From Clostridium sp. (lineage in GTDB: Bacteria; Bacillota; Clostridia; Oscillospirales; Acutalibacteraceae): a stretch of 64,000 bases of DNA. The notes beneath the pieces are model-generated. The model was not told the DNA's origin. It ran no database searches and saw only the letters and a program-made list of their open reading frames with translations. Shown in pieces: positions 1 to 64,000 of this stretch (within the stretch, counting starts at the first letter, position 1; each line of letters starts with the position of its first letter). A program made the translations under genes and the position numbers. The stretch is taken from positions 2,170,889 to 2,234,888 of the forward strand of contig CP181261.1 in assembly GCA_047833665.1 (NCBI GenBank). The letters run 5' to 3'.

Positions 1-545
1 AATATTCCGGCTACGCTGATTCTGCGGCGAATTTCCTTGTTCAGCCGTTGCCAAGAGGCTCCCGGGAAACTTTCGCGTATGGCTGCAATCAGCCCTTTAT
101 TCGCGTCTGAAACTACCCAGAAGGGGTGTTTTCAGACCACGATCTAAAAGACTTTGAAACAATTGAGAATAACTTTCTTTGTCTTTATCCAGCATTGCTC
201 TACGGCGAGGATATCCCTATACCCCTGTTCATTGACACCGCAGACCACCAACACAGCCATGCTGACGACGCGGCCATCCATACGGATTTTTTCATACGGT
301 GCATCTGAATAGCAACTCGTCAGAGGCCGGCTGCGGGAGAATTGCACCTGCTCTTTAAGGCTTTTCATCATTTCATTGTTGATTGCGGGATGGATTGTTT
401 AGTCAAATCTGTGGTATCCTTTTTGTGAGTCATTGGGTTATCTCTCGTTCTTTGAATGTCTTTAGCACCATTCATTTTATCGGAGTCCCAATGACTTTTC
501 TATGCCTTGATAAAATTGCGAACTTTATTGTACTCTATCCTTCTC
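1..545 (-). pseudogene. IS256-family transposase relic (cut by window edge, internally deleted)
   Basis: Minus ORF 144..371 (YEKIRMDGRVVSMAVLVVCGVNEQGYRDILAVE) aligns to the intact IS256-like transposase at 26951..28132. Bases 1-55 match ~27071-27125 and then jump to ~27390, which indicates an internal deletion. The conserved element terminus ...ttgcgaactttattgtactctatc ends at ~540. Confidence 0.8.
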
Positions 546-662
546 TTGACACTATCAGGTGTTCAATTTGTTACTGCAATTTTAAAAAATAATTCATTTG
601 CTTAAAACCTGTGATATAATGAAAAAATAAGTTTAACAGAATAAGGAAAATGGTGAAGAAAT

Positions 663-1337
663 ATGACATATGAGGCTCTCCCTCAGGAAATGAAAAACGA
701 ATTTACACAGCAATACTGGAATATGCTGCAAAAAAAGCGCGCAACGCTTGCCGTAAAGCGCGCCGTTGATATCATTGCCTCCTTTGTGATTCTGTTGATT
801 TTTTCTCCTGTTCTGCTGATTTTGGCACTGGCAATTAAGCTCGATTCGCCCGGCCCCGTTTTTTACCGTCAAGTGCGCGTCGGCCGTTACAATCGTGATT
901 TCAAAATTTACAAATTCCGCACCATGGTTCAAGACGCCGATAAAATCGGTCCGGCAGTGACCACCGGCGAAGACAAACGCATTACAAGAGTGGGTAAATT
1001 AATCCGCCGGTGCAGGCTCGATGAATTTTCTCAGCTAATCAACGTTTTAAACGGCACTATGAGCCTTGTCGGGCCGCGGCCGGAGGTGCGGCGTTATGTG
1101 AATGCTTACAGTCCGGAGGGAATGGCAACTCTCCTCATCAGGCCCGGAATTACAGCACCTTCCAGCATAGCCTTTAAAGATGAAGACCGGCTGTTGGTCG
1201 CAGATGCTGACCCTGATAAGATTTATATTGAACGCATCCTGCCGCCGAAAACGCAGCTGAATCTGGAATATCTGCGCAACATCAGCGTGCTAGGCGATAT
1301 TAAAATTATGTTTCAGACCATAGCGGCTGTACTTTAA
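663..1337 (+). CDS. bacterial sugar transferase (undecaprenyl-phosphate hexose-1-phosphate transferase, WbaP/EpsL-like)
   Basis: N-terminal TM helix, then the family motifs SPGPVFYRQVRVG..FKIYKFRTM and RLDEFSQLINVLNGTMSLVGPRP. Confidence 0.85.
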   Translation: MTYEALPQEMKNEFTQQYWNMLQKKRATLAVKRAVDIIASFVILLIFSPVLLILALAIKLDSPGPVFYRQVRVGRYNRDFKIYKFRTMVQDADKIGPAVTTGEDKRITRVGKLIRRCRLDEFSQLINVLNGTMSLVGPRPEVRRYVNAYSPEGMATLLIRPGITAPSSIAFKDEDRLLVADADPDKIYIERILPPKTQLNLEYLRNISVLGDIKIMFQTIAAVL

Positions 1338-1362
1338 GCCATATTTTCAAGGTGAATCTCAT

Positions 1363-2388
1363 ATGATATGGGTAGAACAGCGGGAGATGATACAGTTGTC
1401 TTACCATATGAGAAGAACCTTGAAAATCGTCTTTCTTCTTTTTCTGGCGGTTGTCCTTTTAACGGCCTCCGCCGGCTATCTGCATCAGGCAGTTCCAACA
1501 CAGGGCACGGAAGAAAAAAAGGCGGACTACATTAAATATGTTGAGTTTAACGTGCCGTATCTTGCCTTAAAAAAAGCCATGAATATGGATATCGCCTCTC
1601 ACAAAGAAGGAGGCAGCCTTAATTGGATTGAAATTCTTGCATACTTAGGGGCAAAATACGGGGGCAATTTCACTCAATATAAAAGCAAAGACATGGATGC
1701 CTTTGTGGAAAAACTGGAAACCTCCAGCGTTGAAGAAATCACGAAGGATATGAAATATTACAACTATTATTTCCAGGCGTATTCGGCGGTTCTCGGCGGC
1801 CTTCTCGGCAAATACCGTGAGGACGGCGAGGAAAAATACGGCCTGATCGGCTATTCTCCGATTGCAAAAAACTTTCCGTATACGGACTGTGATGATTTCG
1901 GCGCACGGCGCACCTACGGTTATTCACGCCCGCATTTAGGGCACGACATGATGGCCGCTACGGGCACACCGGTTATTGCGGTGGAATCCGGAGTTGTGGA
2001 GGCGCTTGGCTGGAACCAGTACGGCGGATGGAGAATCGGCATTCGCAGTTTTGACACCAAACGATATTACTATTATGCACATCTGCGCCAAAACCGACCT
2101 TATGCTGCAGGGCTGGCCGTTGGCCAAACCGTCAAAGCGGGGGACGTCATCGGATATGTGGGGCGCACAGGATACAGCACCAAAGAAAACGTCAATAACA
2201 TTAAAATCAGCCATCTGCATTTTGGGCTGCAGCTCATTTTTGACGAAAGCCAGAAAGAGTGCGATAATGAAATCTGGGTGGATGTCTATGCTCTGACAAA
2301 GCTGCTGCGGCAGCATCAGTCGGAAGTCTACCGCGTGGCAGAGACCAAAGAATTCTACCGCGTAAAGGATATCGAAATAGAATCATAG
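1363..2388 (+). CDS. M23 family metallopeptidase (LytM-like), membrane anchored
   Basis: HLGHD (HxxxD) and HLHFGLQ (HxH) zinc motifs. N-terminal hydrophobic anchor. AGGTGA RBS 7 nt upstream of the ATG at 1363. Confidence 0.85.
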   Translation: MIWVEQREMIQLSYHMRRTLKIVFLLFLAVVLLTASAGYLHQAVPTQGTEEKKADYIKYVEFNVPYLALKKAMNMDIASHKEGGSLNWIEILAYLGAKYGGNFTQYKSKDMDAFVEKLETSSVEEITKDMKYYNYYFQAYSAVLGGLLGKYREDGEEKYGLIGYSPIAKNFPYTDCDDFGARRTYGYSRPHLGHDMMAATGTPVIAVESGVVEALGWNQYGGWRIGIRSFDTKRYYYYAHLRQNRPYAAGLAVGQTVKAGDVIGYVGRTGYSTKENVNNIKISHLHFGLQLIFDESQKECDNEIWVDVYALTKLLRQHQSEVYRVAETKEFYRVKDIEIES

Positions 2389-2479
2389 ATTTACAAAAAA
2401 GATTTTGTTTTTCACTTGTCTTTCGGCATATTTATGGGTATGCTAAGAAAAAAGAGATTGGAAAGGAGTTGTCAGTTTT

Positions 2480-2836
2480 ATGATGTCGGAAATCGGAGGA
2501 GATCTGAAAAAACTGCTGCTGGCCGGTTTGGGTGCAGCCGCAACAACTGCCGAAAAAAGCAAGCAAATTATTGATGAGCTGGTTCAAAAAGGCGAACTTA
2601 CGCTGGAACAGGGAAAGGTTCTTAATGAAGAACTCAAGCAAACTTTAAAAGACCGAGTGGACCAACATGTGTCCGTCACAGTAACCAAGACGGTGCCAAC
2701 AAACGTGCAAAGCATTATACAAGCCATCTCCAAATTAAACCGGGACGAATTAGAACAGGTAAAAGCTGCGATTGCTCAGCAGGAAAATCTTCAAGTGCCG
2801 GAAGCGAACGGACAGAAGGAACATGCCGCAGAATAA
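2480..2836 (+). CDS. small coiled-coil protein, phasin-like
   Basis: 118-aa helical protein (LLAGLGAAATTAEKSKQIIDELVQKGELTLEQGK). It overlaps the downstream UbiB-like kinase start by 14 nt. The family assignment is from memory of phasin-like proteins that precede ABC1 kinases in Firmicutes. Confidence 0.5.
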   Translation: MMSEIGGDLKKLLLAGLGAAATTAEKSKQIIDELVQKGELTLEQGKVLNEELKQTLKDRVDQHVSVTVTKTVPTNVQSIIQAISKLNRDELEQVKAAIAQQENLQVPEANGQKEHAAE

Positions 2837-4409
2837 TTTCGGTGATTATAAAAAACGTTTGGAAGAAATCATGGGAATTCTGCGGAAACATCAGATTTCC
2901 CGCGGGCTTAATCCAAAGAAACTTCGTCTGATTTTTGAGGACCTCGGACCGACCTATATTAAATTTGGACAAATTATGTCCATGCGCACCGATATGCTTC
3001 CTGCGGAGTATTGCAGCGAACTGAGCCGCCTGCGCACCAATGTGCGTCCCATGTCCTCAGAGGAAGTCAGAGAAACGCTGAAGCAGGAATACGGCAGAGA
3101 ACCCGAAGAAATATTTGAAAACTTTCAGTGGCGTCCGATCGGTGCCGCCTCCATTGCGCAGGTTCACAGGGCAAAATTAATCACCGGCGAGCATATCGTG
3201 GTCAAAGTGGAACGTCCGGGTATTTACCGCAAAATGGAGCAGGACGTTTTCCTGCTCCGAAAGGTTTCAGGGCTGCTGAAAATTATCAGCGGAACAGGTG
3301 ATGCAATCGACTTTAATCTCGTGATTGACGAGATGTGGAAATCCGCCCAGCAGGAAATGGATTTTCTCCATGAAGCGCAGCAAGCGGAGCAATTTCAGCG
3401 CTGCAACGACGGTATTGCTTACATTGCGGTTCCGCGCGTATTTCGTGAGTACACCACTTCCAAAGTGCTTGTAATGGAAGATATGGACGGCATTCCCATA
3501 GACGATGTGAAGCAACTAAAGCAGCACGGATATGATCCGGCCGAAATTGGGACAAAGCTGGCGGAAAATTATGTAAAACAAATTGTGGATGACGGATTTT
3601 TTCACGCCGACCCTCATCCCGGGAATCTTTTAATCCATGACAAAAAAATCGTATGGCTGGACATGGGGATGATGGGAGTATTGTCTCCGCGAGATCGGTG
3701 TCTTTTAAACGGTGCCATGCGGGCGGTCGCATGCGGAAACGTAAATGATGTAAAAGACGCTTTGCTGTCCATTGTAAAACATACCGGGCCGATTGACCAC
3801 GCAAGGCTTTATTCGGACATCGATGACCTGCTCAACAAATACGGCACGTTCCATGTAGGGAATTTAAAAATGCCGGAACTGTGCGACGATATTTTAGCTC
3901 TTGTAAAGCGTCATTGTCTTGCCCTTCCGCCTGAATTTTCCATGCTGGGGCGCGGACTAGTGACAATTGAAGGAGTTATCAGCAAATTAAGCCCTGAAAT
4001 CAGTTTGTTTGAAATCATTGGCAGTCATCTGTCCGGAGAACTGTTAAAAGACCTAAATGTTCTCGGCGACCTCCGAAAAAGTCTGTATGCACTCTACGGC
4101 TCCGGTCGGCATATTCTGGGCATTCCTGCGCAAATGTCCGAATTTCTGAAAATGAGCATCAAAGGCCGGACAAAGGTTAATATTGAATTGACAAACGCAG
4201 AGCAGCCTATCCACACGGTGGAAAAACTGATTAATCGGCTGATTCTCGGTATTTTGGATGCCGGATTATTCATCGCCTCAGCAATTTTGGGTGCCTCTAA
4301 TTTACCAAAATGCTTTCTTGGAATTCCAACACTGAGCGCAGTAGGATTCTTTTTTTCGGTAACGTTGGGATTTTGGATTTTCTGGGCGATGTTCAAACAC
4401 AGGCGTTGA
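2823..4409 (+). CDS. ABC1/UbiB-family atypical kinase (AarF domain) with C-terminal TM helices
   Basis: Motifs FGQIMSMRTDMLPAEY, ASIAQVHRA and HADPHPGN. The start was moved to the ATG at 2823 (MPQNNFGDYKK), which overlaps the upstream stop. The ORF track begins at 2772. Confidence 0.85.
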   Translation: MPQNNFGDYKKRLEEIMGILRKHQISRGLNPKKLRLIFEDLGPTYIKFGQIMSMRTDMLPAEYCSELSRLRTNVRPMSSEEVRETLKQEYGREPEEIFENFQWRPIGAASIAQVHRAKLITGEHIVVKVERPGIYRKMEQDVFLLRKVSGLLKIISGTGDAIDFNLVIDEMWKSAQQEMDFLHEAQQAEQFQRCNDGIAYIAVPRVFREYTTSKVLVMEDMDGIPIDDVKQLKQHGYDPAEIGTKLAENYVKQIVDDGFFHADPHPGNLLIHDKKIVWLDMGMMGVLSPRDRCLLNGAMRAVACGNVNDVKDALLSIVKHTGPIDHARLYSDIDDLLNKYGTFHVGNLKMPELCDDILALVKRHCLALPPEFSMLGRGLVTIEGVISKLSPEISLFEIIGSHLSGELLKDLNVLGDLRKSLYALYGSGRHILGIPAQMSEFLKMSIKGRTKVNIELTNAEQPIHTVEKLINRLILGILDAGLFIASAILGASNLPKCFLGIPTLSAVGFFFSVTLGFWIFWAMFKHRR

Positions 4410-4484
4410 GTGAAAACGCAGGCCAAAGCACAGCGGCAGATATCGCAGTCGTCAAAATAAAAACGGCATTTGAATCGTTTTAAC

Positions 4485-4511
4485 GCCGTATTTCTCTGCT
4501 GTAGTAATATA
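4485..4511. repeat. target-site direct repeat copy 1 (g)ccgtatttctctgctgtagtaatata
   Basis: The same 26 nt recur at 5576-5601 and 6665-6690, and the extra 5' g is shared by copies 1 and 2. The repeats directly abut the IS termini. Confidence 0.9.
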
Positions 4512-5574
4512 TGTAGGTTTGTCAAACATATTGGACAGTATGGGAATGTAAAAATTCAGAAGGAGACAACCAATGAAGAGGACGCATCGGCATATTATTA
4601 GAGCGTCTTAAGTAGATGGAAAGTTGGTTTTCAAAGTCCGCTAAAGAGTAAAAATGGTGTTTGTCATAAAAGCGTTTTTGGTCTTCGCGATGACTGCGTT
4701 CCACTTTCCCGTTGTGCCTAGGGGTATAAGGACGAATTAACTTGTGCCGGATATGAAGTTTAGCGGCAGTGGCTTCGAACAACGTCAGCAGATGTTTCTT
4801 GGAAGGTGAGAAACGGTTGGTGAATTCAAAACCGTTGTCAGTTTGAACGCATTCTACACGAACGCCGCGCCGGGCAAACCATTCGACAGCTCGTTTTAGA
4901 AAGTCAGCAGAAGAGTAAGTACTCTGTTCAGGGTACGCTGCCAGAAAACGCAGCCTAGAAAATTCATCAATAGCTGTGTACTGGAAAAGCCGAAGCTCAG
5001 GGTTGGCAATACAGCGCTTTGGAACTACTTTTACATCGATCTGAATGCGCTCTCCGGGATGCGTCATTTGCTCGTATGGCTTTGGCTGATATTTCTTCTT
5101 TGGTTTTGATTCTGGGAACATTCCCATTCGGCGCATTACACGGAACAGACTTTCCGGACATCGTGTGTATCCCCGCTTTTTCAACCGAGACCATAGTTCA
5201 ATCATACCGAGGTCGGGATTTCTGCGCCGCATGTCGCGAATCAGCTTTAACTCGGCAGGTGTATGCTGGTTTGGATGACTGTGAGGCCTCCTAGACCGGC
5301 AAGCCAACGATTCTAATGTACCGTCATACCGGGCCATCCAAAAATAGATAAAGGAACGGCTTTTGTTGTATTTTCGGCTTGCACGGCTAACACCGTACTT
5401 TTGAGCATAGATCATTAGGGATTGCCTAAACTTCATGTCTTGTGTTACACTATTCATGCAGAAATGGGCACTTCCTTTCGGTATGATTTGGTTTGTGTAG
5501 CTTTATTTTAACCGATGTGTCCATTTCTGTATTTTATTTTTTCTCAACTGTCCAATATGTATTGTAGTCCTACA
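4512..5574 (-). mobile_element. 1063-bp IS, rve-type DDE transposase (IS481-like), copy 1 of 3
   Basis: Imperfect terminal IRs: TGTAGGTTTGTCAAACATATTGGACAG at one end and the reverse complement of CTGTCCAATATGTATTGTAGTCCTACA at the other. Flanked by 26/27-bp direct repeats. Six-frame translations are identical to the copies at 5602..6664 and 51207..52269. Confidence 0.9.
4522..5457 (-). CDS. DDE (rve) transposase, IS481-like
   Basis: 311 aa. N-terminal HTH region, then IQIDVK (D), VQTDNGFEF (D) and GKVERSHRE (E). Confidence 0.9.
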   Translation of the reverse strand: MNSVTQDMKFRQSLMIYAQKYGVSRASRKYNKSRSFIYFWMARYDGTLESLACRSRRPHSHPNQHTPAELKLIRDMRRRNPDLGMIELWSRLKKRGYTRCPESLFRVMRRMGMFPESKPKKKYQPKPYEQMTHPGERIQIDVKVVPKRCIANPELRLFQYTAIDEFSRLRFLAAYPEQSTYSSADFLKRAVEWFARRGVRVECVQTDNGFEFTNRFSPSKKHLLTLFEATAAKLHIRHKLIRPYTPRHNGKVERSHREDQKRFYDKHHFYSLADFENQLSIYLRRSNNMPMRPLHWLSPSEFLHSHTVQYV

Positions 5575-5601
5575 GCCGTATTTCTCTGCTGTAGTAATAT
5601 A
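5575..5601. repeat. target-site direct repeat copy 2 (shared between the tandem IS copies)
   Basis: gccgtatttctctgctgtagtaatata lies between IS copy 1 (ends 5574) and IS copy 2 (starts 5602). Confidence 0.9.
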
Positions 5602-6664
5602 TGTAGGTTTGTCAAACATATTGGACAGTATGGGAATGTAAAAATTCAGAAGGAGACAACCAATGAAGAGGACGCATCGGCATATTATTAGAGCGTCTTA
5701 AGTAGATGGAAAGTTGGTTTTCAAAGTCCGCTAAAGAGTAAAAATGGTGTTTGTCATAAAAGCGTTTTTGGTCTTCGCGATGACTGCGTTCCACTTTCCC
5801 GTTGTGCCTAGGGGTATAAGGACGAATTAACTTGTGCCGGATATGAAGTTTAGCGGCAGTGGCTTCGAACAACGTCAGCAGATGTTTCTTGGAAGGTGAG
5901 AAACGGTTGGTGAATTCAAAACCGTTGTCAGTTTGAACGCATTCTACACGAACGCCGCGCCGGGCAAACCATTCGACAGCTCGTTTTAGAAAGTCAGCAG
6001 AAGAGTAAGTACTCTGTTCAGGGTACGCTGCCAGAAAACGCAGCCTAGAAAATTCATCAATAGCTGTGTACTGGAAAAGCCGAAGCTCAGGGTTGGCAAT
6101 ACAGCGCTTTGGAACTACTTTTACATCGATCTGAATGCGCTCTCCGGGATGCGTCATTTGCTCGTATGGCTTTGGCTGATATTTCTTCTTTGGTTTTGAT
6201 TCTGGGAACATTCCCATTCGGCGCATTACACGGAACAGACTTTCCGGACATCGTGTGTATCCCCGCTTTTTCAACCGAGACCATAGTTCAATCATACCGA
6301 GGTCGGGATTTCTGCGCCGCATGTCGCGAATCAGCTTTAACTCGGCAGGTGTATGCTGGTTTGGATGACTGTGAGGCCTCCTAGACCGGCAAGCCAACGA
6401 TTCTAATGTACCGTCATACCGGGCCATCCAAAAATAGATAAAGGAACGGCTTTTGTTGTATTTTCGGCTTGCACGGCTAACACCGTACTTTTGAGCATAG
6501 ATCATTAGGGATTGCCTAAACTTCATGTCTTGTGTTACACTATTCATGCAGAAATGGGCACTTCCTTTCGGTATGATTTGGTTTGTGTAGCTTTATTTTA
6601 ACCGATGTGTCCATTTCTGTATTTTATTTTTTCTCAACTGTCCAATATGTATTGTAGTCCTACA
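5602..6664 (-). mobile_element. 1063-bp rve-type IS, copy 2 (tandem, 1090-bp period)
   Basis: Same termini and same ORF set as copy 1, offset by exactly 1090 bp. Confidence 0.9.
5612..6547 (-). CDS. DDE (rve) transposase, IS481-like
   Basis: Translation is identical to 4522..5457. Confidence 0.9.
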   Translation of the reverse strand: MNSVTQDMKFRQSLMIYAQKYGVSRASRKYNKSRSFIYFWMARYDGTLESLACRSRRPHSHPNQHTPAELKLIRDMRRRNPDLGMIELWSRLKKRGYTRCPESLFRVMRRMGMFPESKPKKKYQPKPYEQMTHPGERIQIDVKVVPKRCIANPELRLFQYTAIDEFSRLRFLAAYPEQSTYSSADFLKRAVEWFARRGVRVECVQTDNGFEFTNRFSPSKKHLLTLFEATAAKLHIRHKLIRPYTPRHNGKVERSHREDQKRFYDKHHFYSLADFENQLSIYLRRSNNMPMRPLHWLSPSEFLHSHTVQYV

Positions 6665-6690
6665 CCGTATTTCTCTGCTGTAGTAATATA
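6665..6690. repeat. target-site direct repeat copy 3
   Basis: ccgtatttctctgctgtagtaatata immediately follows the end of IS copy 2. Confidence 0.9.
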
Positions 6691-6694
6691 CTAC

Positions 6695-6723
6695 TTTACA
6701 TTATCAATTTCCTATGGTATAAT
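6695..6723 (+). promoter_or_regulatory. sigma-70-type promoter upstream of tRNA-Leu
   Basis: -35 TTTACA (6695-6700), 17-nt spacer, -10 TATAAT (6718-6723). It lies about 60 nt upstream of the tRNA. Confidence 0.6.
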
Positions 6724-6785
6724 ACTTAAATGTAATGAACAAAGCAAGTTGCATTTTGTCCGTTTGATTCATCCGCATAATTTAT

Positions 6786-6872
6786 GCCGCTGTGGTGGAA
6801 TTGGCAGACACAAGGGACTTAAAATCCCTCGGTAGCGATACCGTGCCGGTTCGAGTCCGGCCAGCGGCACCA
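6786..6872 (+). tRNA. tRNA-Leu (anticodon TAA), CCA encoded
   Basis: Acceptor GCCGCTG pairs with CAGCGGC. Anticodon stem AGGGA/TCCCT with loop CTTAAAA. Long variable arm. T-arm GCCGG-TTCGAGT-CCGGC. Ends in ACCA. Confidence 0.92.
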
Positions 6873-6883
6873 TAAATAAATAC

Positions 6884-6925
6884 CTCCGGGCTCAGTAACG
6901 ATAATGAGTCCGGAGTTTTCTTTTT
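6884..6925 (+). terminator. rho-independent terminator after tRNA-Leu
   Basis: Stem ctccgggctca / tgagtccggag (one mismatch), followed by ttttcttttt. Confidence 0.7.
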
Positions 6926-7339
6926 GCCTCTATGCCAATCGTTATGGTCGCCCGAAATGGAAACGGAGCAGCGTCAGGCTGCTCCGTTTTTGGTCGCAGG
7001 ATTGAATATATGAAGAATACAATGTTACGGAAACGGCAAAAATTGCGGTAATCATATGCATTGCGTTTAAGAACCTGAGTCTTCTAAAAAAGTGAAAATA
7101 AAAAGTATGATAATGCTCAAAATTGCATCAGCATCGGCATTTACACAAATGTATATAACATGAAAAAACACTTTTTATGTCGTACAAGTGTGGTACAAAT
7201 TGAGGTCCAAATCAGTTTGATGTTCACTTGCACGTTTCATATTTGCAGCTTCTTCTGGATAATATTCATGTGAGTATAGGTGGCTGCAGGACTTATCATC
7301 GCAAGATAGGTTATACAACGGGTACACAATCTTTAGCAA

Positions 7340-7410
7340 CATTCATTTTATCGGAGTCCCAATGAATTTTCTATGCCTTGATAAAATTGTGAACTTTATT
7401 GTACTCTATC
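7340..7410. repeat. solo terminal fragment of the IS256-like element
   Basis: attcattttatcggagtcccaatgaattttctatgccttgataaaattgtgaactttattgtactctatc matches the ends at ~470-540 and 28160-28236. Confidence 0.8.
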
Positions 7411-7549
7411 TGTCAGCAAGGACTGAAAACCTCTAAATACCACTGAGATAAACGAATTTGACGCTAAAACACAACATGCCGATTGCCTGCAAAATACACA
7501 CAGGCAATCGACATGTTTAAATAGGACTAAAAACGCAAACCGTTTGTTT

Positions 7550-8674
7550 TTAATCAAAAATTTCGGAAGCTTTTTTCAAAACTTCAATGATCGGAAGGTG
7601 CTGAGGACATACATTTTCACACTGGCCGCATTGCACACAAGTTCCCGCCCTGTGTCCATCGGAAGTAATTCGATTGTAATCTTTATGAGGAACCTCATTA
7701 TCACCATATGTAAGTACTGTATTATATTGCCGTATAATATCCGGAATTTTGATACCTTTAGGGCAGCCATCCACACAATAGCGACATGCAGTGCACCCAA
7801 CTGTAGCAACACTGTGCATTTGTTTTGTAACCTGCTCTAAACACGCCCGCTCTTCCGGAGTAAAAGGCTTTAAATTCTTAAATGTATCAATATTATCCTT
7901 CATTTGATCTTCGGTAGACATTCCACTTAAAACAACCATAACTCCTTCAAGGGTGGCAGCAAAACGCAATGCCCAAGACGCAATGGATTTTTCGGGAGTA
8001 ATGGCTTTCATCTTTTTCTCAAGATCCTCACGCAACGATGCAAGAAGACCGCCTTTCACTGGTTCCATAACAATGATGGATTTACCATGCTTTCGAGCAA
8101 TTTCATAGCATTTGCGGGAGTTAACCGTTTCGTTATCCCAATCAAAATAGTTAATTTGAAGCTGAACGAATTCTACTTCCGGATGCTCAGTCAACAGTTT
8201 ATCCAGCAGCTCCGGCTTATCATGAAACGAAAAACCAAAGTGGCGAATCAGCCCTTTTTTCTTCATTTCCTGCGCCCATTCCCAACAGTGAAATCCATCA
8301 TAGTTGCGAAGATGCCCGGATTCCACGCTGTGCAGCAGATAGAAATCGAAATATCCTGCCCCTGTGCGCTCTAATTGTTCATCAAAAACCTTCTGAACAT
8401 CACTTTCTGACTTGAGCACCCATGCAGGAAGCTTGTCCGCAATGGTAAAACTTTCCCGCGGATAGCGCTTTACTACGGCTTCTTTAAAGGCGCTTTCCGA
8501 CGTACCGCTATGATACACATAAGCAGTATCAAAATAGTTGAAACCATTCGCCATATAGGCATCAACCATGCTGTTTAATCTTTCTTTATCTATTGCACCG
8601 TCTTTTTCCGGAAGACGCATCAATCCAAAACCCAATTTACAAATATTTTTATTTTGTAAATTCTGTTTTTCCAT
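7550..8674 (-). CDS. aldo/keto reductase fused to a C-terminal 2x[4Fe-4S] ferredoxin-like domain
   Basis: AKR motifs GFGLMRLP and FDTAYVY. Cys clusters CTACRYCVDGCP and CVQCGQCENVCP. The start was set at the ATG at 8674 (MEKQNLQ), which has an AAGGAA RBS. The ORF track extends to 8740. Confidence 0.85.
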   Translation of the reverse strand: MEKQNLQNKNICKLGFGLMRLPEKDGAIDKERLNSMVDAYMANGFNYFDTAYVYHSGTSESAFKEAVVKRYPRESFTIADKLPAWVLKSESDVQKVFDEQLERTGAGYFDFYLLHSVESGHLRNYDGFHCWEWAQEMKKKGLIRHFGFSFHDKPELLDKLLTEHPEVEFVQLQINYFDWDNETVNSRKCYEIARKHGKSIIVMEPVKGGLLASLREDLEKKMKAITPEKSIASWALRFAATLEGVMVVLSGMSTEDQMKDNIDTFKNLKPFTPEERACLEQVTKQMHSVATVGCTACRYCVDGCPKGIKIPDIIRQYNTVLTYGDNEVPHKDYNRITSDGHRAGTCVQCGQCENVCPQHLPIIEVLKKASEIFD

Positions 8675-9142
8675 GTCACCATTCCTTTGCAAATTATTTA
8701 GCGAATGTGTCATTAAGATGAAGAAGAAATATCCGAACACACGTTGCTTATTGTGAGGATCCCATAGGACATAAATTACTAAACCGATTAGACCCCATCA
8801 TACAGTGTCTCATGACAAAAAGATTGCAGAATTCATCGACTTTGCGGCAACTGTTATCTCCATTGCGTTTTACATTTCTTTTATGTGTTTTTTAAATTCC
8901 GATGAACAGGGAATGGGCTGTATACCTTTCTTTTCTGTTGCGTAACTACATGTTGCAATTACCTCCACACATAAAATTTTAGTGTTTTTCTGACAAGGTG
9001 TATCAAATTTTTTATGATAATGTAAGTATAAACCTTGATGTCAACCTTAAGTCAATAGGTATCGGTAAATTTCATTTTTTTGTAAATACATGTTTAAATG
9101 ATTCCCATTCCACAAGCCTTTTCCAAAGCCACAGTACTTTGA

Positions 9143-9216
9143 TCTTCTAAGGAAAACATCCTAATTTTTATTTATCATATCTTCTAAGGAAAACATCCTA
9201 ATTTTTATTTATCATA
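9143..9216. repeat. perfect 37-bp tandem duplication (x2)
   Basis: tcttctaaggaaaacatcctaatttttatttatcata occurs at 9143-9179 and again at 9180-9216. Confidence 0.9.
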
Positions 9217-9275
9217 AATGCCTAAAAATACTTGACATGACTTGCAAAAAAACAATAGAATGATTGCAATACAAA

Positions 9276-9465
9276 TAGTGTCAAGAGGCGTTCGCAATTT
9301 GGGAACTCCGAAAAATGAATGAGGCTGCGCATAACAGGCAATATTCCGACTACGCTGGTTCTGCGGGGGATTTCCTTGTTTAGCCGTTCTAAAGCATATT
9401 GGTTGAGGAGATTTTGCGAACATCGAGTTTCGGATATGAAATTACAAACTTTATTGTACTCCATC
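9276..9465 (-). mobile_element. miniature internal-deletion derivative (MITE-like) of the IS256-like element
   Basis: Begins tagtgtcaagaggcgttcgcaatttgggaactccg, which matches the 26905 end. It carries ~100 bp of the transposase 3' region (LERLNKEIPRRTSVVGI) and then jumps to the other terminus, ...caaactttattgtactccatc. Confidence 0.75.
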
Positions 9466-9747
9466 ATTTCCCTTGACAGTTGTCTTGCTTTAAGAGCAAT
9501 AAGCGAAAAGATGCCGCAAGGAGAAACACAGAAACGCATCTCCCGCAACATCTTTACGCAATAACAATAAAATTCCTGTTGCAACAAGTATGGAAAACTT
9601 ACGAAACAAGATCCGTATTCTTGTATATAACGGTGTTGATTCAACCACACATATCGCAGTTCTTAATAATTTGCCACCTACTATCATGATGGATGATAAA
9701 CTGTTATTTTTCAGTATCGATTTTCCTCAGATTCTGTGCCTTTCACC

Positions 9748-10728
9748 CTAATATTTCATGGAGCTTTTATGCTGTGAAAAACCGGCTGTATGAGTACGTT
9801 CATTGGGAAATGAATTTGAAAGGACAGTGATTTTTCCTGTAAAAGCATCCATTTCCACTTCCGCTCCAAGAGGAAGGGAAAGGCTCGGCAGGCTGTGCCC
9901 GCATGCAAGGTTAGTAAGAATCGGCTTGCCTTCCGAAACAAGGAGTTCCTCAAAAACTTGTGAAAGCGTCAGCGAGCGACTAGGATTTTCCGCAGTGCAG
10001 TTTGTCCAGTACCCGAGCAGCACACCGGCGCAGTCACGAAATTTACCGGCATTTTTCAGCTGCGTCAGCATTCGGTCAATTCGGTACGGCTCTTCATCAA
10101 CATCTTCAAGAAATAAAATCTTTCCTTTGGTATCAATCTCATACGGTGTTCCGATGGACGATGCCACCAATGAAAGATTTCCACCTGTTAAAATTCCGCG
10201 AGCCCTGCCGCGTGTGAGCGTTTTCAGCGGCATTCCTTCCGGATTTTTCAGTTCGCCGTAAAATGTTCCTGCCAGAACATTTCGGTAGGAATTTGCCGTA
10301 TATTCGTCCACTCCCTGATAGAATTCGGTCGATGCCATCGGCGTGTGGAATGTAACGAAACCACAACGCTGATTTATCATGATGTGCAGGGCGGTAATAT
10401 CACTGTAACCACAGAAAAATTTCGGATTGGCCGCAATCAGGTTAAAATCAATCAAATTCATCAGACGCTGCGCACCGTATCCCCCACGAATGCACAAAAC
10501 ACCCTCAATGGAAGAATCCGCAAAAGCCCTGTTGATATCTTCCGCGCGCAGTCTGTCATTTCCCGCAAAATAACCGTGGACGGCATGGCAGCTGTCAAAA
10601 ACGACCGGCTGAAAACCCATTTTTTCTACAGATGCCACTGCGAGGGGAAGCCTTTCTTTCGGAACCGGACCGGAAGGAGCCACCAGTGCAACCTTTGCGC
10701 CTTGATGCGGCGGCTTGGGAACAAACAT
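9748..10728 (-). CDS. LD-carboxypeptidase (peptidase S66, muramoyl-tetrapeptide carboxypeptidase-like)
   Basis: GYSDITALH serine motif and a C-terminal ACGHS histidine motif. The start was set at MFVPKPP (10728); the ORF track extends to 10773. Confidence 0.85.
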   Translation of the reverse strand: MFVPKPPHQGAKVALVAPSGPVPKERLPLAVASVEKMGFQPVVFDSCHAVHGYFAGNDRLRAEDINRAFADSSIEGVLCIRGGYGAQRLMNLIDFNLIAANPKFFCGYSDITALHIMINQRCGFVTFHTPMASTEFYQGVDEYTANSYRNVLAGTFYGELKNPEGMPLKTLTRGRARGILTGGNLSLVASSIGTPYEIDTKGKILFLEDVDEEPYRIDRMLTQLKNAGKFRDCAGVLLGYWTNCTAENPSRSLTLSQVFEELLVSEGKPILTNLACGHSLPSLSLPLGAEVEMDAFTGKITVLSNSFPNERTHTAGFSQHKSSMKY

Positions 10729-10785
10729 ATCAATACCCCCATGTGATACTGCAAGAAGTTTCCCACTTAGCAATGGGAAACTGTT

Positions 10786-11751
10786 TTAGTCAAGATTTTC
10801 TGTAAAAAAACGATATGCGTTTGCGTAAAAAATCGAATCTGTAATCTCTCTGCCGAATTCCCCGCTTAGCGCATCGTACAAGCTGTCCATATCTTCAAGG
10901 CCTCGGATCCCTTCCACAAGTTTGCATCCGTCAAAATCCGAACCTATGGCAACCACTTTTTCTCCGCCAAGATTCAGAAAATGTTCGATATGTCTGAAAA
11001 TATCGTCCAAAGTCGCGTGTTCCTGCGAAAGAAATTTTTCAAAAAGATTCATTCCCACAAGGCCGCCAACCTGAACAATTTCGCGGAACTGGTCATCGGT
11101 TAGATTGCGTTCACAATCGCAAAGGGCGCGGGAATCGGAATGCGTGGCGATAAACGGCTTTTTTGCATGACGTGCAACATCCCAAAATCCCTGCTCAGAC
11201 AGGTGGGACACATCGACAATGACATTGAGCCGATTCATCTCGCGAACAAGGTCAAGCCCGAACGGAGTCAGCCCTCCCGCGTCCTGCACCTTGCAGCCGT
11301 CGCCTGTTTCGCATCTGCCGTTCCACGTCAGCGTAATCAGGCGAACTCCGATCTTCCATGCATCGTAAAGATGTTCCATCTTACCGGCCAGAGCAGCCGC
11401 ACCCTCTATGGAAAGCAGCGCAATCTCTTTAGAGTCCTTTGCCGCTTTTTCAATCTCACCTGACGTGCGGCAGAACGTGACAGTGTCTGCATTTTTCGCC
11501 ATTTCTTCGTTGAAAAAATTTGCAACATCGCTAAAATAGCGAAATGCTTCCTCTCCCCGCTGTTCATCTTTCAGCCAGATTGCGAAAATCTGTGCCCAAT
11601 TTTCATATTTACGTCCTTTTTCAAGGCTGACGTTCAGCTTGTTAGACTTCAAACTCAAATGTTTTTCATAGCATTTGGTTATTGTATCACAATGCAGGTC
11701 GAAATATTTCAATTTATCCCCACCTTCCGCCTTTCTATGTTCACATTCCAA
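10786..11751 (-). CDS. membrane dipeptidase family (peptidase M19)
   Basis: YFDLHCDT, DVSH and ATHSDSRA motifs. A TTG at 11712 preceded by GGTGGGGA is an alternative start. Confidence 0.8.
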   Translation of the reverse strand: MECEHRKAEGGDKLKYFDLHCDTITKCYEKHLSLKSNKLNVSLEKGRKYENWAQIFAIWLKDEQRGEEAFRYFSDVANFFNEEMAKNADTVTFCRTSGEIEKAAKDSKEIALLSIEGAAALAGKMEHLYDAWKIGVRLITLTWNGRCETGDGCKVQDAGGLTPFGLDLVREMNRLNVIVDVSHLSEQGFWDVARHAKKPFIATHSDSRALCDCERNLTDDQFREIVQVGGLVGMNLFEKFLSQEHATLDDIFRHIEHFLNLGGEKVVAIGSDFDGCKLVEGIRGLEDMDSLYDALSGEFGREITDSIFYANAYRFFTENLD

Positions 11752-11800
11752 AAATTCGGTTTCTTAGAGAAAAGAACTGCCGACACAGCCTCAATCCTAT

Positions 11801-13165
11801 TTACGGATTATCGGAAAAACGCAGTGCGCGGCCAAGCCGACCGTTGACAATATCATTATTTTGTACGGCGATTTCACCTGCGACAAGCACATAATCTATT
11901 CCGACGGGCGGCGTTGCAGGGGCACTGTATGTTGCCATATCCGCAACTTCATTCGGGTCAAAAATGACGATATCCGCATCCGCGCCCGCACTCAGTCTTC
12001 CCTTGTTGTTTAATCCGAACCGCTGTGCCGGAACAGAAGACATTTTCGCAATCGCCCCGTCCATGCTGATTTTTCCCGAGCGCACATACTCTTTGAGAAA
12101 ACGCGGAAAGGCTCCCGCTGCGCGCGGATGTCCTTGCCCATTGTGCACAAAGCCGTCCGTCACTAGGACGGTATTGGGGTGAAGAAGCGCCATCTGCACT
12201 TCTTCCGGTTTCATCACATGGCAAACCGTAATGGTTTCGGGGGCATTGTTTCTCAAAATGTGGAACATCTGCTCGGTGCAGCGCATACCTTTCCATTCTC
12301 CGTCACACAGCTCGATGCTCCCATAATCCGTATCATAGCGTTCCAGCCAGCCATCGTCATAAGTGGTTTCGCCGATTTCCGTACTGAACGCGTCATAAGG
12401 GTAGCAATCCAGACCGATATTGCCGCCGTTCAAAACGTATTGGTCTAAAAGGGTCAACGTTTCCTTCATCTGTCCGAAACCCGCCATGCTGCCAATGTGG
12501 GAAATTTCGGCCTGTACGCCAATCCGCAACGCTGCTTCGGCAACTTCACGCGCCGCGTCCACCGCCCCGTCGGCATCTTCGCGGATATGTACTGAAATCG
12601 GTTTGCCTTTTTGCTGACAGAGTGAACAGACCTGTCGGAATTCCTCCTGCGTGGTTCCGGGCGTATATTTCAGCCCAAATGAAACGCCAACACAGCCCGC
12701 GTCCAGTTCCCTTTCCAGATTGGCAAGCATCTTTTTTTGGGTGACATCGTCAATCGGCGCGTATTTGTCCGCACCGCCGGCCCGCACGCGCGCATCGGTG
12801 TGACCGACAAAGAGACCAAGATTGAGCGGAATCCCTATTTCATCCACCATGCGCAAATATTCAGCCGGAGAATCGACGGCGTTGTTTCCGCAGTTGCCGC
12901 CCAGAGCGGAAGTCACTCCCATCCGCAGCAAAGAGCAGAAGATGCTTTCATCCAATGTACCGTCCGCGTTTTTCACACCTTCATGCATATGGATATCAAT
13001 AAATCCGGGAGAAACAATCTTTCCTTCGGCATGAATCACACGGTCGGCATCCGGCATTTCTTCGGTGCAGCATGCGATTTTTCCGCCGTCTAGGAGCAAA
13101 TTGAGTTTCGCATGCACATGGCTCAGCGGATCAATCAGCGTACCGCCTGCAATCAGAGTTTTCAC
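11801..13165 (-). CDS. D-aminoacylase / N-acyl-D-amino-acid deacylase family amidohydrolase
   Basis: GFIDIHMHEG (HxH) amidohydrolase signature with the typical length and layout. Overlaps the upstream gene stop by 4 nt. Confidence 0.75.
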   Translation of the reverse strand: MKTLIAGGTLIDPLSHVHAKLNLLLDGGKIACCTEEMPDADRVIHAEGKIVSPGFIDIHMHEGVKNADGTLDESIFCSLLRMGVTSALGGNCGNNAVDSPAEYLRMVDEIGIPLNLGLFVGHTDARVRAGGADKYAPIDDVTQKKMLANLERELDAGCVGVSFGLKYTPGTTQEEFRQVCSLCQQKGKPISVHIREDADGAVDAAREVAEAALRIGVQAEISHIGSMAGFGQMKETLTLLDQYVLNGGNIGLDCYPYDAFSTEIGETTYDDGWLERYDTDYGSIELCDGEWKGMRCTEQMFHILRNNAPETITVCHVMKPEEVQMALLHPNTVLVTDGFVHNGQGHPRAAGAFPRFLKEYVRSGKISMDGAIAKMSSVPAQRFGLNNKGRLSAGADADIVIFDPNEVADMATYSAPATPPVGIDYVLVAGEIAVQNNDIVNGRLGRALRFSDNP

Positions 13166-13929
13166 GATGTCACCTGCGTTTTGTAGAGATCTCTGGTCAT
13201 CGTCTGGATAACTGTTTCAAATTGCGGAACATCCGTTTCATTGGAGCAGAAACAGACAACAAACGGCTGCGGTGCGAACACGATTCCCACATCGTGCGTA
13301 ATACCGTCGTCCTCGCCTGTTTTGTGGGCAATCTCCACTTGATCCTTAATATAGAACGGCATTTTTCCGTTCAGGCGCTGATTTTTTAAAATGCGAAGCA
13401 TTTCTGCGGAGGCCTGCGGAGAAACCAGTTTTCCTGCGTACATTTGTTGAAGCAGAAACCCGATTTCTTTTGCACAAATATAATTTTCAATTCCCCGTGA
13501 TGCCGCTTCTGAATCGAACAGCAGGCGATTCAGCGCAGTGACTTTCAGGCCCAGTTCCCGCATCCGCGCGTTGATTTTTTCCATACCAATTCGGCGAATG
13601 AGAATGTTGGTCGCCGTGTTGTCGCTTAAAATAATCATAAGGGTATACAGGTCTTCCAATGTAACTTCTAACCCCGTGTGCATGTAATTCAGCGCCCCGC
13701 AGGACGGCAGCTTTTCTTCCTGCGAAATTCGGAATGTTTCGTCTTTACGCAGTTCTCCCCGCTCCAACAACGTAAAAATTTCAACCAGTACCGGAATTTT
13801 GATAACACTGGCTGCAACAAGGGGCAGATCCTCATGATATTCCAAGCTCTCCCCTGTTACCAGATTCTTATAATAAAAACCGATCTTTCCGGGACATTCA
13901 GATAATGGCTTTAAAATTTGGTCAGTCAT
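13162..13929 (-). CDS. class A beta-lactamase-fold serine hydrolase (1 of 2 in the operon)
   Basis: SxxK (ASVIK), SDN (LSDNTATN) and KTG (HKTGED) motifs are all present. No signal peptide is evident. Confidence 0.75.
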   Translation of the reverse strand: MTDQILKPLSECPGKIGFYYKNLVTGESLEYHEDLPLVAASVIKIPVLVEIFTLLERGELRKDETFRISQEEKLPSCGALNYMHTGLEVTLEDLYTLMIILSDNTATNILIRRIGMEKINARMRELGLKVTALNRLLFDSEAASRGIENYICAKEIGFLLQQMYAGKLVSPQASAEMLRILKNQRLNGKMPFYIKDQVEIAHKTGEDDGITHDVGIVFAPQPFVVCFCSNETDVPQFETVIQTMTRDLYKTQVTS

Positions 13930-13952
13930 AATTCAGTCAAACACCTCTTACT

Positions 13953-14681
13953 TTACTTCCCACATAGCTTTACAAACATGTTGAAAACTTTCTGCATGAT
14001 GGGGTCACCCGAAGATGCCATCAGTTCCGGATGCCACTGAATACCGAGAATGAGCGGCCCTTGTGTGCTCTCAATCTCCTCTATGATACCATCCTTTGCC
14101 ACGGCGCCCGTTAAAAATCCGTCTGCAACTCTTTTGACCGCTTGATGGTGAAAGCTGTTTGTCATCACAGATTGCCCCAAAATCGGATAAAGAATACTGT
14201 TTTGACGGACCTCCACCGTATGGCTCGGGCAGGATGCCTCCGAGTCTTGATAATGATTCACGGTGCAGGTTTCTTCTCGGCGGATATCCTGATACAGTGT
14301 ACCGCCGAAAGCAACATTAATGGCCTGAATTCCTCGGCAAATTCCGAATATCGGTTTGTTCTGCGTGTGCGCCGCCCTGATGGATACAAGGTCAAGCCGA
14401 TCTCGTTCGGGGCTGAACGACCCCTGTCCCCAGCCGGGTTCTTCCCCATACAGCTGCGGCTGCAGGTCATTGCCGCCTGTCACCAGCAAACCATCCACTT
14501 TATTAACCATTTCTATAATCGTTTCATCGCTGTCCGCAGGGGGAAGAATCAGGGGCAGTCCTCCGGCATACAAAACAGACAGCACGTACGAATTATTAAC
14601 CGACACAACCTTTTTGATTTTATTAAGGTTCGGGTCGCTGCTCTGCAGACTGGAAACAATCCCTATCACAGGTCTACTCAT
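13953..14681 (-). CDS. peptidase C26 / class-I glutamine amidotransferase-like gamma-glutamyl hydrolase
   Basis: GICRGIQ nucleophile elbow and a QWHPE histidine motif. Confidence 0.8.
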   Translation of the reverse strand: MSRPVIGIVSSLQSSDPNLNKIKKVVSVNNSYVLSVLYAGGLPLILPPADSDETIIEMVNKVDGLLVTGGNDLQPQLYGEEPGWGQGSFSPERDRLDLVSIRAAHTQNKPIFGICRGIQAINVAFGGTLYQDIRREETCTVNHYQDSEASCPSHTVEVRQNSILYPILGQSVMTNSFHHQAVKRVADGFLTGAVAKDGIIEEIESTQGPLILGIQWHPELMASSGDPIMQKVFNMFVKLCGK

Positions 14682-14711
14682 AACAAAATTCCTCCGGTTC
14701 TCATCATCCGC

Positions 14712-15536
14712 TTAAAAAATACTGCCGACACTCTCCAGCTTTTCAGGCAGGTCGGCGCGGTAGTCTTCCGCATCCGGGTCAAGGCTGTTGATGACAACCC
14801 CGTGGCAGTTGTTGCCTGCCGTAGAATGAATATACCGCTGATTGCCGAGATACATGGCAACATGACCGGGGAAGAACATTAAATCGCCCGGTTTGATATC
14901 CTTAAAATCAATTGGATGCATACAAAATTGGGGCAGCATGTGTGCGTCTCGATGGATGATAATGCCGTTGAGCAGATACGCCATGGAGCAAAGCCCGCTG
15001 CAGTCAATTCCAAGCGGAGTTTTTCCGCCCCAGCGGTACTGAGTACCCAAATAACTCAGTGCGGTTTCGGTTAAAGCGCGGCGCAGTTTTGCCTCGTCTT
15101 CCTTGTTCCAATCTGTTCGGTATTCGCCGAGAAATGCACCCCACGTCCAGCCTTCCCGGCCGTCGCACAGGCGCACTTTCTGCCAGCCTTCGCTTTCTTC
15201 ATCAAGAGGACTAACCAAAGCGCCGCGCGTCAATTCCGCCACAAGGTTTCCCTGCACCTTGGGTACAGTTAAAATATCTGCATGCGCCTGCAAAACCACT
15301 TTTTTCGGGGCGGCATCCCACTGCCGAACAAGACTTTCCTCTCGGCACAGATGTTTTTCCAGCACCCAGCCTTCATACTGATAACCGGTGCGAATCAAAC
15401 ACCATTGGCCGTCCTGTTTTAAAATTTCAACTTTGTATCCGCACAGAGATTCGTCCGCAAGCTCCGATTTTTCAGACGCTTTTTGCATCATCGGTGCAAT
15501 CATCGACCGAACCAGCGCAAAATTCATTGTATTCAC
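14712..15536 (-). CDS. SH3b + NlpC/P60 cysteine peptidase (gamma-D-glutamyl-L-diamino-acid endopeptidase, YkfC-like)
   Basis: GIDCSGL catalytic Cys and GHVAMYLG His. N-terminal SH3-like region. Confidence 0.8.
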   Translation of the reverse strand: MNTMNFALVRSMIAPMMQKASEKSELADESLCGYKVEILKQDGQWCLIRTGYQYEGWVLEKHLCREESLVRQWDAAPKKVVLQAHADILTVPKVQGNLVAELTRGALVSPLDEESEGWQKVRLCDGREGWTWGAFLGEYRTDWNKEDEAKLRRALTETALSYLGTQYRWGGKTPLGIDCSGLCSMAYLLNGIIIHRDAHMLPQFCMHPIDFKDIKPGDLMFFPGHVAMYLGNQRYIHSTAGNNCHGVVINSLDPDAEDYRADLPEKLESVGSIF

Positions 15537-16330
15537 TCCCGCATATAATTGTAAACCACTTTCGAAATTCGGCCGATTGTCCGCGCCGCAACCGGATTTT
15601 CTTTTGTATCGTCCGCCGCGTCGGTCACAAAACAGCCAAAATAGTAGTCGCGTTTTGGAAGATAAAAAATGCCTGCGTCATGGCCAAGATAATCAAGCTC
15701 TCCCGTTTTATGTGCAAACACGGCGTCGCCCGCACATAGGTAGCGCAGTGCTTTGCTGTAATCCCGCTGGCGTTTTAAAATACTCAGCGCCAACTCGCAC
15801 AGTTCAGGGGTTAGAACGGTTTTATGATACAGTCCCGCAAAGAGTTTCAGCTGCTCGAAAGCACTGGTGTAATTATTTCGGCCTGCCTTTATAGCTTCCC
15901 AATCCAGCATTTTCCTTTCAAGCAGAGTCTGCTTAAGCCCCAATGACGCACAGTACCTGTTGATCTCATCCATGCCCAACAAATTAATCAGCACATTCGT
16001 TGCGGTATTGTCGCTGTTAATCATCATCCATGTGATCAATTCTTGCAGAGAATACTCCGCCGCACCGAATTCAAACACTTTCGTATCGGGAAGTATCTCC
16101 TCGGCCGGTATAGGAATCGGCTGTCCAAGATGCAGTTTTCCCTTCTGAACCAGATGAAACGCTGTCATCATAACAGGTGTTTTAATGGTACTGGCGGAAA
16201 CGACCCTTTTTTCCGACAAATGGGATAGGACCGTTTTTTCACTTGTGAAATCGTACACCAACAGAGAAACGGAGGCTCCCGAATTCTTTATTTCTTGTTC
16301 AATATCATGCCGTAACGCCGATTCATTCAT
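15533..16330 (-). CDS. class A beta-lactamase-fold serine hydrolase (2 of 2)
   Basis: ASTIK (SxxK), NSDNTATN (SDN) and HKTGE (KTG) motifs. 4-nt overlaps with both neighbouring genes. Confidence 0.75.
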
Positions 16331-17280
16331 ATTGATACACTCGATTGTAATAATTTTTGATAGTTCTTAATCTCCGATTCGCTGCCGCGGACAAAATGCC
16401 CCGGCTCTATTTCATACCAAAGTTTCGAGTCGGAGGATTCGTCTTCCTCCTCAGGATGATAGACAATCAACTCTTTCTTCTTTTCCCTAATCGGGTCCGG
16501 AATAGGAATCGCGGAGAGCAGCGCCCGTGTGTATGGGTGCAGCGGATGGGTGAAAAGCTGTTCTGTTTTAGCCAGTTCCACCAGTGAACCCCTGCGGATA
16601 ACACCAATGCGGTCGGAAATATGGCGCACCACGGAAAGGTCGTGCGCGATGAACAAATAGGTTAGGCCGCGCTCTTTTTGAAGTTTAGCAAGCAAGTTCA
16701 GCACCTGCGCACGAATTGAAACATCCAAAGCGCTAATCGGTTCGTCCGCAACAATAAATTCCGGCTCCATAATCAGCGCACGCGCAATTCCGATGCGCTG
16801 CCGCTGGCCGCCGGAAAATTCATGTGGAAAACGGCTTGCAAACTCCGGCAGAAGACCAACACTGAGCAACGCCTGCGCCACTTTCTCTTTGCGTTCGCTT
16901 TCGCTCAGACGCCTGCCGCAGTTGTACAGTCCTTCAGCAACAATGTATTCCACCTTGGCACGCTCATTTAAACTGGCCATGGGGTCCTGAAAAATCATCT
17001 GGATTTTCTTTGTCAGCTCAGCGTCCATTTCTTTTGAGATTTTTCCGCTGATTCTCTGCCCCTTAAAACGGATTTCCCCGCCGGAAACAGGGTTAACACG
17101 AATAATGGCACGCCCAATGGTCGTCTTGCCGGAACCGGATTCGCCGACAAGTCCAAAGGTCTCTCCCTTATAAATAGAAAAGCTAACATCCTTTACGGCA
17201 ACAAATTTGTGTTTTCGTTCGCCAAAGGATATTTGCAAATTGTCAACTTCCAAAATAGGTTTTTTCGTTTCTTCAGGCAT
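16327..17280 (-). CDS. oppF: oligopeptide ABC transporter ATP-binding protein
   Basis: Walker [10 protein letters not shown], signature FSGGQRQR, Walker B IVADEP, and the C-terminal oligopeptide-type extension. Confidence 0.85.
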
Positions 17281-18313
17281 TGCCTTTGACCTCCCTGCGC
17301 AGGCTTCTGATCACTTCGGGCGGCTCCACTTTTGGCGCACGCGGATCGAGCAGCCACGTGCGTGCTTTATGCGTGGGGCTCACTTCAAAGAACGGCGGAC
17401 GCTTTACAAAATCAATTTTTAGGGCATATGGATTGCGGGGCGCGAACGCATCCCCTTTCACTTGGGAAAACAGGTTTGCCGGTGTGCCTTTAATAGAGTA
17501 CAAGTTTTCCCCTTTCGTGCCAAACTGCGGCAAGGACAATAGAAGTGCCCATGTGTACGGATGTTTCGGGTCGTAAAAAATATCCTCGCAAGTGCCGATT
17601 TCGATAATGTCCCCCGCATACATGACCGCAACACGGTCCGCAATATTTGCCACAACGCCAAGGTCATGCGTAATGAAAATCACAGAAAGGCCGTATTTTT
17701 CTTTTAAACTTTTTAGCAGATTTAAAATCTGTGCCTGAATGGTGACATCCAATGCAGTAGTCGGTTCGTCGCAAATCAGTATTTTCGGTCTGCAGGCAAT
17801 TGCAATGGCAATCACAACACGCTGACGCATTCCGCCTGAAAATTCGTGAGGGTACTGTTTCAGTCTTTTCTCCGGGTCAGTGATTCCAACTTCACCCAAC
17901 AGGCGTGCAGCCTCTGCCTTTGCCTGCTGTCCGTGCAGATTTTGATGCAGTTCCAGCGCTTCACAAATCTGATATCCAACCGTTTTAAGGGGATTCAGAC
18001 TGGTCATCGGGTCCTGAAGAATCATGGCAATCTCTTTTCCGCGAATAGAGAGCCATTCCTTTTCCGTTTTAAATTTTGCCAGATCTTTGCCTGCATACAG
18101 GATGCTCCCATGCGTAATAGATCCGTTCGCATCAAGCAGTCCCATAAATGTCTTGACAAAAACAGATTTGCCGGAACCGGATTCCCCTACAATTGCCAGT
18201 ATTTCATTTTTGTATAAATCCAGCGACGTGCCGCGGATTGCGTTCAGAGTCTTTCCTCGAAGGTCAAATTTCACTTCAAGGTCTTTAACAGACAGCACAA
18301 CTTCCCTTGCCAT
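17273..18313 (-). CDS. oppD: oligopeptide ABC transporter ATP-binding protein
   Basis: Walker [10 protein letters not shown], signature FSGGMRQR, Walker B LICDEP. Confidence 0.85.
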
Positions 18314-18325
18314 AGGCTCATCCCT

Positions 18326-19321
18326 TTATAAATGATTTTTCGGGTCGGACGCATCCGCGAACGCATTCCCGATAATATAAAATGAAATGGTTACAATGGA
18401 AAGAACAATTGCCGGGAAGAAAAGTTGATACCGCAGCGATGCCGACGTCATCAGCTTACGGCCGTCATCAATTAGATTTCCCAAAGACGGAATACTCACC
18501 GGCAGACCTAAACCAATATAGGTGAGGAAAACTTCATTTCCAATTGCACTTGGAATCGCAAGCGCCATTCGCATCACAATAACCGAAATCAAATACGGCA
18601 GCAAATTGCGGAAGATAATGCGCCGCGTTGGTGTGCCGAGGCATCGGGATGCAAGGTTATAATCCCGGTCGCGGATAATCACCACCTGATTGCGGATAAA
18701 ACGCGCCATATCCAGCCAGCCGGTTAGACACATGGCGATAATCAACGTGGAAACACTTGGGTGCATAATGTAAGAAATCAAAACCAAAACGATAGTTTGA
18801 GGAATATTGTCCAGCACATTGTAAATTTCTGTGAACAAACGGTCTAATTTGCGAACGTAGCCCCAAAGCAACCCCACGAAAATTCCAATGACGGCTTCAC
18901 TCACCGCAACCGTACAGCCGATAAACAGCGACGTGCGGGTACCGCTCCAGACACGACTCCACAAATCCTGTCCAATAGAATTGGTGCCGAACCAGAATTC
19001 GGAATCCGGCGCGCGGTTGCGGATTTGCATGCCCTGTGCATCGTTAAATATTTCTGTGGGGGAATGCTGATTTGGAAGGAGGGGCTGGATAAAAGTAAAC
19101 AGTAAAATCACAATGACCAAAATTAAAAAAAACATGGCGTTTTTGTCTTTCAGAAACGACCGAACGGTAGAACGCCAATAGGAATAATTGGAATACCCCG
19201 TTTTTTCCGCAGCTGTGCTATCAAACCCGGCAAACTGAAACAATTCCTCATCCGACATATTTTGCAATGTTGTGTTGATGTCATCTTCTACAGCGGCAAC
19301 TTTTTTATGCCTAAGCGCCAT
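18326..19321 (-). CDS. oppC: oligopeptide ABC transporter permease
   Basis: Multi-TM protein of the BPD-transport family with the OppC-type N-terminal extension. Confidence 0.8.
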   Translation of the reverse strand: MALRHKKVAAVEDDINTTLQNMSDEELFQFAGFDSTAAEKTGYSNYSYWRSTVRSFLKDKNAMFFLILVIVILLFTFIQPLLPNQHSPTEIFNDAQGMQIRNRAPDSEFWFGTNSIGQDLWSRVWSGTRTSLFIGCTVAVSEAVIGIFVGLLWGYVRKLDRLFTEIYNVLDNIPQTIVLVLISYIMHPSVSTLIIAMCLTGWLDMARFIRNQVVIIRDRDYNLASRCLGTPTRRIIFRNLLPYLISVIVMRMALAIPSAIGNEVFLTYIGLGLPVSIPSLGNLIDDGRKLMTSASLRYQLFFPAIVLSIVTISFYIIGNAFADASDPKNHL

Positions 19322-20262
19322 TACCGGGCACCCTCTTTCTTTGTCAGTTTAATACGCGGATCCATTGCATGCATTAGCAGATCGCCCAGCAGCAAGCCGA
19401 TTATTCCAATCGCCGAGTACAGTAATACAAGAGCCTGAACCATGTTGTTATCCTGCCGCTGAATTACATCAACCAGCAGCCCGCCCATGCCCGGCACGGA
19501 GTACAGGGATTCAATATAAATAGAGCCGGATATGGTATAAAGCAACGAAGACGGAAGATACTGAACAAGCGGAACAAACGCATTCCAAAACACATGGTGC
19601 TTCATGATATTCTTGCTGTCGACGCCTTTCGCCCTTGCAAGTTTTACATAATCCTTGTTTTGCTCATCAACCATAAAGCGCCGCAGCCACATGGCATAAT
19701 AGGCAATGTTGCCGAGGGAGAGGGAAAGCGTTGGCAAAATCCAGCTATATGGGTCCGAGCTGTCAAACAAAAGAGGCAGCCCGAAAAAATCGGTGCAGTA
19801 AAGTTGAATATAAAGATAATACACCGCTGCCGGAACCGCCATCACTATGACAATAAACACTGTGCCGAATTTATCCCAAAAACGTCCTTTTTTCCTTGCC
19901 ATGGCAGTGCCAAGCGGAATTCCGAGCAACATCGCAATCGCCATGGATGCAAGCCCCATGCAAATGGAAACCGGTGCCTTCTCCGCAATGATGTTGACCA
20001 CCGGAACATTCGGCCTGTATATTTGTGAGTTGCCCAAGTCTCCATGCAGCAATCCCTGAAAAAAATGCAAAATCTGTATGTACAGCGGGTCAAGAAGACC
20101 CATGCTTTTCAGTGCTGCATGAATCTGATTTTCATCTAACTTTTCAAAATTTTGAAAATAGCCCTCAATCGGCATCAGCCGCATTAGTGAAAATACAATC
20201 ACAATAATCACGGTAAGTGTTATGAGGGACAACAGCAATCTTTTAATGCTATATTTCAGCAT
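19321..20262 (-). CDS. oppB: oligopeptide ABC transporter permease
   Basis: MLKYSIKRLL start with a TAAGGAGAAAGG RBS. The ORF track extends to 20388. Confidence 0.8.
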   Translation of the reverse strand: MLKYSIKRLLLSLITLTVIIVIVFSLMRLMPIEGYFQNFEKLDENQIHAALKSMGLLDPLYIQILHFFQGLLHGDLGNSQIYRPNVPVVNIIAEKAPVSICMGLASMAIAMLLGIPLGTAMARKKGRFWDKFGTVFIVIVMAVPAAVYYLYIQLYCTDFFGLPLLFDSSDPYSWILPTLSLSLGNIAYYAMWLRRFMVDEQNKDYVKLARAKGVDSKNIMKHHVFWNAFVPLVQYLPSSLLYTISGSIYIESLYSVPGMGGLLVDVIQRQDNNMVQALVLLYSAIGIIGLLLGDLLMHAMDPRIKLTKKEGAR

Positions 20263-20407
20263 AGCCTTTCTCCTTACCAAAGTGGTTAGAAACACGAATT
20301 GGCATTGCAGGTCAGTGCCAATTCGTATTCCAGACCGTGATAAAAATCGAACAGGAATGCCGGTACGGTAAAAATACCGCACCGCCATTCACTGCCAAAA
20401 GAGCAAA

Positions 20408-22246
20408 CTATTCTCCCGCTTTTTGTAGGGCGGCCTGCCGTTTATTTTCCCATTCTTCTGCGGCCTTATTGTATTCCTCCAAACTCAACGGATGATCCAA
20501 AAGATGCTGACCCTTGTATTTTAATACAGAAACACCGGACGGTGAATATTGTTCCTCAAACGGATTGATTTTGGTAACATTGGACACCGTTGCGGAATGA
20601 CCGTAAGGAATCACGAATGCATGGTTGATTAAAAATGCTTCCGCTTTAGCAAATGCCGTATAACGTGCGCTGACATCCGTTGTCTCTTGTTTTGCAGCTT
20701 CCAACAAATTGGTGTATATTTTTTTGCCGTTTGAGTCCGTATAACCTTCCACATTCTGCGGCTTGTTGTAAGTACCGGTTTCATTAAACGGATCCGTGTA
20801 TGTTTCAGGGTCGGCATAGTCCGGGCCCCAGTTGCACTTCATCAGGGCATATTTTCCGGAGCGGCGTACTGCGGAGAGGAACCCGGTTTTCGGTCCTGCT
20901 TCCGGTATGATATCGATATAATCTTTTCCAAGCAGATTTTCAAGCTGCTGCTCCACAACCTGCGATTCTTTGTCCCAGTTCGCCGTACCGGGGTTGTAAG
21001 GCATCAAGATTTTTACCGGAAGGGTTGCACCCGCAGCTATCAGCTCTTCTTTGGCTTTTTCCGCATATTCCTTCGCTTTTGACTCTTGGAAGGGATCGGT
21101 GTTGCTGATCTCTTTCAAATCGCCGATTTGTGTATAATCCGTCCCGTTTAAGTCTGTGAACTGCGGCGGAGTAATCGTGTTAAACAGCAAGCTTTCCGGA
21201 TTTTCCGGCTGGGAAACCGCCATAGCTTTCGCACGGTCAAGGCCATAGAAAATAGACTTTCTGAAATTCTCGTTATTAACAGCTATTTTCCAGTTTTCCG
21301 GTTCATATTCTTCATCGAACTGCGGGTCAAAGTTAAAGGCATAGAAGAAAGAGAAGAATGTGGTGCGCTGCGGCGTCACGATATCTTTTGTGTCTTCGTT
21401 TTTCAGCCAATCATCCAGAATATCAGCAGAGAGCGTTGTGTAATCAATTTCTCCGCGCTTATACATTTCCGGCGCAAGCGTCTCGGCTTCTTTATTATAA
21501 GTTTCTGTGATTTTTTCTATGTACACATTATCTTTATCCCAGTAAGAATCATTCTTTACATAAACATGCGACCGCTGTGGATCAAATGTTTTCAAAATAT
21601 AGGCACCATTATAAAGGATAGCAGTGTTATCCACACCGAAGTTGGATGCCTGTTCCTCAAGAAATTGTCCGTTGACAGGCATAAAGCAGACATATGTCAG
21701 CATGGAAAGGAAATAAGTTGTCGGCTTTTTCAGAGTATACTCTAAGGTATAATCATCCAGAGCTTTCACGCCAACTTGTGAAAAATCAGTGATTTCCTTA
21801 TTGTAATATTCCTCCGCATTTTTCACAACGCTGTAAAATGCAGAAGCCGTTTCCGATTTATTATCCTGATTCAAAAGATACTTTGCCGCATCGACAAAAT
21901 CCTGCGCCTTAACCTCAGCATATTCTTTTCCGGTGCTGTCGACCCATTTCACACCTTTGCGCAGATGAAATGTCCATGTTACTTCATCTTTATTTTCCCA
22001 AGATTCCGCCAATGCCGGGTGAATTACGCCGTATTTGTCGTACTCAACCAAAGTATCCACACAGTTGGCGGCAACTGCCTGTTCGTTTTCACTGCCCGTT
22101 ACAAGATAATTTAACGTAGTCAGTTCGCTAGAATACAGCTTACGGTAATTTGAGTCGGACGAGCCGGAGGAGCTTTTCCTAGCACAACCCGCTGCTGTAA
22201 CCAAAAGCATGGAAATGCACAAAACCAGTGCCATCAGTTTTTTCAT
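20408..22246 (-). CDS. oppA: peptide-binding lipoprotein, family-5 solute-binding protein
   Basis: Lipobox LVTAAGC. 612 aa of SBP_bac_5-like sequence heading the opp genes. Confidence 0.85.
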   Translation of the reverse strand: MKKLMALVLCISMLLVTAAGCARKSSSGSSDSNYRKLYSSELTTLNYLVTGSENEQAVAANCVDTLVEYDKYGVIHPALAESWENKDEVTWTFHLRKGVKWVDSTGKEYAEVKAQDFVDAAKYLLNQDNKSETASAFYSVVKNAEEYYNKEITDFSQVGVKALDDYTLEYTLKKPTTYFLSMLTYVCFMPVNGQFLEEQASNFGVDNTAILYNGAYILKTFDPQRSHVYVKNDSYWDKDNVYIEKITETYNKEAETLAPEMYKRGEIDYTTLSADILDDWLKNEDTKDIVTPQRTTFFSFFYAFNFDPQFDEEYEPENWKIAVNNENFRKSIFYGLDRAKAMAVSQPENPESLLFNTITPPQFTDLNGTDYTQIGDLKEISNTDPFQESKAKEYAEKAKEELIAAGATLPVKILMPYNPGTANWDKESQVVEQQLENLLGKDYIDIIPEAGPKTGFLSAVRRSGKYALMKCNWGPDYADPETYTDPFNETGTYNKPQNVEGYTDSNGKKIYTNLLEAAKQETTDVSARYTAFAKAEAFLINHAFVIPYGHSATVSNVTKINPFEEQYSPSGVSVLKYKGQHLLDHPLSLEEYNKAAEEWENKRQAALQKAGE

Positions 22247-22779
22247 GTTTCTACCCCTTTTTCATAATCTATGATTCATTTACTCTGCAAATGATTTCAC
22301 AATTGATTGCAAAAATTTTGGCGTCACCCCCACCCTTTTATACCACCAACCGGTTCCGATGGGTCAAATGGGTTGATAAAGCAAAAGCGTTCATCAATGC
22401 GGAGACTCGACAAAACCCCCAGCATTTTGATGAACGCCATTGACAACAAAAATGCTTTCCCTATAATTCTTTAAAATATTAAAACATTTTCCGCAAATCA
22501 TGATGCAACAATGATGATATAGATTTAAAAATGAAACTATCGTGTATGTCTTGTTCATATTTTATATGGCAGGATGCATCTTTGTCAAGAGTAAATTGCA
22601 ACAATTGCATCACTTTCTTGTATACTTACAATACATCATGCTAACCGAGAAAAAAATAAATGGATACTATGACAAAAAACAGCCTCAAAACAACAAGTCA
22701 GATAGAATAGAAAAAGCAAGAAAACAGGTGGATAATTCACAACAAAAAAATTCACGGCAGAGCACTCTGTAATATTTTG

Positions 22780-23275
22780 TGTAAACCCGAACTTAATTTC
22801 AAATTAAGAACTCAGGCATTTTTTTCAGTTGTATCCATAACATCCGCTGACATACTTGCTGAACAGTGCTGCCGCACCCAGCTTATCAAAAAAACTGCTT
22901 TTCGGAGCTGCTCATTCCTACCTGACAGAAAGCTCGATATTCATCTTTTTCACAAAATTTATGTGGTCTCTACCCTTATGTTCATACTCGTTGATGCCGC
23001 AGACCTCCATCACAGCCATGCTGATAACACGGCCATCCATATAGATTTTTTCGCACAGTGCATCTGTCCAAATGATGGAAAGCGACCTGTCAAGGGACGG
23101 CTGCGCAAGTAGTGCACCTGCTCATTAAGTCCTTTCGCTATTTGACTGACTTGACTAGGGAAAGATTACTTACCCGGTCAACTCCGATGATAACCGCAGC
23201 GGTAATCGCATCGGAGTTCCAATGAATTTATTTTTAGAAAATCGCGAACTTTATTGTACTTTATCCTGAATTTTT
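22780..23275 (-). pseudogene. composite IS relics (second IS256-family type end + degraded IS256-like 5' part)
   Basis: 22985-23275 aligns, with deletions, to 27560-28236 and ends ...cgcgaactttattgtactttatcc. 22880-22975 resembles the end region at 29040-29150 (cacaaaatttatgtggtctc). Confidence 0.65.
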
Positions 23276-23568
23276 ACACAATGCTTGTAAATTGTTTTTT
23301 CTATGATATAATTTCTATGAAGAATTTATTTTTTTTAAATGACAGTAATTCTAAATAGGTTTTGGGAAACAAGATGTCCTTTCCCCTCGCCGGCGGAGGT
23401 GGTAAGAACACAGTTCATTCCATGGTATTTTGTAATTGATTGTTAAGAAATAAATCGATTAGAAAACATACAGCTACTTTCTATAACACTAACACTGCAG
23501 ATTCAGAAAATAAAATAAATTACGCAAGCAGTGGTTGTTCTTGCAGTTGCTCTTGTTCTTGATAGTTG

Positions 23569-23588
23569 TTGCTGCACATGTGCAGCAA
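23569..23588. promoter_or_regulatory. perfect 20-bp palindrome in the ABC-transporter leader (candidate operator)
   Basis: TTGCTGCACATGTGCAGCAA. It is followed at 23622-23656 by a 13-bp-stem hairpin (agtctccggcttg / caagtcggagact) and a T-rich tail. Confidence 0.4.
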
Positions 23589-24174
23589 TTGCCGAAAAAG
23601 AAGAATAATCGCAACTGTAGAAGTCTCCGGCTTGTCATACAGTCAAGTCGGAGACTTGTTCTTAATTTAAAACTGAATGTTCATCAGGGAGGAAATGTGG
23701 TGTCTGAAAAAATTTTGACATTCAGTAACCTTGATGTCACGATCAAAGGCAATACAATATTGCATATTAGTCATGATATTACTATAAACCGAGGCGATGT
23801 CGTCGGAATTATAGGTGCAAACGGCGCAGGGAAAACCACTTTCGTTAATTGTATCATCAACAGGATCCATTTTGAGGGCGACATGCAACGATTTTTTACT
23901 TCTGACGAATTAGGTATACAATTCCAATCAAATTCCTACAACAAAATCATGAAGGTCAGTGAGCTAATACAAATTGTATCCGGAAAGCACCGCTTTGACA
24001 GTGCGCTGATGAATCAAATTCGTGAATTTGATATTGAGAGTTTACTAAATAAAAAAATCGGAAAGCTTTCCGTTGGGGAATCTCAGAGACTGACACTGTT
24101 TCTGGTACTGTACAAGAATCCGAATTTTTTGATTTTTGACGAACTCACGACTGGCTTAGATTATCAAAAACGAA

Positions 24175-25382
24175 CTTAAATTGCAATAACAAATTGAACA
24201 CTTTCACTGGATAAAGTTATCTACGGGTTTAAAGTATAAATTGTGTCCAGTTGAGCATCAAACAGTTCCTCAGGGGTCTGATAACCTAATCGTTTCCTAG
24301 GCGTGGCGTTTATCTCGTCTGCAAACATTAAGATTTGTTCGGCGGTAAAGCCATTGATGGAGCGACCCTTTGGGATATATTTTCGTAGTATGCGATTGGT
24401 CCTCTCATTTACAGGTCGTTCCCAAGCAGAATAGGGATGAGCAAAGTAGATTGCCGTGCCTAGTTCTTCAAAGGCTGAAAATGCCGCAAACTCACTGCCG
24501 TTATCTGTGGTAATACTGCGAAACACCTGCGAAAATTTCTCGCCATACTGTTCCTTTAGCTGTTCCATGGCACTGGCAACACCGGTGGTTGTTTTGCCGT
24601 CAATTCGAATTGAAAGATAATATCCTGTCAGGCGCTCTACAATGGTAAATACAACTGCCTCACCGCTTCTTTTTCGGCCCAGTACCGTATCAGATTCCCA
24701 GTGTCCAAATGTGTTTCGCTCTGCTACCTCAGGTGGCCGCCAATCAATGGATTTCCCATTGATACGCTTAGAAAGCCGTGGTTTTCTGCGAGAATGCCTA
24801 TTTAATACCTCAGGAAGTTCAAATAGCGTGAGCGGTAATTCCCCTTTCCACAGCATATGATATAGAGTTTTTGTACATGGGATTTCCTTGGCTGGAAAAC
24901 GATGTTCGCTTCGGGCCCGCCCTACGCACTCATCAAAAGACCAATTATGCTTACGAACCTTTTTAACCATCCAACGGATGAAGTCGGAGTTCCTGGATAC
25001 CGTTCTAGGGCGATGGCAACGACTGCGATTCGCTTTGTAGACTGCAGCTCCACGTTTGGCTGAGTAGCCGGGTTTGCGACCTCGGCCGGAGTATTCCGGT
25101 GTGCCACGTCGTAGTTCATAGCCCACGGTAGAGGGGCTGCAATTGATTGCGCGAGCAATCTTTCGATTGCTAAATCCCATCTTCTTTAACTGTTGGATTG
25201 CGCCACGCTCTTCTGCTTTAAGATGCTGTCCCCTCTTGCGTTCTTCGATCTTTATGATAGAATGGTTCTTGTCCATAGTGTTCAGGCCTTTCTGTCAGTA
25301 TTTAGTGTGGTAACTTTATCCTAACAGTTCCCTGTGCGCTATGGAATCTTTTTATGTGTTCAATTTGATTTTACAATCTACC
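24175..25382 (-). mobile_element. IS30-family insertion sequence (1208 bp)
   Basis: Subterminal IRs (taaattgcaataacaaattgaacac versus the reverse complement of gtgttcaatttgattttacaatcta). Flanked by the 13-bp direct repeat tatcaaaaacgaa (24162-24174 and 25383-25395). Confidence 0.85.
24221..25276 (-). CDS. IS30-family DDE transposase
   Basis: 351 aa. HTH region followed by HWESDTV, TDNGSEF and NERTNRILRKY. Confidence 0.9.
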   Translation of the reverse strand: MDKNHSIIKIEERKRGQHLKAEERGAIQQLKKMGFSNRKIARAINCSPSTVGYELRRGTPEYSGRGRKPGYSAKRGAAVYKANRSRCHRPRTVSRNSDFIRWMVKKVRKHNWSFDECVGRARSEHRFPAKEIPCTKTLYHMLWKGELPLTLFELPEVLNRHSRRKPRLSKRINGKSIDWRPPEVAERNTFGHWESDTVLGRKRSGEAVVFTIVERLTGYYLSIRIDGKTTTGVASAMEQLKEQYGEKFSQVFRSITTDNGSEFAAFSAFEELGTAIYFAHPYSAWERPVNERTNRILRKYIPKGRSINGFTAEQILMFADEINATPRKRLGYQTPEELFDAQLDTIYTLNP

Positions 25383-25801
25383 TATCAAAAACGAAACCGT
25401 CTTCTGCAGATTGTGCGCGGTTACAGTAAGAATAAAACCGTGCTTACTATTACGCATTATTTTGAGGAACTGACAGACTGGGCAAATAAATTTCTGATTC
25501 TACATAAGGGAAACCTGTTGTTTTGGGGAACGTATCAAGAACTGCAGGAAAAATATCCATACTACTCTATTTTGAAAATACCGAATGGCGCAAATTTATC
25601 TGCTATGGGGCCTGATATGCAGAATTATAAATTTATCAACCATCTTGATGAAGGGCATGATGGTATCGCCGTCAAAACTCTTGATGAACAAAATGCGATC
25701 ATCAGCAACCTTTCCAAAGTTGGAATCCCTATTGAAATTGTGCCGCATGGGCTCTATACACTTTATACATTGGCTCTCATACAGTACAGAGGTGTCGGCA
25801 A

Positions 25802-26629
25802 ATGAAAGATTATATTTGGATTGATCTAAAAATTATGTTTCGTATTCCTCTGTCCGTCTTTTTTTCCCTAATCTACCCGATTATTATGATGTTTATCATC
25901 ATACTTTCCTATGGCAATATACCTATTGGCAATGGATATCATTTAGTAGATAAATACTTTATGATAGCCATAGGAATGGGCATTCTGCCCTTGACGATAA
26001 TCTCTTATCCAATGTGGATGGGTAACAGTTTAGAAAACAACAGCCTCGACCGGTTGAATTTTTTTGGAATAAAAACCAGCAAAGTCCTCATTGGTGATAT
26101 CATCGCTCATATAATTCTGTCTATTTTCTCCATGGCTATTGATATTCTAGTTGCATGGATTGCGTTTGGCTTACAGTTTCCAGATTTCAGCCATTTTATA
26201 GCTTTTCTAATTCAATATATTTTGGCAGTAATTACAGCTTTAATGCTGGGCGGTGTTGTTGCCCTCTTGTTTCAGAATACGCAGATTCTGATGCCATTTG
26301 GGCTGGTTGTTATGTTTGCCGCTTACATGTTTTGCGGTGTATTTATTACATTTGATCAAATGCCGGATGCATTCAAAAAAATTGCTTCTTATATTCCCAT
26401 GAAATATGCAATGAACGATTTTTTTGATATCTGGACTAAAAAAATTTATTGGGATCGAACTTTTCTGATTTTATCGGCTATCTACATGGTTATTCTCGGG
26501 GTTGTTTTAACAATTTTACTAAAATGCAATGCGAAACTGAATACAAAGAAAATTAGTGCTTTACAGAATCCAGTTAAGGATTCCGAAATTTCATCAAAAT
26601 CTAATCATGTAAAAGGGGATTCTATATGA
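25802..26629 (+). CDS. ABC-2 type transporter permease
   Basis: 275 aa with about 6 TM helices. Overlaps the ATPase stop by 4 nt. Confidence 0.75.
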   Translation: MKDYIWIDLKIMFRIPLSVFFSLIYPIIMMFIIILSYGNIPIGNGYHLVDKYFMIAIGMGILPLTIISYPMWMGNSLENNSLDRLNFFGIKTSKVLIGDIIAHIILSIFSMAIDILVAWIAFGLQFPDFSHFIAFLIQYILAVITALMLGGVVALLFQNTQILMPFGLVVMFAAYMFCGVFITFDQMPDAFKKIASYIPMKYAMNDFFDIWTKKIYWDRTFLILSAIYMVILGVVLTILLKCNAKLNTKKISALQNPVKDSEISSKSNHVKGDSI

Positions 26630-26949
26630 AACAACAGGTAAAAAACAATCAACTGTTACGCATCGTCCTAGAGATTGTGGGAGGATTCATTGTTGCAGTT
26701 GTATTGTGCGCTGTTTTGATCTTTATCGGTTATTACCACACACATTCTGCTGGCTTGACGGCGTATACAGTTCGGTTCTTTCAAATTCCAATCTATGAGA
26801 TTGCAACAACAGAGGGACAAATGACCGGAACCGCATTAAACCAGAATATGTCGGTAATTGGTATTATCTGTTCTGTAATCTGCATTATTGTTTTTGAGAC
26901 AATTGCTAGTGTCAAGGGAAGTTCGCAATTTTGGGACTCCGGAAAATGA
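26626..26949 (+). CDS. small membrane protein; 3' end supplied by the IS256-like terminus
   Basis: 107 aa with two hydrophobic helices and a 4-nt overlap with the permease. The last ~15 codons (..SVKGSSQFWDSGK*) read through the IS end sequence tagtgtcaagggaagttcgcaattttgggactccggaaaatga. Confidence 0.55.
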   Translation: MKQQVKNNQLLRIVLEIVGGFIVAVVLCAVLIFIGYYHTHSAGLTAYTVRFFQIPIYEIATTEGQMTGTALNQNMSVIGIICSVICIIVFETIASVKGSSQFWDSGK

Positions 26950-28236
26950 ATTAGGCTACGTTTAATAGTATCTGAATAGATTTTGGATTTAAGTATGCTC
27001 TGGAAACAGACCAGTCTTCCGCATATTCCATGAGACATGTTGTTACCAGACGTAGATAGGAATCCGGATTAGGGAATATTCCTACTACGCTGGTTCTGCG
27101 GCGGATTTCCTTGTTCAGCCGTTCCAGCATATTAGTTGAAGAAATTTTGCGGGCATCAAGTTCCGGAAAAGCATAGAAGGCTAGAGAATCTTCCAGTCCA
27201 TCTTCCAGGAATTCGATTGCTTTTGGAAAGCGTTTTCCATATTGTTCTGATATTTGCTCCGCGCGCTGTCTAGCTATTTCAGCGGAGGGTGCCAACCAAA
27301 TTTCTTTTAACTGAGCCGCAAAGGACTCTTTTTCCTTCTGGGGTACATGAGCTAAAATATTTCGCATGAAATGGACTTTGCATCGTTGCCAAGAGGCTCC
27401 CGGAAAACTCTCACGGATGGCTGCAATCAGCCCTTTATTCGCGTCTGAAACCACCAGAAGCGGTGTTTTCAGTCCACGATCTAAAAGACTTTGAAACAAT
27501 TGAGAATAACTTTCTTTTGATTCATCTAGCATTGGCTCTACGGCGAGGATATCCCTATGCCCCTGTTCATTGACGCCGCAAACTACCATCACAGCCATGC
27601 TGACGACCCGGCCATCCATACGAATTTTTTCATACAGTGCATCTGTCCAAATGACAGGATAGCGACCCGTCAGAGGCCGGCTGCGGAAGTACTGTACCTG
27701 CTCATTAAGGCCTTTCGTCATTTCACTGACTTGACTGCGAGAAAGATTTTCAATTCCAAGACTGCGGGCTAGTTTCTCCATCTTTCGCGTAGATACACCC
27801 TGCACAAACGCTTCCTGAACCACTTGAATCAGCGCTGCTTCACTGCGCTTGCGTTCTGTTACGAAAAACGGGATATAGCCCTGATTTCGGAGTTTTGGTA
27901 CCATCAGATACATCGTCCCCATACGAGTATCCAGTCGACGCGGCCGATAGCCGCAGCGGTAATCACGGCGGGATGGATTGTGTGCATTCTTTTCCGCGCC
28001 AATAATACCGGAGACCTCTGCTTCCATCAGACGGGTACACAGCCATTCCAGCATCGACAGCATTGGATCCGGCTGCGCCATACATTTTAGTAGCAATTCT
28101 GTCAAATCTGTGGTATTCTTTTTGTGAGTCATTGGGTATCTCTCCTTTTTTGAATGTTTTCTCACCATTCATTTTATCGGAGTCCCAATGACTTTTCTAT
28201 ACCTTTATGAAATTGCGAACTTTATTGTACTCTATC
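26905..28236 (-). mobile_element. intact IS256-like insertion sequence
   Basis: Complete transposase plus both conserved termini (tagtgtcaagggaagttcgcaat... and ...ttgcgaactttattgtactctatc), which are shared by the relics elsewhere in the window. Exact ends are accurate to about 10 bp. Confidence 0.8.
26951..28132 (-). CDS. IS256-family (Mutator-type) transposase
   Basis: MDGRVVSMAVMVVCGVNEQGHRDILA and LERLNKEIRRRTSVVGIFPN motifs. The start was set at MTHKKNT (28132), which has an AAGGAGAG RBS. The ORF track extends to 28168. Confidence 0.9.
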   Translation of the reverse strand: MTHKKNTTDLTELLLKCMAQPDPMLSMLEWLCTRLMEAEVSGIIGAEKNAHNPSRRDYRCGYRPRRLDTRMGTMYLMVPKLRNQGYIPFFVTERKRSEAALIQVVQEAFVQGVSTRKMEKLARSLGIENLSRSQVSEMTKGLNEQVQYFRSRPLTGRYPVIWTDALYEKIRMDGRVVSMAVMVVCGVNEQGHRDILAVEPMLDESKESYSQLFQSLLDRGLKTPLLVVSDANKGLIAAIRESFPGASWQRCKVHFMRNILAHVPQKEKESFAAQLKEIWLAPSAEIARQRAEQISEQYGKRFPKAIEFLEDGLEDSLAFYAFPELDARKISSTNMLERLNKEIRRRTSVVGIFPNPDSYLRLVTTCLMEYAEDWSVSRAYLNPKSIQILLNVA

Positions 28237-28307
28237 TTCATTTCGTCAAGGCAAAGAAGCAGCATTAGGAGGCCAAAGCGAAGTAATGGATACAAATTGT
28301 AAAAAAA

Positions 28308-28352
28308 GGCTCTATGTCAATAGTTGGGTAACCCAATTATTGACATAGAGCC
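28308..28352. repeat. back-to-back ISL3 terminal inverted repeats (45-bp near-perfect palindrome)
   Basis: GGCTCTATGTCAATAGTTGGGTAAC + CCAATTATTGACATAGAGCC match the two ends of the ISL3 element at 53554..54935, with nothing between them. Confidence 0.8.
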
Positions 28353-28368
28353 ATTTGTGCGTTCATAA

Positions 28369-29052
28369 TCAAAAAGTTTCATCTTCTGTTACAGCTTGGT
28401 AAACCAGCTTAAGATCCCTCATCAGCGATTTGATGTCTTTATAACTGACATAGCGGGTACTGAACCGAATCTGATGGATGATACAGCGCTGAATCTGTGC
28501 TTGCGGATATACCGCTAAAATGGCATCCATGAAAACAAATGGATACACCCGATTCAAAGGACAGGATTGCCATGCTGTAATTTCCGGCATAATCTTGTCT
28601 GTGATTTTACTGACTAGTTCCGGTGATATTTCTACATCGTACAGATTTTAAATTTGTTCAGAGATATCTCTCTGGCTCATTCCACAGGAGTACAGAGCCA
28701 AAATTTTTTCTTCCATTCCTTCGGCATTACGATTATATTTGCCGATGATTTTGGGCTCATATTTGCCATTATCCTCGCTAGGAATATTTGCCTAAATCTT
28801 TCCAGTCTGTGTTTTTACGGAGTTCTCTTGAAACCCGTTTCTGTGATTTTTCGACTCTGCCATTTCATCACCATTGCCATTTGGCAGCCTTTTGCTTTTT
28901 TCATAACTTAATTTTTTCGCAATTTGTTTCCATAACCCAGTGAATAACATTATAGAACATGTTTCTTTTATTTCCATAACATCTGCGGCGCTGCCAAACT
29001 TCTGGCTATTGACATACTCTCTTAAAAGTTCTGCCGGTACTCTGCTCATCAA
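28369..29052 (-). pseudogene. second IS256-family transposase type, fragmented
   Basis: ORF 28792..29052 looks like the N-terminal part (ELLREYV...NHRNGF) and ORF 28369..28590 like a central/C-terminal part (YPFVFMDAI...RCIIHQIR). The middle is missing. A 16-bp perfect hairpin (agactttctttcagac at 29054-29069, gtctgaaagaaagtct at 29095-29110) lies in the leader. Confidence 0.7.
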
Positions 29053-29196
29053 AAAGACTTTCTTTCAGACTTATATTTTCTTACCCTCAATCTTGTCTGA
29101 AAGAAAGTCTCATATTCAGCTTTTACACAAAATTTTTGCGGTCTCAATTAACAGGCAAATTCAGATTTTATTTACTCTCGCAGATTATTAATAGTT

Positions 29197-29493
29197 TTAT
29201 CCCTGCGAAGTATATATTGCATCAAGCCTTGTGGGAATACTTTCATCACCATAAGGTACTTCCTTAATCAGTTTATCATAATAACGGCTCATAAAAGCAT
29301 TGCCCTCTTTTGTCAGAAGAGAATCATTTAGTGAAACATTGGCAAAATCATTGAGTTCCAAAACTTCTAGGCCATCATTATTAAGATAGTGATGATCTTT
29401 CAGCCACTCGAATACGAGCTTAAAATGTTTGATAACTGTTTGTTTTGACACCCCGCCGTCGATCTGCCAATCAGCTTTGTCGTAGATTTTCAC
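29197..29493 (-). CDS. 98-aa protein, last gene of the candidate system (possible immunity/partner of the nuclease)
   Basis: GTG start 2 nt after the upstream stop, with an AGGAG RBS inside the upstream gene. Acidic soluble protein with no motif I can name. Confidence 0.6.
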   Translation of the reverse strand: MKIYDKADWQIDGGVSKQTVIKHFKLVFEWLKDHHYLNNDGLEVLELNDFANVSLNDSLLTKEGNAFMSRYYDKLIKEVPYGDESIPTRLDAIYTSQG

Positions 29494-29495
29494 AA

Positions 29496-30074
29496 TCAGT
29501 CTCTCCTTTCAATATGTGTGGTAACACCTTCTGGAATTTCCGCCAGTGAACCGTCCGACATTTTAATGTAGTTACCCCCTCTTGCGCGTATTCTCTGCTC
29601 TTTGGAAGACTGTTCCGTTTTATCCGCTGTTTTGGAAGTTACTTCAATGGAATCAATAACTTTTCCATCTTTCACTACAACAAAATCGATCCTTCGCGCT
29701 TCACCAGTTTCGGGATCCTTTACGATATTTCCGTCTTTGTCACGGAGATATGCTTCGGAAATAATCGTATGGGGCGGTGAAGGATACTGTTCTTCCAGTT
29801 CTCCTCTCACCTCGTTTTCTCGAGCAAGTCCGTCCATTTTATTTTTGATAGGAAGATTTATTTCATGTACATCATCCGTTGTTTCTAACGGTGAATGATG
29901 CTTATTCTCAATAGAAAGATCTGCTTCCTGCACATCCTCAACAGTTATTTCCAATGGTTGATCATACTCACTCATTGGCTTATCAAACACCTTGTTTTTC
30001 GCCAACTTGCCGAGCGGGCACTCTGAAAATCGCTTTACTGCAGTCTCGGTGACTTCTTTCAAAGCAAAATTCAT
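29496..30074 (-). CDS. 192-aa protein with a C-terminal PD-(D/E)xK-like (restriction-endonuclease-fold) domain
   Basis: The pattern GLARENEVRGELEEQY ... ARRIDFVVVKDGKVIDSIEVTSK resembles the G..E / D / ExK layout of Hjc/Mrr-type nucleases, although the K is shifted. The N-terminal acidic half contains an internal repeat (EDVQEADLSIENK / DDVHEINLPIKNK). ATGA overlap with the upstream gene. Confidence 0.6.
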   Translation of the reverse strand: MNFALKEVTETAVKRFSECPLGKLAKNKVFDKPMSEYDQPLEITVEDVQEADLSIENKHHSPLETTDDVHEINLPIKNKMDGLARENEVRGELEEQYPSPPHTIISEAYLRDKDGNIVKDPETGEARRIDFVVVKDGKVIDSIEVTSKTADKTEQSSKEQRIRARGGNYIKMSDGSLAEIPEGVTTHIERRD

Positions 30075-33000
30075 ATTTTAACACATCTTTCTTTTACGTA
30101 ATCCACCCATTGCATATATAACCTCTTTCTAAATTCCACTTCTTCTTGACCCATGCTAAAGTCTTTCATAAAGCACTGGTTGATGGCAAGAACAACACTA
30201 TCGGCAGCATCTGGAATAAACTGACGCACTATTTTTGCAAGTTTCGCAGTTAACTCGGAGTTGTCAGAGGAATTTATGATACAATTTTCTACGTGTGATC
30301 GAACACCAAAAATATCTGTGATACACCGAGAAAGTTGTTGGAAATTAGTCTTATCCCACATTGAAGGTCTGCCATCCGCTTTAAACTTAGTAAATTGTTG
30401 CTCAATAAACTCGCGGTTACTGGAAGACAATCCGAGCCAATCTATACCGCGTTCTATTTTGTTTACATCAAAATCCAGCCGTTCTTTTACTCTGCCTTGA
30501 ATTAAGAAAAGTAGCAGTTGTTTCCGCAAATTGGCAGTATCAGCTTCTGCAATACTCACCTCGGTATGATATGGCTGTTCGGATATGCTGCACTTGTTTA
30601 TCTTTACCAACACCGGCTCAACCCAATCATTCTGATAAACGGCAGCTACACCACGTTTAAGTTTTGATAACTCCTCTATCTGCTCTTGATTAAGGCCTGC
30701 ACCTAGTCCAACAAGTTCACGGTCACTTTGCTCCGGCAAGCGCAAGATTATCTTTGTATTGGTATTCCGAATCACTGACATATCCAAAAGTCCCGGTGAT
30801 TGGTCGGCAATTATGAACCCCTCGCCATAGGTCCGCATTTCCGCTATGGAATTGGACAGCAACTCCACCGATTTGCCCAACAGATTTGAACTTTCAGATA
30901 ATTGCTGCGTAGATGTGCGCTTAAGGAGATTATGTGCCTCCTCGAGGACGGTAATATGTGTAAGTGGGCTGTTAGCTTTACCGGAAGCCATCCGATATTC
31001 GTTCAGCCTCATAACAAGCAGCCCCATAATCAGCGACTTCGTTTCTGTCGAACCAACACGACTCAAATCCACAATCGCACTTTTATCAAACAATTCGCTA
31101 TCTCTTAAGTCATTATTGCAGAAAATCAGGCCGTTTAATCCATTAGTCAGAGAACGAACCCGAGTAAGCAGAGCACCTGCGTAATCACCTTTGCTTTCCG
31201 CTGAATATTTAGACTCGTTTATAACATTTTCAATTTGCTCCAACAAATCCGCAAAATTTGGGAATACATCCCCTCTGGGATTTTCTGACAAAGCAATATT
31301 CCATCCTGCCGCAATATAAGCCCTTTCCATTGCTTCCTTTAATATCGCAGGCATCGCGGCATACATCGGCCAACATACATTAAAAATTTCAACTAACCTG
31401 TCTAAATGTTCCAAAACGTGGATATCCGATGGAAAACGGAACGGATTAATTCTTAGTAATTCTGACTTCTTTGGATTTGTACCATAAACCGCCACATCGG
31501 GAAATTGCCCGAACACGTTCTTATATTCACCTTTTGCAGGTTCAATCACCAAAAATGGGATATTGTACACATTCCTCAACTGGTTTAAAATTTCGTATAC
31601 CGTATTACTCTTGCCGGAGCCTGTTGAGCCGGTAATAAACGTATGCATCGTGAGGGAATCGCGGTCAAGGCGAACCTCTGTATCATTCTCTTTTCCCATA
31701 CTGAACACTTTACCAAGAATAAAATCATGTCCACCGTCGCACCGATTGTATTTCACAACCTCTTTACCGAAATCAGCGTGCTCAATAACAGGAAAACCGC
31801 ATACAGATTTTCTCGGAAGTCCCATTTGAATTGCAAGTTCGTTGCCGCTGATAAGAGATGATGCAGTAACGGGCACATTTGCCGATTTTGAACGGTATTG
31901 AAACACAGGGTGAATAAAGTTCGTTATGTATTCACGGAGCAACGGCAGTTGCTTTTTATTCTGCCGCCCCCAAAAGTTAATGGCAGACGTTTCAACGCCG
32001 GATTTTTCGCCTTTCATAAGTGCTTTATAAGTTCCTGCCGCCATTTCGGCGGTTTCTTGACTGTCAGACAGAAAATATGCCGCGCACTCCCACATACCGA
32101 GACTTTCACACTCTTCTATGCGCTTTAACTGCAAATCAATTCGTTCCAGCGTATCGATAAGTGTTTTATTTTGCATAGTCAGCTGCATATGATTGGACGT
32201 ACCGGTAGTAAGTCCTCTCGTTTGGGTATAATTTTCACTCCTGCTTTCGCTGGTGGAACTCGATTCCCCTTTCGTTTCAGACTGGTTTTCAGACCAATTC
32301 TCCGAAGCGGATGTTCCTTTTGTTTTGGAGGATGGATTTATTGCGTTTAAACCGATATTTCCTGCAGCAATAGCAGCGGCTGCAGCTAAACTTGCACCGC
32401 CCGTCAGCGGGGCAGTAACGATGCTTGCTACACCGAGCAGCGCTCCACCTACACCTTTCGCGATGGCAGCGGCAGTATTCGGTTTGGTGGTAGATTCATT
32501 TTCTGATCTCCCTGTGGAATGACTTGTTCCTGTTTGTACGGAAGTGTTCGTGGAATGGGAAGTGCCGAACATTGTTCCTTTTGACAAAGCGTTAGAAGTG
32601 CTGATAGCAGTATTTGTACCGTAACTTAATTGCATATTGGCAAATGGCGACAGCTGTGTATATATCGTTTCATAGGCACGGCGTATTTCCGCCAATTGTT
32701 CGGGCGATGTACTCTTAGCCAACACAATAGCAGTATAGCGCTGCCCATGCATGGCAAGTGCAAGTTTTTCAAGTCCTTGTATAAACTTTTTGTTGTCTTT
32801 GAACTCTTCATCCTTATTTTGGGCAACGCAAGATACGGCAGCGATATTCTTTGATGGAATATCAGCAAGAAAAGCCTCCGCCTGCGGGTCAAGCAGATCT
32901 GCTGTTTTGACTCCGGGGAACTGCCCGCAAAGCGCGTTCCGCAACGTATCTTTCAGGGACTTTGTAGTTCGCAAATCATCAAGAGAACGGACACCCATAT

Positions 33001-33379
33001 AAAAATCCGTCTTTTGTCCGTTGCTGTCCATGATAAGGAACACACCGCAATTCAGATTTTGCACCGCATTAAACACGGAAGCAAACTTGTATGTTGAATA
33101 TTCGTCGTTCTGATAAACCATTTCGGTTATCTTAAACAAACGAATTTTGCTGATTTTTTTCAAGCTATCATCCAGTGGAATAATTTCCAAATCTGTAAGT
33201 CGAGTAAGATAGTTTTTAAGAACAATGTCATCCACAAGCTTACCTGCTTCGGCAAGCTGCGCTTGGAGTGAATCATAGCTGGGCATATCATTTTCCATTT
33301 GGTTTTGCGGGAGGCAATCATTATGCTCTATTTCAGCTCTTTCTGGCTTTCTCTCCATGATATCCGCAAATTCGTTCAT
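30071..33379 (-). CDS. ~1100-aa membrane-anchored HerA/FtsK-type (DUF87-like) P-loop ATPase
   Basis: Numbering follows the 1107-aa ORF-track translation. Walker A GSTGSGKS is at aa 589-596 and the HerA-style Walker B VLEEAHNL at aa ~816-823, followed by IIADQSPGLLD..NT.TKIILRL. A Gly/Ala-zipper hydrophobic hairpin (AAAIAKGVGGALLGVASIVTAPLTGGASLAAAAAIAAGNIG, aa ~308-348) is flanked by S/T/N-rich low-complexity segments. The preferred start is the ATG at 33379 (GGAG 9 nt upstream, 1 nt after the upstream stop); the ATG at 33394 is an alternative. Confidence 0.8.
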   Translation of the reverse strand: MNEFADIMERKPERAEIEHNDCLPQNQMENDMPSYDSLQAQLAEAGKLVDDIVLKNYLTRLTDLEIIPLDDSLKKISKIRLFKITEMVYQNDEYSTYKFASVFNAVQNLNCGVFLIMDSNGQKTDFYMGVRSLDDLRTTKSLKDTLRNALCGQFPGVKTADLLDPQAEAFLADIPSKNIAAVSCVAQNKDEEFKDNKKFIQGLEKLALAMHGQRYTAIVLAKSTSPEQLAEIRRAYETIYTQLSPFANMQLSYGTNTAISTSNALSKGTMFGTSHSTNTSVQTGTSHSTGRSENESTTKPNTAAAIAKGVGGALLGVASIVTAPLTGGASLAAAAAIAAGNIGLNAINPSSKTKGTSASENWSENQSETKGESSSTSESRSENYTQTRGLTTGTSNHMQLTMQNKTLIDTLERIDLQLKRIEECESLGMWECAAYFLSDSQETAEMAAGTYKALMKGEKSGVETSAINFWGRQNKKQLPLLREYITNFIHPVFQYRSKSANVPVTASSLISGNELAIQMGLPRKSVCGFPVIEHADFGKEVVKYNRCDGGHDFILGKVFSMGKENDTEVRLDRDSLTMHTFITGSTGSGKSNTVYEILNQLRNVYNIPFLVIEPAKGEYKNVFGQFPDVAVYGTNPKKSELLRINPFRFPSDIHVLEHLDRLVEIFNVCWPMYAAMPAILKEAMERAYIAAGWNIALSENPRGDVFPNFADLLEQIENVINESKYSAESKGDYAGALLTRVRSLTNGLNGLIFCNNDLRDSELFDKSAIVDLSRVGSTETKSLIMGLLVMRLNEYRMASGKANSPLTHITVLEEAHNLLKRTSTQQLSESSNLLGKSVELLSNSIAEMRTYGEGFIIADQSPGLLDMSVIRNTNTKIILRLPEQSDRELVGLGAGLNQEQIEELSKLKRGVAAVYQNDWVEPVLVKINKCSISEQPYHTEVSIAEADTANLRKQLLLFLIQGRVKERLDFDVNKIERGIDWLGLSSSNREFIEQQFTKFKADGRPSMWDKTNFQQLSRCITDIFGVRSHVENCIINSSDNSELTAKLAKIVRQFIPDAADSVVLAINQCFMKDFSMGQEEVEFRKRLYMQWVDYVKERCVKI

Positions 33380-33380
33380 A

Positions 33381-33965
33381 CTATTTCGCTCCATTCGTCA
33401 CAACCATTGCAACAGCGGCACCGGCGGCAGCACCGATGACAGCACCGGCTACCACGGCAGTGCTTGCCGCCGCAGCCACCACTGCCCCTGCTGCTGCACC
33501 GACTGCCGCTCCACCGGCAATTTTTGCACCGCGATACGTACCATTTAGCTGATCGCAGCGCTTTTGTTCTTGGTAACTTCTGTGTTGAATTTGCTGATGG
33601 CTGCCAGATGTTCTCCTCTTAGCGTGATCGGTTCCATTTGACAACGAAGTTTTCTGACCAGTGGAAGTAACAGGGTGCAAATATCTGACCACTTCTTTGA
33701 GATGCTCAATACGTTCGTGGGAAAAATTGTTAACTACTTGAACCATCAGCTTATTCATATAATCATCGTTCCAATGGGCTTTATCGAGTTGGAATTCACG
33801 TCCATCGTGCGGATCATAAAGTCCCTTCACATTTCGGGCAAGTTTTTCCATCTCATCAAACTCCGCAAAGGTCGGATCAACTAACAAGCTGTTTTTCATC
33901 ATGATGCGGATGCTTTTGATATCACCATTTGACACTGCGTTTTTAATGGACTCTTCAACTGTCAT
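33381..33965 (-). CDS. 194-aa protein: soluble helical N-domain + C-terminal Gly/Ala-zipper membrane segment
   Basis: The start at 33965 (MTVEESIK) has a strong AGGGAGGGTG RBS and lies 13 nt after the upstream TAG. The C-terminal ~45 aa are GAKIAGGAAVGAAAGAVVAAAASTAVVAGAVIGAAAGAAVAMVV. Confidence 0.75.
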   Translation of the reverse strand: MTVEESIKNAVSNGDIKSIRIMMKNSLLVDPTFAEFDEMEKLARNVKGLYDPHDGREFQLDKAHWNDDYMNKLMVQVVNNFSHERIEHLKEVVRYLHPVTSTGQKTSLSNGTDHAKRRTSGSHQQIQHRSYQEQKRCDQLNGTYRGAKIAGGAAVGAAAGAVVAAAASTAVVAGAVIGAAAGAAVAMVVTNGAK

Positions 33966-33978
33966 AGATACACCCTCC

Positions 33979-36279
33979 CTAAATTTCAAGAATAGAGTTG
34001 ACTTTACCTTTGATTTCGTCAAGCCATGCCAGTTTCCTCTCGCACTCTTTGATACGTTGCTCGGCTTTTGCCTTGTCGTTGGCGTAGCTCTCTAATTCCT
34101 TAAGTTTGTTATCGAGGATTTTGTCAAGGCGTTTGAATTCACCATCAAAATATTTGGCAATCTTGTTTGCTTGCTGCAGTGCATATAAAAGAGCTGCGGA
34201 ACCATTGTTAAATAAACTCTTTTCGATTGGCATGAAAAAGTTGCGTACCATTTCAGAGGCGTCGACAAATTCAACAGTCTTGTATTTTTGACGGTAGTAA
34301 CCTTTTTCTTGGAACCACGTCCACGGCTTGTACCATTTCTTGTCTGTATTTTTAACCCATTCCTTACCATCTTCGACACGCTTTTCTCGAATGAACTCCG
34401 CTAATTGGAAGTTTTCAGCATTCACGCTTCCGCCCATTAACTTCAAAGGATCAATTTTTGCACCGTTAAAGCCATCTATGTTGATGTCCTCAGCCAACCC
34501 TTCCAATTTTTTCTTGTATTCTTCAAGCAATGCTTCGCTTGTTTTAATAAGAGTTGTTCTAATCAGGTCGTCCAGTTCCGACTCAAAATATGGCTCTAGA
34601 CTTTCTGCAAACCGTTTAAGTCTATTGATTTCTATATCAATATCAGCGATATCAATCTCTATATCACGAAAGCTATCAATTTTCTGTGTAATCTGATTTT
34701 GGAATTTTTCAAGAATTCCTTCTACAATTTCTGGCGATTCCTGTTTGACTTTTCGCAAAGCTGTGTCAACAGCAACTTTGAATTTCTTTGCTGATTCACC
34801 ATCATCAATTTTCTTGCGAATTAAAGCAATTTGCTTTGACAGTTTCTCATTCTCGTCACAGTTTTTCGCAAGTTCACGCTTGGTTTTCTCATAACAATCC
34901 ACTTCGTCCAGTTTATGGATAAATGTATCCACAATGTTCTTAATCTTTGCCGTCTTAGCATACTTTTGCACATACTGGCGAATCGCAGCTTCCAACGATG
35001 GAATGCCTGTATGTATGAGGGCTTCATCATAGATGGCATTTTCACTTTTGCTTGCTTTTGCTTTAGTTAATTGTAGCGCGATATCGTTGCGAATACCGGT
35101 GGGTAAGGGTGCGTAAGTTTCAAAGTGCATGGTTTCGTTTCGATTGAGTTTTCTAGCCTTTACATACGCTTCGTCTCTTGTGTCCTCATCAACATCTGCA
35201 CCGCTTGTGATAAGACGAAAATCGAGGGCTGGCAGCGCGGCAGCGGGAAATAAGTTCGGGTTGTCAATACCGTGCGTTTTCAGATACGCACGCACGCGTT
35301 CCAAAGTCTGTTCCGTATCGCCATCTTCTTTCTTGCGGCCATCAAGTTTATTGATGACAAAGATAAAACGGTCTTTGGACTGCTTGCCGCCGACAGACAT
35401 GCTCTCGGCTACGCGTTTGAGCAAGGTGTAGTCGTCATCTGTACCGAACTCGCCTGTCATAATATAAAGGACCAATGCTTTTGATGATTTGCTGAGAAAT
35501 TCGCTTTGCACTTTTTTGTGGTGCGGGTCGCGGGAGTTGTTCGGTCCGGGTGTGTCAATCAGCACGAGCGATACGTCCTCGGATGACACAAACGGAATAT
35601 TTCCTTCAGCTCGTATTTCAGACACGTTTTCATCAGCGTTCAGCCGTTCCATTGTAGAATAGTTTAACGCTTCGTGCGTTTCTGTGAGCTGTCCCTCTTT
35701 ATTGTAAACTTTGGCTTTCCACGGCACGTCCTTGTCATTGGTATCTTTTATCCTCGTAATGATTGCCGTACACGCCTCTTGTTTGGAAGGCATCAGTTTA
35801 GTACCGAGCATAGCATTTATCAGTGTGGATTTGCCGGCGCTCATCGTCGCAACAACGCACACCTCAAAATCTTTGCTTTTTGCATGTTCAAACGCACTGA
35901 TAATTTGCTTGTCACGCAGTTCGTCAAACGGTCCCTCTTGAATTTCCTTAAACACATTATCAATCAAGGCTTCTTTGTCTGCCGTTTCTTTAGCGGGCTT
36001 ATGTTCAAGCTTGAAGGTCAGCTCATGCCGTTTTTGAGCTTCGGTAAAAGCAGATTTTAAATCCTCATAGTCGAGCAAAGTGCCATGAAATGTCACTTCA
36101 AATTCCGTATCGTTATACTCATCGATCAGAATACGCGGCAAATCTTCTACCCATTCTTGCAAGTGTGTGCCTTTGGCGGCTTTTTCGCCAAGTTGGCTGT
36201 TTTGCGCTAATTGATTACCGTCTACTGTAATTTCAGTTTCAAGTTTATAAGGATTGTATTTTATAAAGACTTTTTTCAT
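33979..36279 (-). CDS. dynamin-like GTPase (bacterial DLP), 766 aa
   Basis: G1 ATMSAGKSTLINAMLG (aa ~144-159), G2 region KQEACTA, G3 LIDTPGPN, G4 VINKLD. A long coiled-coil/stalk-like C-terminal half. ATGA overlap with the upstream gene. Confidence 0.85.
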   Translation of the reverse strand: MKKVFIKYNPYKLETEITVDGNQLAQNSQLGEKAAKGTHLQEWVEDLPRILIDEYNDTEFEVTFHGTLLDYEDLKSAFTEAQKRHELTFKLEHKPAKETADKEALIDNVFKEIQEGPFDELRDKQIISAFEHAKSKDFEVCVVATMSAGKSTLINAMLGTKLMPSKQEACTAIITRIKDTNDKDVPWKAKVYNKEGQLTETHEALNYSTMERLNADENVSEIRAEGNIPFVSSEDVSLVLIDTPGPNNSRDPHHKKVQSEFLSKSSKALVLYIMTGEFGTDDDYTLLKRVAESMSVGGKQSKDRFIFVINKLDGRKKEDGDTEQTLERVRAYLKTHGIDNPNLFPAAALPALDFRLITSGADVDEDTRDEAYVKARKLNRNETMHFETYAPLPTGIRNDIALQLTKAKASKSENAIYDEALIHTGIPSLEAAIRQYVQKYAKTAKIKNIVDTFIHKLDEVDCYEKTKRELAKNCDENEKLSKQIALIRKKIDDGESAKKFKVAVDTALRKVKQESPEIVEGILEKFQNQITQKIDSFRDIEIDIADIDIEINRLKRFAESLEPYFESELDDLIRTTLIKTSEALLEEYKKKLEGLAEDINIDGFNGAKIDPLKLMGGSVNAENFQLAEFIREKRVEDGKEWVKNTDKKWYKPWTWFQEKGYYRQKYKTVEFVDASEMVRNFFMPIEKSLFNNGSAALLYALQQANKIAKYFDGEFKRLDKILDNKLKELESYANDKAKAEQRIKECERKLAWLDEIKGKVNSILEI

Positions 36280-37586
36280 AAACTTCCTCCAAAAAGTATT
36301 TTTTCCAGGCCGTAAAGCCCACTTTTCTTGCTCATTTGGATAAGTTCTGAGTCATTTGCATTGCTATGTACTCCATCAACATATTTTGACAGATCATACT
36401 CCGCTCTGCTGAACTTCTTGACAAACAAGTCGTAATCATCCTGTTCGTCTTCTGTCATTTGTTCTCCGTTTGCCTTTAGTTTAATAAGAAAGGCAAAGTA
36501 GGATGAAAGCGGACAAATCAGCGGCTTTTTGAATCCTATGTTGCATAAATCTTTTTTCACTCCTTCAATGCTTTCTTTTATGGAATCGTCCGTACTCTTG
36601 AAGTCATCAAGTTTATTGAGCACGAACACTACCTTCTCTTCAGGTACATTTTCAAACACCCATTGCAGATGTACCTTTTCTTCATCTGTTCCAAGTTTGT
36701 TGGCGTTTAAAATGTAGATAAGAGTATTATAGCGTTCCTCTTTCAACGCTGTTCGTGTAATCTTCCTGTGCTGTCGGTTTATTGCGGAGTTGACCCCCGG
36801 TGTGTCAATAATGCAAACGCGATTAATGGGAACGGTTGTCCGAAAATATGATGCGACACTGCTTACCATTGAACGGTCGACATTTGCGAGATCATTATAG
36901 TTTGCATTAAGATTGAGCGACGATGTGAACAAATGAACGGTATTATCTTCGAAAAGCTTATTATAGAGGTAGCACAGGTTTCCTGTACAGGCTTCCTGCG
37001 ATGTCCTTGTCAACGGTTTGCCGATAATTGCGTTTATCAGTGTTGACTTGCCGGCGCTCATATTTGCAGTCACGATAAAGCGTGTTTCTGACTGCGACGC
37101 AAACCTTTTGTTAGATCGGAATTGTTTGACTAATTCAGCAGTAAAGGCTATTTTTGTCGGAATCTGCTCGTCGGTAAATAACGCGGTCAGTAAAACGTCT
37201 AACTGAGCAATTTGCCGCTTATTCAAATACCCTTTAAGGCAATCTGCTCCTCTTCGGATTTTACTTTCATCAAGAAGAATCAAAGCGATATCGCAAAGCA
37301 GCCAATAACGATACTTCTTCCTCCAAGGCCTTATTCTGCTGTTGATGACAGAGCGAACGACACCTTCACGCTCTTTGTCGGTCAATTTGAGGTCTTTAGC
37401 GTTGCCGGTTAAAAAAGTACAATACTGTGCAAGTCGGCCATCGGTATACACATCATGGTCCGCACATTTCCTGATAAGCGATTTCAGTGCGATAAAATAT
37501 TGCATTTTTAATTTCGGCTTAGCTTTTTTCATAGGATGAGCTTCAAGTGTAATTGCTTCTATAAAATTTGGACAATGAATAGTCAT
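36276..37586 (-). CDS. dynamin-like GTPase, short form, 436 aa, with a distinct ~170-aa N-terminal region
   Basis: G1 ANMSAGKSTLINAIIG (aa ~174-189), G2 region SQEACTG, G3 IIDTPGVN, G4 VLNKLD. GAAGGTG lies 11 nt upstream of the ATG at 37586. Confidence 0.8.
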   Translation of the reverse strand: MTIHCPNFIEAITLEAHPMKKAKPKLKMQYFIALKSLIRKCADHDVYTDGRLAQYCTFLTGNAKDLKLTDKEREGVVRSVINSRIRPWRKKYRYWLLCDIALILLDESKIRRGADCLKGYLNKRQIAQLDVLLTALFTDEQIPTKIAFTAELVKQFRSNKRFASQSETRFIVTANMSAGKSTLINAIIGKPLTRTSQEACTGNLCYLYNKLFEDNTVHLFTSSLNLNANYNDLANVDRSMVSSVASYFRTTVPINRVCIIDTPGVNSAINRQHRKITRTALKEERYNTLIYILNANKLGTDEEKVHLQWVFENVPEEKVVFVLNKLDDFKSTDDSIKESIEGVKKDLCNIGFKKPLICPLSSYFAFLIKLKANGEQMTEDEQDDYDLFVKKFSRAEYDLSKYVDGVHSNANDSELIQMSKKSGLYGLEKILFGGSL

Positions 37587-37644
37587 ATAGCTTATAGCAC
37601 CTTCATTTTTCTTGATTCCAAAACTGCAATCATTCGGTAAACTT

Positions 37645-37883
37645 AAATTTTAACCTTTCATATTCAGTAATTGAAACGCCTTAGTGCCACTATAGTTAAT
37701 TTTATAATCCAATATTTTCCGAAACTTTATCCAACCTAAATTATATTGTAAATAATTAGGGTGGACAGAAATTGGGATGCTTTCATCTTTTCGGAAAAAT
37801 GCCACATTGTACAAATAGAATACGTTACCTACTTTCCAGTAAGTAGGTAAATATAAAACCACCGTGTTGAAAGGTTAAAATTT
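37645..37883. repeat. 16-bp perfect inverted repeats bracketing 207 bp, ~60 bp upstream of the operon start
   Basis: aaattttaacctttca (37645-37660) and its exact reverse complement tgaaaggttaaaattt (37868-37883). Confidence 0.85.
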
Positions 37884-38059
37884 CTTATAATTATACCAAA
37901 AAATTGTAAATTATGCTAGTAAGAAAGTCGACTTTTATCCTTTTTTAGCATAAACAGTCGAAAAAAAGGTTCCGCACTAGTGTCGCAGCGCGGGATCAAC
38001 ATTTAATTTCCAGCAGAATACTTATTTTACATCTTTCAATTTATTGTTTCACGACATCA

Positions 38060-38170
38060 AACTTCGCATTTTTCACATATTCAATGATTCAACAAAAAAT
38101 GGAGCAGCCTAGCGCCGCTCCATTTGGTATTTCCGTTTTGAGTAACCCTAACTATTGACATAGAACCCAT
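38060..38170 (+). mobile_element. ISL3 right-end fragment
   Basis: ...ttcacatattcaatgattcaacaaaaaatggagcagcctagcgccgctccatttggtatttccgttttgagtaaccctaactattgacatagaaccc aligns to 54838-54935. Confidence 0.8.
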
Positions 38171-38643
38171 TAATTTAAACATATAAAATCACCGTCGCCT
38201 TCACGGTTCCTTAAAAATTAAACACCACTAGAGTAAGCCTTGAAGTTTGAGGTAATGTGGTTACAACATCTGTCATTTTAAATTTCTTTTCAATAAAATG
38301 TATTTATCAAAACAGCAATATTACTGCACCTGTGCACCGATATGTATATATTGCCGTAATGACCCTTCTAAAATTAAAGCCATATAACTCTTGACTTGTG
38401 AAAGATGATTGTAGTATTATTCTTATAAATCAATTAGGCATCCTAATAATACTATATTTGTAATATAATGTCAATCAAAGATGTAGCAGCATTAAGATGC
38501 TTCATTTTTAGGATACCATAACTATTGATATATGATATAAAATCCTTTTTGCCTATTCGTGACGTCCCAATATTGTGAGTTGTCACAAAAAGCCCTACTA
38601 ACTTGTCTTTATGTGTAGAAGGCAAAATAAGGGAGGTTTTCTT

Positions 38644-38928
38644 ATGATTTAAAAAATTATTTACTTTACAGCGAGTACTCTAATTGTTTGTTCGGGCTTA
38701 TGTCTTGCTCTGGCCGCAAGCACACCCAAGCTGCTTAAAAGACCTTTGTCAATATATGCTAATTATGTGTACATAAATAGGACGCACAACACTTTAAATA
38801 TTTCCAATGGAACAGCTTATATCTTCGAATATGTGCAAAGGACAACTTATAAAACGGAAATTTATGTGAATAACAAATGCAACAAATCGGGTCTGTATAT
38901 ATCTACGGAGAATATAAACATGCATTAA
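38644..38928 (+). pseudogene. small secreted/lipoprotein-like gene with an in-frame TAA at codon 3
   Basis: GGGAGG RBS 7 nt upstream of the ATG at 38644. Reads ATG ATT TAA AAA ATT..., then continues in frame as KIIYFTASTLIVCSGLCLALAAS (signal-peptide-like) into ORF 38746..38928. Confidence 0.55.
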
Positions 38929-38953
38929 AATGAATTAATTAGGAGGTATTAAA

Positions 38954-39660
38954 ATGTCAAAGAAAAAATGGTAAGTTTAATTTTGACCTGCGCGCTATTT
39001 GTGACCATTTCTATTCCGGCATTTGCAGTGGACAATTCTGATCTGAAAACAAGTCATTCGACAACAGATAGTACTGGTTTTATGCAAGGGCAAGAAAATC
39101 TTGAATATTATCTCGCTGCATATAATGCCCTTTATAAAAGACCTACTTATTTGTATGATGCTGCATCTGTATCACAAGCTGACGTGAATACATACTATGC
39201 GGCGCTTCAAGGTATTAACGATGAAACCTTTGATGACTATTTTGAAAGTGTTAGATGGATAACAAGAGATGGTGTAGTATCGTTAAGTATCCAGCCGACA
39301 TATTTACTTACTGGTGCTGCTAATCCTAATGGAAATGTACTCATAGCAAGGGCATTTCACGCTTTTTCATGATTGGAAGATCGGTTCTCAAGTGACTATA
39401 AGTAGGATCATACTGATTCTATGGCGGCACAATTCCATTGTCATGTCTTACTGGCGGGAGATTTCAAGACTCCTTGGAAAATCGAACCTTTTAGGACAGA
39501 ATCCAATTTAATGAAAGTTATGGCCGCAAAATGCAATCCCGGTGGTGGAAGCGTGGATGAATTTCTGTATCTTCTGCCTATATATTATTGTACTAAATCG
39601 GCTGTTGCACAGTTGTCACTTTGCAACAGCTTTCATGTGCAGAGGAAGTGGTTAATTTGA
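38954..39660 (+). pseudogene. secreted protein gene with an A6-tract frameshift and two in-frame stops
   Basis: AGGAGG RBS, then the ATG at 38954 gives MSKKKW*. A +1 A in the A6 run (38963-38968) would give MSKKKMVSLILTCALFVTISIPAFA, a canonical signal peptide. ORFs 38968..39372 and 39421..39660 share one frame and are separated by a TGA and a TAG. Confidence 0.6.
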
Positions 39661-40415
39661 AAATTAATAGGTATATAACACTAATATGTACAGTCATAAT
39701 ATGTAGCTTTTCTTTTATATCCTGTAGTGCAAAAACTCAGGACGTAACAGAAAAAACAGAATCCAATACATTTATTTCAATCGATAATATAGATTTTTTT
39801 GATACAGCAAAAGATGTATATGTATACTTTGGCAGACCAACATGTCCGGATTGTCAGAAATTTGAGTCAGGACTCAAGCAAGTTATGAATGAGACTGATA
39901 TTCCTGTTTACTATTTTAACACGTTGTATTGGAAAGACCATAAAAGGTATAATGAAATCTTAAAAAAATACCATATTACGGCGGTTCCTTCACTCGTAAA
40001 TATTCAATCAGGTAACCATTATATAACTTTGGATTTGGAACATTACAGTAATTCGGATAATAGTCAAAAAGAAATTAAGGATTTTCTTAGTAATTCAAAC
40101 ACTGCTTCAAACAATAATTTATTTGATACAATTATTTATTATTGTACGGCCTTTTTATGTTTTAACTTAATCTTGATTATTATTCGCAGGATAAAATTGA
40201 AAACTGTAGATATACCCATTATGCTAATGAACTCCGCTTTTATATTATTTACTTCTTTGTTAAGTATCTGGCAAGAAGGAATCTATTTGGATCAATATAA
40301 TTTGTCTGGGAACGGCTATTCCACCGTCTTGGTTTTGGTTAACATAGCACTTTTCGTGGTTATAGTGATTCTTTCTCTGCTGCACAATTATAAGTTCCCA
40401 AAGGATACATGTTGA
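39657..40415 (+). CDS. thioredoxin-fold lipoprotein with a C-terminal multi-TM region
   Basis: Lipobox FISCS and the CxxC motif in VYFGRPTCPDCQKFE. The C-terminal half is hydrophobic. A TTG start at 39657 with an AGAGGAAG RBS is preferred; the ORF track starts at 39621. Confidence 0.65.
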   Translation: MKINRYITLICTVIICSFSFISCSAKTQDVTEKTESNTFISIDNIDFFDTAKDVYVYFGRPTCPDCQKFESGLKQVMNETDIPVYYFNTLYWKDHKRYNEILKKYHITAVPSLVNIQSGNHYITLDLEHYSNSDNSQKEIKDFLSNSNTASNNNLFDTIIYYCTAFLCFNLILIIIRRIKLKTVDIPIMLMNSAFILFTSLLSIWQEGIYLDQYNLSGNGYSTVLVLVNIALFVVIVILSLLHNYKFPKDTC

Positions 40416-40498
40416 GGCTGGACCAGTTGCAAAATGAATAAAAATTTAAAATTCCGGTGCAAATTCAGCTCTGCAACACCTCCAGTGACAAATGCCTC

Positions 40499-40680
40499 TC
40501 ACTCCCCCATCTTCTTCTCCGGATTCAAATAAGGCAGAGGGTCAACAGCCTCACTATTGACTCGAATCTCAAAATGACAGTGAGATCCGGTGCTGTCGCC
40601 GTGTTGCCTACCAGTGCGATAACATCTCCCTTTTCCACTTCATCCCCTTCGGAGACAAGCAGCTGACTGCAGTGAGCGTA
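40499..40680 (-). pseudogene. 3' fragment of an M23 peptidase gene with a 1-nt deletion
   Basis: The reverse strand reads YAHCSQLLVSEGDEVEKGDVIALVGNT, then shifts frame. Restoring one G gives GDSTGSHCHFEIRVNSEAVDPLPYLNPEKKMGE*. Confidence 0.6.
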
Positions 40681-40791
40681 AAAGGTATACAATTTCCAGA
40701 ACCTAAGCTTTTCCTAATATCCCGGCAAAATCGGGAGTTTTCATGTGATAATAAAATATCGTATAAACAACCGATAAATTCAGTGTTGATA

Positions 40792-41526
40792 AGGACCTGC
40801 GGACATTTTATTGGACGATATGGCTAATCCCATTTTGATTCTATATTCTGCTGGACTTAAATCTCCAAGAGATATTTTGATTCTCGGATCCCGATACCAT
40901 ACCATGTAAGCTTCAATCTGCTGCATAAAATCCTCTACTGTGTTCCCTTGCCAAGAACGATCATGCCGATTAAGCATACGATTCACCAATTGTGCGTATG
41001 GTTTACAGCTAATGTTCCATGCTACCGGCATACCATCATAGCAGTTAATAACGGGAGACAGATATAATCCTCTAAAGATGCAGCTTTTCCTTCTCTCTGT
41101 TTCCCTCTATTTCGCTCATTGGATAAATTCATTAACGCTGCAGCACCTTTCTGGATGTATTTACGCCGCCGGTTATATATACTTGCTGTGCTATATCCCA
41201 CTTCATTTGTTACTGATTGCACATCTTCTTCCAACTCAAAGCAACGGTGTAAAATCTCAAGCTTTCATTCTATAGGTGGATGGCAAGGGTGCTCCGGTTT
41301 ATGATATCCACAAAAGGTGCTGCGGTCTTTCGGCAAGGTTCGTTTTCGATTGATCCGGTTGTATAGCGTTTGCCTGCGTGCCGGATATCCCCAAATCGTT
41401 ATTGTTTTTGTTACCGATCTCGTTTCTTCATAAACCTCCGGGGCTTTGCGATATTCTTCTCTGAATACATCCTCTATCTCCTTTCTGAGTGTATTCAGTC
41501 CAACTTTTTGTCCGCACGCCCCTAGG
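40792..41526 (-). pseudogene. internally deleted IS3-family element (relic of the type at 50932..53485)
   Basis: Both termini are present (ctgcggacattttattggac at ~40796; gtccaactttttgtccgcac at ~41499). ORFs 41022..41234 and 40780..41031 match the N- and C-terminal parts of the 461-aa transposase, with the catalytic core missing. Confidence 0.8.
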
Positions 41527-41527
41527 T

Positions 41528-41695
41528 TCTTATTTCCACGCCTACAACGCCTACCAAAACGCCTACTTCAAATTGCTTTTTGATTCCGATTTGTTCCGCT
41601 ACATTCCAAATCAATATACGGCAAAACCCGCATGAACACTGGATTTTTCAGTATTCATGCGGGTTTTAAATATGGTGGAGATGACGAGAATCGAA
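41528..41695 (-). repeat. second copy of the ssrA downstream flank plus the last 23 nt of ssrA
   Basis: 41528-41672 matches 53503-53553 + 54937-55042. 41673-41695 (tggtggagatgacgagaatcgaa) equals the 3' end of the tmRNA at 55043-55065. The copy includes the terminator hairpin aaacccgcatgaa..ttcatgcgggttt. Confidence 0.85.
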
Positions 41696-41782
41696 ACATC
41701 TCTTGGAGGATTGAGTCCGGCAAAATATAGAATTTAAAATAGGATTAGCCATATAGCCCAATAAAATGTTCGCAGGCCTCTA
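41696..41782 (+). mobile_element. IS3-family right-end fragment (~87 bp) abutting the truncated ssrA copy
   Basis: atctcttggaggattgagtcc...ccaataaaatgttcgcaggcctc aligns to 53402-53484. Confidence 0.75.
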
Positions 41783-41859
41783 TCCACAAACATTACGGAG
41801 TTCCAAAGGAAATAAAAATTGTGGACATGTTTATACAGTTGCCCTATTGAAAACAATCA

Positions 41860-41889
41860 GCTGCAGTTATCGAAACCGATAACTGCAGC
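41860..41889 (-). terminator. terminator hairpin downstream of the amylase gene
   Basis: 13-bp perfect stem gctgcagttatcg / cgataactgcagc with a 4-nt loop. A T-rich tract follows on the minus strand. Confidence 0.6.
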
Positions 41890-41951
41890 CTGAGTAGCTC
41901 GGGCTATCTGTCATATTGAAACCAGAACACATACACTTCTTTAATTACACG

Positions 41952-43835
41952 TTAAAAATTAGGATATATATCGATGGTTTGACCCCCTGTCACCACATAA
42001 TTTTCTCCACTTGACCACGTGGTATCATTGATAAGAGGTTTGAATTCAATAGTATCTCCGAATGGAATCCGTTCAATTTCATAAACCCAAGTATCTGAAT
42101 TTACATTGTACATTTTCCTTCCACTATCCCACCAAAGCGGATAACTGGACCCCCGGAGATACATATCATTTCCATATCCGGTATCATAGTGAACACGGAT
42201 TGTAGTAACTGTTCTTTCCGGAGGCGTGTACGGTGCGGGACTATCCGCAGTGAAAACGTAGGCGGTTTTCGCGGGAAGAGAAACACAAATCTGCTTGCCA
42301 GTTACTCCACCGGAAACAATAGTTGCTTTGACAGATGTGTCTAATAAATTAGTCAGTTCAGTTCCAACGGAGAGTGAACTTTCCGCACGAATTGGGATAT
42401 TTCTACTTTCATTGCTAGTCGCGTTATTAATGACCGTTATGATTTCTTGTCCAGTAGAATCGTCACGTCGAGAGTAAGCGTAAATATTGGACTCATACCA
42501 CATTTCGCGCTGCGTTCCTGTTCTCAGGCATGTATAATTATTACGAAGTTGAGCAAGTCTTTGGATGTATTGATACATATTGCCATCTTCTGAAAAACTG
42601 GGCATAACCTCACGATTTTCTTTATTTGCGATTCCAGCCCATTCCGTTGGCTTTCCGCCGCCATAGCAATTTTGTTCTGTACCATAATAAATATCCGGTA
42701 TGCCACGAACAGTAAACAGAAACGTTAATGCCAACCGCATTTTCTGAAAATTGTCATCAGCTAAGCAAAGAAAACGATCTCGATCATGATTATCGATAAA
42801 CGTAATGAGTCGGTTGGGATCTTTATATTTACTATCCTGATCGAATATTTCTTTTACAGTTGAAAAGTCCGCATCATGCGCAAAAACTTCTCGTGCCTGG
42901 AAAAACAAAGGAAAGTCCAAAACGCCCCATTCGTAGTTTTGGAAATCACTTACATAGTCTACATCCCCAACAAATATTTCTCCGAAAGTTGGAACTCCCA
43001 AATATTCTTCGAATTCAGCAAGAAAATCTTTTGGAATAGAACGTGCAGCATCCACCCGAACACCATCTGCGCCAGTGTCCTGAACCCACGTTTTATAGGC
43101 ATTTTTAATTGCTTCACGTGCATCTGCGTTATCTTGATTTAAATCATCCAGTCCGCCTAAATCATTGTTCAATACCTGAAACGGATCATTCCAATCCGTG
43201 ATATCACCATAATGATGGTACCAAGCCGGATTATTGAAAGGAGCCGCAGGTTGATAATCGTCTGAACTGTAAGAGGTTGCACCTTCAGCCAAATAATCTG
43301 CTGTGTGATTTGGAACAGCATCCAATATCACTTTAAGGCCCTTGGAGTGTGCGGTTTGCACAAGACGAATCAGATCCTCTTTGGTGCCAAAATGCGGGTC
43401 CGCTTTATTATAATCATGTGTAAAATATCCGTGGTACCCTGATTCACTTTTGTCACGGCTCAATGGTTCATTTTCAGACACCGGAGAAATCCAAATGGCT
43501 GTCACACCTAAATTTTTAATATAATCCAATTTTTCGGTTAATCCTTTCCAATCTCCACCCTGATTAAATTTTAGGTTGCCGGGTCTGTATTCCACGTTCA
43601 ACGTTCCGTTGTTGGAAGAATCACCGTCATAAAATCGGTCAGTCAAAACCATATAAATAATATCATTTTCGTTAAGAACTGAACTACTCTGAACATATTG
43701 TGATATATCACTTGTGGAATCGGCGTGCTTTTCAGAAATTGCCTGAGCGTATGTAGATGACGAGATGAGCAGTGAAAAAGCCAATACCACGGAAAGACCG
43801 ATATGTACGATTTTACGCTTCAATACCTTTTCCAA
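41952..43835 (-). CDS. secreted GH13 alpha-amylase with a C-terminal beta-sandwich (starch-binding-like) extension
   Basis: Signal peptide. GH13 regions DAVPNH, GADGVRVDAA, FGEIF and FIDNHD. About 130 additional C-terminal residues. Confidence 0.85.
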   Translation of the reverse strand: MEKVLKRKIVHIGLSVVLAFSLLISSSTYAQAISEKHADSTSDISQYVQSSSVLNENDIIYMVLTDRFYDGDSSNNGTLNVEYRPGNLKFNQGGDWKGLTEKLDYIKNLGVTAIWISPVSENEPLSRDKSESGYHGYFTHDYNKADPHFGTKEDLIRLVQTAHSKGLKVILDAVPNHTADYLAEGATSYSSDDYQPAAPFNNPAWYHHYGDITDWNDPFQVLNNDLGGLDDLNQDNADAREAIKNAYKTWVQDTGADGVRVDAARSIPKDFLAEFEEYLGVPTFGEIFVGDVDYVSDFQNYEWGVLDFPLFFQAREVFAHDADFSTVKEIFDQDSKYKDPNRLITFIDNHDRDRFLCLADDNFQKMRLALTFLFTVRGIPDIYYGTEQNCYGGGKPTEWAGIANKENREVMPSFSEDGNMYQYIQRLAQLRNNYTCLRTGTQREMWYESNIYAYSRRDDSTGQEIITVINNATSNESRNIPIRAESSLSVGTELTNLLDTSVKATIVSGGVTGKQICVSLPAKTAYVFTADSPAPYTPPERTVTTIRVHYDTGYGNDMYLRGSSYPLWWDSGRKMYNVNSDTWVYEIERIPFGDTIEFKPLINDTTWSSGENYVVTGGQTIDIYPNF

Positions 43836-43875
43836 GTTTTATCTCCTTCCTCAAAAAGGAGTCCACAACAATAGG

Positions 43876-44715
43876 CTATCCCTTTAAACCGCCCGCTTGC
43901 AATCCTTTCACAAAATATTTTTGAAAGCAGATAAATATGATTAATACAGGAATAAGGCTTGCAACAGACATCGCAAATACATAACCCCATTGTGTGAACT
44001 GGTGTTCACCAAAAAATCCCGCAATGGCAATTGGAAGTGTACGTTTCTCGTTGTCATTTATGACAGTCAAAGCCCAAGGATACTCCTCCCATGCAGTTAG
44101 AAAATTAAAAATACTAACAGACGCAATTGCTGGACCTGACAGTGGTACGGCAATTGTACGAAATACAGTAAATACGTTTCCACCGTCGATATAAACCGCT
44201 TCATCAAAATCACGGGGAATATTTTCTATAAAACCTTTAATCATAAATGTGGAAAAGGGAATTACCCAAGCTACATAGAAAGGAATTAATCCCAGAAGTT
44301 TATTTGTAATATGAAGAAAAGACGCAAGTTCAAATTGTGGAACAATTAAGGTTGTTCCGGGAATAATCATTGTCCCAATGACCAATCCAAACAACAATTT
44401 TCTTCCCGGAAAACGGAACCGAGCAATACAAAAAGCCAAAGCTGTTGATATAACTGCCGCCAATATGACCGTAGCAAGGGATACAACAACACTATTGATA
44501 AAATTGATATAAAATTTTTGCTGCTTAAAAATATAAATATAATTCTCAGTTGTAATATTATTTCTGTTTGGAAAGAAATGAGGTGGATATTCATAAAGTG
44601 CACCGTTGGGTTTTAAAGACGTGCTGATCATGTAGATCATAGGCAGCACCGAGATAGCTCCCCCTAAAGTTAAAACTATGTAGATTAAGATTTGACTCAT
44701 TCTATTTCGTTTCAT
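43876..44715 (-). CDS. carbohydrate ABC transporter permease (MalG-like)
   Basis: 279 aa, 6 TM helices, binding-protein-dependent transport inner-membrane component. Confidence 0.8.
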   Translation of the reverse strand: MKRNRMSQILIYIVLTLGGAISVLPMIYMISTSLKPNGALYEYPPHFFPNRNNITTENYIYIFKQQKFYINFINSVVVSLATVILAAVISTALAFCIARFRFPGRKLLFGLVIGTMIIPGTTLIVPQFELASFLHITNKLLGLIPFYVAWVIPFSTFMIKGFIENIPRDFDEAVYIDGGNVFTVFRTIAVPLSGPAIASVSIFNFLTAWEEYPWALTVINDNEKRTLPIAIAGFFGEHQFTQWGYVFAMSVASLIPVLIIFICFQKYFVKGLQAGGLKG

Positions 44716-44724
44716 ACTTATGTA

Positions 44725-45615
44725 TTAGTCCCCTTCATTTTGACTTTTCATGATCTTGAACTGCAAAGCTGCAAGAAAGATCAGTACTATTGCGACAATA
44801 AAGGAAAGAGCGGCAGCATAACTGAATTTACCTTCGTTAAATGCTTTATAATACATCCATGTCAAAACGGTTTCTGTTCGGTGCATTGGTTTGCCGTCTG
44901 TAATCATCTTGATAGAAGTAAATACATTAAATCCTCCGATTGTCAGCATCACTAAGGCAAACAAAATTGTACTTCTTATAGAGGGCAACGTAATATAGAA
45001 AAACTTCTGCACAGATCCACAGCCATCTATTGACGCGGATTCATAAAGGGCTTTGGGCACATTCTGCAGTGCTGCAAGGAAAACAACCATATTCCATCCA
45101 ACACCTTTCCAGATTCCTAACAACATTGCGACGGTCAGGCCGCCCCAGCGACTGTCAAGCCAAGCGATGTTGCCCCCTGTAAGATGAAGCACCTGACAAA
45201 GAAAGTAATTCAACAGGCCTTCTGTATTGAAGATATATTTGAATACCAAGGATACAATAACCCAAGATGTAATAACGGGAAGATAGTAAATCACCCGAAA
45301 GCCAACCTGAAGATGCAAAAGTTCATTAATTAGGACGGCAACCAGGAGACCAATTGCCATTTGAGCCGGTACCGTTACCAAAGTGTATAATAGTGTGTTT
45401 TCAAAAGAAACCCAGAATGTATGGTCGGATAAAACCATCTGATAACTTTTAAAGCCAGTAAACACATTCTGCACAGCAGAACCATAACCACTTTGAACAA
45501 AACTCATGTAAAGTAGTTTTACAATCGGATAAATGGTAAATACCACGAACATAAAAATCCCGGGCAATAAAAGCAAAAAAATCTGCAATTTATTTTTGAG
45601 TGATTTTGCCTCCAT
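44725..45615 (-). CDS. carbohydrate ABC transporter permease (MalF-like)
   Basis: 296 aa, 6 TM helices. Confidence 0.8.
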   Translation of the reverse strand: MEAKSLKNKLQIFLLLLPGIFMFVVFTIYPIVKLLYMSFVQSGYGSAVQNVFTGFKSYQMVLSDHTFWVSFENTLLYTLVTVPAQMAIGLLVAVLINELLHLQVGFRVIYYLPVITSWVIVSLVFKYIFNTEGLLNYFLCQVLHLTGGNIAWLDSRWGGLTVAMLLGIWKGVGWNMVVFLAALQNVPKALYESASIDGCGSVQKFFYITLPSIRSTILFALVMLTIGGFNVFTSIKMITDGKPMHRTETVLTWMYYKAFNEGKFSYAAALSFIVAIVLIFLAALQFKIMKSQNEGD

Positions 45616-45688
45616 GGTGCCATCCTTTCCCTATATGGTTTGCATGTTTCATTCTTCCTGTTGACGGAACCTCTATGATTGATTTATA

Positions 45689-47011
45689 CTATTGAAGTAA
45701 TTCATCCACTTTCGCTGCAAGTGTATCCAGTGTTTTTTGTGCATCCGCTCCCTCTTTCACAATCGCGGTTACAGCGGTCGTAAGGAGATTGTCAATTTCG
45801 GTCCATGTTGCTACTGGAGGACGGGCTTTAGCATTTTTTATAGCATCTAAAAACGGAGCAAAAGAAGCTTCCTGAATCACTTCACTGTCTAAAGCCGCTT
45901 TATTGACAGGGATAAGTCCGCATTTGGCCATTTCTTCTTGGGCGAATTTGCTCGTCATAAACTTCATAAATTTCCAGGCCCCTTCTTTGTTAGCGGAAGA
46001 AAACATCCCGATATCTTCACCGCCCAAAACAGAATGAGAGCCACCTGATCCGGTTGGTACATCTGCCATGCCGTAAGAAAAGTCCGGATAAGCGCCTTTT
46101 AACTCCGCAATTTTCCACGGACCTTCTAAAAGCATTGCGTAGCGTCCGGTACCGAATCCATCCGTCATGGGAATATCTCCGCTGTTGAAACCGGTCATAG
46201 CATCAGATTGATAAAGGTCTGCAAGCATCTGTATTGCCTGAACAGTCTTGGGCCCATTTAAATACCCGGAAGCTTTTGTATAATCTTCATTGGTGATGTC
46301 ACCACCCATACTCCAAATGTATGGAAGTACATTCCATCCTGACAGTGCAGGTTCTGTGCAGCCCCATATTTGCTGACCATTGCTGTTTATCCCGGAAAGC
46401 TTTTTGGCTGCTGCAACGAATTCCTCCATCGTTGTTGGAACGGACACACCTGTTTTCTGCAGCATTTCTTTGTTGTAAAACAGAATTTTTGTGTTTGTAT
46501 TGAGTGCAAGTGCGTAATAATCCCCTCCAATTTTAGAGGTACCCATAGCATTTTCCAATAGGCTACCGGAAACTTGGTCAAAGTCGCTCATTTCTTTGTT
46601 TAGCGGAACAAGAATACCAAGCTTTTGAAATTCCGGTACCCAAGCAATGTCAAGCCGTGCGACATCCGGTAATGTGTTAGCACTGGAACTTACTAAAATT
46701 TTATCGTGGAGTTTTGCCCATTCATAAGATGTCGCATTAATTTTATAACCCGGATTTTCTTTTTCGAATTCTGGGATCAAAATTTTCGTTAGAGTTTCAT
46801 TTTCCGGAGATTGTGCACTGTAATGATGCCAAAAGTTTAGTGTAATGGTTTCTTTTGGTGCATTGCTTTGGGATGTGTCATTTCCTTCTTGCTGATTTCC
46901 GGCAGATGAACTATTTTCTGGTATTTGTCCTGAACAAGCGGTCAGTGCTGTCAACATTGTGGCCGCTGAAAGGACAAATGCCAGAATTTTTTTTCTAGTA
47001 AAAGATTTCAT
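45689..47011 (-). CDS. extracellular sugar (maltodextrin-type) binding lipoprotein
   Basis: Lipobox LTACSG. Family-1 SBP-like, 440 aa. Confidence 0.8.
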   Translation of the reverse strand: MKSFTRKKILAFVLSAATMLTALTACSGQIPENSSSAGNQQEGNDTSQSNAPKETITLNFWHHYSAQSPENETLTKILIPEFEKENPGYKINATSYEWAKLHDKILVSSSANTLPDVARLDIAWVPEFQKLGILVPLNKEMSDFDQVSGSLLENAMGTSKIGGDYYALALNTNTKILFYNKEMLQKTGVSVPTTMEEFVAAAKKLSGINSNGQQIWGCTEPALSGWNVLPYIWSMGGDITNEDYTKASGYLNGPKTVQAIQMLADLYQSDAMTGFNSGDIPMTDGFGTGRYAMLLEGPWKIAELKGAYPDFSYGMADVPTGSGGSHSVLGGEDIGMFSSANKEGAWKFMKFMTSKFAQEEMAKCGLIPVNKAALDSEVIQEASFAPFLDAIKNAKARPPVATWTEIDNLLTTAVTAIVKEGADAQKTLDTLAAKVDELLQ

Positions 47012-48816
47012 ACCTTTCCACCACTTTCTATAAATATTTTTAAAGAATAAGGCGCCATGTTAGTTTTTAATTGGCTTTTATACGGTTCAATGTCTTGATT
47101 ATAAAAGCCTGTTTCGTTAGAAATCCTTTCTGCAACAACAGTTTCTCCCTCTATCATTTCTAACCAGTCACGTTGCTGATCTAAAAGAGGCACAGTCACA
47201 ATCTGTTCCTGTTCACTGGGATTTAACACAATGTAAATGTTCTGCTCGGAAACAGAACGAATAAACCCATATATACCTGTTTCGGGATTACAAATATTTG
47301 TACGAAAACTGCCCGTGTTTAAAGCATCGTATTTTTTACGGATACCAATTAATTGACGATACCAGTCAATTAGCATGTGGTTATGCTGGTCTTTATCCCA
47401 TGGCATGGCTCTGCGGCAATCCGGGTCATTTGCTCCTGTTAAACCAATTTCGTCTCCATAAAATATTGCTGGGCATCCTGGAAAAGTCATCATAAACGCA
47501 ACTGCCAGCTTTAATTTTCGTATATCGCCTCCACAATCATATAAAAATCGAGGTGTATCGTGACTATCTAACAGATTATACATACATTGGCGGGTCGTTT
47601 CAGGGTACAACGAAAGCATGTAATTGATTCGGTTGTCAAATTCCAGCACATCAATTTTTTCTTTCGCCAACCAATCGGTGACCGCATCTTTAAACAAGTA
47701 GTTCATAGCACCGTCCAAGCGATTTCCAAGCACTAATCGCCCGGCATCGCCCCAGCTTTCCCCAATCAGAACAGTGTCTGGAAAGTCTCTTTTGATAGAG
47801 GCGGAAAAACTTTCCCAAAACCGCCCTTCAATTTCATCAGCGACATCCAATCGCCATCCATCAATTCCATATTTTTCAATCCAATACCGCCCAACGTTGA
47901 TAAAATATTCCCGAGTCTCCGGATTGGCCAAATTTAATTTTGGCATCCATTTGTAATAACCGACACATTCATAATTGGGTGGATCTATCTTCACCGGAAA
48001 TTCCAAAGGAAAAAACCAGTTTTTATAACGAGATTGATTGCCATTTTTCAATAAATCCTGAAAGGGAGGAAAATAATATCCACTATGATTAAAAACACCA
48101 TCCAAAATAATCCGAATGCCTTTTTCATGGCATTTTTCCGTCAAGTTTAATAGATCTTTTTCTGTGCCAAACTGTGGGTCAATCTTGTAGTAATCAATGG
48201 TATCGTATTTATGATTGGAATATCCTTTGAAGATTGGGTTTAGATAAATACAAGTGATTCCTAAATGAACCAAATAATCAATACGATCCAGAATTCCAGC
48301 CAAATCCCCACCCATTACATTATCGCGTGTTGGAACAGAATCCCAAGGAACTACGTCTACGGGATCATTTGTCCTATCTCCATTTTTAAACCGGTCAGGA
48401 AATATTTGATAATATATTTGTCGTTTGCACCAATCAGGAGCTTGATGTCCATCCTGAATATTCGGAAAAAGATATTCAAAGAAATCATTTTCCGGTTTCA
48501 GATTTTGAGATTGAGTACCATACCGGCCATACCACACTGTTTGATTTCCATCGCTCAGCTCAAAGTAATAACGTATGTAACATGCTGTTTTTGGGAATAC
48601 TGCTTCCACTTCGAAATAATCATGGTATGCGTCTCGTAATACACACCGCATGGGTATACGTTTGAATTTCGGAAAATTCTCATATCTTCGCCAACACACA
48701 AGCGTGCAGTTCTTTATATCTTTTCTGGCCGCTTGAAAGCGAAATATGAGTTTATTAGAAGCAGTTGGATAAACGAAATCTTCAATAGGGCGATGTACTA
48801 AAGCGGCTGTATTCAT
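47008..48816 (-). CDS. intracellular GH13 neopullulanase / cyclomaltodextrinase-type enzyme
   Basis: DGVFNHSG, GWRLDVADE, IGESWG and LLDSHDTPR motifs. The start was set at MNTAALV (48816), which has an AAGGAG RBS. The ORF track extends to 48861. Confidence 0.85.
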   Translation of the reverse strand: MNTAALVHRPIEDFVYPTASNKLIFRFQAARKDIKNCTLVCWRRYENFPKFKRIPMRCVLRDAYHDYFEVEAVFPKTACYIRYYFELSDGNQTVWYGRYGTQSQNLKPENDFFEYLFPNIQDGHQAPDWCKRQIYYQIFPDRFKNGDRTNDPVDVVPWDSVPTRDNVMGGDLAGILDRIDYLVHLGITCIYLNPIFKGYSNHKYDTIDYYKIDPQFGTEKDLLNLTEKCHEKGIRIILDGVFNHSGYYFPPFQDLLKNGNQSRYKNWFFPLEFPVKIDPPNYECVGYYKWMPKLNLANPETREYFINVGRYWIEKYGIDGWRLDVADEIEGRFWESFSASIKRDFPDTVLIGESWGDAGRLVLGNRLDGAMNYLFKDAVTDWLAKEKIDVLEFDNRINYMLSLYPETTRQCMYNLLDSHDTPRFLYDCGGDIRKLKLAVAFMMTFPGCPAIFYGDEIGLTGANDPDCRRAMPWDKDQHNHMLIDWYRQLIGIRKKYDALNTGSFRTNICNPETGIYGFIRSVSEQNIYIVLNPSEQEQIVTVPLLDQQRDWLEMIEGETVVAERISNETGFYNQDIEPYKSQLKTNMAPYSLKIFIESGGKV

Positions 48817-48820
48817 TTTA

Positions 48821-49849
48821 CTATCTCCTTTTAGATTTTTGAGTAGAATCTCGTTCAACAATTTTAGTTGATATTAAAATCTGACGGCTGCTTCTATCTC
48901 TATCTTTAATTTTTCCAATTAAAATAGAAGCGGCTTGTTCGCCTAACCCCAAGGTATCGATATCTACTGTTGTAATAGCAGGTTCGGAAAGCTCGGCAAC
49001 CGGTGAATTGTCAAAACAAATAATTCCAAACTCCTCAGGAACAGCGATGCTTTTTTTTCTTGCTGCGCGAAGCGCACCGATTGCAAGATAAAAGTCACTG
49101 CAAATGACAGCATCCGGTCTCTTTTGATTTTCGAACAATTGCAGCATTGTCGCCATGCCTGCTTCTGCACTCGATTCGCAGTGACATATCCAATCATCTA
49201 TAACCGGAATTCCAAGTTTGTTTAAAGCACGGCTGTAGCCAGTGATTCTGTCTTGATTAAAAATTTCATTATCTCCATTCGATAAAAAAGCTATGTTACG
49301 ATATCCGTTTTCTATTAAGTGATTTACCGCTATGACTCCTCCCTGTATATTATTGATATCAACCCAATTGCTGTCAGCATCAAGCATTTTAGGGTCTCCA
49401 AGAATAACATAAGGAAACTTAACCTGATTTAATTTTCTTATAAAAGAACAATCTATAATAGAATTTGGCAAAATAATACCATCCACTTTTTTCCCAAACA
49501 CTAATTTTTCCGCAGATGTCATGTCATCCGTTTGTATACGTCCGTTTGTGATAATTAAATTGTAATTATTCTGATGTGCAACTGTTTCAATCCCAAAAAC
49601 ACTATTGTTAAAAAAGTTATTCGAAAAAGAGCGCGCATTGACCACGTCAATTACCAATGCGATAGCAGATGTACTTCCATTAGCAAAACTGCGGGCCGTA
49701 TCATTTGGGACATAATCTAATTCCTTCATGATTTTCAAAACACGCTCTCGCGTTTTGGCTGAAATAACCCCTTTATTGTTGATGATTCGTGATACAGTAG
49801 ATGTAGACACACCTGCTGCTTTTGCAACATCGTTAATTGTAGCTGACAT
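48821..49849 (-). CDS. LacI-family transcriptional regulator
   Basis: N-terminal HTH MSATINDVAKAAGVSTSTVSRIINNKG followed by a periplasmic-binding-fold domain. Confidence 0.9.
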   Translation of the reverse strand: MSATINDVAKAAGVSTSTVSRIINNKGVISAKTRERVLKIMKELDYVPNDTARSFANGSTSAIALVIDVVNARSFSNNFFNNSVFGIETVAHQNNYNLIITNGRIQTDDMTSAEKLVFGKKVDGIILPNSIIDCSFIRKLNQVKFPYVILGDPKMLDADSNWVDINNIQGGVIAVNHLIENGYRNIAFLSNGDNEIFNQDRITGYSRALNKLGIPVIDDWICHCESSAEAGMATMLQLFENQKRPDAVICSDFYLAIGALRAARKKSIAVPEEFGIICFDNSPVAELSEPAITTVDIDTLGLGEQAASILIGKIKDRDRSSRQILISTKIVERDSTQKSKRR

Positions 49850-49859
49850 ACTTCCTCCT

Positions 49860-49875
49860 ATGCAACCGATTTACT
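49860..49875. promoter_or_regulatory. LacI/cre-type operator half-degenerate site
   Basis: aTGCAACCGATTTACt lies 10 nt upstream of the regulator start codon and shares TGCAACCGATT with the site at 49980. Confidence 0.45.
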
Positions 49876-49979
49876 AAAATATATTATATATTTTTTTATA
49901 TTATTTAATTTAAAATAGCTATATTATATATAAATTTCATCAAATATTTCTTGCATTTCAAAATTTAGCACTATAATTT

Positions 49980-49995
49980 ATGCAACCGATTGCAT
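49980..49995. promoter_or_regulatory. LacI/cre-type palindromic operator
   Basis: aTGCAACCGATTGCAt fits TGNAANCGNTTNCA-type operators. Confidence 0.55.
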
Positions 49996-50059
49996 TAATT
50001 ATAATATAACACCGACTGAATATTTGTCAATATCCCTTTTAAAATTTGTCTATATTTTT

Positions 50060-50932
50060 AAGAGGTTTTCAAATTAGAAACTCCGAAAAGCAAATTAGCT
50101 TGTGCTTAACAGTAACAGAATCAATTCTGGGCTTAAGCAAAATATGGACACAGACCAGTCTTCTGCACACTCCATCGGAGATGTTGTTAACAGCCATTGG
50201 AAAGAATCCGGAGTCCGACTACGCTGGTTCTGCGGCGTATTTTCATGTTCAGCCGTTCCAGCATATTGGTTAAGGAGATTTTACGAGCATCGAGTTCTGG
50301 AAAGACATAATAGTCTAGAGAATTATCCAGCCCATTTTGCAGGAAGTTAATTGTTTTTCGAAAGCGTTTTCCATACTGTTCTGATATTTCCTCCGCGCGT
50401 TGTCTGGCTATTTCAGCGGAAGATGCCAGCAAATTTTTTTAATTTATTAATTGAGCCGCAAAGGATTCTTTTCCTTCTGGGGTATATGAGCTAAAATATT
50501 CCGCATAAAATGGACTTTGCACAGTTGCCAGGAGGCTCCCGGAAAACTTTCGCAAATGGTTACAATCAGCCCTTTGTTCTTGTCCGAAATAACCAGAAGT
50601 GGTGTTTTCAGGCCACGATCGAAAAGACTTTGGGACAATTGATTATGCTTTTCTATGTATCCATTCAGCATTCGCTCTCTGGCGAGATCATCCCCATGAC
50701 TCTGGCTTGTTAAGGCTTTTCGTATTAACTCTTTGACTTGACGACTTGACTGCTGCAAAGATTATTGATTCTGCTGACGCCGCCGATAGCCACAGTTGTT
50801 ATCACTGCGGGACGGGTTATGTTTTTGGGACATTGGATTATTTTTCCTTTTCGGCATATCTTTTCACTATTCATTTTTTCGCAATTCCTATGATTTTCTA
50901 TGCCTTTAAATTGCGAACTTTATTGTACTCTA
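50060..50932 (-). pseudogene. degraded IS256-like element
   Basis: ORFs 50187..50432 and 50447..50758 match C-terminal parts of the 26951..28132 transposase (SWQLCKVHFMRNILAH, LERLNMKIRRRTSVVG). Ends with ...ttgcgaactttattgtactcta at 50932. Confidence 0.8.
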
Positions 50933-51206
50933 GGGGGTGCGGACAAAAAGTTGGACTGAATACACTCAGAAAGGAGATAGGGGATGTATTCAGAGGAAGA
51001 ATATCGCAAAGCCCCGGAGGTTTATGAAGAAACGAGATCGGTAACAAAAACAATAACGATTTTGGGATATCCGGCACGCAGGCAAACGCTATACAATTGG
51101 ATCAATCGAAAACGAATGTTGCCGGAAGACCCATGCACCTTTTGTGGATATAATACCCCGGAGCACCCTCGCCATCCACCTATAGAATTAAAGCTTGAGA
51201 TTTTAC

Positions 51207-52269
51207 TGTAGGTTTGTCAAACATATTGGACAGTATGGGAATGTAAAAATTCAGAAGGAGACAACCAATGAAGAGGACGCATCGGCATATTATTAGAGCG
51301 TCTTAAGTAGATGGAAAGTTGGTTTTCAAAGTCCGCTAAAGAGTAAAAATGGTGTTTGTCATAAAAGCGTTTTTGGTCTTCGCGATGACTGCGTTCCACT
51401 TTCCCGTTGTGCCTAGGGGTATAAGGACGAATTAACTTGTGCCGGATATGAAGTTTAGCGGCAGTGGCTTCGAACAACGTCAGCAGATGTTTCTTGGAAG
51501 GTGAGAAACGGTTGGTGAATTCAAAACCGTTGTCAGTTTGAACGCATTCTACACGAACGCCGCGCCGGGCAAACCATTCGACAGCTCGTTTTAGAAAGTC
51601 AGCAGAAGAGTAAGTACTCTGTTCAGGGTACGCTGCCAGAAAACGCAGCCTAGAAAATTCATCAATAGCTGTGTACTGGAAAAGCCGAAGCTCAGGGTTG
51701 GCAATACAGCGCTTTGGAACTACTTTTACATCGATCTGAATGCGCTCTCCGGGATGCGTCATTTGCTCGTATGGCTTTGGCTGATATTTCTTCTTTGGTT
51801 TTGATTCTGGGAACATTCCCATTCGGCGCATTACACGGAACAGACTTTCCGGACATCGTGTGTATCCCCGCTTTTTCAACCGAGACCATAGTTCAATCAT
51901 ACCGAGGTCGGGATTTCTGCGCCGCATGTCGCGAATCAGCTTTAACTCGGCAGGTGTATGCTGGTTTGGATGACTGTGAGGCCTCCTAGACCGGCAAGCC
52001 AACGATTCTAATGTACCGTCATACCGGGCCATCCAAAAATAGATAAAGGAACGGCTTTTGTTGTATTTTCGGCTTGCACGGCTAACACCGTACTTTTGAG
52101 CATAGATCATTAGGGATTGCCTAAACTTCATGTCTTGTGTTACACTATTCATGCAGAAATGGGCACTTCCTTTCGGTATGATTTGGTTTGTGTAGCTTTA
52201 TTTTAACCGATGTGTCCATTTCTGTATTTTATTTTTTCTCAACTGTCCAATATGTATTGTAGTCCTACA
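51207..52269 (-). mobile_element. 1063-bp rve-type IS, copy 3, nested in the IS3 transposase gene
   Basis: Same termini as copies 1 and 2. Flanked by the 27-bp direct repeat ctatagaattaaagcttgagattttac (51180-51206 and 52270-52296). Confidence 0.9.
51217..52152 (-). CDS. DDE (rve) transposase, IS481-like
   Basis: Translation is identical to 4522..5457. Confidence 0.9.
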   Translation of the reverse strand: MNSVTQDMKFRQSLMIYAQKYGVSRASRKYNKSRSFIYFWMARYDGTLESLACRSRRPHSHPNQHTPAELKLIRDMRRRNPDLGMIELWSRLKKRGYTRCPESLFRVMRRMGMFPESKPKKKYQPKPYEQMTHPGERIQIDVKVVPKRCIANPELRLFQYTAIDEFSRLRFLAAYPEQSTYSSADFLKRAVEWFARRGVRVECVQTDNGFEFTNRFSPSKKHLLTLFEATAAKLHIRHKLIRPYTPRHNGKVERSHREDQKRFYDKHHFYSLADFENQLSIYLRRSNNMPMRPLHWLSPSEFLHSHTVQYV

Positions 52270-53553
52270 CTATAGAATTAAAGCTTGAGATTTTACACCG
52301 TTGCTTTGAGCTGGGAGAAGATGTACAATTAGTATCAAATGAAGTGGGATATAGCACAGCAAGTATATATAACTGGCGGCGCAAATATATCCAGAAAGGT
52401 GCTGCGGCATTAATGAATGCATCCAATGAGCGAGCCAGAGGGAAACTCACAGAAGGAAAAGCTGCATCTTCAGAGGAACTTGATGAATTGAAAGCAAAAA
52501 TCCAAGATATGCAGTTAGAAATTGACATTCTGAAAAAAACAATTGATGTGCTAAAAAAAGACCCCGGCGTCAACAAGAGTCCCTTGAACAACAGGGAGAA
52601 GGCAGTAATTGTTGATGCCTTAAAAGAGAAGTATCCACTGCCTGTATTGATAAAAAAACTCAAACTGGCAAAGAGCAGCTATTACTATCAAAACAAACGG
52701 GTCAGTTTTGCAAAGAAGCATAAAGATGATTATCAAGCTGTTGCGACCATATTCCACAACAATAAGGAAAGATATGGATATCGTAGAATTAAAATAGTAT
52801 TGAACCGAGAGGGCTATACCCTATCCGAAAAGGTGATACGTAAAATTATGCGTGAAAATGGCTTGGTTGTGAAAGGCAGAAGAGCGAAGAAATACTGCTC
52901 TTACAAAGGAGAAATTAGCCCTGAAGTACCCAATGTGATTCTAAGAAATTTCAGAGCTCACAAGCCAAATCAGAAGTGGTTGACTGATGTGACAGAGTTC
53001 TCAATTCCAGCAGGAAAAGTATATTTGTCTCCTATTATTGACTGCTATGATGGTATGCCGGTAGCATGGAACATTAGCTGTAAACCAAACGCACAATTGG
53101 TGAATCGTATGCTGGATCGTGCAATCAGTACACTTGATCAAAATGCGCATCCGATTATTCATTCAGATCGAGGCTGTCACTATCGATGGCCGGGCTGGAT
53201 AGATCGAACCCGTAAGGCAGGATTGATCAGATCAATGTCTCAGAAGGGGTGCTCACCGGACAATTCAGCCTGTGAAGGTTTTTTTGGAAGGATGAAAAAT
53301 GAGATGTTCTACGGCCGTTCTTGGCAAGGTATCACAGTAGAAGATTTTATGCAGCAAATTGAAGCTTACATGGTATGGTATCGGGATATGAGAATCAAAA
53401 TATCTCTTGGAGGATTGAGTCCAACAGAATATAGAATCAAAATGGGATTAGGCATATAGTCCAATAAAATGTCCGCAGGCCCCTAAGTACGCGTTCAAAA
53501 CTTGACGTTCTTATTTTCACGCCTACAACGCCTACCAAAACGCCTACTTCAAA

Positions 53554-54935
53554 GGCTCTATAATAAATGTTGGGGTGTAACGAATAGAGCCTGAGAAAAA
53601 GAGTAAAAAAAAGTCGAGCATATTCGATGAAAAACCTTTAAAATGGAGATTACCACACCACCATTTGGGAGGTCATCGATATGCTCTGTACTCATTCTAT
53701 CGAAAAATTGCTTGGATTAAAAGGGGTAATCGTAAAAAATGTGAGGCAATTGCCTGATAAAACGGAAATTTTTATTGAGTTACCGAGAAAACCGCATGTT
53801 TGCCCCTGTTGTGGCCATCAAACCAGCTACGTTCATGATTACCGTTGTCAAACAGTAAAAGACATTCCCGCTTTTGGCAAACATACCTCCCTGATTCTAC
53901 GAAAGCGCCGATATCGCTGCCATTCTTGTGGAAAGCGTTTCTTTGAAGATAACTCGTTTTTGCCTAGATATCATCGCATGACAAACCGTTTAGCCTCATA
54001 TATCATTTCAAAGCTTTCCGACGTGCGTTCTTTTACCAGTGTAGCACGTGAAGTAAATCTTTCGGTTGCAACTATTATCCGGATTTTTGATTGTATCAAC
54101 TATGGTAAACCGCAGAAATTACCCGAAGTTGTATCGATTGATGAGTTTAAAGGCAATACAAGCGGCGAGAAATATCAGTGCATTCTGACCGATCCGGTCC
54201 GTCACCGAATCCTTGATATTCTTCCTGCTCGTTACAACCACAAACTGACAGAATATTTCGGCCAGCTTGACCGTTCTCAAACCAAACATTTTGTCAGCGA
54301 TATGTGGAGTACATATGCTAGTATTGCTCAAACATATTTTAAAGATTCCAATTATGTCATTGACAAATATCATTACATTCGCCAAGTATTTTGGGCCTTT
54401 GAAGCCGTTCGCAAGGAAGAACAGAAAAAATTCAGTAAAACCCGAAGAATTTATTTTAAACGCTCCCGAATCTTACTGAACAAGCGATATCAATTTCTCA
54501 CTCCGGAGCAAAAGCAACAGGTCGATCTTATGCTCTATGCCAGTAACCGTCTGCTGACAGCCTACTCTCTGAAAGAACAGTTTTTCAAAGTCCTTGAATC
54601 TTCTGACAGCGTGTCCGCACGGACAGCGCTATCCCATTGGATTATGGCCGCACAAAACAGTGAACTTTCAAGATTTGTTGCTTGTGGAAATACCATGGTC
54701 CGCTGGTCAAAAGGTATTCTAAATTCGTTTGATTGTCCTTACACCAATGGTTTTACCGAAGGGGTTAACAACAAGATTAAGGTTCTTAAACGCAATGCCT
54801 ACGGTTACCGTAATTTTCGTCGCTTTCGCAATCGTGTTCTTCACATATTCCATCATTCAAAACAAAATGGAGCAGCCTAATGCCGCTCCATTCGGTGTTT
54901 CCATTTTGGGTTACCCCAACTATTGACATAGAGCC
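53554..54935 (+). mobile_element. ISL3-family insertion sequence (1382 bp)
   Basis: IRs GGCTCTATAATAAATGTTGGGGTGTAAC and the reverse complement of GTTACCCCAACTATTGACATAGAGCC. 7-bp direct repeat cttcaaa (53547-53553 and 54936-54942). The uninterrupted target is visible at 41567-41580. Confidence 0.9.
53681..54880 (+). CDS. ISL3-family transposase
   Basis: 399 aa. Zinc-finger CPCCG..CHSCGKRF and a DDE_Tnp_ISL3-like core. Confidence 0.9.
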   Translation: MLCTHSIEKLLGLKGVIVKNVRQLPDKTEIFIELPRKPHVCPCCGHQTSYVHDYRCQTVKDIPAFGKHTSLILRKRRYRCHSCGKRFFEDNSFLPRYHRMTNRLASYIISKLSDVRSFTSVAREVNLSVATIIRIFDCINYGKPQKLPEVVSIDEFKGNTSGEKYQCILTDPVRHRILDILPARYNHKLTEYFGQLDRSQTKHFVSDMWSTYASIAQTYFKDSNYVIDKYHYIRQVFWAFEAVRKEEQKKFSKTRRIYFKRSRILLNKRYQFLTPEQKQQVDLMLYASNRLLTAYSLKEQFFKVLESSDSVSARTALSHWIMAAQNSELSRFVACGNTMVRWSKGILNSFDCPYTNGFTEGVNNKIKVLKRNAYGYRNFRRFRNRVLHIFHHSKQNGAA

Positions 54936-55042
54936 CTTCAAATTGCTTTTTGATTCCGATTTGTTCCGCTACATTCCAAATCAATATACGGCAAAACCCG
55001 CATGAACACTGGATTTTTCAGTATTCATGCGGGTTTTAAATA

Positions 55043-55408
55043 TGGTGGAGATGACGAGAATCGAACTCGTGTCCGAAGGATGCTCGCCAGAGCTTTCTAC
55101 GAGTGTAGCCGATATTTTAACATTCCCTCATCGTGACGCCAGTCGGCAGGCTTCACGATTTGGTAGCCTTTGATTCATGACCGAGGTAAAGGCGTTCCTC
55201 GGTTCACGTTCACCGCTGCTCGACGCCTTTATCCGGGCCGCGGTACTCCCGGTAAAGACGGCAACCTAATTAGGCTGCGTACGCCATCCTATAATTATAG
55301 TTAGCGTTTTCAGTTTTGTCGTTTATTTTTGCTTTGCGAAAATGAAGCATTTCGCGACGCTACTCGCTTACTCTGGTTCACAACCCCCGTCGAAACCTTT
55401 ACATCCCC
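55043..55408 (-). ncRNA. ssrA: tmRNA (transfer-messenger RNA)
   Basis: 5' GGGGATGTAAAGGTTTCGACGGGGG... and 3' ...GAGTTCGATTCTCGTCATCTCCACCA. The internal tag frame ends ...GCT AAC TAT AAT TAT AGG ATG GCG TAC GCA GCC TAA (..ANYNYRMAYAA*). Sits immediately downstream of smpB. Confidence 0.92.
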
Positions 55409-55417
55409 ATACTATTA

Positions 55418-55882
55418 TCAGCGATTTCGTTCTTTGAGCGCTCGCTCCATGTCGCGTTTTGCCGCTCTTGCCGCCATATCGGCGCGCTTATCGTACAACT
55501 TTTTGCCCTTACACAGTCCAACTTGTACTTTTACAAGTGAACCCTTAAAATAAAGAGAAAGAGGTATCAAAGCATAACCATCTTGTTTTACCAGACCAAA
55601 CAGCCTTAATATTTCCTTCTTATGCATCAAGAGACGGCGAACGCGCATCGGATCCGGATTAAAAATATTTCCGTGCTCATATGGGCTGATGTGCATTCCC
55701 CTAATTTGCAATTCTCCATTATCGATTGCACACCAAGCGTCTTTTAAGTTAACCTGACCTTTGCGGATGGATTTCACTTCCGTTCCACAAAGCTCAATAC
55801 CAGCCTCCATGCTTTCTTTAACAAAATAATCATGGTAGGCTTTTTTGTTTTTTGCAATCGTTTTGAAAGAATCTTTCTGCAT
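55418..55882 (-). CDS. smpB: SsrA-binding protein
   Basis: NKKAYHDYF and GTEVKS motifs. The start was set at MQKDSFK (55882); the ORF track extends to 55921. Confidence 0.92.
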
Positions 55883-55960
55883 AAAAAGTCCCTTCTTTTC
55901 GGGAATTAGAGAATACCACATTTCCTGCCGGTTGTCAAGAGTTATGTAAACCGGCAGGAC

Positions 55961-56569
55961 TCAAATTTCACTGCGGCCTTCCAGCGCACGCGTCAAAGTA
56001 AATTCATCCGCATATTCCAGATCGCCGCCAACGGGGATACCATACGCCAAACGTGTCACTTTTACACCCATCGGTTTTAAAAGGCGTGAGATGTACATCG
56101 CGGTTGCCTCTCCTTCAACGGTAGGATTTGTGGCCATAATAACTTCCTTCACCGGCTGATTTTTATCCCCGATTCTAGCAAGAAGTTCTTTGATACACAG
56201 CTGATCCGGACCAATACCGTTCAGCGGAGAAATCACGCCATGCAGTACATGATACACTGCATTAAATTCGTGGGTGCGTTCCAGCGCAATTACATCGCGA
56301 GGATCTTCCACCACACAAATCACAGAATGGTCGCGCGCAGGATTGCGGCAAATGGGGCAAAGTTCTTCGTCGGTCAGGTTGCAGCAGATTTTACAGTAAT
56401 GAATTTTCTTGTGTGCGTCTAAAATTGCATCGGCAAGTTCTTTAACCCCTTCATCCGATAGTCCAAGTACATAATACGCCAAACGCTGCGCACTCTTGCG
56501 CCCAATGCCTGGCAGCTTTTCAAACTGATCAATCAAACGGGAAAGGGGCGGAATATGATAGGCTGACAT
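55961..56569 (-). CDS. recR: recombination protein RecR
   Basis: HhH N-terminus, Cys4 zinc finger [16 protein letters not shown], and a Toprim domain. Confidence 0.92.
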
Positions 56570-56572
56570 CGC

Positions 56573-56923
56573 TTACAAAAGTCCCGGTACAGCTAATCCG
56601 CCAGAAATTTTCTCCATACGCTCGGTTTTATCATTTGCCGCTGCGCGCAGGGCTTCGTTAACCGCGGCAATCACCAAATCGGACAGCATCTCAACATCTT
56701 CCGGGTCAACAACTTCCGGCTTAATTTCAATGGATTTGACTTCCATCTTTCCTGTCACAGTTGCATGAACCGCATCCCCACCGGAAGAAGCTGTATATTC
56801 TTTCTCCTCCAGTTCCCGAGTGGTTTGTTCCATCTTCTCCTGCAGTTTCTGTGCCTGACGCGCAATCTGCTGCAGATTGGACGCACCGCCTCCGCCATAT
56901 CCCTTGGGTAATCTTGCTTTCAT
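56573..56923 (-). CDS. ybaB: YbaB/EbfC-family nucleoid-associated protein
   Basis: 116 aa in the conserved dnaX-ybaB-recR arrangement. Confidence 0.88.
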   Translation of the reverse strand: MKARLPKGYGGGGASNLQQIARQAQKLQEKMEQTTRELEEKEYTASSGGDAVHATVTGKMEVKSIEIKPEVVDPEDVEMLSDLVIAAVNEALRAAANDKTERMEKISGGLAVPGLL

Positions 56924-56938
56924 AGAAATCTCCTCCTG

Positions 56939-58600
56939 CTATTTGGTTTCCACCGGAATACCTTCACTTTCCGCTTTCTGCACAAGCTGGACAAGCGGAT
57001 CATCTTCTGGGTTTTCCTGCTTTGGCTTACGGTACGGACCAAGGCTGTAAGTTCTCCCGGTCACCTGCTGAATAACCCTGCGCATATTTTCGCGCTGTTC
57101 GGGTCTTCTCAGCAATCGAAAAGCAATCTCATTCGGGGCATCTATCAAAACGTAATCCCCGCTGATATAAGCGGTCGAACCATTAAATGCCGCCGCGATG
57201 GTATGGGAATAAGTTTTCAACAACTCCAATATTTCAGGCCATTGATCCAGTTTTTTCGCGTTGGTTCTCAACTTTCCAAGCACTTGCTCCGGATCAGCAG
57301 ATGCTGATGTATCTTTTTTCGAACTGCCCGGATTAGTTTGTGCCACACTGCCTGCAGCGCCTGCAGCAACCGGCTTTTCATCCTGTAAAGATGAGTTGGA
57401 ACGGCTGCGTGCTGTATCTGCGGCACTGTTGGATGACATCGGGGTTTGAGCAACCGGCATTCCACGCTCTAATGCCTCGATACGCCTAACCAATGCCTGC
57501 GGGGAAGAATCCAACTGCGGTGAGCAAAGGCGCATCATGGCAAGTTCAAACTCAATTCGCCGATCCCCACCTCGAAACATTTTTTCCAGCGTTGCTTGAA
57601 GCGCATCAATCGCGTGCAGCACCGTTGACATCGGAATCGAGCGCGCTTGTTCAGTTAATTCTTTATACTCCGCATCGGTCACAGCAAGAAGCGCGCGGGG
57701 ATTCTTCATCGTTTTAATCAGCATTAGGCTGCGAAAATGAGAGGAAAGTTCTTCACACAGTCTAGCCATATCCTTAGAGGATGAATGAAGCTGGTCGATT
57801 ATTTCCAGCGCAGCCGCACTGTCTTGGCAACGCACCGCATCCGCCAGACGAAACAGGTGTTCACGGCCGACCAAACCGGCTGTTTCCACCACGACATCTT
57901 CGGTCACATTTTTGGAATGCCCAAAGCACTGGTCTAAAATGGAAAGCGCATCACGCAGGGCGCCATCCGCTAATCTAGCAATCAGCAGTGCAGCCTGCGG
58001 GTCGATGGATGCCTCTTCATGCTCCGCTACAAACGCGAGCCGTGCAGCAATATCCTGCGGAGGAATGCGGTTAAAATCAAACCGCTGACACCGCGACAAA
58101 ATTGTGGCGGGCAGCTTATGCACCTCAGTGGTTGCAAGAATAAAAATCACGTGCGGCGGCGGTTCTTCCAGCGTTTTAAGCAGAGCATTAAACGCGCCGA
58201 CGGAAAGCATGTGGACTTCGTCAATGATATAGACTCTGTATTTGGCAGCGGCAGGCGTAAAGTTTGCCTCTTCCCGCAGAGTACGGATGCTGTCCACACC
58301 ATTGTTAGAGGCAGCGTCTATTTCAACGATATCCATAACTGAACCTTCGTCGATTCCGCGGCAGATTTCACATTTCCCGCAGGGATCTCCATCGTTCGGG
58401 TGCAGGCAGTTAACCGCTTTGGCAAGTATCTTTGCGCATGTGGTTTTTCCGGTGCCTCTGGAACCGGTGAACAGATATGCATGTGCAATCCGACCGGCAG
58501 TCAGTTCGTTTTTCAGTGTTGTTGTAACCTGCGGTTGCCCAACCACATCTGAAAAAGTTTTCGGTCTCCACTTTCTGTACAGCACCTGATACATGCCCAT
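56939..58600 (-). CDS. dnaX: DNA polymerase III subunit gamma/tau
   Basis: YRKWRPKTF, Walker A GSRGTGKTT, zinc module CGKCEICRGI, and IIDEVHML. An ATG at 58594 is an alternative start. Confidence 0.92.
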   Translation of the reverse strand: MGMYQVLYRKWRPKTFSDVVGQPQVTTTLKNELTAGRIAHAYLFTGSRGTGKTTCAKILAKAVNCLHPNDGDPCGKCEICRGIDEGSVMDIVEIDAASNNGVDSIRTLREEANFTPAAAKYRVYIIDEVHMLSVGAFNALLKTLEEPPPHVIFILATTEVHKLPATILSRCQRFDFNRIPPQDIAARLAFVAEHEEASIDPQAALLIARLADGALRDALSILDQCFGHSKNVTEDVVVETAGLVGREHLFRLADAVRCQDSAAALEIIDQLHSSSKDMARLCEELSSHFRSLMLIKTMKNPRALLAVTDAEYKELTEQARSIPMSTVLHAIDALQATLEKMFRGGDRRIEFELAMMRLCSPQLDSSPQALVRRIEALERGMPVAQTPMSSNSAADTARSRSNSSLQDEKPVAAGAAGSVAQTNPGSSKKDTSASADPEQVLGKLRTNAKKLDQWPEILELLKTYSHTIAAAFNGSTAYISGDYVLIDAPNEIAFRLLRRPEQRENMRRVIQQVTGRTYSLGPYRKPKQENPEDDPLVQLVQKAESEGIPVETK

Positions 58601-58617
58601 TCACCGCCCCCAAAAAC

Positions 58618-58828
58618 GGAAAGCAAGACAGGCCGCAATTCCACGGCGCTCATGCGATTGGATATGCGGACGAACAGACCGACTGCATCGCACGGGGCAA
58701 CTCCGCTTAATGCTGCTCGGTTCCCCGCCTGACATGGTTCACGGCGCCCCGCCGCACAGAGCCCGCCCGACCGCATATCCTATCGCACGCATTCTCTGCC
58801 TTGCTTTTTCCTGCGTGTGTAAAGGTCG
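58618..58828 (-). ncRNA. ffs: signal recognition particle RNA (ffs/scRNA)
   Basis: The minus strand reads ..GTGAACCATGTCAGGCGGGGAACCGAGCAGCATTAAGCGGAG.., the SRP domain-IV-type GTCAGG..GGAA..AGCAGC motif. A long closing helix forms between GCGTGCGATAGGATATGCGG and CCGCATATCCAATCGCATGAGC. A promoter (-35 TTGTCT, 17 nt, -10 TATAAT) lies at 58836-58864. The position upstream of dnaX is the conserved one. Ends are approximate. Confidence 0.75.
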
Positions 58829-59048
58829 TACCGATATTATACCCTATTTCTGCTGAAAAGACAACCTAATTTTTTTGGATTTTCCATCTAACAAATGTTT
58901 CTTGGATAAACGTAAGCCGATATCCGTCTTGAAAGTAATCTCCCGCATCGGAAACTGACAGTTTGACATCCTGTTACTTCTCTTCTCTCTCCTCTGCATA
59001 ACCTGAAAAACAAGCAGCGGATGGACAAAAGAAGGAAATATTTTGTGT

Positions 59049-59098
59049 TTGACAAAATGATAAAACCCCAGTATCTTTTATTTAGATATTCATCTAAA
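59049..59098 (+). promoter_or_regulatory. promoter plus palindromic candidate operator of the ArsR/SdpR-like gene
   Basis: -35 TTGACA (59049-59054), 17-nt spacer, -10 TATCTT (59072-59077). The palindrome TTTAGATATTCATCTAAA (59081-59098) runs into the start codon. Confidence 0.5.
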
Positions 59099-59403
59099 TG
59101 ATTGGGCGTGAAAACTTGCCAATTGCGAATACGTTTAAAGCACTGTCTGACCCAACAAGGCGTGCGATTCTAAATCTCCTGCGGGAACGTCCCCTGCCGG
59201 CCGGCGAAATTGCAGCTCATTTTTCCATGACCGGCGCGACCGTTTCGCATCATCTTGCAGTTTTAAAAGAAGCCGGACTAATTTCCGACCGGCACGAGGG
59301 AAAATATATTTATTACGAACTGAATCTTTCGGTCTTTGAAGAAGTTCTCAGCTGGGTTCAGCAATTTTTAAATCAGAAAGAAGAATCGGAACATGAAAAT
59401 TAA
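59098..59403 (+). CDS. ArsR/SdpR-family transcriptional repressor
   Basis: LSDPTRRAILNLL...GATVSHHLAVLKEAGLI winged-HTH motif. Confidence 0.85.
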   Translation: MIGRENLPIANTFKALSDPTRRAILNLLRERPLPAGEIAAHFSMTGATVSHHLAVLKEAGLISDRHEGKYIYYELNLSVFEEVLSWVQQFLNQKEESEHEN

Positions 59404-60028
59404 AAAAAGCACAATGCTCTACTGGATTGCCGCTGTCCTGCCGTTTTTGATTTCTGCCGTTTTTTACACCAGCGTTCCTGAACAAATCGCCGTACACTGG
59501 AACGCAAATGGAACCGCGGACGGCTACAGCTCCAAGGCATTTGCCCTGTTCGGCTTGCCTGCAATGATGTTAGCAATCACCATACTAGTCAATGTCATGC
59601 TGGAAATCGACCCCCGCAAGCAAAACATCGACCGCTCCCCTAAAATGAAACGCACAGCACAGTGGTTTATAGTCATCCTTGCGAATATTTTAAATCTTCT
59701 TATCATTCTATACGCATTAAACGTAAAATTTAATATGAGTATGGCTGTTATCTCCATTGTGGGAGTCGGAATTGCCCTCATTGGGAATTATCTTCCAAAA
59801 TGCAAGTTCAATTATACCATGGGTATCCGTGTGCCGTGGACACTGGCAAGTGAGGACAACTGGCGCAAAACGCACCGCATGGCAGGCCCTGTTTGGGTTG
59901 TGGGCGGAATTCTTATTGTATTTTCCGGTCTGCTGAATCTGCTGTGGATGCTGTATGCCGCACTGGTTCTTCTGATTTTTGTTCCGATTATATATTCCTA
60001 TGTTCTTTCAGTTCGGGAAAACCGATAA
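59393..60028 (+). CDS. SdpI/YhfL-family membrane protein (DUF1648 + SdpI-like)
   Basis: 211 aa, multi-TM. Overlaps the repressor gene by 11 nt, the typical sdpR-sdpI arrangement. Confidence 0.7.
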   Translation: MKIKKSTMLYWIAAVLPFLISAVFYTSVPEQIAVHWNANGTADGYSSKAFALFGLPAMMLAITILVNVMLEIDPRKQNIDRSPKMKRTAQWFIVILANILNLLIILYALNVKFNMSMAVISIVGVGIALIGNYLPKCKFNYTMGIRVPWTLASEDNWRKTHRMAGPVWVVGGILIVFSGLLNLLWMLYAALVLLIFVPIIYSYVLSVRENR

Positions 60029-60076
60029 GAAAAAGCGTGCTGATCCACCTTTCCCGGGCTCTCATCGTATGTTATA

Positions 60077-60679
60077 ATGAAGACAAGAAACGACAAAAAA
60101 GGCGGCGATTGTTTGTATCAAACTTGGGAAGAACTGGAACGTGCATGTCTTGCCTGCACCAAATGTGGTCTGTGCGAAGGGCGTACCAATGTTGTATTCG
60201 GCACAGGGAACCGGAATGCCAAAGTGCTGTTTGTCGGGGAAGGCCCGGGTGAACAAGAAGACTTGCAGGGACAAGCATTTGTCGGCCGAAGCGGACAGCT
60301 TTTAGACAAATTGCTGGATGCGGTGGACCTCAGCCGTGATAAAAATATTTTTATCGCAAACATTGTGAAATGCCGGCCGCCGAAAAACCGCGACCCTCTG
60401 CCGCAGGAACAGGAACAATGCATCGGCTGGCTGCGCAATCAAGTTTGGCTGATGCGTCCAAAAATCATAGTCTGTCTGGGCAGGATTGCCGCTGCGAAGC
60501 TAATCCGTCCGGATTTTAAAATTATGAAAGAACACGGATTGTTTACCGAAAAAAATGGTGTTCTGATGATGGCAACACTCCACCCTGCTGCCTTGCTACG
60601 GAATCCAAACAACAAACCTGCAGCATTTGAGGATTTTCTCGGACTGCGGAAGAAAATGGATGAACTTGGGATTGAATAG
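60077..60679 (+). CDS. family-4 uracil-DNA glycosylase
   Basis: Cys cluster CLACTKCGLC, the GEGPGEQED motif, and HPAALLRNP. Confidence 0.85.
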   Translation: MKTRNDKKGGDCLYQTWEELERACLACTKCGLCEGRTNVVFGTGNRNAKVLFVGEGPGEQEDLQGQAFVGRSGQLLDKLLDAVDLSRDKNIFIANIVKCRPPKNRDPLPQEQEQCIGWLRNQVWLMRPKIIVCLGRIAAAKLIRPDFKIMKEHGLFTEKNGVLMMATLHPAALLRNPNNKPAAFEDFLGLRKKMDELGIE

Positions 60680-60761
60680 CAAATCCTAAGTCTACGGGCA
60701 TACCCATTTTCCTATGCTGAATTCTCCACTGCAAAAGAACTACACAAAAAACAGCAATGCG

Positions 60762-60802
60762 CGGCAGCTGCCCTAGAAAAATAGCTGCCGTGCTGTATTT
60801 TC
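60762..60802 (+). terminator. terminator after the UDG gene
   Basis: Stem cggcagct / agctgccg followed by tgctgtattttc. Confidence 0.5.
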
Positions 60803-60841
60803 ATAGGTTTAACACACCTGTGCACAGAATATTATAAAAAA

Positions 60842-60887
60842 ACACACCCCCAACTTAAAGCACCAAGCTTTAAGAAAGGGGGTGTGT
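60842..60887 (-). terminator. rho-independent terminator of gap
   Basis: Stem acacaccccc / gggggtgtgt. On the minus strand it is followed by a T7 run (plus-strand aaaaaaa at 60835-60841). Confidence 0.75.
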
Positions 60888-60916
60888 TTATTCAGCATCA
60901 GGTACAAAAATCAAAC

Positions 60917-61939
<1,023 letters not shown>

Positions 61940-62042
61940 CTACCTCCTAAAGTTTTCAGATGTTCTGTCTCTTTATTATTTTATTACATTGTAACTGCTT
62001 TTACAAGCTTTTTTGATAATCTTTTAACTAGACCTTTTTATC

Positions 62043-63053
62043 CTACGATTCTTCCTTAGAATAAAACGGACTTGGAAGTACACTAGTGAATGTTCTACCA
62101 CTTCCGCAAACTTTGCTTAAAAAGCCCACATACTCGGCAAGGTCATCGTTCTCTTCTTGTACTTTGCATTCCATATTATCCGACTTTTCTCCCTGCTGAT
62201 CAATAACAGGCGGAGAAATTATTTTATCTGAAACCTTTTTTTCCTCAGCAGGACATATTTTCTGAATTGCAAAAAGAAAAGCGAGTATATAAAACGCTAG
62301 TACGATATTTGCCATATGCATACCGATTGAGACAATACCGGCTGTCTTGCCAATGCTAAAAAACTGGATACAGCTTGGCACACCTGTTACCAATGCCAGC
62401 AGCGCCGCGGGGAACCCTACCATGTAAATCATTTTGCCGCTTTTAGTACTTTCTATACCTGTGAGCAATTTTGCCTGCGTAAACAGGAATAAAAGCAGGA
62501 AAATGACCGTAAATGTATGGTAGACGTTCTCCGGAAGATTAACGATTGCCGAGTAGGTGATGAACATAACTACAAGAAAAAAACAACCCCAAACAGATGG
62601 AAGCAGCGCCAAAAACGGCCGATTGCCCACAATACGCGAACCCACAGCAAAATCATAGGCCATCATTATCAGTACAACACCGGCCATTATCCCTGTCACA
62701 GAAAAAATTCGGTAAAAAATTAATACTCCGCCCAACAATTCTGTACCAAGCCCCACAATAGACTGCACCACCACAAAGGTACCCGCCAAAGCGCCCAAAG
62801 CAGCTGTGGGAATACTTTTAAGCGGCTGTGTGCCAAATCCCTCGTTTTCTTGATTTCGGGCTGCAAAATAGGCTGTCAGAATAATTCCGGCAAACAGCAA
62901 AATGGATGCCATACCAACCATTCGGCCACCGTCCGAATAAAAACCGGTCTCAGGGTCCAGATATTGGAGCATTGCAAAAATTCTAATCGGAAGCACAAGA
63001 ATCACAGTTGCCCAAAAGGCGATCCAGGCCCGCTTCATGTTGGTTTCCTCCAA
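62043..63053 (-). CDS. polytopic membrane protein of unknown function
   Basis: 336 aa with about 8 hydrophobic helices and a soluble acidic C-terminal tail. No recognisable motif. Confidence 0.6.
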   Translation of the reverse strand: MEETNMKRAWIAFWATVILVLPIRIFAMLQYLDPETGFYSDGGRMVGMASILLFAGIILTAYFAARNQENEGFGTQPLKSIPTAALGALAGTFVVVQSIVGLGTELLGGVLIFYRIFSVTGIMAGVVLIMMAYDFAVGSRIVGNRPFLALLPSVWGCFFLVVMFITYSAIVNLPENVYHTFTVIFLLLFLFTQAKLLTGIESTKSGKMIYMVGFPAALLALVTGVPSCIQFFSIGKTAGIVSIGMHMANIVLAFYILAFLFAIQKICPAEEKKVSDKIISPPVIDQQGEKSDNMECKVQEENDDLAEYVGFLSKVCGSGRTFTSVLPSPFYSKEES

Positions 63054-63063
63054 ACACTATATT

Positions 63064-64000
63064 CTATGTTCTTTGATCAATGGGCACATAAGGAACATTT
63101 TTGGATAAAGAACGATATGCAGGACGCATGATGCGGCCACATGTCTCCATTTCCTCTATGCGATGCGCACACCAACCCGCAATTCTCGATACAGCAAACA
63201 GCGGCGTATACAAATCGCTTGGAATACCCAGCATTTCATAAACAAGACCTGAATAAAAATCGACATTTGCGCACATAACTTTCTGTTTTCCGGTCACCTT
63301 GGCAAAAACTTCCGGTGCAAGGCGCTCTACTCGCTCAAAAAGATCGAATTGTTCCTTCATGCCCCGTTTATCAGCTAATTTTTTCGCTTGGTTTTTCAGT
63401 ATGACAGCACGCGGGTCGGACAAAGTATATACCGCATGTCCAATTCCATACAGCAAGCCGGAATAATCCGGCACTTGCCGACGAAGTATTTTCCCCAGAT
63501 AATGGGCCACTTCATCATCATCTTTCCAATCTTTTACACCTTCCATTAACCCGCGCATCATCATCATGACCCTATGATTTGCGCCACCGTGACGCGGACC
63601 TTTCAGCGAACCTATTGCCGCGCTGATTGCAGAATAAATATCTGTTCCCGTAGAAGAAAGAACACGAGTTGTAAAGGTGGAGTTATTGCCTCCTCCGTGT
63701 TCCGCATGTACCATCATACAAATGTCAAGCAACTTCGCTTCCTCATCCGTGAACGATTGATCCGGGCGAATTGCATTCAGAATAGATTCTGCAGTAGAAT
63801 GGTTCGGATTCAGCGGATGGAAGTACATGCTTTCTTTGTCAAAATGTCTGCGCTTGACTTGATAAGCATATGTCATGATAGTGGGAAGGCGTGCAATCAA
63901 CTGAATTGCCTGACGCATGTTATTCTCCAGGGAAGGATTGTCCGGATCTTTATCATAGGAATACAGTGCCAAAACAGAACGTGCAAGTTTATTCATCACA
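63064..64000 (-). CDS. citrate synthase family protein (N-terminus beyond the window)
   Basis: HAEHGGGNNSTF, PRHGGANH and GIGHAVY motifs. The ORF is open to the window edge. Confidence 0.85.
   Translation of the reverse strand, partial: VMNKLARSVLALYSYDKDPDNPSLENNMRQAIQLIARLPTIMTYAYQVKRRHFDKESMYFHPLNPNHSTAESILNAIRPDQSFTDEEAKLLDICMMVHAEHGGGNNSTFTTRVLSSTGTDIYSAISAAIGSLKGPRHGGANHRVMMMMRGLMEGVKDWKDDDEVAHYLGKILRRQVPDYSGLLYGIGHAVYTLSDPRAVILKNQAKKLADKRGMKEQFDLFERVERLAPEVFAKVTGKQKVMCANVDFYSGLVYEMLGIPSDLYTPLFAVSRIAGWCAHRIEEMETCGRIMRPAYRSLSKNVPYVPIDQRT

Follow-up and report, generated by a model that had tools for sequence, protein, structure and literature searches.

A putative polymorphic toxin-immunity locus combining paired dynamin-like GTPases and a HerA-type ATPase in Clostridium sp.

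Organisation of the six-gene locus

The window analysed here, a stretch of 64,000 nucleotides from Clostridium sp., contains six minus-strand ORFs (g1 to g6) between positions 29197-37586, all of them present where a preliminary description of this DNA had placed them. That description had also regarded the genes as one tightly joined unit lying in accessory DNA, and both points agree with what was observed. Inspection of the junction sequences gave ATGA overlaps between g1 and g2 (36276-36279) and between g4 and g5 (30071-30074), the intergenic gaps are of 13 nt (g2-g3), 1 nt (g3-g4, with the ATG at 33379) and 2 nt (g5-g6), and RBSs of the GGAG type precede g2, g3, g4 and g6. As for the surroundings, an intact IS256-family transposase is found at 26951-28168 with IS fragments adjoining it, and the GC content falls to 0.32-0.37 across 37-41 kb. 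Mechanical ORF starts lie further out for g3 (TTG at 34022) and g4 (ATG at 33394); the supported starts are those implied by the preliminary description, 33965 (194 aa) and 33379 (1102 aa), respectively, the latter because a database protein of 100% identity also begins there. According to hydropathy, the Gly/Ala hairpins of g3 and g4 are the only TM-like segments of the operon. No WYL regulator is present in the window.

Two dynamin-like GTPases (DLPs) had been recognised in the operon, and Pfam indeed assigns Dynamin_N to both the short g1 (36276..37586, 436 aa; 3.5e-13) and the long g2 (33979..36279, 766 aa; 3.9e-17). The former starts with ~160 aa without domain assignment, followed by a GTPase domain with the motifs G1 ANMSAGKST, G3 DTPG and G4 NKLD, while g2 comprises a conserved N-terminal domain (residues 1-130), a GTPase domain and a helical stalk/C-terminal region. 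The two proteins are paralogous across the GTPase domain (72 bits), and the sole PDB match of g2 by sequence is the Nostoc BDLP 2j68.

The product of g3 (33381..33965, 194 aa) is predicted from hydropathy to be a tail-anchored membrane protein, with a cytoplasmic helical N-domain carrying a conserved RIMMKNSLL...NFSxER motif and, as previously noticed, a C-terminal Gly/Ala zipper, here a TM hairpin covering residues 146-193. It has no match in Pfam or PDB. In some subfamilies g3 is duplicated, one of the copies being devoid of a TM segment.

Concerning g4 (30071..33379, 1102 aa), it codes for a membrane-anchored ATPase of the HerA/FtsK superfamily (Pfam DUF87, 5.5e-14; TrwB_AAD_bind, 2.1e-5). 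Alignment and phmmer delimit a family-specific N-terminal globular domain at ~residues 40-255 (32630..33277), followed by Ser/Thr/Asn-rich low-complexity arms (32180..32629; composition and hydropathy) on either side of a Gly/Ala-zipper TM hairpin (residues 307-352; 32339-32476 by hydropathy). The HerA-type P-loop ATPase domain (30575..31717) was recognised by Pfam, PADLOC, NCBIfam, a PDB sequence search and Foldseek, with Walker A GSTGSGKS at residues 589-596 (31607-31630) and Walker B/VLEEAH at residues 816-821, so that the earlier reading of g4 as a HerA-like ATPase with these motifs and a Gly/Ala hairpin is upheld. The P-loop is strictly conserved among homologues. By sequence, only HerA-clade proteins were matched in the PDB; by Foldseek, the ATPase part resembles HerA (4d2i), VirB4 (4ag5) and Cag-beta, and TrwB/VirD4, VirB4 and the archaeal DNA translocase CedD were matched weakly. 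The arms and hairpin partially match the NCBIfam model 'ser_rich_anae_1'. The N-terminal domain has no Pfam match; a phmmer search of 1.84 billion cluster representatives gave 769 matches (477 at E<=1e-10), the full-length ones among the 150 matches listed (~1000-1230 aa) carry it near their N-terminus, and its alignment contains many invariant columns. The predicted structure of g4 has a pLDDT of 48.5, too low to display a channel.

As judged from sequence comparison and structural modelling, g5 is a modular toxin, consisting of a leader of ~40 residues (residues 1-40; 29955..30074), which was delimited by alignment, a leader HMM and the end of DNA homology, then an acidic linker and a C-terminal PD-(D/E)xK-fold nuclease domain (residues ~75-192; linker and domain at 29496..29954). 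The restriction-endonuclease fold attributed to it previously receives no support from Pfam (NERD at E=0.096 only). On the other hand, the AlphaFold model has a pLDDT >90 over residues 80-192, and its top Foldseek matches, with weak E-values (best 1e-2, probability 0.99), are all PD-(D/E)xK nucleases (R2 RLE nuclease, Bax1, McrC, TnsA and Cas4). Residues E86, D130, E144 and K152 are invariant in this domain. Finally, g6 (29197..29493, 98 aa) codes for a protein whose co-variation with the g5 toxin class identifies it, at the sequence level, as the cognate cytoplasmic immunity protein.

A conserved core and an interchangeable cassette

More than 1700 homologues of g4 were found at E<=1e-5, with 528 relatives in species-representative genomes. 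Among 80 related loci, 63 had at least 4.6 kb of upstream flank, and g1-g2-g3-g4, including g1, are collinear in 56 of these 63. In most of the 80 loci, g2 homologues cover 99-100% of the length with 32-68% identity, and g3 sits between g2 and g4 in nearly all of them. Chance is excluded by the number of g4 homologues together with the g1-4 order kept in other genomes. The core follows the same plan in at least six phyla (Bacillota, Synergistota, Fusobacteriota, Bacteroidota, Pseudomonadota and Spirochaetota) and is also plasmid-borne in Lactococcus cremoris 158 (p158B), E. coli TW10590 (pTW10590_133) and Treponema. Diderm hosts include E. coli, Veillonella, Prevotella and Treponema, and no outer-membrane component is visible in the diderm loci. 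A WYL-domain regulator adjoins ~37 of the 80 loci, and no T7SS, T4SS or T6SS families occur in their Pfam-annotated flanks.

The conservation of gene order anticipated for the operon thus holds for g1-4 and not for g5-6, homologues of which are present in only ~7/80 loci. In nearly all loci, a gene of 160-350 aa and then one of 90-150 aa lie directly 3' of g4, most loci possessing a single such toxin-immunity pair. The C-termini of the g5-position proteins fall into 13 clusters, six of them single sequences, and include WHH, LHH, Colicin-DNase, Endonuclea_NS_2, HNH, Gln_amidase (Gln-deamidase) and SprT-like metallopeptidase domains. All the identified classes (nucleases, deamidase, peptidase) act in the cytoplasm, and none is a cell-wall- or periplasm-acting toxin. 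The g6-position classes (SMI1_KNR4/SUKH, YezG-like, PoNi and DUF6985) co-vary with the toxin class of the preceding gene. Since g5-6 is one of many interchangeable pairs, the 'nuclease and small partner' of the preliminary description do not belong to the invariant machinery but are a toxin with its immunity protein, and its six-component anti-phage system with a nuclease effector is not supported, only g1-4 being conserved.

What the exchangeable toxins have in common is the leader. It is bipartite, F/L-K-E-V-T-E ... R-F-(A/S)-(D/E)-(S/C)-P-L-G-K being followed, after 10-17 residues, by D-K/Q-P-L/M. The leader HMM recognised one ORF each in 43 of 91 sequences (42 loci and the window), locus L008 among them having two; the matches are always the ORF immediately 3' of g4, and g5 is the only one in the 64-kb window. 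Leader identity tracks g4 identity, even across toxin classes (Spearman 0.55, n=485, phylogeny being ignored). At the DNA level, loci L006 and L017, with 88% g4 identity and different toxins, share homologous DNA that begins at the g1 start and breaks off 121 nt inside the toxin gene, while the homology of the window to L007 or L028, which carry other toxins, stops at g5 codon ~40 (29953-29955). All 67 toxins analysed lack both a Sec-like signal and an LXG/WXG domain, so that a dedicated route would be needed. The g5 toxin domain itself (~70% identical) is found fused to unrelated N-termini in variant loci with DLPs and a DUF87 ATPase, an association that persists at 28% N-domain identity.

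As for g6, ~24 of 31 metagenomic homologues lie directly 3' of a g5-type toxin. Orphan homologues were also found, one (L097) in an immunity island adjoining Imm33 and SMI1/KNR4 (SUKH) genes, the other (L099) alone after a WYL gene; such orphans are a signature of protection from incoming toxins.

Probable toxin delivery and alternative explanations

The interpretation we favour, with a probability of about 0.6, is that of a polymorphic toxin-immunity system, the leader-tagged toxins of which would be exported by an undescribed DLP/HerA-type machine. The operon probably serves toxin delivery for killing rival bacteria rather than anti-phage defence, and g1-g4 would constitute the apparatus recognising the leader and moving the toxin out of the producer. 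The toxin would be produced in complex with its immunity protein, its leader binding the cytoplasmic face of the ATPase/g3 complex. A hexameric P-loop motor would then thread it via a channel whose walls are formed by the small-residue TM hairpins of g4 and g3, the immunity protein being stripped off during passage, and the paired DLPs may gather at the translocation site, where GTP would be spent on holding, resealing or remodelling the membrane. The freed toxin would kill neighbouring bacteria devoid of g6. In loci with a WYL regulator, stress or DNA damage probably triggers expression, as happens with colicins. In T7SS, pumps of the HerA-FtsK superfamily export nuclease toxins with N-terminal tags (PMC3113570). 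Points that weigh against export are the cytoplasmic action of every toxin class identified, the lack of a visible outer-membrane component in diderm hosts, and the single toxin-immunity pair of most loci.

Anti-phage abortive infection or defence, the main rival although we consider it unlikely, would have the DLP/ATPase core sense infection or a membrane or DNA perturbation and free the leader-tethered toxin from its antitoxin inside the producer, the infected cell being killed or arrested. DLPs and HerA ATPases each occur in validated defence systems, anti-phage precedents being DynA and 'Dynamins' for the former and Sir2-HerA and DUF4297-HerA for the latter, PADLOC gave domain-level LeoA, LeoBC and HerA matches, and about half of the loci have a WYL regulator, a family typically reported beside phage-defence systems. 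Some loci also have defence-like or mobile genes around them, such as the one coding for an Abi protein on p158B, that for NERD+UvrD in L084 and that for an SNF2/HNH helicase in L090. To these can be added the cytoplasmic action of every identified toxin, and a P. laudensis ICE in which defence annotation tools placed dynamins LeoABC beside a toxin-antitoxin system (PMC13335696). However, the cargo bears every mark of polymorphic toxins: unrelated toxin domains follow a common N-terminal leader, the recombination junction between them is sharp, and the immunity proteins (SUKH, YezG, PoNi) co-vary with the toxins. To our knowledge, these are features of exported interbacterial toxins and not of the effectors of known defence systems, which are usually sensor-fused and lack an immunity gene. 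Moreover, orphan immunity homologues in an island make sense only if the toxin comes from outside, no PADLOC system or candidate family fits any whole protein, there are almost no relatives in phage genomes, and some loci lie among housekeeping genes instead of defence islands.

The toxin could also leave the cell without a translocation channel, a doubtful option in which the ATPase and g3 would concentrate the leader-tagged toxin (or toxin-immunity complex) at the membrane, and the DLP pair would drive vesicle formation or a controlled, colicin-lysis-like membrane rupture. Remodelling, tethering and fusion of membranes are activities of DLPs, release by vesicles or lysis would suit monoderm and diderm hosts alike, fitting both the host range and the missing outer-membrane component, and stress-linked WYL-type regulation would resemble the SOS-induced release of colicins. 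Yet a hexameric HerA/FtsK/VirB4-type pump of ~1100 aa with a strictly conserved P-loop is an odd need for tethering alone, and neither a lysis protein nor a holin-like gene is conserved among the loci. Acting from the cytoplasm, dynamins constrict those necks around which they can wrap, a topology that does not naturally yield outward budding. Concerning the toxin-export or DNA-transfer module that the preliminary description had kept as its alternative, the export half is the one favoured here, whereas maintenance or transfer of a mobile element appears very improbable. The toxin-immunity pair would then be an addiction cassette, and the HerA/FtsK-like ATPase would pump DNA (conjugation, Ced-type) with the assistance of the DLPs. 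The weak TrwB/VirD4, VirB4 and CedD matches would be in line with this, as would copies on the conjugative plasmids p158B and pTW10590_133 and near recombinases, and a near-identical core in distant taxa that indicates frequent horizontal transfer. Nevertheless, the genes conserved with the core do not include any for a relaxase, oriT processing or mating-pair formation, many loci are situated on chromosomes between housekeeping genes, and an addiction cassette would require neither a conserved leader co-varying with the ATPase nor orphan immunity islands.

Comparison with known systems

The preliminary description knew of no named system with these parts, and this still stands: PADLOC reports domain-level LeoA/LeoBC/HerA matches only, with no system and no candidate (PDC) family matching any of the six proteins as a whole, and the portions of literature covered by the search contain no description of a DLP pair with a HerA-type ATPase and a swappable toxin-immunity cassette. 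It is this association of a four-gene membrane machine with an exchangeable toxin and antidote that appears to be new with respect to the sources consulted.

By sequence and structure, the fold and motifs of g4 are closest to HerA, as in Sir2-HerA/Nezha, DUF4297-HerA and HerA-NurA. The HerA proteins of these systems are soluble, of 500-700 aa, and complexed with neighbour-encoded Sir2, DUF4297 or NurA, whereas g4 is membrane-anchored, double in length and without any of these partners, and scores far under the NCBIfam equivalog cut-offs (e.g. 43 bits vs. 800). Two adjacent paralogous Dynamin_N GTPases, like g1/g2, are found in LeoABC (ETEC), the 'Dynamins' defence system, B. subtilis DynA and Campylobacter DLP1/2. 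However, g1/g2 give short, weak matches to the LeoA and LeoBC profiles (38 and 27 bits, 15-31% of each profile), g1, with its 436 aa, is truncated, which sets it apart from the described DLP systems, and we know of none of the latter in which a HerA-type ATPase, a toxin-immunity cassette or a tail-anchored partner is included. In the literature, bacterial DLP pairs are tied to membrane tethering and repair, DynA to phage tolerance, and LeoA to enhanced toxin release in ETEC (PMC4159319). In mycobacterial iniBAC, the small Gly/Ala-rich IniB and the two DLPs IniA and IniC may recall g3 and g1/g2, a likeness of gene content that can serve as a lead (PMC6715688), but iniBAC is a cell-envelope stress operon without ATPase or toxin-immunity pair.

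Among secretion systems, Type VIIb of the Bacillota (EssC/YueA, LXG/WXG toxins) shares with the locus a membrane-anchored HerA-FtsK-superfamily ATPase, N-terminally targeted toxins with variable C-terminal nuclease domains, and a cognate immunity gene behind each of them, often of the SUKH family (PMC3113570). It differs in that g4 has one HerA/DUF87-clade P-loop domain instead of three FtsK-like ones, no FHA domain, and a unique N-domain and central Gly/Ala hairpin. Furthermore, the targeting region is a linear leader of ~40 residues vs. a helical LXG/WXG domain of ~200 aa, and WXG100, EssA/B, EsaA and YukD are absent, two DLPs being present instead.

Finally, neither the trafficking module nor the apparatus corresponds to one catalogued for polymorphic toxin systems, a 2012 survey of which never mentions dynamin; S8-PTS, for instance, uses a signal peptide and a subtilase. 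With 160-350 aa, the toxins are small, and a locus usually has one pair, whereas many polymorphic toxin loci typically hold long series of spare cassettes. The locus nevertheless resembles CDI, Rhs, MuF and S8-PTS in its conserved trafficking N-terminus, recombining C-terminal toxin and immunity gene immediately downstream, and it has in common with other polymorphic toxin systems both toxin and immunity Pfam families and the occurrence of orphan immunity genes elsewhere.

The operon and its surroundings

Six consecutive ORFs occupy the minus strand at 29197-37586 (ORF listing) and code, in order, for a short and a long dynamin-like GTPase (DLP; g1 and g2), a tail-anchored protein (g3), a HerA-type ATPase (g4), a putative toxin (g5) and its putative immunity protein (g6). 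Most of what the preliminary description had read from the sequence was found again: ATGA overlaps join g1 to g2 (36276-36279) and g4 to g5 (30071-30074), gaps of 13, 1 and 2 nt separate g2 from g3, g3 from g4 and g5 from g6, respectively, and GGAG-type ribosome-binding sites, read directly at the junctions, precede g2, g3, g4 and g6. Pfam likewise returned Dynamin_N in g1 (3.5e-13) and g2 (3.9e-17) and DUF87/HerA in g4 (5.5e-14), while the Gly/Ala-rich hairpins of g3 (residues 146-193) and g4 (residues 307-352) are the only hydrophobic segments of the operon. The GTPase domains of g1 and g2 are paralogous, with intact G1, G3 and G4 motifs. As for g4, its start at 33379 gives a protein of 1102 aa, and the same start is used by P0001, a database protein 100% identical to it.

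The location of the operon on an accessory island also held, with an intact IS256-family transposase at 26951-28168, adjoining fragments of a second IS256-like copy up to 29052, and a GC content of 0.32-0.37 at 37-41 kb. The 'ISL3 debris' formerly placed at 28.4-29.1 kb looks IS256-like instead, according to the sequence and to a Transposase_mut match in the related locus L081. An IS30-like transposase (HTH_38 and rve) is present on the 3' side of the island (24221-25276). Beyond the island lie ordinary chromosomal genes: one side has oligopeptide and ABC transporters, the other genes for maltodextrin utilisation.

L081 (JGI metagenome 3300075149; locus coordinates 5848-7104 and 14664-15011) is a different contig that bears a near-identical operon; the g4 proteins are 100% identical. 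Its g1 is broken into ORFs of 177 and 197 aa and it has only a 115-aa IS256 fragment, vs. the full IS256 copy at 26951-28168 in the window; the two strains thus differ by a g1 frameshift and an IS insertion.

The 1.3 kb upstream of g1 (37587-38900) are AT-rich (GC ~0.32) and devoid of long ORFs, and a WYL-domain regulator is missing there. Two terminator-like hairpins were noticed on the operon strand (38125-38097 and 37993-37972), and a promoter and terminator scan gave no excess over the shuffled expectation. Just upstream of the operon, the plus-strand stretch 38968-40415 carries a PedC-like thioredoxin-fold membrane protein of 264 aa and, at 39421-39660, a 79-aa ORF with DUF2599 (both precomputed Pfam assignments), as well as a 134-aa ORF with no Pfam match (38968-39372). 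PedC-type proteins accompany bacteriocin export.

Core genes and downstream cassettes in other genomes

More than 1700 homologues of g4 were found, many of them 70-82% identical and encoded in such distant hosts as Paenibacillus, Clostridium perfringens, Turicibacter and Lachnospiraceae. Scanning a single genome from each species provided 528 g4 relatives, from which 80 loci with 10-kb flanks were retained. The preliminary description treated the six genes as one system, and the conservation of gene order bears this out for only part of them: in tblastn searches with the six window proteins, the order g1-g2-g3-g4 is kept in 56 of the 63 loci with at least 4.6 kb upstream, whereas full-length homologues of g5 and g6 occur in only about 7 of the 80 loci. 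According to record titles, the hosts include members of Clostridia, Bacilli, Negativicutes, Synergistota, Fusobacteriota (Leptotrichia), Bacteroidota (Prevotella) and Pseudomonadota (Succinivibrio and a betaproteobacterium). A WYL-domain HTH regulator, absent from the window, adjoins about 37 of the 80 loci, in most cases immediately upstream of g1.

Several annotated plasmids display the same plan. In Lactococcus cremoris 158, p158B carries genes for WYL, DLP, DLP, two g3 paralogues, the ATPase, an 'HNH endonuclease' and a hypothetical protein, the last two being read as a putative WHH toxin and its immunity protein, and the Escherichia coli TW10590 plasmid pTW10590_133 carries DLP, DLP, a hypothetical protein, the ATPase, an 'HNH/ENDO VII nuclease' and 'SMI1/KNR4'; TW10590 is the sole carrier among 5426 complete E. 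coli genomes. Plasmid pTS2 of Treponema saccharophilum also has this gene plan. Concerning phages, only two unannotated g4-related fragments were present in the phage collection, and a phage-encoded origin was dropped on that account. A distant variant, L094 (1068-13348), consists of DUF1232, DLP, DLP, two small genes and a 1175-aa ATPase, followed by a 156-aa protein, DUF4230, YbjN and an FtsZ_C-containing protein, with no recognisable toxin-immunity pair; in some lineages, the core may have a different cargo or role.

About 60 loci have, directly behind the ATPase gene, a gene d1 (160-350 aa) and then a gene d2 (90-150 aa). An all-against-all BLAST sorted the C-termini of the d1 proteins into 13 clusters, six of them with a single sequence, and the d2 classes mirror the d1 clusters. 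Pfam families in d1 representatives are WHH, Colicin-DNase, LHH, HNH, Endonuclea_NS_2, Gln_amidase ('papain fold toxin 1') and SprT-like metallopeptidase, and those in d2 representatives are SMI1_KNR4/SUKH, YezG-like, PoNi and DUF6985. Both sets of families are catalogued in the literature, as belonging to secreted polymorphic toxins and to the immunity proteins of such toxins (PMC3482391, PMC3113570).

Alignment of d1 proteins with unrelated C-termini revealed a common N-terminal leader of about 40 residues, F-K-E/D-V/I-T-E followed by (R/K)-F-A-(D/E)-S-P-L-G-K, with a second motif, D-(K/S)-(P/S)-L-(A/G), 10-17 residues downstream of the first part. When an HMM of this leader was run against every ORF of 91 sequences, 43 sequences gave one matching ORF each (L008 gave two), in every case the ORF that follows g4 directly, and in the 64-kb window g5 alone matched. 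Across locus pairs with differing toxin classes, leader similarity tracks g4 similarity (Spearman 0.55, n=485, uncorrected for phylogeny). Most cross-class leader scores in a local test (16-41 bits) would fall below the threshold of the library-wide exhaustive search, and the leader profile retrieved only five short fragments from a database of 5.8 billion proteins, whose word index is ill-suited to a 50-aa profile.

The junction is also visible in DNA. L006 and L017 have 88% identical ATPases, one with a Colicin-DNase/WHH toxin and the other with an Endonuclea_NS_2 toxin, and their homology runs from the g1 start as far as 121 nt inside d1, with none beyond. Between the window and L007 or L028, homology stops at 29953-29955, i.e. 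at about codon 40 of g5. Genes of the g5/g6 type thus very probably form a polymorphic toxin-immunity cassette. None of 67 toxins has a Sec-like signal, and the immunity proteins of the cassettes are cytoplasmic. No WXG100, LXG, EssB or YukD family was found in the toxins or in the Pfam-annotated flanks of 12 loci, and no T7SS, T4SS or T6SS gene in annotated flanks. Some loci hold two toxin-immunity pairs: in L040, a metallopeptidase-like toxin and a 72-aa gene are inserted between g3 and g4 (8838-9926), and in L008 a tandem pair of leader-bearing toxins follows g4 (13285-15376).

No Pfam family covers the C-terminal domain of the window's own g5. This domain has 652 homologues, about 70% identical over residues ~75-192, which are fused to several unrelated N-terminal regions; some carry 'DDNGKPYRTEDGGW...' pre-toxin repeats, also present in other toxin classes. 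Three variants could be traced to contigs; in every case a DUF87 ATPase gene immediately precedes the variant gene, and the locus contains DLP genes and has a different core layout: DLP, DLP, beta-helix protein, DLP and ATPase in one; DLP, DLP, a 186-aa protein and ATPase in another; and four unknown genes, DLP and ATPase in the last. The AlphaFold model of g5 has a pLDDT above 90 over residues 80-192, the leader and linker being mostly of low confidence, and its best Foldseek matches are all PD-(D/E)xK nucleases (R2 RLE domain, Bax1, McrC, TnsA, Cas4, AdnAB), with weak E-values (best 1e-2, probability 0.99). Because of these matches and of the invariant residues E86, D130, E144 and K152, which fit the PD-(D/E)xK catalytic core, the nuclease call already made for g5 is retained: with moderate confidence, g5 is a predicted PD-(D/E)xK nuclease.

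The small partner g6 co-varies with the g5 toxin class. A metagenome scan with the g6 sequence alone gave no match, and a profile of its homologues identified 31 metagenomic loci, about 24 of which are immediately preceded by a g5-type toxin. Among the exceptions are L095-L097, where the g6 homologue sits inside a co-directional array of small genes including Imm33 and SMI1/KNR4 proteins, with no toxin or core gene within 6 kb upstream. The array of L097 (3449-9304) comprises at least ten small genes, among them one for a TPR protein, and, like those of L095 and L096, looks like an orphan immunity-gene island. In L099 (2318-4000), a g6-type gene directly follows a WYL regulator, with DLP, ATPase and toxin absent; this looks like a remnant locus that kept regulation and immunity. 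Such orphan immunity genes are expected if the toxin comes from other cells. PDB sequence searches gave nothing significant for g3, g5 and g6.

Core proteins, proposed mechanism and rival readings

Sequence comparison places the g4 ATPase domain closest to the HerA clade, with PDB matches to 8yho and 4d2i and with matches to PADLOC and NCBIfam HerA models that all score far under the family cut-offs. The full-length AlphaFold model of g4 is poor (pLDDT 48.5), the alignment being shallow (at least 68% identity), and therefore says nothing about the N-domain, hairpin or channel; Foldseek on this weak model matched only HerA and VirB4, for the ATPase part, whose fold also resembles Cag-beta. No Pfam family matches the N-terminal domain (residues ~40-255). 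When 1.84 billion cluster representatives were searched exhaustively with phmmer, 769 matches to it were returned, 477 of them at E<=1e-10, and among the 150 matches listed the full-length proteins measure 1000-1230 aa and have the domain at their N-terminus, which makes it a signature of the g4 ATPase family. Judging from sequence, both halves of g4 would be cytoplasmic, placed there by the two-helix hairpin. Ser/Thr/Asn-rich low-complexity arms flank this Gly/Ala transmembrane hairpin (32180-32629, g4 residues ~256-405) and form long beta-hairpins in the low-confidence model; a partial match to the NCBIfam 'serine-rich protein' NF033849 suggests that they may be a family trait.

As for g3 and its relatives, they combine a cytoplasmic helical domain bearing an 'NFSxER' motif with a C-terminal membrane anchor, which is a Gly-zipper hairpin in some and a plain transmembrane helix in E. 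coli, Treponema and L093; a second, soluble g3 paralogue exists in some subfamilies. PDB sequence matches of g1 are only marginal and concern the GTPase domain (E>=0.008). A variant with 28% N-domain identity is arranged as DLP, small transmembrane protein, ATPase, WHH toxin, DUF6985 immunity protein and a further DLP. In the variant cores L082, L086 and L087, an FRG-domain gene (283-305 aa) comes after the toxin-immunity pair, directly in L082 (11252-12169) and with one small gene between in L086 (11174-12025) and L087 (7380-8231).

The conserved four-gene core is membrane-associated, and the toxin is leader-tagged, recombining and accompanied by a co-varying immunity protein. On this basis, we consider the operon to be a polymorphic toxin-immunity system whose toxin is exported by its own core machine, with a probability of roughly 0.6. 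The g1-g4 core would export the toxin, with the leader as the putative recognition signal; the HerA-type hexamer would provide the force and may also strip the immunity protein off the toxin; the small-residue hairpins of g4 and g3 would line the membrane passage; and the DLP pair would stabilise, reseal or remodel the membrane at the export site. The channel mechanism and the DLP role are the weakest of these steps. Evenly poised between right and wrong, in our judgement, is the proposal of an undescribed protein-secretion or toxin-delivery pathway, in which a HerA/FtsK motor with a glycine-zipper hairpin, a tail-anchored partner and a DLP pair would export toxins marked by a ~40-residue leader, serving interbacterial killing in monoderm as well as diderm hosts.

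Anti-phage defence, the role first favoured for the locus, draws on the WYL regulator beside many related loci, on the defence precedents of both DLPs and HerA, and on the cytoplasmic action of all toxins identified. It is nevertheless unlikely, since it leaves unexplained the leader, the SUKH, PoNi and YezG immunity families and the orphan immunity genes, and if true it would likewise be new, as a defence system whose effectors are polymorphic toxin cassettes. Release by vesicles or lysis, without a channel, would fit diderm bacteria showing no outer-membrane component; a large pump is then hard to justify, and we hold this reading to be improbable. A DNA transfer or addiction role is the least credible of all: the core has no conserved transfer genes alongside it, and conjugation was discarded for that reason. 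Of the initial proposal, what stands is an undescribed, conflict-related system; the locus is most likely offensive rather than defensive, and the operon is not a machine of six parts but a 4+2 unit with a swappable g5/g6 pair.

Should the core indeed export toxins, it would add a new route to the short list of bacterial secretion systems, one common in gut and rumen Clostridia and also present in Paenibacillus, Lactococcus starter plasmids, Veillonella, Treponema and an ETEC plasmid. Bacterial DLPs, whose roles are so far unclear, would gain a concrete, testable function as parts of a secretion machine, and a HerA/FtsK-type pump would have been recruited a second time, independently, for protein toxins. 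The leader is a candidate portable export tag, and the repertoire of toxins and immunity proteins is relevant to how strains compete in microbiomes and dairy starter cultures.

Comparison with known systems

Scanned with PADLOC, PHROGs and NCBIfam, the six proteins yielded domain-level or sub-threshold matches only. PADLOC profiles assign the operon to no system, in agreement with its being called undescribed at the outset, and PADLOC-DB 2.0 has no family, candidate or otherwise, matching the proteins as a system. The combination of DLP, HerA and toxin was not described in the full-text literature covered, which excludes most subscription journals; dynamin is absent from the 2012 polymorphic-toxin survey, the 2011 SUKH paper and the 2020 paper on NTP-dependent conflict systems, and a lactococcal plasmidome defence screen does not cover the p158B-type locus.

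Full-length LeoA- or LeoBC-type matches to the 'Dynamins'/LeoABC anti-phage system are lacking: the PADLOC LeoA profile scores 38 bits against g1 (positions 99-182 of 559), the LeoBC profile 27 bits against g2 (positions 267-453 of 601), and the NCBIfam LeoA/HP0731 model 20 bits for a cut-off of 325. In that system DLPs form the whole, whereas the conserved unit also has g3, g4 and a toxin pair. In one genome paper, defence tools identified 'dynamins LeoABC plus a toxin-antitoxin system' in an ICE (PMC13335696), which may be the same kind of locus split under two labels; defence-annotation pipelines may mislabel these loci as 'Dynamins + TA'. HerA-effector defence (Sir2-HerA, DUF4297-HerA) and HerA-NurA do not apply either, as no Sir2, DUF4297 or NurA partner is found in the six proteins and two NCBIfam HerA_antiphage models score 43 and 35 bits against g4 (cut-offs 800 and 850). 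Those systems employ a soluble HerA hexamer, while g4 has a transmembrane hairpin and an extra N-terminal half of ~560 residues.

Among secretion systems, a T4SS or conjugation coupling protein (VirD4/TrwB, VirB4) was rejected for want of a full-length match: TrwB_AAD_bind covers only g4 residues 576-630, the NCBIfam VirB4 and TraD models reach 17-18 bits against g4 for cut-offs above 500, and no T4SS genes are conserved in the locus flanks. T7SSb differs in that g4 has a single DUF87 domain, vs. FHA and three FtsK-like domains in EssC/YueA; FtsK_SpoIIIE matches g4 only at E=0.009, at the P-loop, and the T7SSb substrates and accessories are WXG100/LXG and EssA/EssB/EsaA. In T7SS, pumps of the HerA-FtsK superfamily export N-terminally tagged nuclease toxins (PMC3113570), so that the export principle is alike and the components are different. 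Both features that define polymorphic toxin-immunity systems at the sequence level were found in the cargo, which would thus belong to them: a shared N-terminal region with unrelated, interchangeable C-terminal toxins, and a co-varying cognate immunity gene immediately downstream. As far as we can tell, the apparatus is new and its cargo is of a known kind.

Follow-up and report, generated by a model that had tools for sequence, protein, structure and literature searches.

What does a HerA/FtsK-type ATPase do in a bacterial cell when it carries a long N-terminal region without family assignment and a glycine/alanine-rich hydrophobic segment set between polar arms? The gene that raises this question lies in a 64,000-nucleotide stretch of a Clostridium sp. 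genome (contig CP181261.1), referred to here as the window. It is read from the minus strand; the plus-strand translation of 30071-33394 contains stops throughout. The closest database protein, P0001, is 100% identical to the ORF and begins at Met6, so the start is probably at 33379, giving a protein of 1102 aa.

Table 1. Operon genes in the window and domains of the ATPase (residues numbered on the 1107-codon ORF)
Feature	Position	Strand	Remarks
Dynamin-like GTPase 1, 436 aa	36276..37586	minus	Pfam Dynamin_N E = 3.5e-13; first operon gene in the window
Dynamin-like GTPase 2, 766 aa	33979..36279	minus	Pfam Dynamin_N E = 3.9e-17
Small protein with C-terminal Gly/Ala-rich hydrophobic double segment	33381..34022	minus	
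HerA-type ATPase fusion ORF	30071-33394	minus	Uninterrupted, 1107 codons
N-terminal alpha/beta domain, residues ~39-256	32627..33280	minus	AlphaFold2 core pLDDT about 60-85
Arm 1, residues ~257-303	32486..32626	minus	Polar, strand-like; Ser/Asn/Gly every second position
Hydrophobic Gly/Ala-rich tip, residues ~304-355	32330..32485	minus	Two ~17-residue halves, APLTGG turn
Arm 2, residues ~356-404	32183..32329	minus	Polar period-2 segment mirroring arm 1
Middle alpha/beta domain, residues ~405-560	31715..32182	minus	AlphaFold2 pLDDT 70-86
HerA/FtsK-type P-loop ATPase core, residues ~561-950	30545..31714	minus	Pfam DUF87, PDB HerA sequence matches, Foldseek
Walker A GSTGSGKS, residues 589-596	31607-31630	minus	
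Walker B VLEEAH, residues 816-821	30932-30949	minus	
C-terminal helical domain, residues ~951-1107	30074..30544	minus	AlphaFold2 helices, pLDDT ~80
Effector, 192 aa	29496..30074	minus	~50-aa N-terminal leader and C-terminal nuclease-like domain
Putative cognate immunity protein, 98 aa	29197..29493	minus	Found with effectors of this type in the same 6 loci

The ATPase and Its Family

The sequence features quoted in the sequence-only reading of this DNA were all found at the residues it gave. That reading took the gene for a genuine fusion, and the two-gene artefact is now excluded. At least 1,700 homologues at 48-82% identity keep the whole ~1,100-aa layout, which places the features far beyond chance. 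With residues 6-560 as the query, matches (E<1e-30) were obtained in 401 clusters (50% identity), whose complete members are nearly all 1000-1200 aa in length. Judged from this sequence conservation, the fusion is ancient and genuine.

The assignment as a HerA-type ATPase is one on which Pfam DUF87, the PADLOC HerA models and sequence matches to HerA in the PDB agree. Pfam places DUF87/HerA at residues 562-793 with 53.2 bits against a cut-off of 23.2, the catalytic motifs are intact with catalytic residues invariant among homologues, and Foldseek matches the core to HerA and VirB4. The proposal that the C-terminal ~520 aa are HerA-like holds for the core only; a helical domain of its own, outside that core, takes up the last ~155 residues. 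This domain has no Pfam family and is the least conserved part of the protein, with a mean identity of 49% among close homologues. The middle alpha/beta domain precedes the ATPase, where the N-terminal domain of HerA would sit; it has no Pfam match and a mean identity of 82% among close homologues. The N-terminal domain has 27 residues that are invariant across 129 homologues. It has no match in Pfam, none better than E = 0.03 when the isolated domain is searched against the PDB with Foldseek, and matches only at a TM-score of 0.29 or less in a viral structure library, so the lack of a family assignment noted earlier is borne out.

The best-scoring NCBIfam model is NF033849 “serine-rich protein” (ser_rich_anae_1; E = 4.6e-30), a model of ~1,160 residues that covers residues 407-895. 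The score of 104 bits against a cut-off of 650 indicates that the ATPase is not a member, and NF033849 is probably a sister branch of the same ATPase family. The model carries no functional information.

The Arm-Tip-Arm Insert

The Ser/Thr/Asn-rich segments that flank the hydrophobic region (Ser, Thr and Asn make up 0.55 of residues 271-308 and 0.49 of residues 351-405) had been described as low-complexity linkers. They are instead conserved, patterned, strand-like segments; the strict period-2 Ser/Asn/Gly signal in both ~45-residue arms was reached by 0 of 2000 shuffles. The arms look like long beta strands carrying a Gly/Ala-rich tip; AlphaFold2 also draws beta strands here, but with a pLDDT of ~30.

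The Gly+Ala share is 0.52 in residues 309-350, and the 15 most hydrophobic 19-mer windows of the whole protein (Kyte-Doolittle 1.45-1.77) all fall in this region. AlphaFold2 confidence at the tip is ~25-35. The APLTGG turn is conserved, and conservation reaches at least 90% at G316, P324 and G328 (numbered from Met6). The two-part Gly/Ala segment between symmetric polar segments is thus present here as proposed, but is missing from about one-fifth of diverse members (11 of 51, with 40 having the tip). With a borderline hydropathy (Kyte-Doolittle 1.5-1.8), the tip may insert into a membrane; this value and halves of only ~17 residues suggest a re-entrant hairpin. A pore-forming role would be pure speculation.

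The Operon and Its Distribution

The ATPase gene belongs to a conserved operon found in 80 genome loci, in the order dynamin-like GTPase, dynamin-like GTPase, small Gly/Ala protein, ATPase, nuclease toxin and immunity protein, at times preceded by a WYL regulator (22 of 35 upstream genes scanned were WYL/HTH regulators). This order is kept across phyla down to ~30% identity. Distant plasmid-borne copies from E. coli, Treponema, Bacillus and Lactococcus retain it. Dairy plasmids of Lactococcus and one E. coli plasmid carry the operon, and there are copies on conjugative plasmids. Monoderm hosts and diderm ones (Veillonella, Prevotella, E. coli, Treponema) share an identical operon, which includes no extra outer-membrane gene at the diderm-host loci. 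In the one variant without the dynamins and the small protein, the ATPase-toxin-immunity trio remains, and the hydrophobic tip too is missing from the insert of the ATPase.

Judged by PADLOC matches in absolute terms, the flanks are rich in known defence genes. Flanking genes match MADS, PARIS (AriA), AbiLi, Septu (PtuA), ATPase-Toprim, NsnB, HEC-01A, PbeA and type IV restriction, and a Lactococcus plasmid copy has an Abi family gene about 6 kb away. The operon is most likely horizontally mobile and of a conflict type. The copy in the window has neither a WYL gene nor known defence genes beside it. It sits there among IS elements, sugar-utilisation genes and peptide transporter genes.

Dynamin-like GTPase 1 shows GKS, DTPG and NKLD motifs, and 69 of 81 loci have a homologue in the corresponding place. 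The second GTPase, conserved in 71 of 81 loci, has a long, helical C-terminal half, and its start overlaps the stop of the first by 4 nt. The small protein is 213 aa as a mechanical ORF and 194 aa in the JGI call, and its N-terminal domain has no family assignment. Its last 45 residues reach Kyte-Doolittle 19-mer values of up to 2.36 and 1.86, and the Gly/Ala hydrophobic tail is found in 65 of 77 homologues; the protein is probably tail-anchored. The Pfam glycine-zipper families match it only weakly (E = 0.4-0.7).

Toxin and Immunity Genes

The effector start overlaps the ATPase stop by 4 nt. The C-terminal domain of the effector, shared with 6 other loci, is probably a PD-(D/E)xK/NERD-like (restriction-endonuclease-like) nuclease, with a weak match to NERD itself (E = 0.096). 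Its leader matches the N-termini of WHH, LHH and Endonuclease_NS_2 effectors at other loci. The toxins are modular, with a shared ~50-aa leader, a swappable nuclease domain and a matching immunity gene. Recognised nucleases account for about 51 of 56 effectors (29 Colicin-DNase/WHH, 13 Endonuclea_NS_2, 7 LHH, 1 HNH and 1 NERD), and no other toxin activity was seen among the 56. The downstream immunity families comprise 19 DUF6985, 13 SUKH and 3 YezG-like genes of the 49 scanned. Nuclease domains swap together with their cognate immunity genes, and the toxin domain is shared by only 26% of locus pairs at 60-70% ATPase identity.

The leader occurs only on the gene directly after the ATPase, and within +/-10 kb no other gene bears it. 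The effectors are small (166-350 aa), with no receptor-binding or translocation domains. Across ~70 loci, a second full cassette was found in one and a fragment in another, and orphan cassette arrays in none.

Resemblance to Known Systems

The anti-phage systems HerA-DUF4297 nuclease and Sir2-HerA and the archaeal HerA-NurA likewise place a HerA-type P-loop ATPase beside a nuclease effector with which it probably acts. Their ATPase core matches in sequence and fold, and both they and this operon are found in defence islands. The ATPase described here is twice as long, however, adding the N-terminal domain, the ~150-residue arm-tip-arm insert and the C-terminal helical domain, and its scores against the NCBIfam HerA models fall far short of the cut-offs. 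In place of Sir2, DUF4297 or NurA, the effector here is a leader-tagged toxin of His-Me or restriction-endonuclease-like type, accompanied by an immunity protein, and the operon further includes a small membrane protein and the pair of dynamin-like GTPases. Eleos (“Dynamins”, LeoA/LeoBC), a defence system of two genes, likewise has neighbouring genes for two dynamin-family GTPases in mobile regions rich in defence genes. The resemblance of the present pair to its models is weak and partial (LeoA for GTPase 1, E = 2.3e-10; LeoBC for GTPase 2, E = 7.8e-07), and the NCBIfam LeoA/HP0731 model scores 20 bits against a cut-off of 325. Unlike in Eleos, which has no ATPase, toxin or immunity gene, the pair is always followed by four more genes.

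Type VIIb secretion (EssC, LXG/EsaD toxins) also uses an FtsK/HerA-superfamily ATPase, membrane-anchored there and putatively so here, with toxins of conserved N-terminal part and variable nuclease C-termini and SUKH/YezG-type immunity genes directly downstream. The present operon lacks the WXG, LXG, EsaA, EssA and EssB components, its ATPase has one HerA-clade P-loop domain against three FtsK-like domains in EssC, and its leader is ~50 aa against a helical domain of ~200 aa. The nuclease-only cargo, the presence in diderm hosts and the dynamin pair are further differences. VirB4/TrwK has the same two-part build of a large N-terminal region and a C-terminal HerA/VirB4-clade ATPase; it is membrane-associated, as the ATPase here putatively is, and lacks the arm-tip-arm insert. 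The full-length AlphaFold2 model aligns with TrwK/VirB4 over ~1,100 columns in Foldseek (TM-score of 0.48 normalised to the target), and no VirB4 or type IV secretion signal was seen in the isolated N-domain, the sequence profile or the gene neighbourhood.

Proposed Function

The ATPase is best explained as the motor of a conflict operon. The reading preferred here, at a little below an even chance, is a membrane-coupled anti-phage or abortive-infection system, known from its genes alone, in which an Eleos-like dynamin pair is joined to a HerA-nuclease module. It draws on the conservation of the operon, the nuclease-only cargo, the immunity genes, the leader confined to the gene after the ATPase, the swapping of toxin domains, the WYL regulator and the defence-gene flanks, together with the occurrence of the same operon in monoderm and diderm hosts, the single cassettes and the absence of the tip in the dynamin-less variant. 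There are also precedents in dynamin-pair and HerA-nuclease phage defence. The Eleos pair, a two-gene dynamin operon, shields B. subtilis from jumbo phages in a manner that requires its GTPase motifs (preprint 10.1101/2022.05.11.491447), and HerA-nuclease and Sir2-HerA pairs have been investigated as phage-defence systems. In such a system, the ATPase would assemble into a HerA-like cytoplasmic ring whose arms pair into a long beta hairpin; in a hexamer, these hairpins may form a stalk of 12 strands. The Gly/Ala tip would dip into the cytoplasmic membrane beside the similar tail of the small protein, and the dynamin-like pair would link the complex to membrane state. The toxin would be bound to the ring via its leader. 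ATP hydrolysis, triggered for instance by the entry of phage DNA or by damage to the membrane, would strip the immunity protein or feed DNA to the nuclease, which would then cut invader DNA, host DNA or both. The defence reading is weakened by the borderline hydropathy of the tip, the low AlphaFold2 confidence, the absence of the tip in 11 of 51 members, and a window copy without WYL or neighbouring known defence genes. In addition, SUKH and YezG-like proteins with WHH, LHH and colicin-DNase toxins are hallmarks of secreted interbacterial polymorphic toxins rather than of typical intracellular defence effectors, and the cargo-independent leader looks like an export or targeting signal.

The same observations give some weight to the main alternative, rather unlikely but appreciable, of a new toxin-export or delivery machine for bacterial competition. 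A membrane-anchored HerA/FtsK-type ring would recognise the leader, detach the nuclease from its immunity protein in the manner of EssC in type VII secretion, and push it through a channel of ATPase and small-protein Gly/Ala hairpins, with the dynamin-like pair driving membrane fission or fusion to release vesicles or deliver the toxin to a neighbour. The genes follow the polymorphic-toxin pattern, in which a conserved leader is joined to a swappable C-terminal toxin and the cognate immunity gene lies alongside, and Gly/Ala hydrophobic hairpins occur on both subunits. Leo dynamins have been linked to the secretion of toxins or vesicles. The toxin and immunity families match those described for secreted toxins (PMC3482391, PMC3113570), type VII and type IV secretion are powered by FtsK/HerA-family ATPases (PMC3482391), the best full-length Foldseek matches are to TrwK/VirB4 of the R388 secretion system, and an ETEC pathogenicity island harbours the Leo dynamin genes, for which a contribution to virulence was suggested in work cited by 10.1101/2022.05.11.491447. 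Against export stand the tiny toxins devoid of receptor-binding or translocation domains, a recognised cargo of nucleases only where type VI, type VII and contact-dependent inhibition repertoires are broad, and the lack of an outer-membrane component in diderm hosts. Single cassettes at nearly all loci without orphan arrays and a leader confined to the adjacent effector also argue against it, while the WYL regulator and defence-island context favour phage defence. It is very improbable that the operon is a membrane-repair or envelope-stress module retained in its island by the toxin-immunity pair as a mere addiction cassette. B. subtilis DynA, which clusters at the damaged membrane and delays phage lysis according to PMC8844932 and PMC12998192, offers a precedent, and the operon is mobile with IS elements on its flanks here. 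However, the toxin gene overlaps the ATPase stop codon, its leader is conserved in this operon only, and the trio persists without dynamins in the variant. Very improbable too is a VirB4-like ATPase of a reduced DNA-transfer or uptake apparatus (conjugation- or archaeal Ced-related) with a nuclease processing the moved DNA. The full-length alignment with TrwK/VirB4, copies on conjugative plasmids and a weak match of the ATPase domain to NCBIfam “DNA-translocating ATPase CedD” (E = 1.3e-25, 90 bits against a cut-off of 600) speak for it. The conserved neighbourhood holds no VirB3, VirB6, VirB8, VirD4, relaxase or Ced membrane genes, however, and TIGR00929 VirB4 scores 18 bits against a cut-off of 643. 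In the PDB, the profile of the family picks up chains of HerA but none of VirB4, Foldseek with the isolated N-domain gives no match to VirB4, and a DNA-processing nuclease would need neither a swappable toxin domain nor a tight immunity protein.

A literature search found no paper describing the dynamin-ATPase-toxin operon. The ATPase fusion protein is a member of a large unstudied family, and most of the information on it is held by the operon context. The operon is most likely a new phage-defence or toxin-delivery machine.

The operon and its conservation

The ATPase fusion protein is encoded within a compact operon together with five other genes. The arrangement is well supported as a mobile conflict system, in which a leader-tagged nuclease toxin, restrained by an immunity protein, is linked in function to a HerA-type motor. 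The parts are all of known kinds: a HerA-effector module, a dynamin pair like that of Eleos (the two-gene LeoA/LeoBC dynamin defence system), a polymorphic toxin-immunity cassette and a WYL regulator. The six genes of the window copy are tightly packed: two pairs of neighbours overlap by 4 nt, and two other pairs are ~2 nt apart. Across the loci compared, the dynamin pair is present in 69-71 of 81 and the small protein in 66 of 81, the exceptions being mostly contigs cut short. The same operon, at ~30% ATPase identity, is carried by plasmids of E. coli, Treponema saccharophilum and Bacillus.

Features of the operon, its surroundings and the ATPase fusion protein (window nucleotides, or residues in ORF numbering)
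Feature	Position	Strand	Remark
IS30-family transposase	24221-25276	-	
IS256/Mutator-family transposase	26951-28168	-	intact
Fragment of another IS256/Mutator-family transposase	28369-28590	-	73 aa
Immunity candidate	29197-29493	-	98 aa
Effector	29496-30074	-	192 aa
ATPase fusion	30071-33394	-	
Small protein	33381-34022	-	Gly/Ala hydrophobic C-terminus
Second dynamin-like GTPase, longer	33979-36279	-	Dynamin_N E = 3.9e-17
Dynamin-like GTPase	36276-37586	-	Dynamin_N E = 3.5e-13
Maltodextrin/alpha-amylase cluster	41952-49849	-	two GH13 amylases, sugar-binding protein, permease subunits
N-domain, alpha/beta	residues ~39-256		AlphaFold2
Polar arm 1	residues ~257-303		AlphaFold2
Hydrophobic tip	residues ~304-355		AlphaFold2
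Polar arm 2	residues ~356-404		AlphaFold2
Middle alpha/beta domain	residues ~405-560		AlphaFold2
ATPase core	residues ~561-950		AlphaFold2
C-terminal helical bundle	residues ~951-1107		AlphaFold2

An HTH-WYL regulator accounts for 22 of the 35 upstream genes scanned in other loci, and a WYL gene also lies upstream in the Lactococcus, Treponema and Bacillus plasmid copies. The window copy differs from these, and from WYL-regulated defence operons of the BrxR/CapW type, in having no WYL regulator upstream; between 37587 and ~38900 there are only two short ORFs, of 60 and 70 aa, neither of which matches a family. A scan for promoters and terminators gave counts close to the shuffle expectation. 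The small protein ends in a double Gly/Ala segment (Kyte-Doolittle 2.36 and 1.86) that resembles the tip of the ATPase, and 65 of 77 small-protein homologues have such a hydrophobic tail. It matches the Pfam glycine-zipper families at E = 0.4-0.7 only. In four loci from uncultured bacteria (L022-L024 and L026), the gene order is altered, with two small proteins and a 300-aa effector, and L022-L024 have a second long dynamin-like gene downstream of the toxin-immunity cassette.

The ATPase and its arm-tip-arm insert

The ATPase ORF comprises 1107 uninterrupted codons; a plus-strand reading of the same interval was ruled out by the many stops in its translation. The true start is probably at 33379, giving a protein of 1102 aa, because the nearest database protein is 100% identical and begins at Met6 of the ORF. 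The sequence-only reading had placed a Walker A motif at 589-596 and VLEEAH at 816-821. Both stand, the former as GSTGSGKS and the latter as the Walker B motif, and both are invariant among 129 homologues. The HerA-like assignment is likewise borne out by Pfam PF01935 (DUF87/HerA), which matches residues 562-793 with 53.2 bits against a cut-off of 23.2. By analogy with the HerA and VirB4 structures matched by Foldseek, the protein would assemble into a hexameric ring with a central pore.

The AlphaFold2 model, built with 129 homologues, divides the protein into six parts (ATPase core and C-terminal bundle counted together), with a mean pLDDT of 66 and very low confidence in the insert. The composition that had been described for the insert is as stated. 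The Ser/Thr/Asn share is 0.55 in residues 271-308 and 0.49 in 351-405, while residues 309-350 are 52% Gly+Ala and contain the 15 top Kyte-Doolittle 19-mer windows of the protein (1.45-1.77). A glycine zipper had also been proposed, and three small-xxx-small motifs are indeed found in the hydrophobic stretch (residues 308-341); no Pfam glycine-zipper family matches the ATPase fusion at E<=0.01.

The description of the polar segments as linkers does not hold, as they are instead patterned. In the 129-sequence alignment, Ser, Asn or Gly occupies every second position at a frequency of 70-100%, over ~45 residues in each arm. In the two arms, period 2 accounts for 0.63 and 0.52 of the spectral power, and neither value is reached by any of 2000 shuffles. 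AlphaFold2 draws the arms as long strands (E270-286 and E363-379, in Met6 numbering) at a pLDDT of ~30. These strands would pair into a long beta hairpin, and the arms of a HerA-like hexamer could together make up a 12-stranded stalk whose end is hydrophobic and one face of which is lined by small residues.

The tip consists of two Gly/Ala-rich halves of ~17 residues flanking a conserved APLTGG turn, with G316, P324 and G328 (Met6 numbering) conserved at >=90%. Judged from the sequence, a re-entrant hairpin is more likely than two full membrane spans, since both ends of the insert would have to be on one side of any membrane and the halves are short. Of 51 diverse members, 40 keep a hydrophobic 19-mer above 1.2 (31-55% identity), while the remaining 11 have the Ser/Thr-rich patterned region only. 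Thus, the patterned arms, rather than the tip, are the universal signature of the family.

The N-terminal region had been called unassigned, and it remains without a known family: Pfam searches at E<=10 returned nothing for the N-domain, the middle domain or the N-domain of the small protein. The C-terminal domain gave a single sub-threshold Pfam match (GfcC_N, 16.9 bits against a cut-off of 22.1). Modelled alone, the N-domain reaches a pLDDT of 62. Foldseek searches of the PDB with this model gave no E below 0.03, with only generic ferredoxin-like or Rep-like matches, and TM-scores against a viral structure library were <=0.29. No HUH motif occurs among the invariant residues. From the alpha-beta-beta-alpha-beta order of elements in the AlphaFold2 model, one candidate fold is the ring-building motif carrying a beta-collar insert, of the kind known from FliF or SpoIIIAG.

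The toxin-immunity cassette

In most loci, the gene directly after the ATPase encodes a recognised nuclease, of varying family. Among 56 such effectors, there are 29 Colicin-DNase/WHH, 13 Endonuclea_NS_2, 7 LHH, 1 HNH and 1 NERD domain, and no non-nuclease toxin was found. The next gene (n=49) encodes DUF6985 in 19 cases, SUKH/SMI1_KNR4 in 13 and a YezG-like immunity protein in three. The effectors have in common an N-terminal leader of ~50 residues (consensus FKEVxE...RFADSPLGK...YDKPL), which is fused to unrelated C-terminal domains. Within 10 kb on either side, the leader profile matches only the gene directly after the ATPase, and no copy that could act as a homotypic docking domain was detected in the ATPase or the dynamins at E<0.1. 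None of the 56 effectors carries LXG, WXG, PAAR, Rhs or similar export domains, and their N-termini are not hydrophobic.

In the window effector, the leader is followed by a weak NERD match (E = 0.096) and a D...ExxxK-like pattern, features of a probable nuclease of the restriction-endonuclease fold. Six other loci combine this domain with the 98-aa protein. The share of locus pairs with a common toxin domain falls from 52% at 70-80% ATPase identity to only 26% at 60-70%, which indicates that the cassettes swap relative to the ATPase. Second cassettes are rare, with a full extra pair in locus L043, a fragment in L074 and no orphan arrays. The two toxin-immunity pairs of L043 stand in tandem at 13200-15300.

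Distribution and genomic surroundings

Among 5.8 billion proteins searched, 1,700 matches were obtained. The best 120 of these are 69-100% identical over their full length, are all ~1,100 aa and come from Paenibacillus, Clostridium perfringens, Turicibacter, Lachnospiraceae and Cytobacillus. Residues 6-560 alone match 401 clusters at 50% identity (E<1e-30), the complete members of which are nearly all 1000-1200 aa. The fusion is thus genuine and kept in other genomes, as had been asked of it; an artefact is ruled out by the constancy of length and layout across hundreds of clusters. Among the NCBIfam models, NF033849 ("serine-rich protein") scores best, at 104 bits for a cut-off of 650, and therefore a sister branch has already been catalogued, with no function attached.

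Among 185,579 species-representative genomes (one per species), at least 528 relatives were confirmed. Their hosts include Clostridia, Bacilli and Negativicutes as well as Prevotella, Leptotrichia, Synergistaceae, Succinivibrio and one betaproteobacterium; several of these assignments are based on metagenome bins, and the diderm hosts include Veillonella isolate assemblies as well as E. coli and Treponema plasmids. In phage records, the sole relative is on one unannotated 7-kb fragment.

PADLOC matches to many defence models were seen among 131 flanking proteins, sampled with no formal background. These include MADS mad3/mad8, PARIS AriA, AbiLi, ATPase-Toprim and NsnB, together with HEC-01A, Septu PtuA, PbeA and type IV restriction. 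The window operon itself lies in a variable stretch of ~20 kb with IS30- and IS256-family transposases, framed by an Opp-type peptide ABC transporter (16327-22246) and the maltodextrin cluster. The base composition of the operon island does not stand out in the window. The transposases (24221-28590) are just downstream of the operon and seemingly interrupt an ABC-2 transporter set (23535-26949). Upstream, three small ORFs occupy 38968-40415 on the plus strand. One is thioredoxin-like, with a weak match to the PedC/BrcD bacteriocin-maturation disulfide isomerase, and another is a DUF2599 fragment; the interval may be the remnant of a bacteriocin locus.

Plasmid and variant copies

Three plasmid loci illustrate the range of the operon. 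In Lactococcus cremoris (L083, plasmid pB26B, 4660-15165), the full operon including the WYL gene is found on 58-kb conjugative dairy plasmids, represented by five near-identical records. It adjoins an Fst toxin, an Abi family gene lies ~6 kb away, and there are two small proteins, with the Gly/Ala tail on the second only. The whole operon is also present, at ~31% identity, in E. coli TW10590 (L084, plasmid pTW10590_133, 4703-13102), on an IncI-type conjugative plasmid of enterotoxigenic E. coli and near etpB; it occurs in one of 5,426 complete E. coli genomes. In this copy the ATPase tip is only amphipathic, and the 290-aa small protein ends in a single segment that is strongly hydrophobic.

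The Exiguobacterium acetylicum plasmid p1-UTDF19-27C (L088, 5971-11933) has neither dynamins nor small protein. A 658-aa protein that matches no Pfam family comes first, followed by a 980-aa ATPase and then by an HNH nuclease and a SUKH protein; genes for a UvrD helicase and a PD-(D/E)XK nuclease lie upstream. The ATPase insert here has no hydrophobic tip. As tip, small protein and dynamins are missing together, this single case suggests that they form one membrane module.

Comparison with known systems

Matches of the PADLOC and NCBIfam HerA models and of PDB HerA chains fall on the same region of the ATPase, all well under family-specific cut-offs: HerA_Thermprot 54 against 800, HerA_antiphage 43 against 800, HerA_antiphage_2 35 against 850 and helicase_HerA 37 against 970. 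The partners also differ, being NurA, Sir2 or DUF4297 for HerA proper and a leader-tagged WHH, LHH, Endonuclease_NS_2 or NERD-like nuclease here. The family profile matches only HerA-type chains in the PDB, in the ATPase part only, and Foldseek aligns HerA chains with the full-length model over 430-580 columns.

Two adjacent dynamin-family GTPase genes are shared with Eleos. However, the PADLOC models match in part only (LeoA at residues 251-334, LeoBC at 418-606), and NCBIfam DLP_LeoA_gen scores 20 against 325. A report on Pseudolactococcus laudensis (PMC13335696) gives an automated annotation of "dynamins LeoABC" with a toxin-antitoxin system in the defence island of an ICE, which could be the operon described here, with only its Eleos-like part recognised. 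Full-text literature searches turned up no description of a dynamin-HerA-toxin operon, and PADLOC 2.0 lacks a model set for such a system. In papers on the lactococcal plasmidome, dynamin is mentioned solely where DynA is cited.

Possible functions

Phage defence is the favoured reading, held at a little short of an even chance. It draws on the WYL regulator and the defence-rich flanks, on the validation of two-gene dynamin defence (preprint 10.1101/2022.05.11.491447) and on the HerA-nuclease and Sir2-HerA defence complexes. It is further favoured because monoderm and diderm hosts share an operon that has no outer-membrane part, because a nuclease-only cargo fits an ATPase of the DNA-translocase type, and because orphan cassette arrays are lacking. 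The last point also separates the operon from polymorphic toxins, as does the lack of a recognised export route. The operon shares with those toxins a conserved N-terminus, a variable toxin C-terminus and an immunity gene of known family directly downstream. This resemblance counts towards a rival, toxin export between bacteria, which is judged the less likely of the two. WHH/LHH/colicin-DNase and SUKH/YezG-like families are classical secreted polymorphic-toxin families (PMC3482391, PMC3113570). Export would also account for a leader that is independent of its cargo, a predicted membrane tether on the ATPase, as in EssC or VirB4, and Gly/Ala hairpins on two subunits.

A further proposal, that the operon is a previously unrecognised protein-translocation machine and a new secretion or delivery route in monoderms and diderms, is given a modest but real chance. 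In such a machine, a HerA-type ring would hang from the cytoplasmic membrane by a beta-stalk with a Gly/Ala tip, recognise the ~50-aa leader and strip off the immunity protein. The nuclease toxin would then be moved across or into membranes, with the two dynamin-like GTPases assisting. Most of the probability left over by defence and export is shared by two minor readings, membrane repair with an addiction cassette and a VirB4-like DNA-transfer apparatus. For the latter, the longest alignments of the full-length model are with TrwK/VirB4 of R388 (~1,100 columns, TM-score 0.48 by target length, rmsd ~18 A), and the modelled N-terminal half may resemble the VirB4 N-terminal domain. Against it, the isolated N-domain has no VirB4 match in Foldseek searches of the PDB, TIGR00929 scores 18.4 bits against 643 on the ATPase, and the family profile finds no PDB VirB4 chain at E<1. 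The conserved neighbourhood of 80 loci contains no VirB3/B6/B8, VirD4 or relaxase.

Whichever function applies, the arm-tip-arm insert is an unusual structural device for an ATPase. With copies in gut Clostridia, Bacilli and Negativicutes, on dairy plasmids of Lactococcus and on one plasmid of enterotoxigenic E. coli, the family is accessible to experiment. If export were correct, the operon would constitute a new secretion system. If phage defence is correct, three themes that have been studied separately would be joined in one machine, seemingly at the membrane: dynamin-like GTPases in phage defence, HerA-nuclease complexes and polymorphic toxin-immunity cassettes. The operon would then show the on-demand release of a tightly inhibited nuclease, and would offer a testable handle on the role of bacterial dynamins in immunity.
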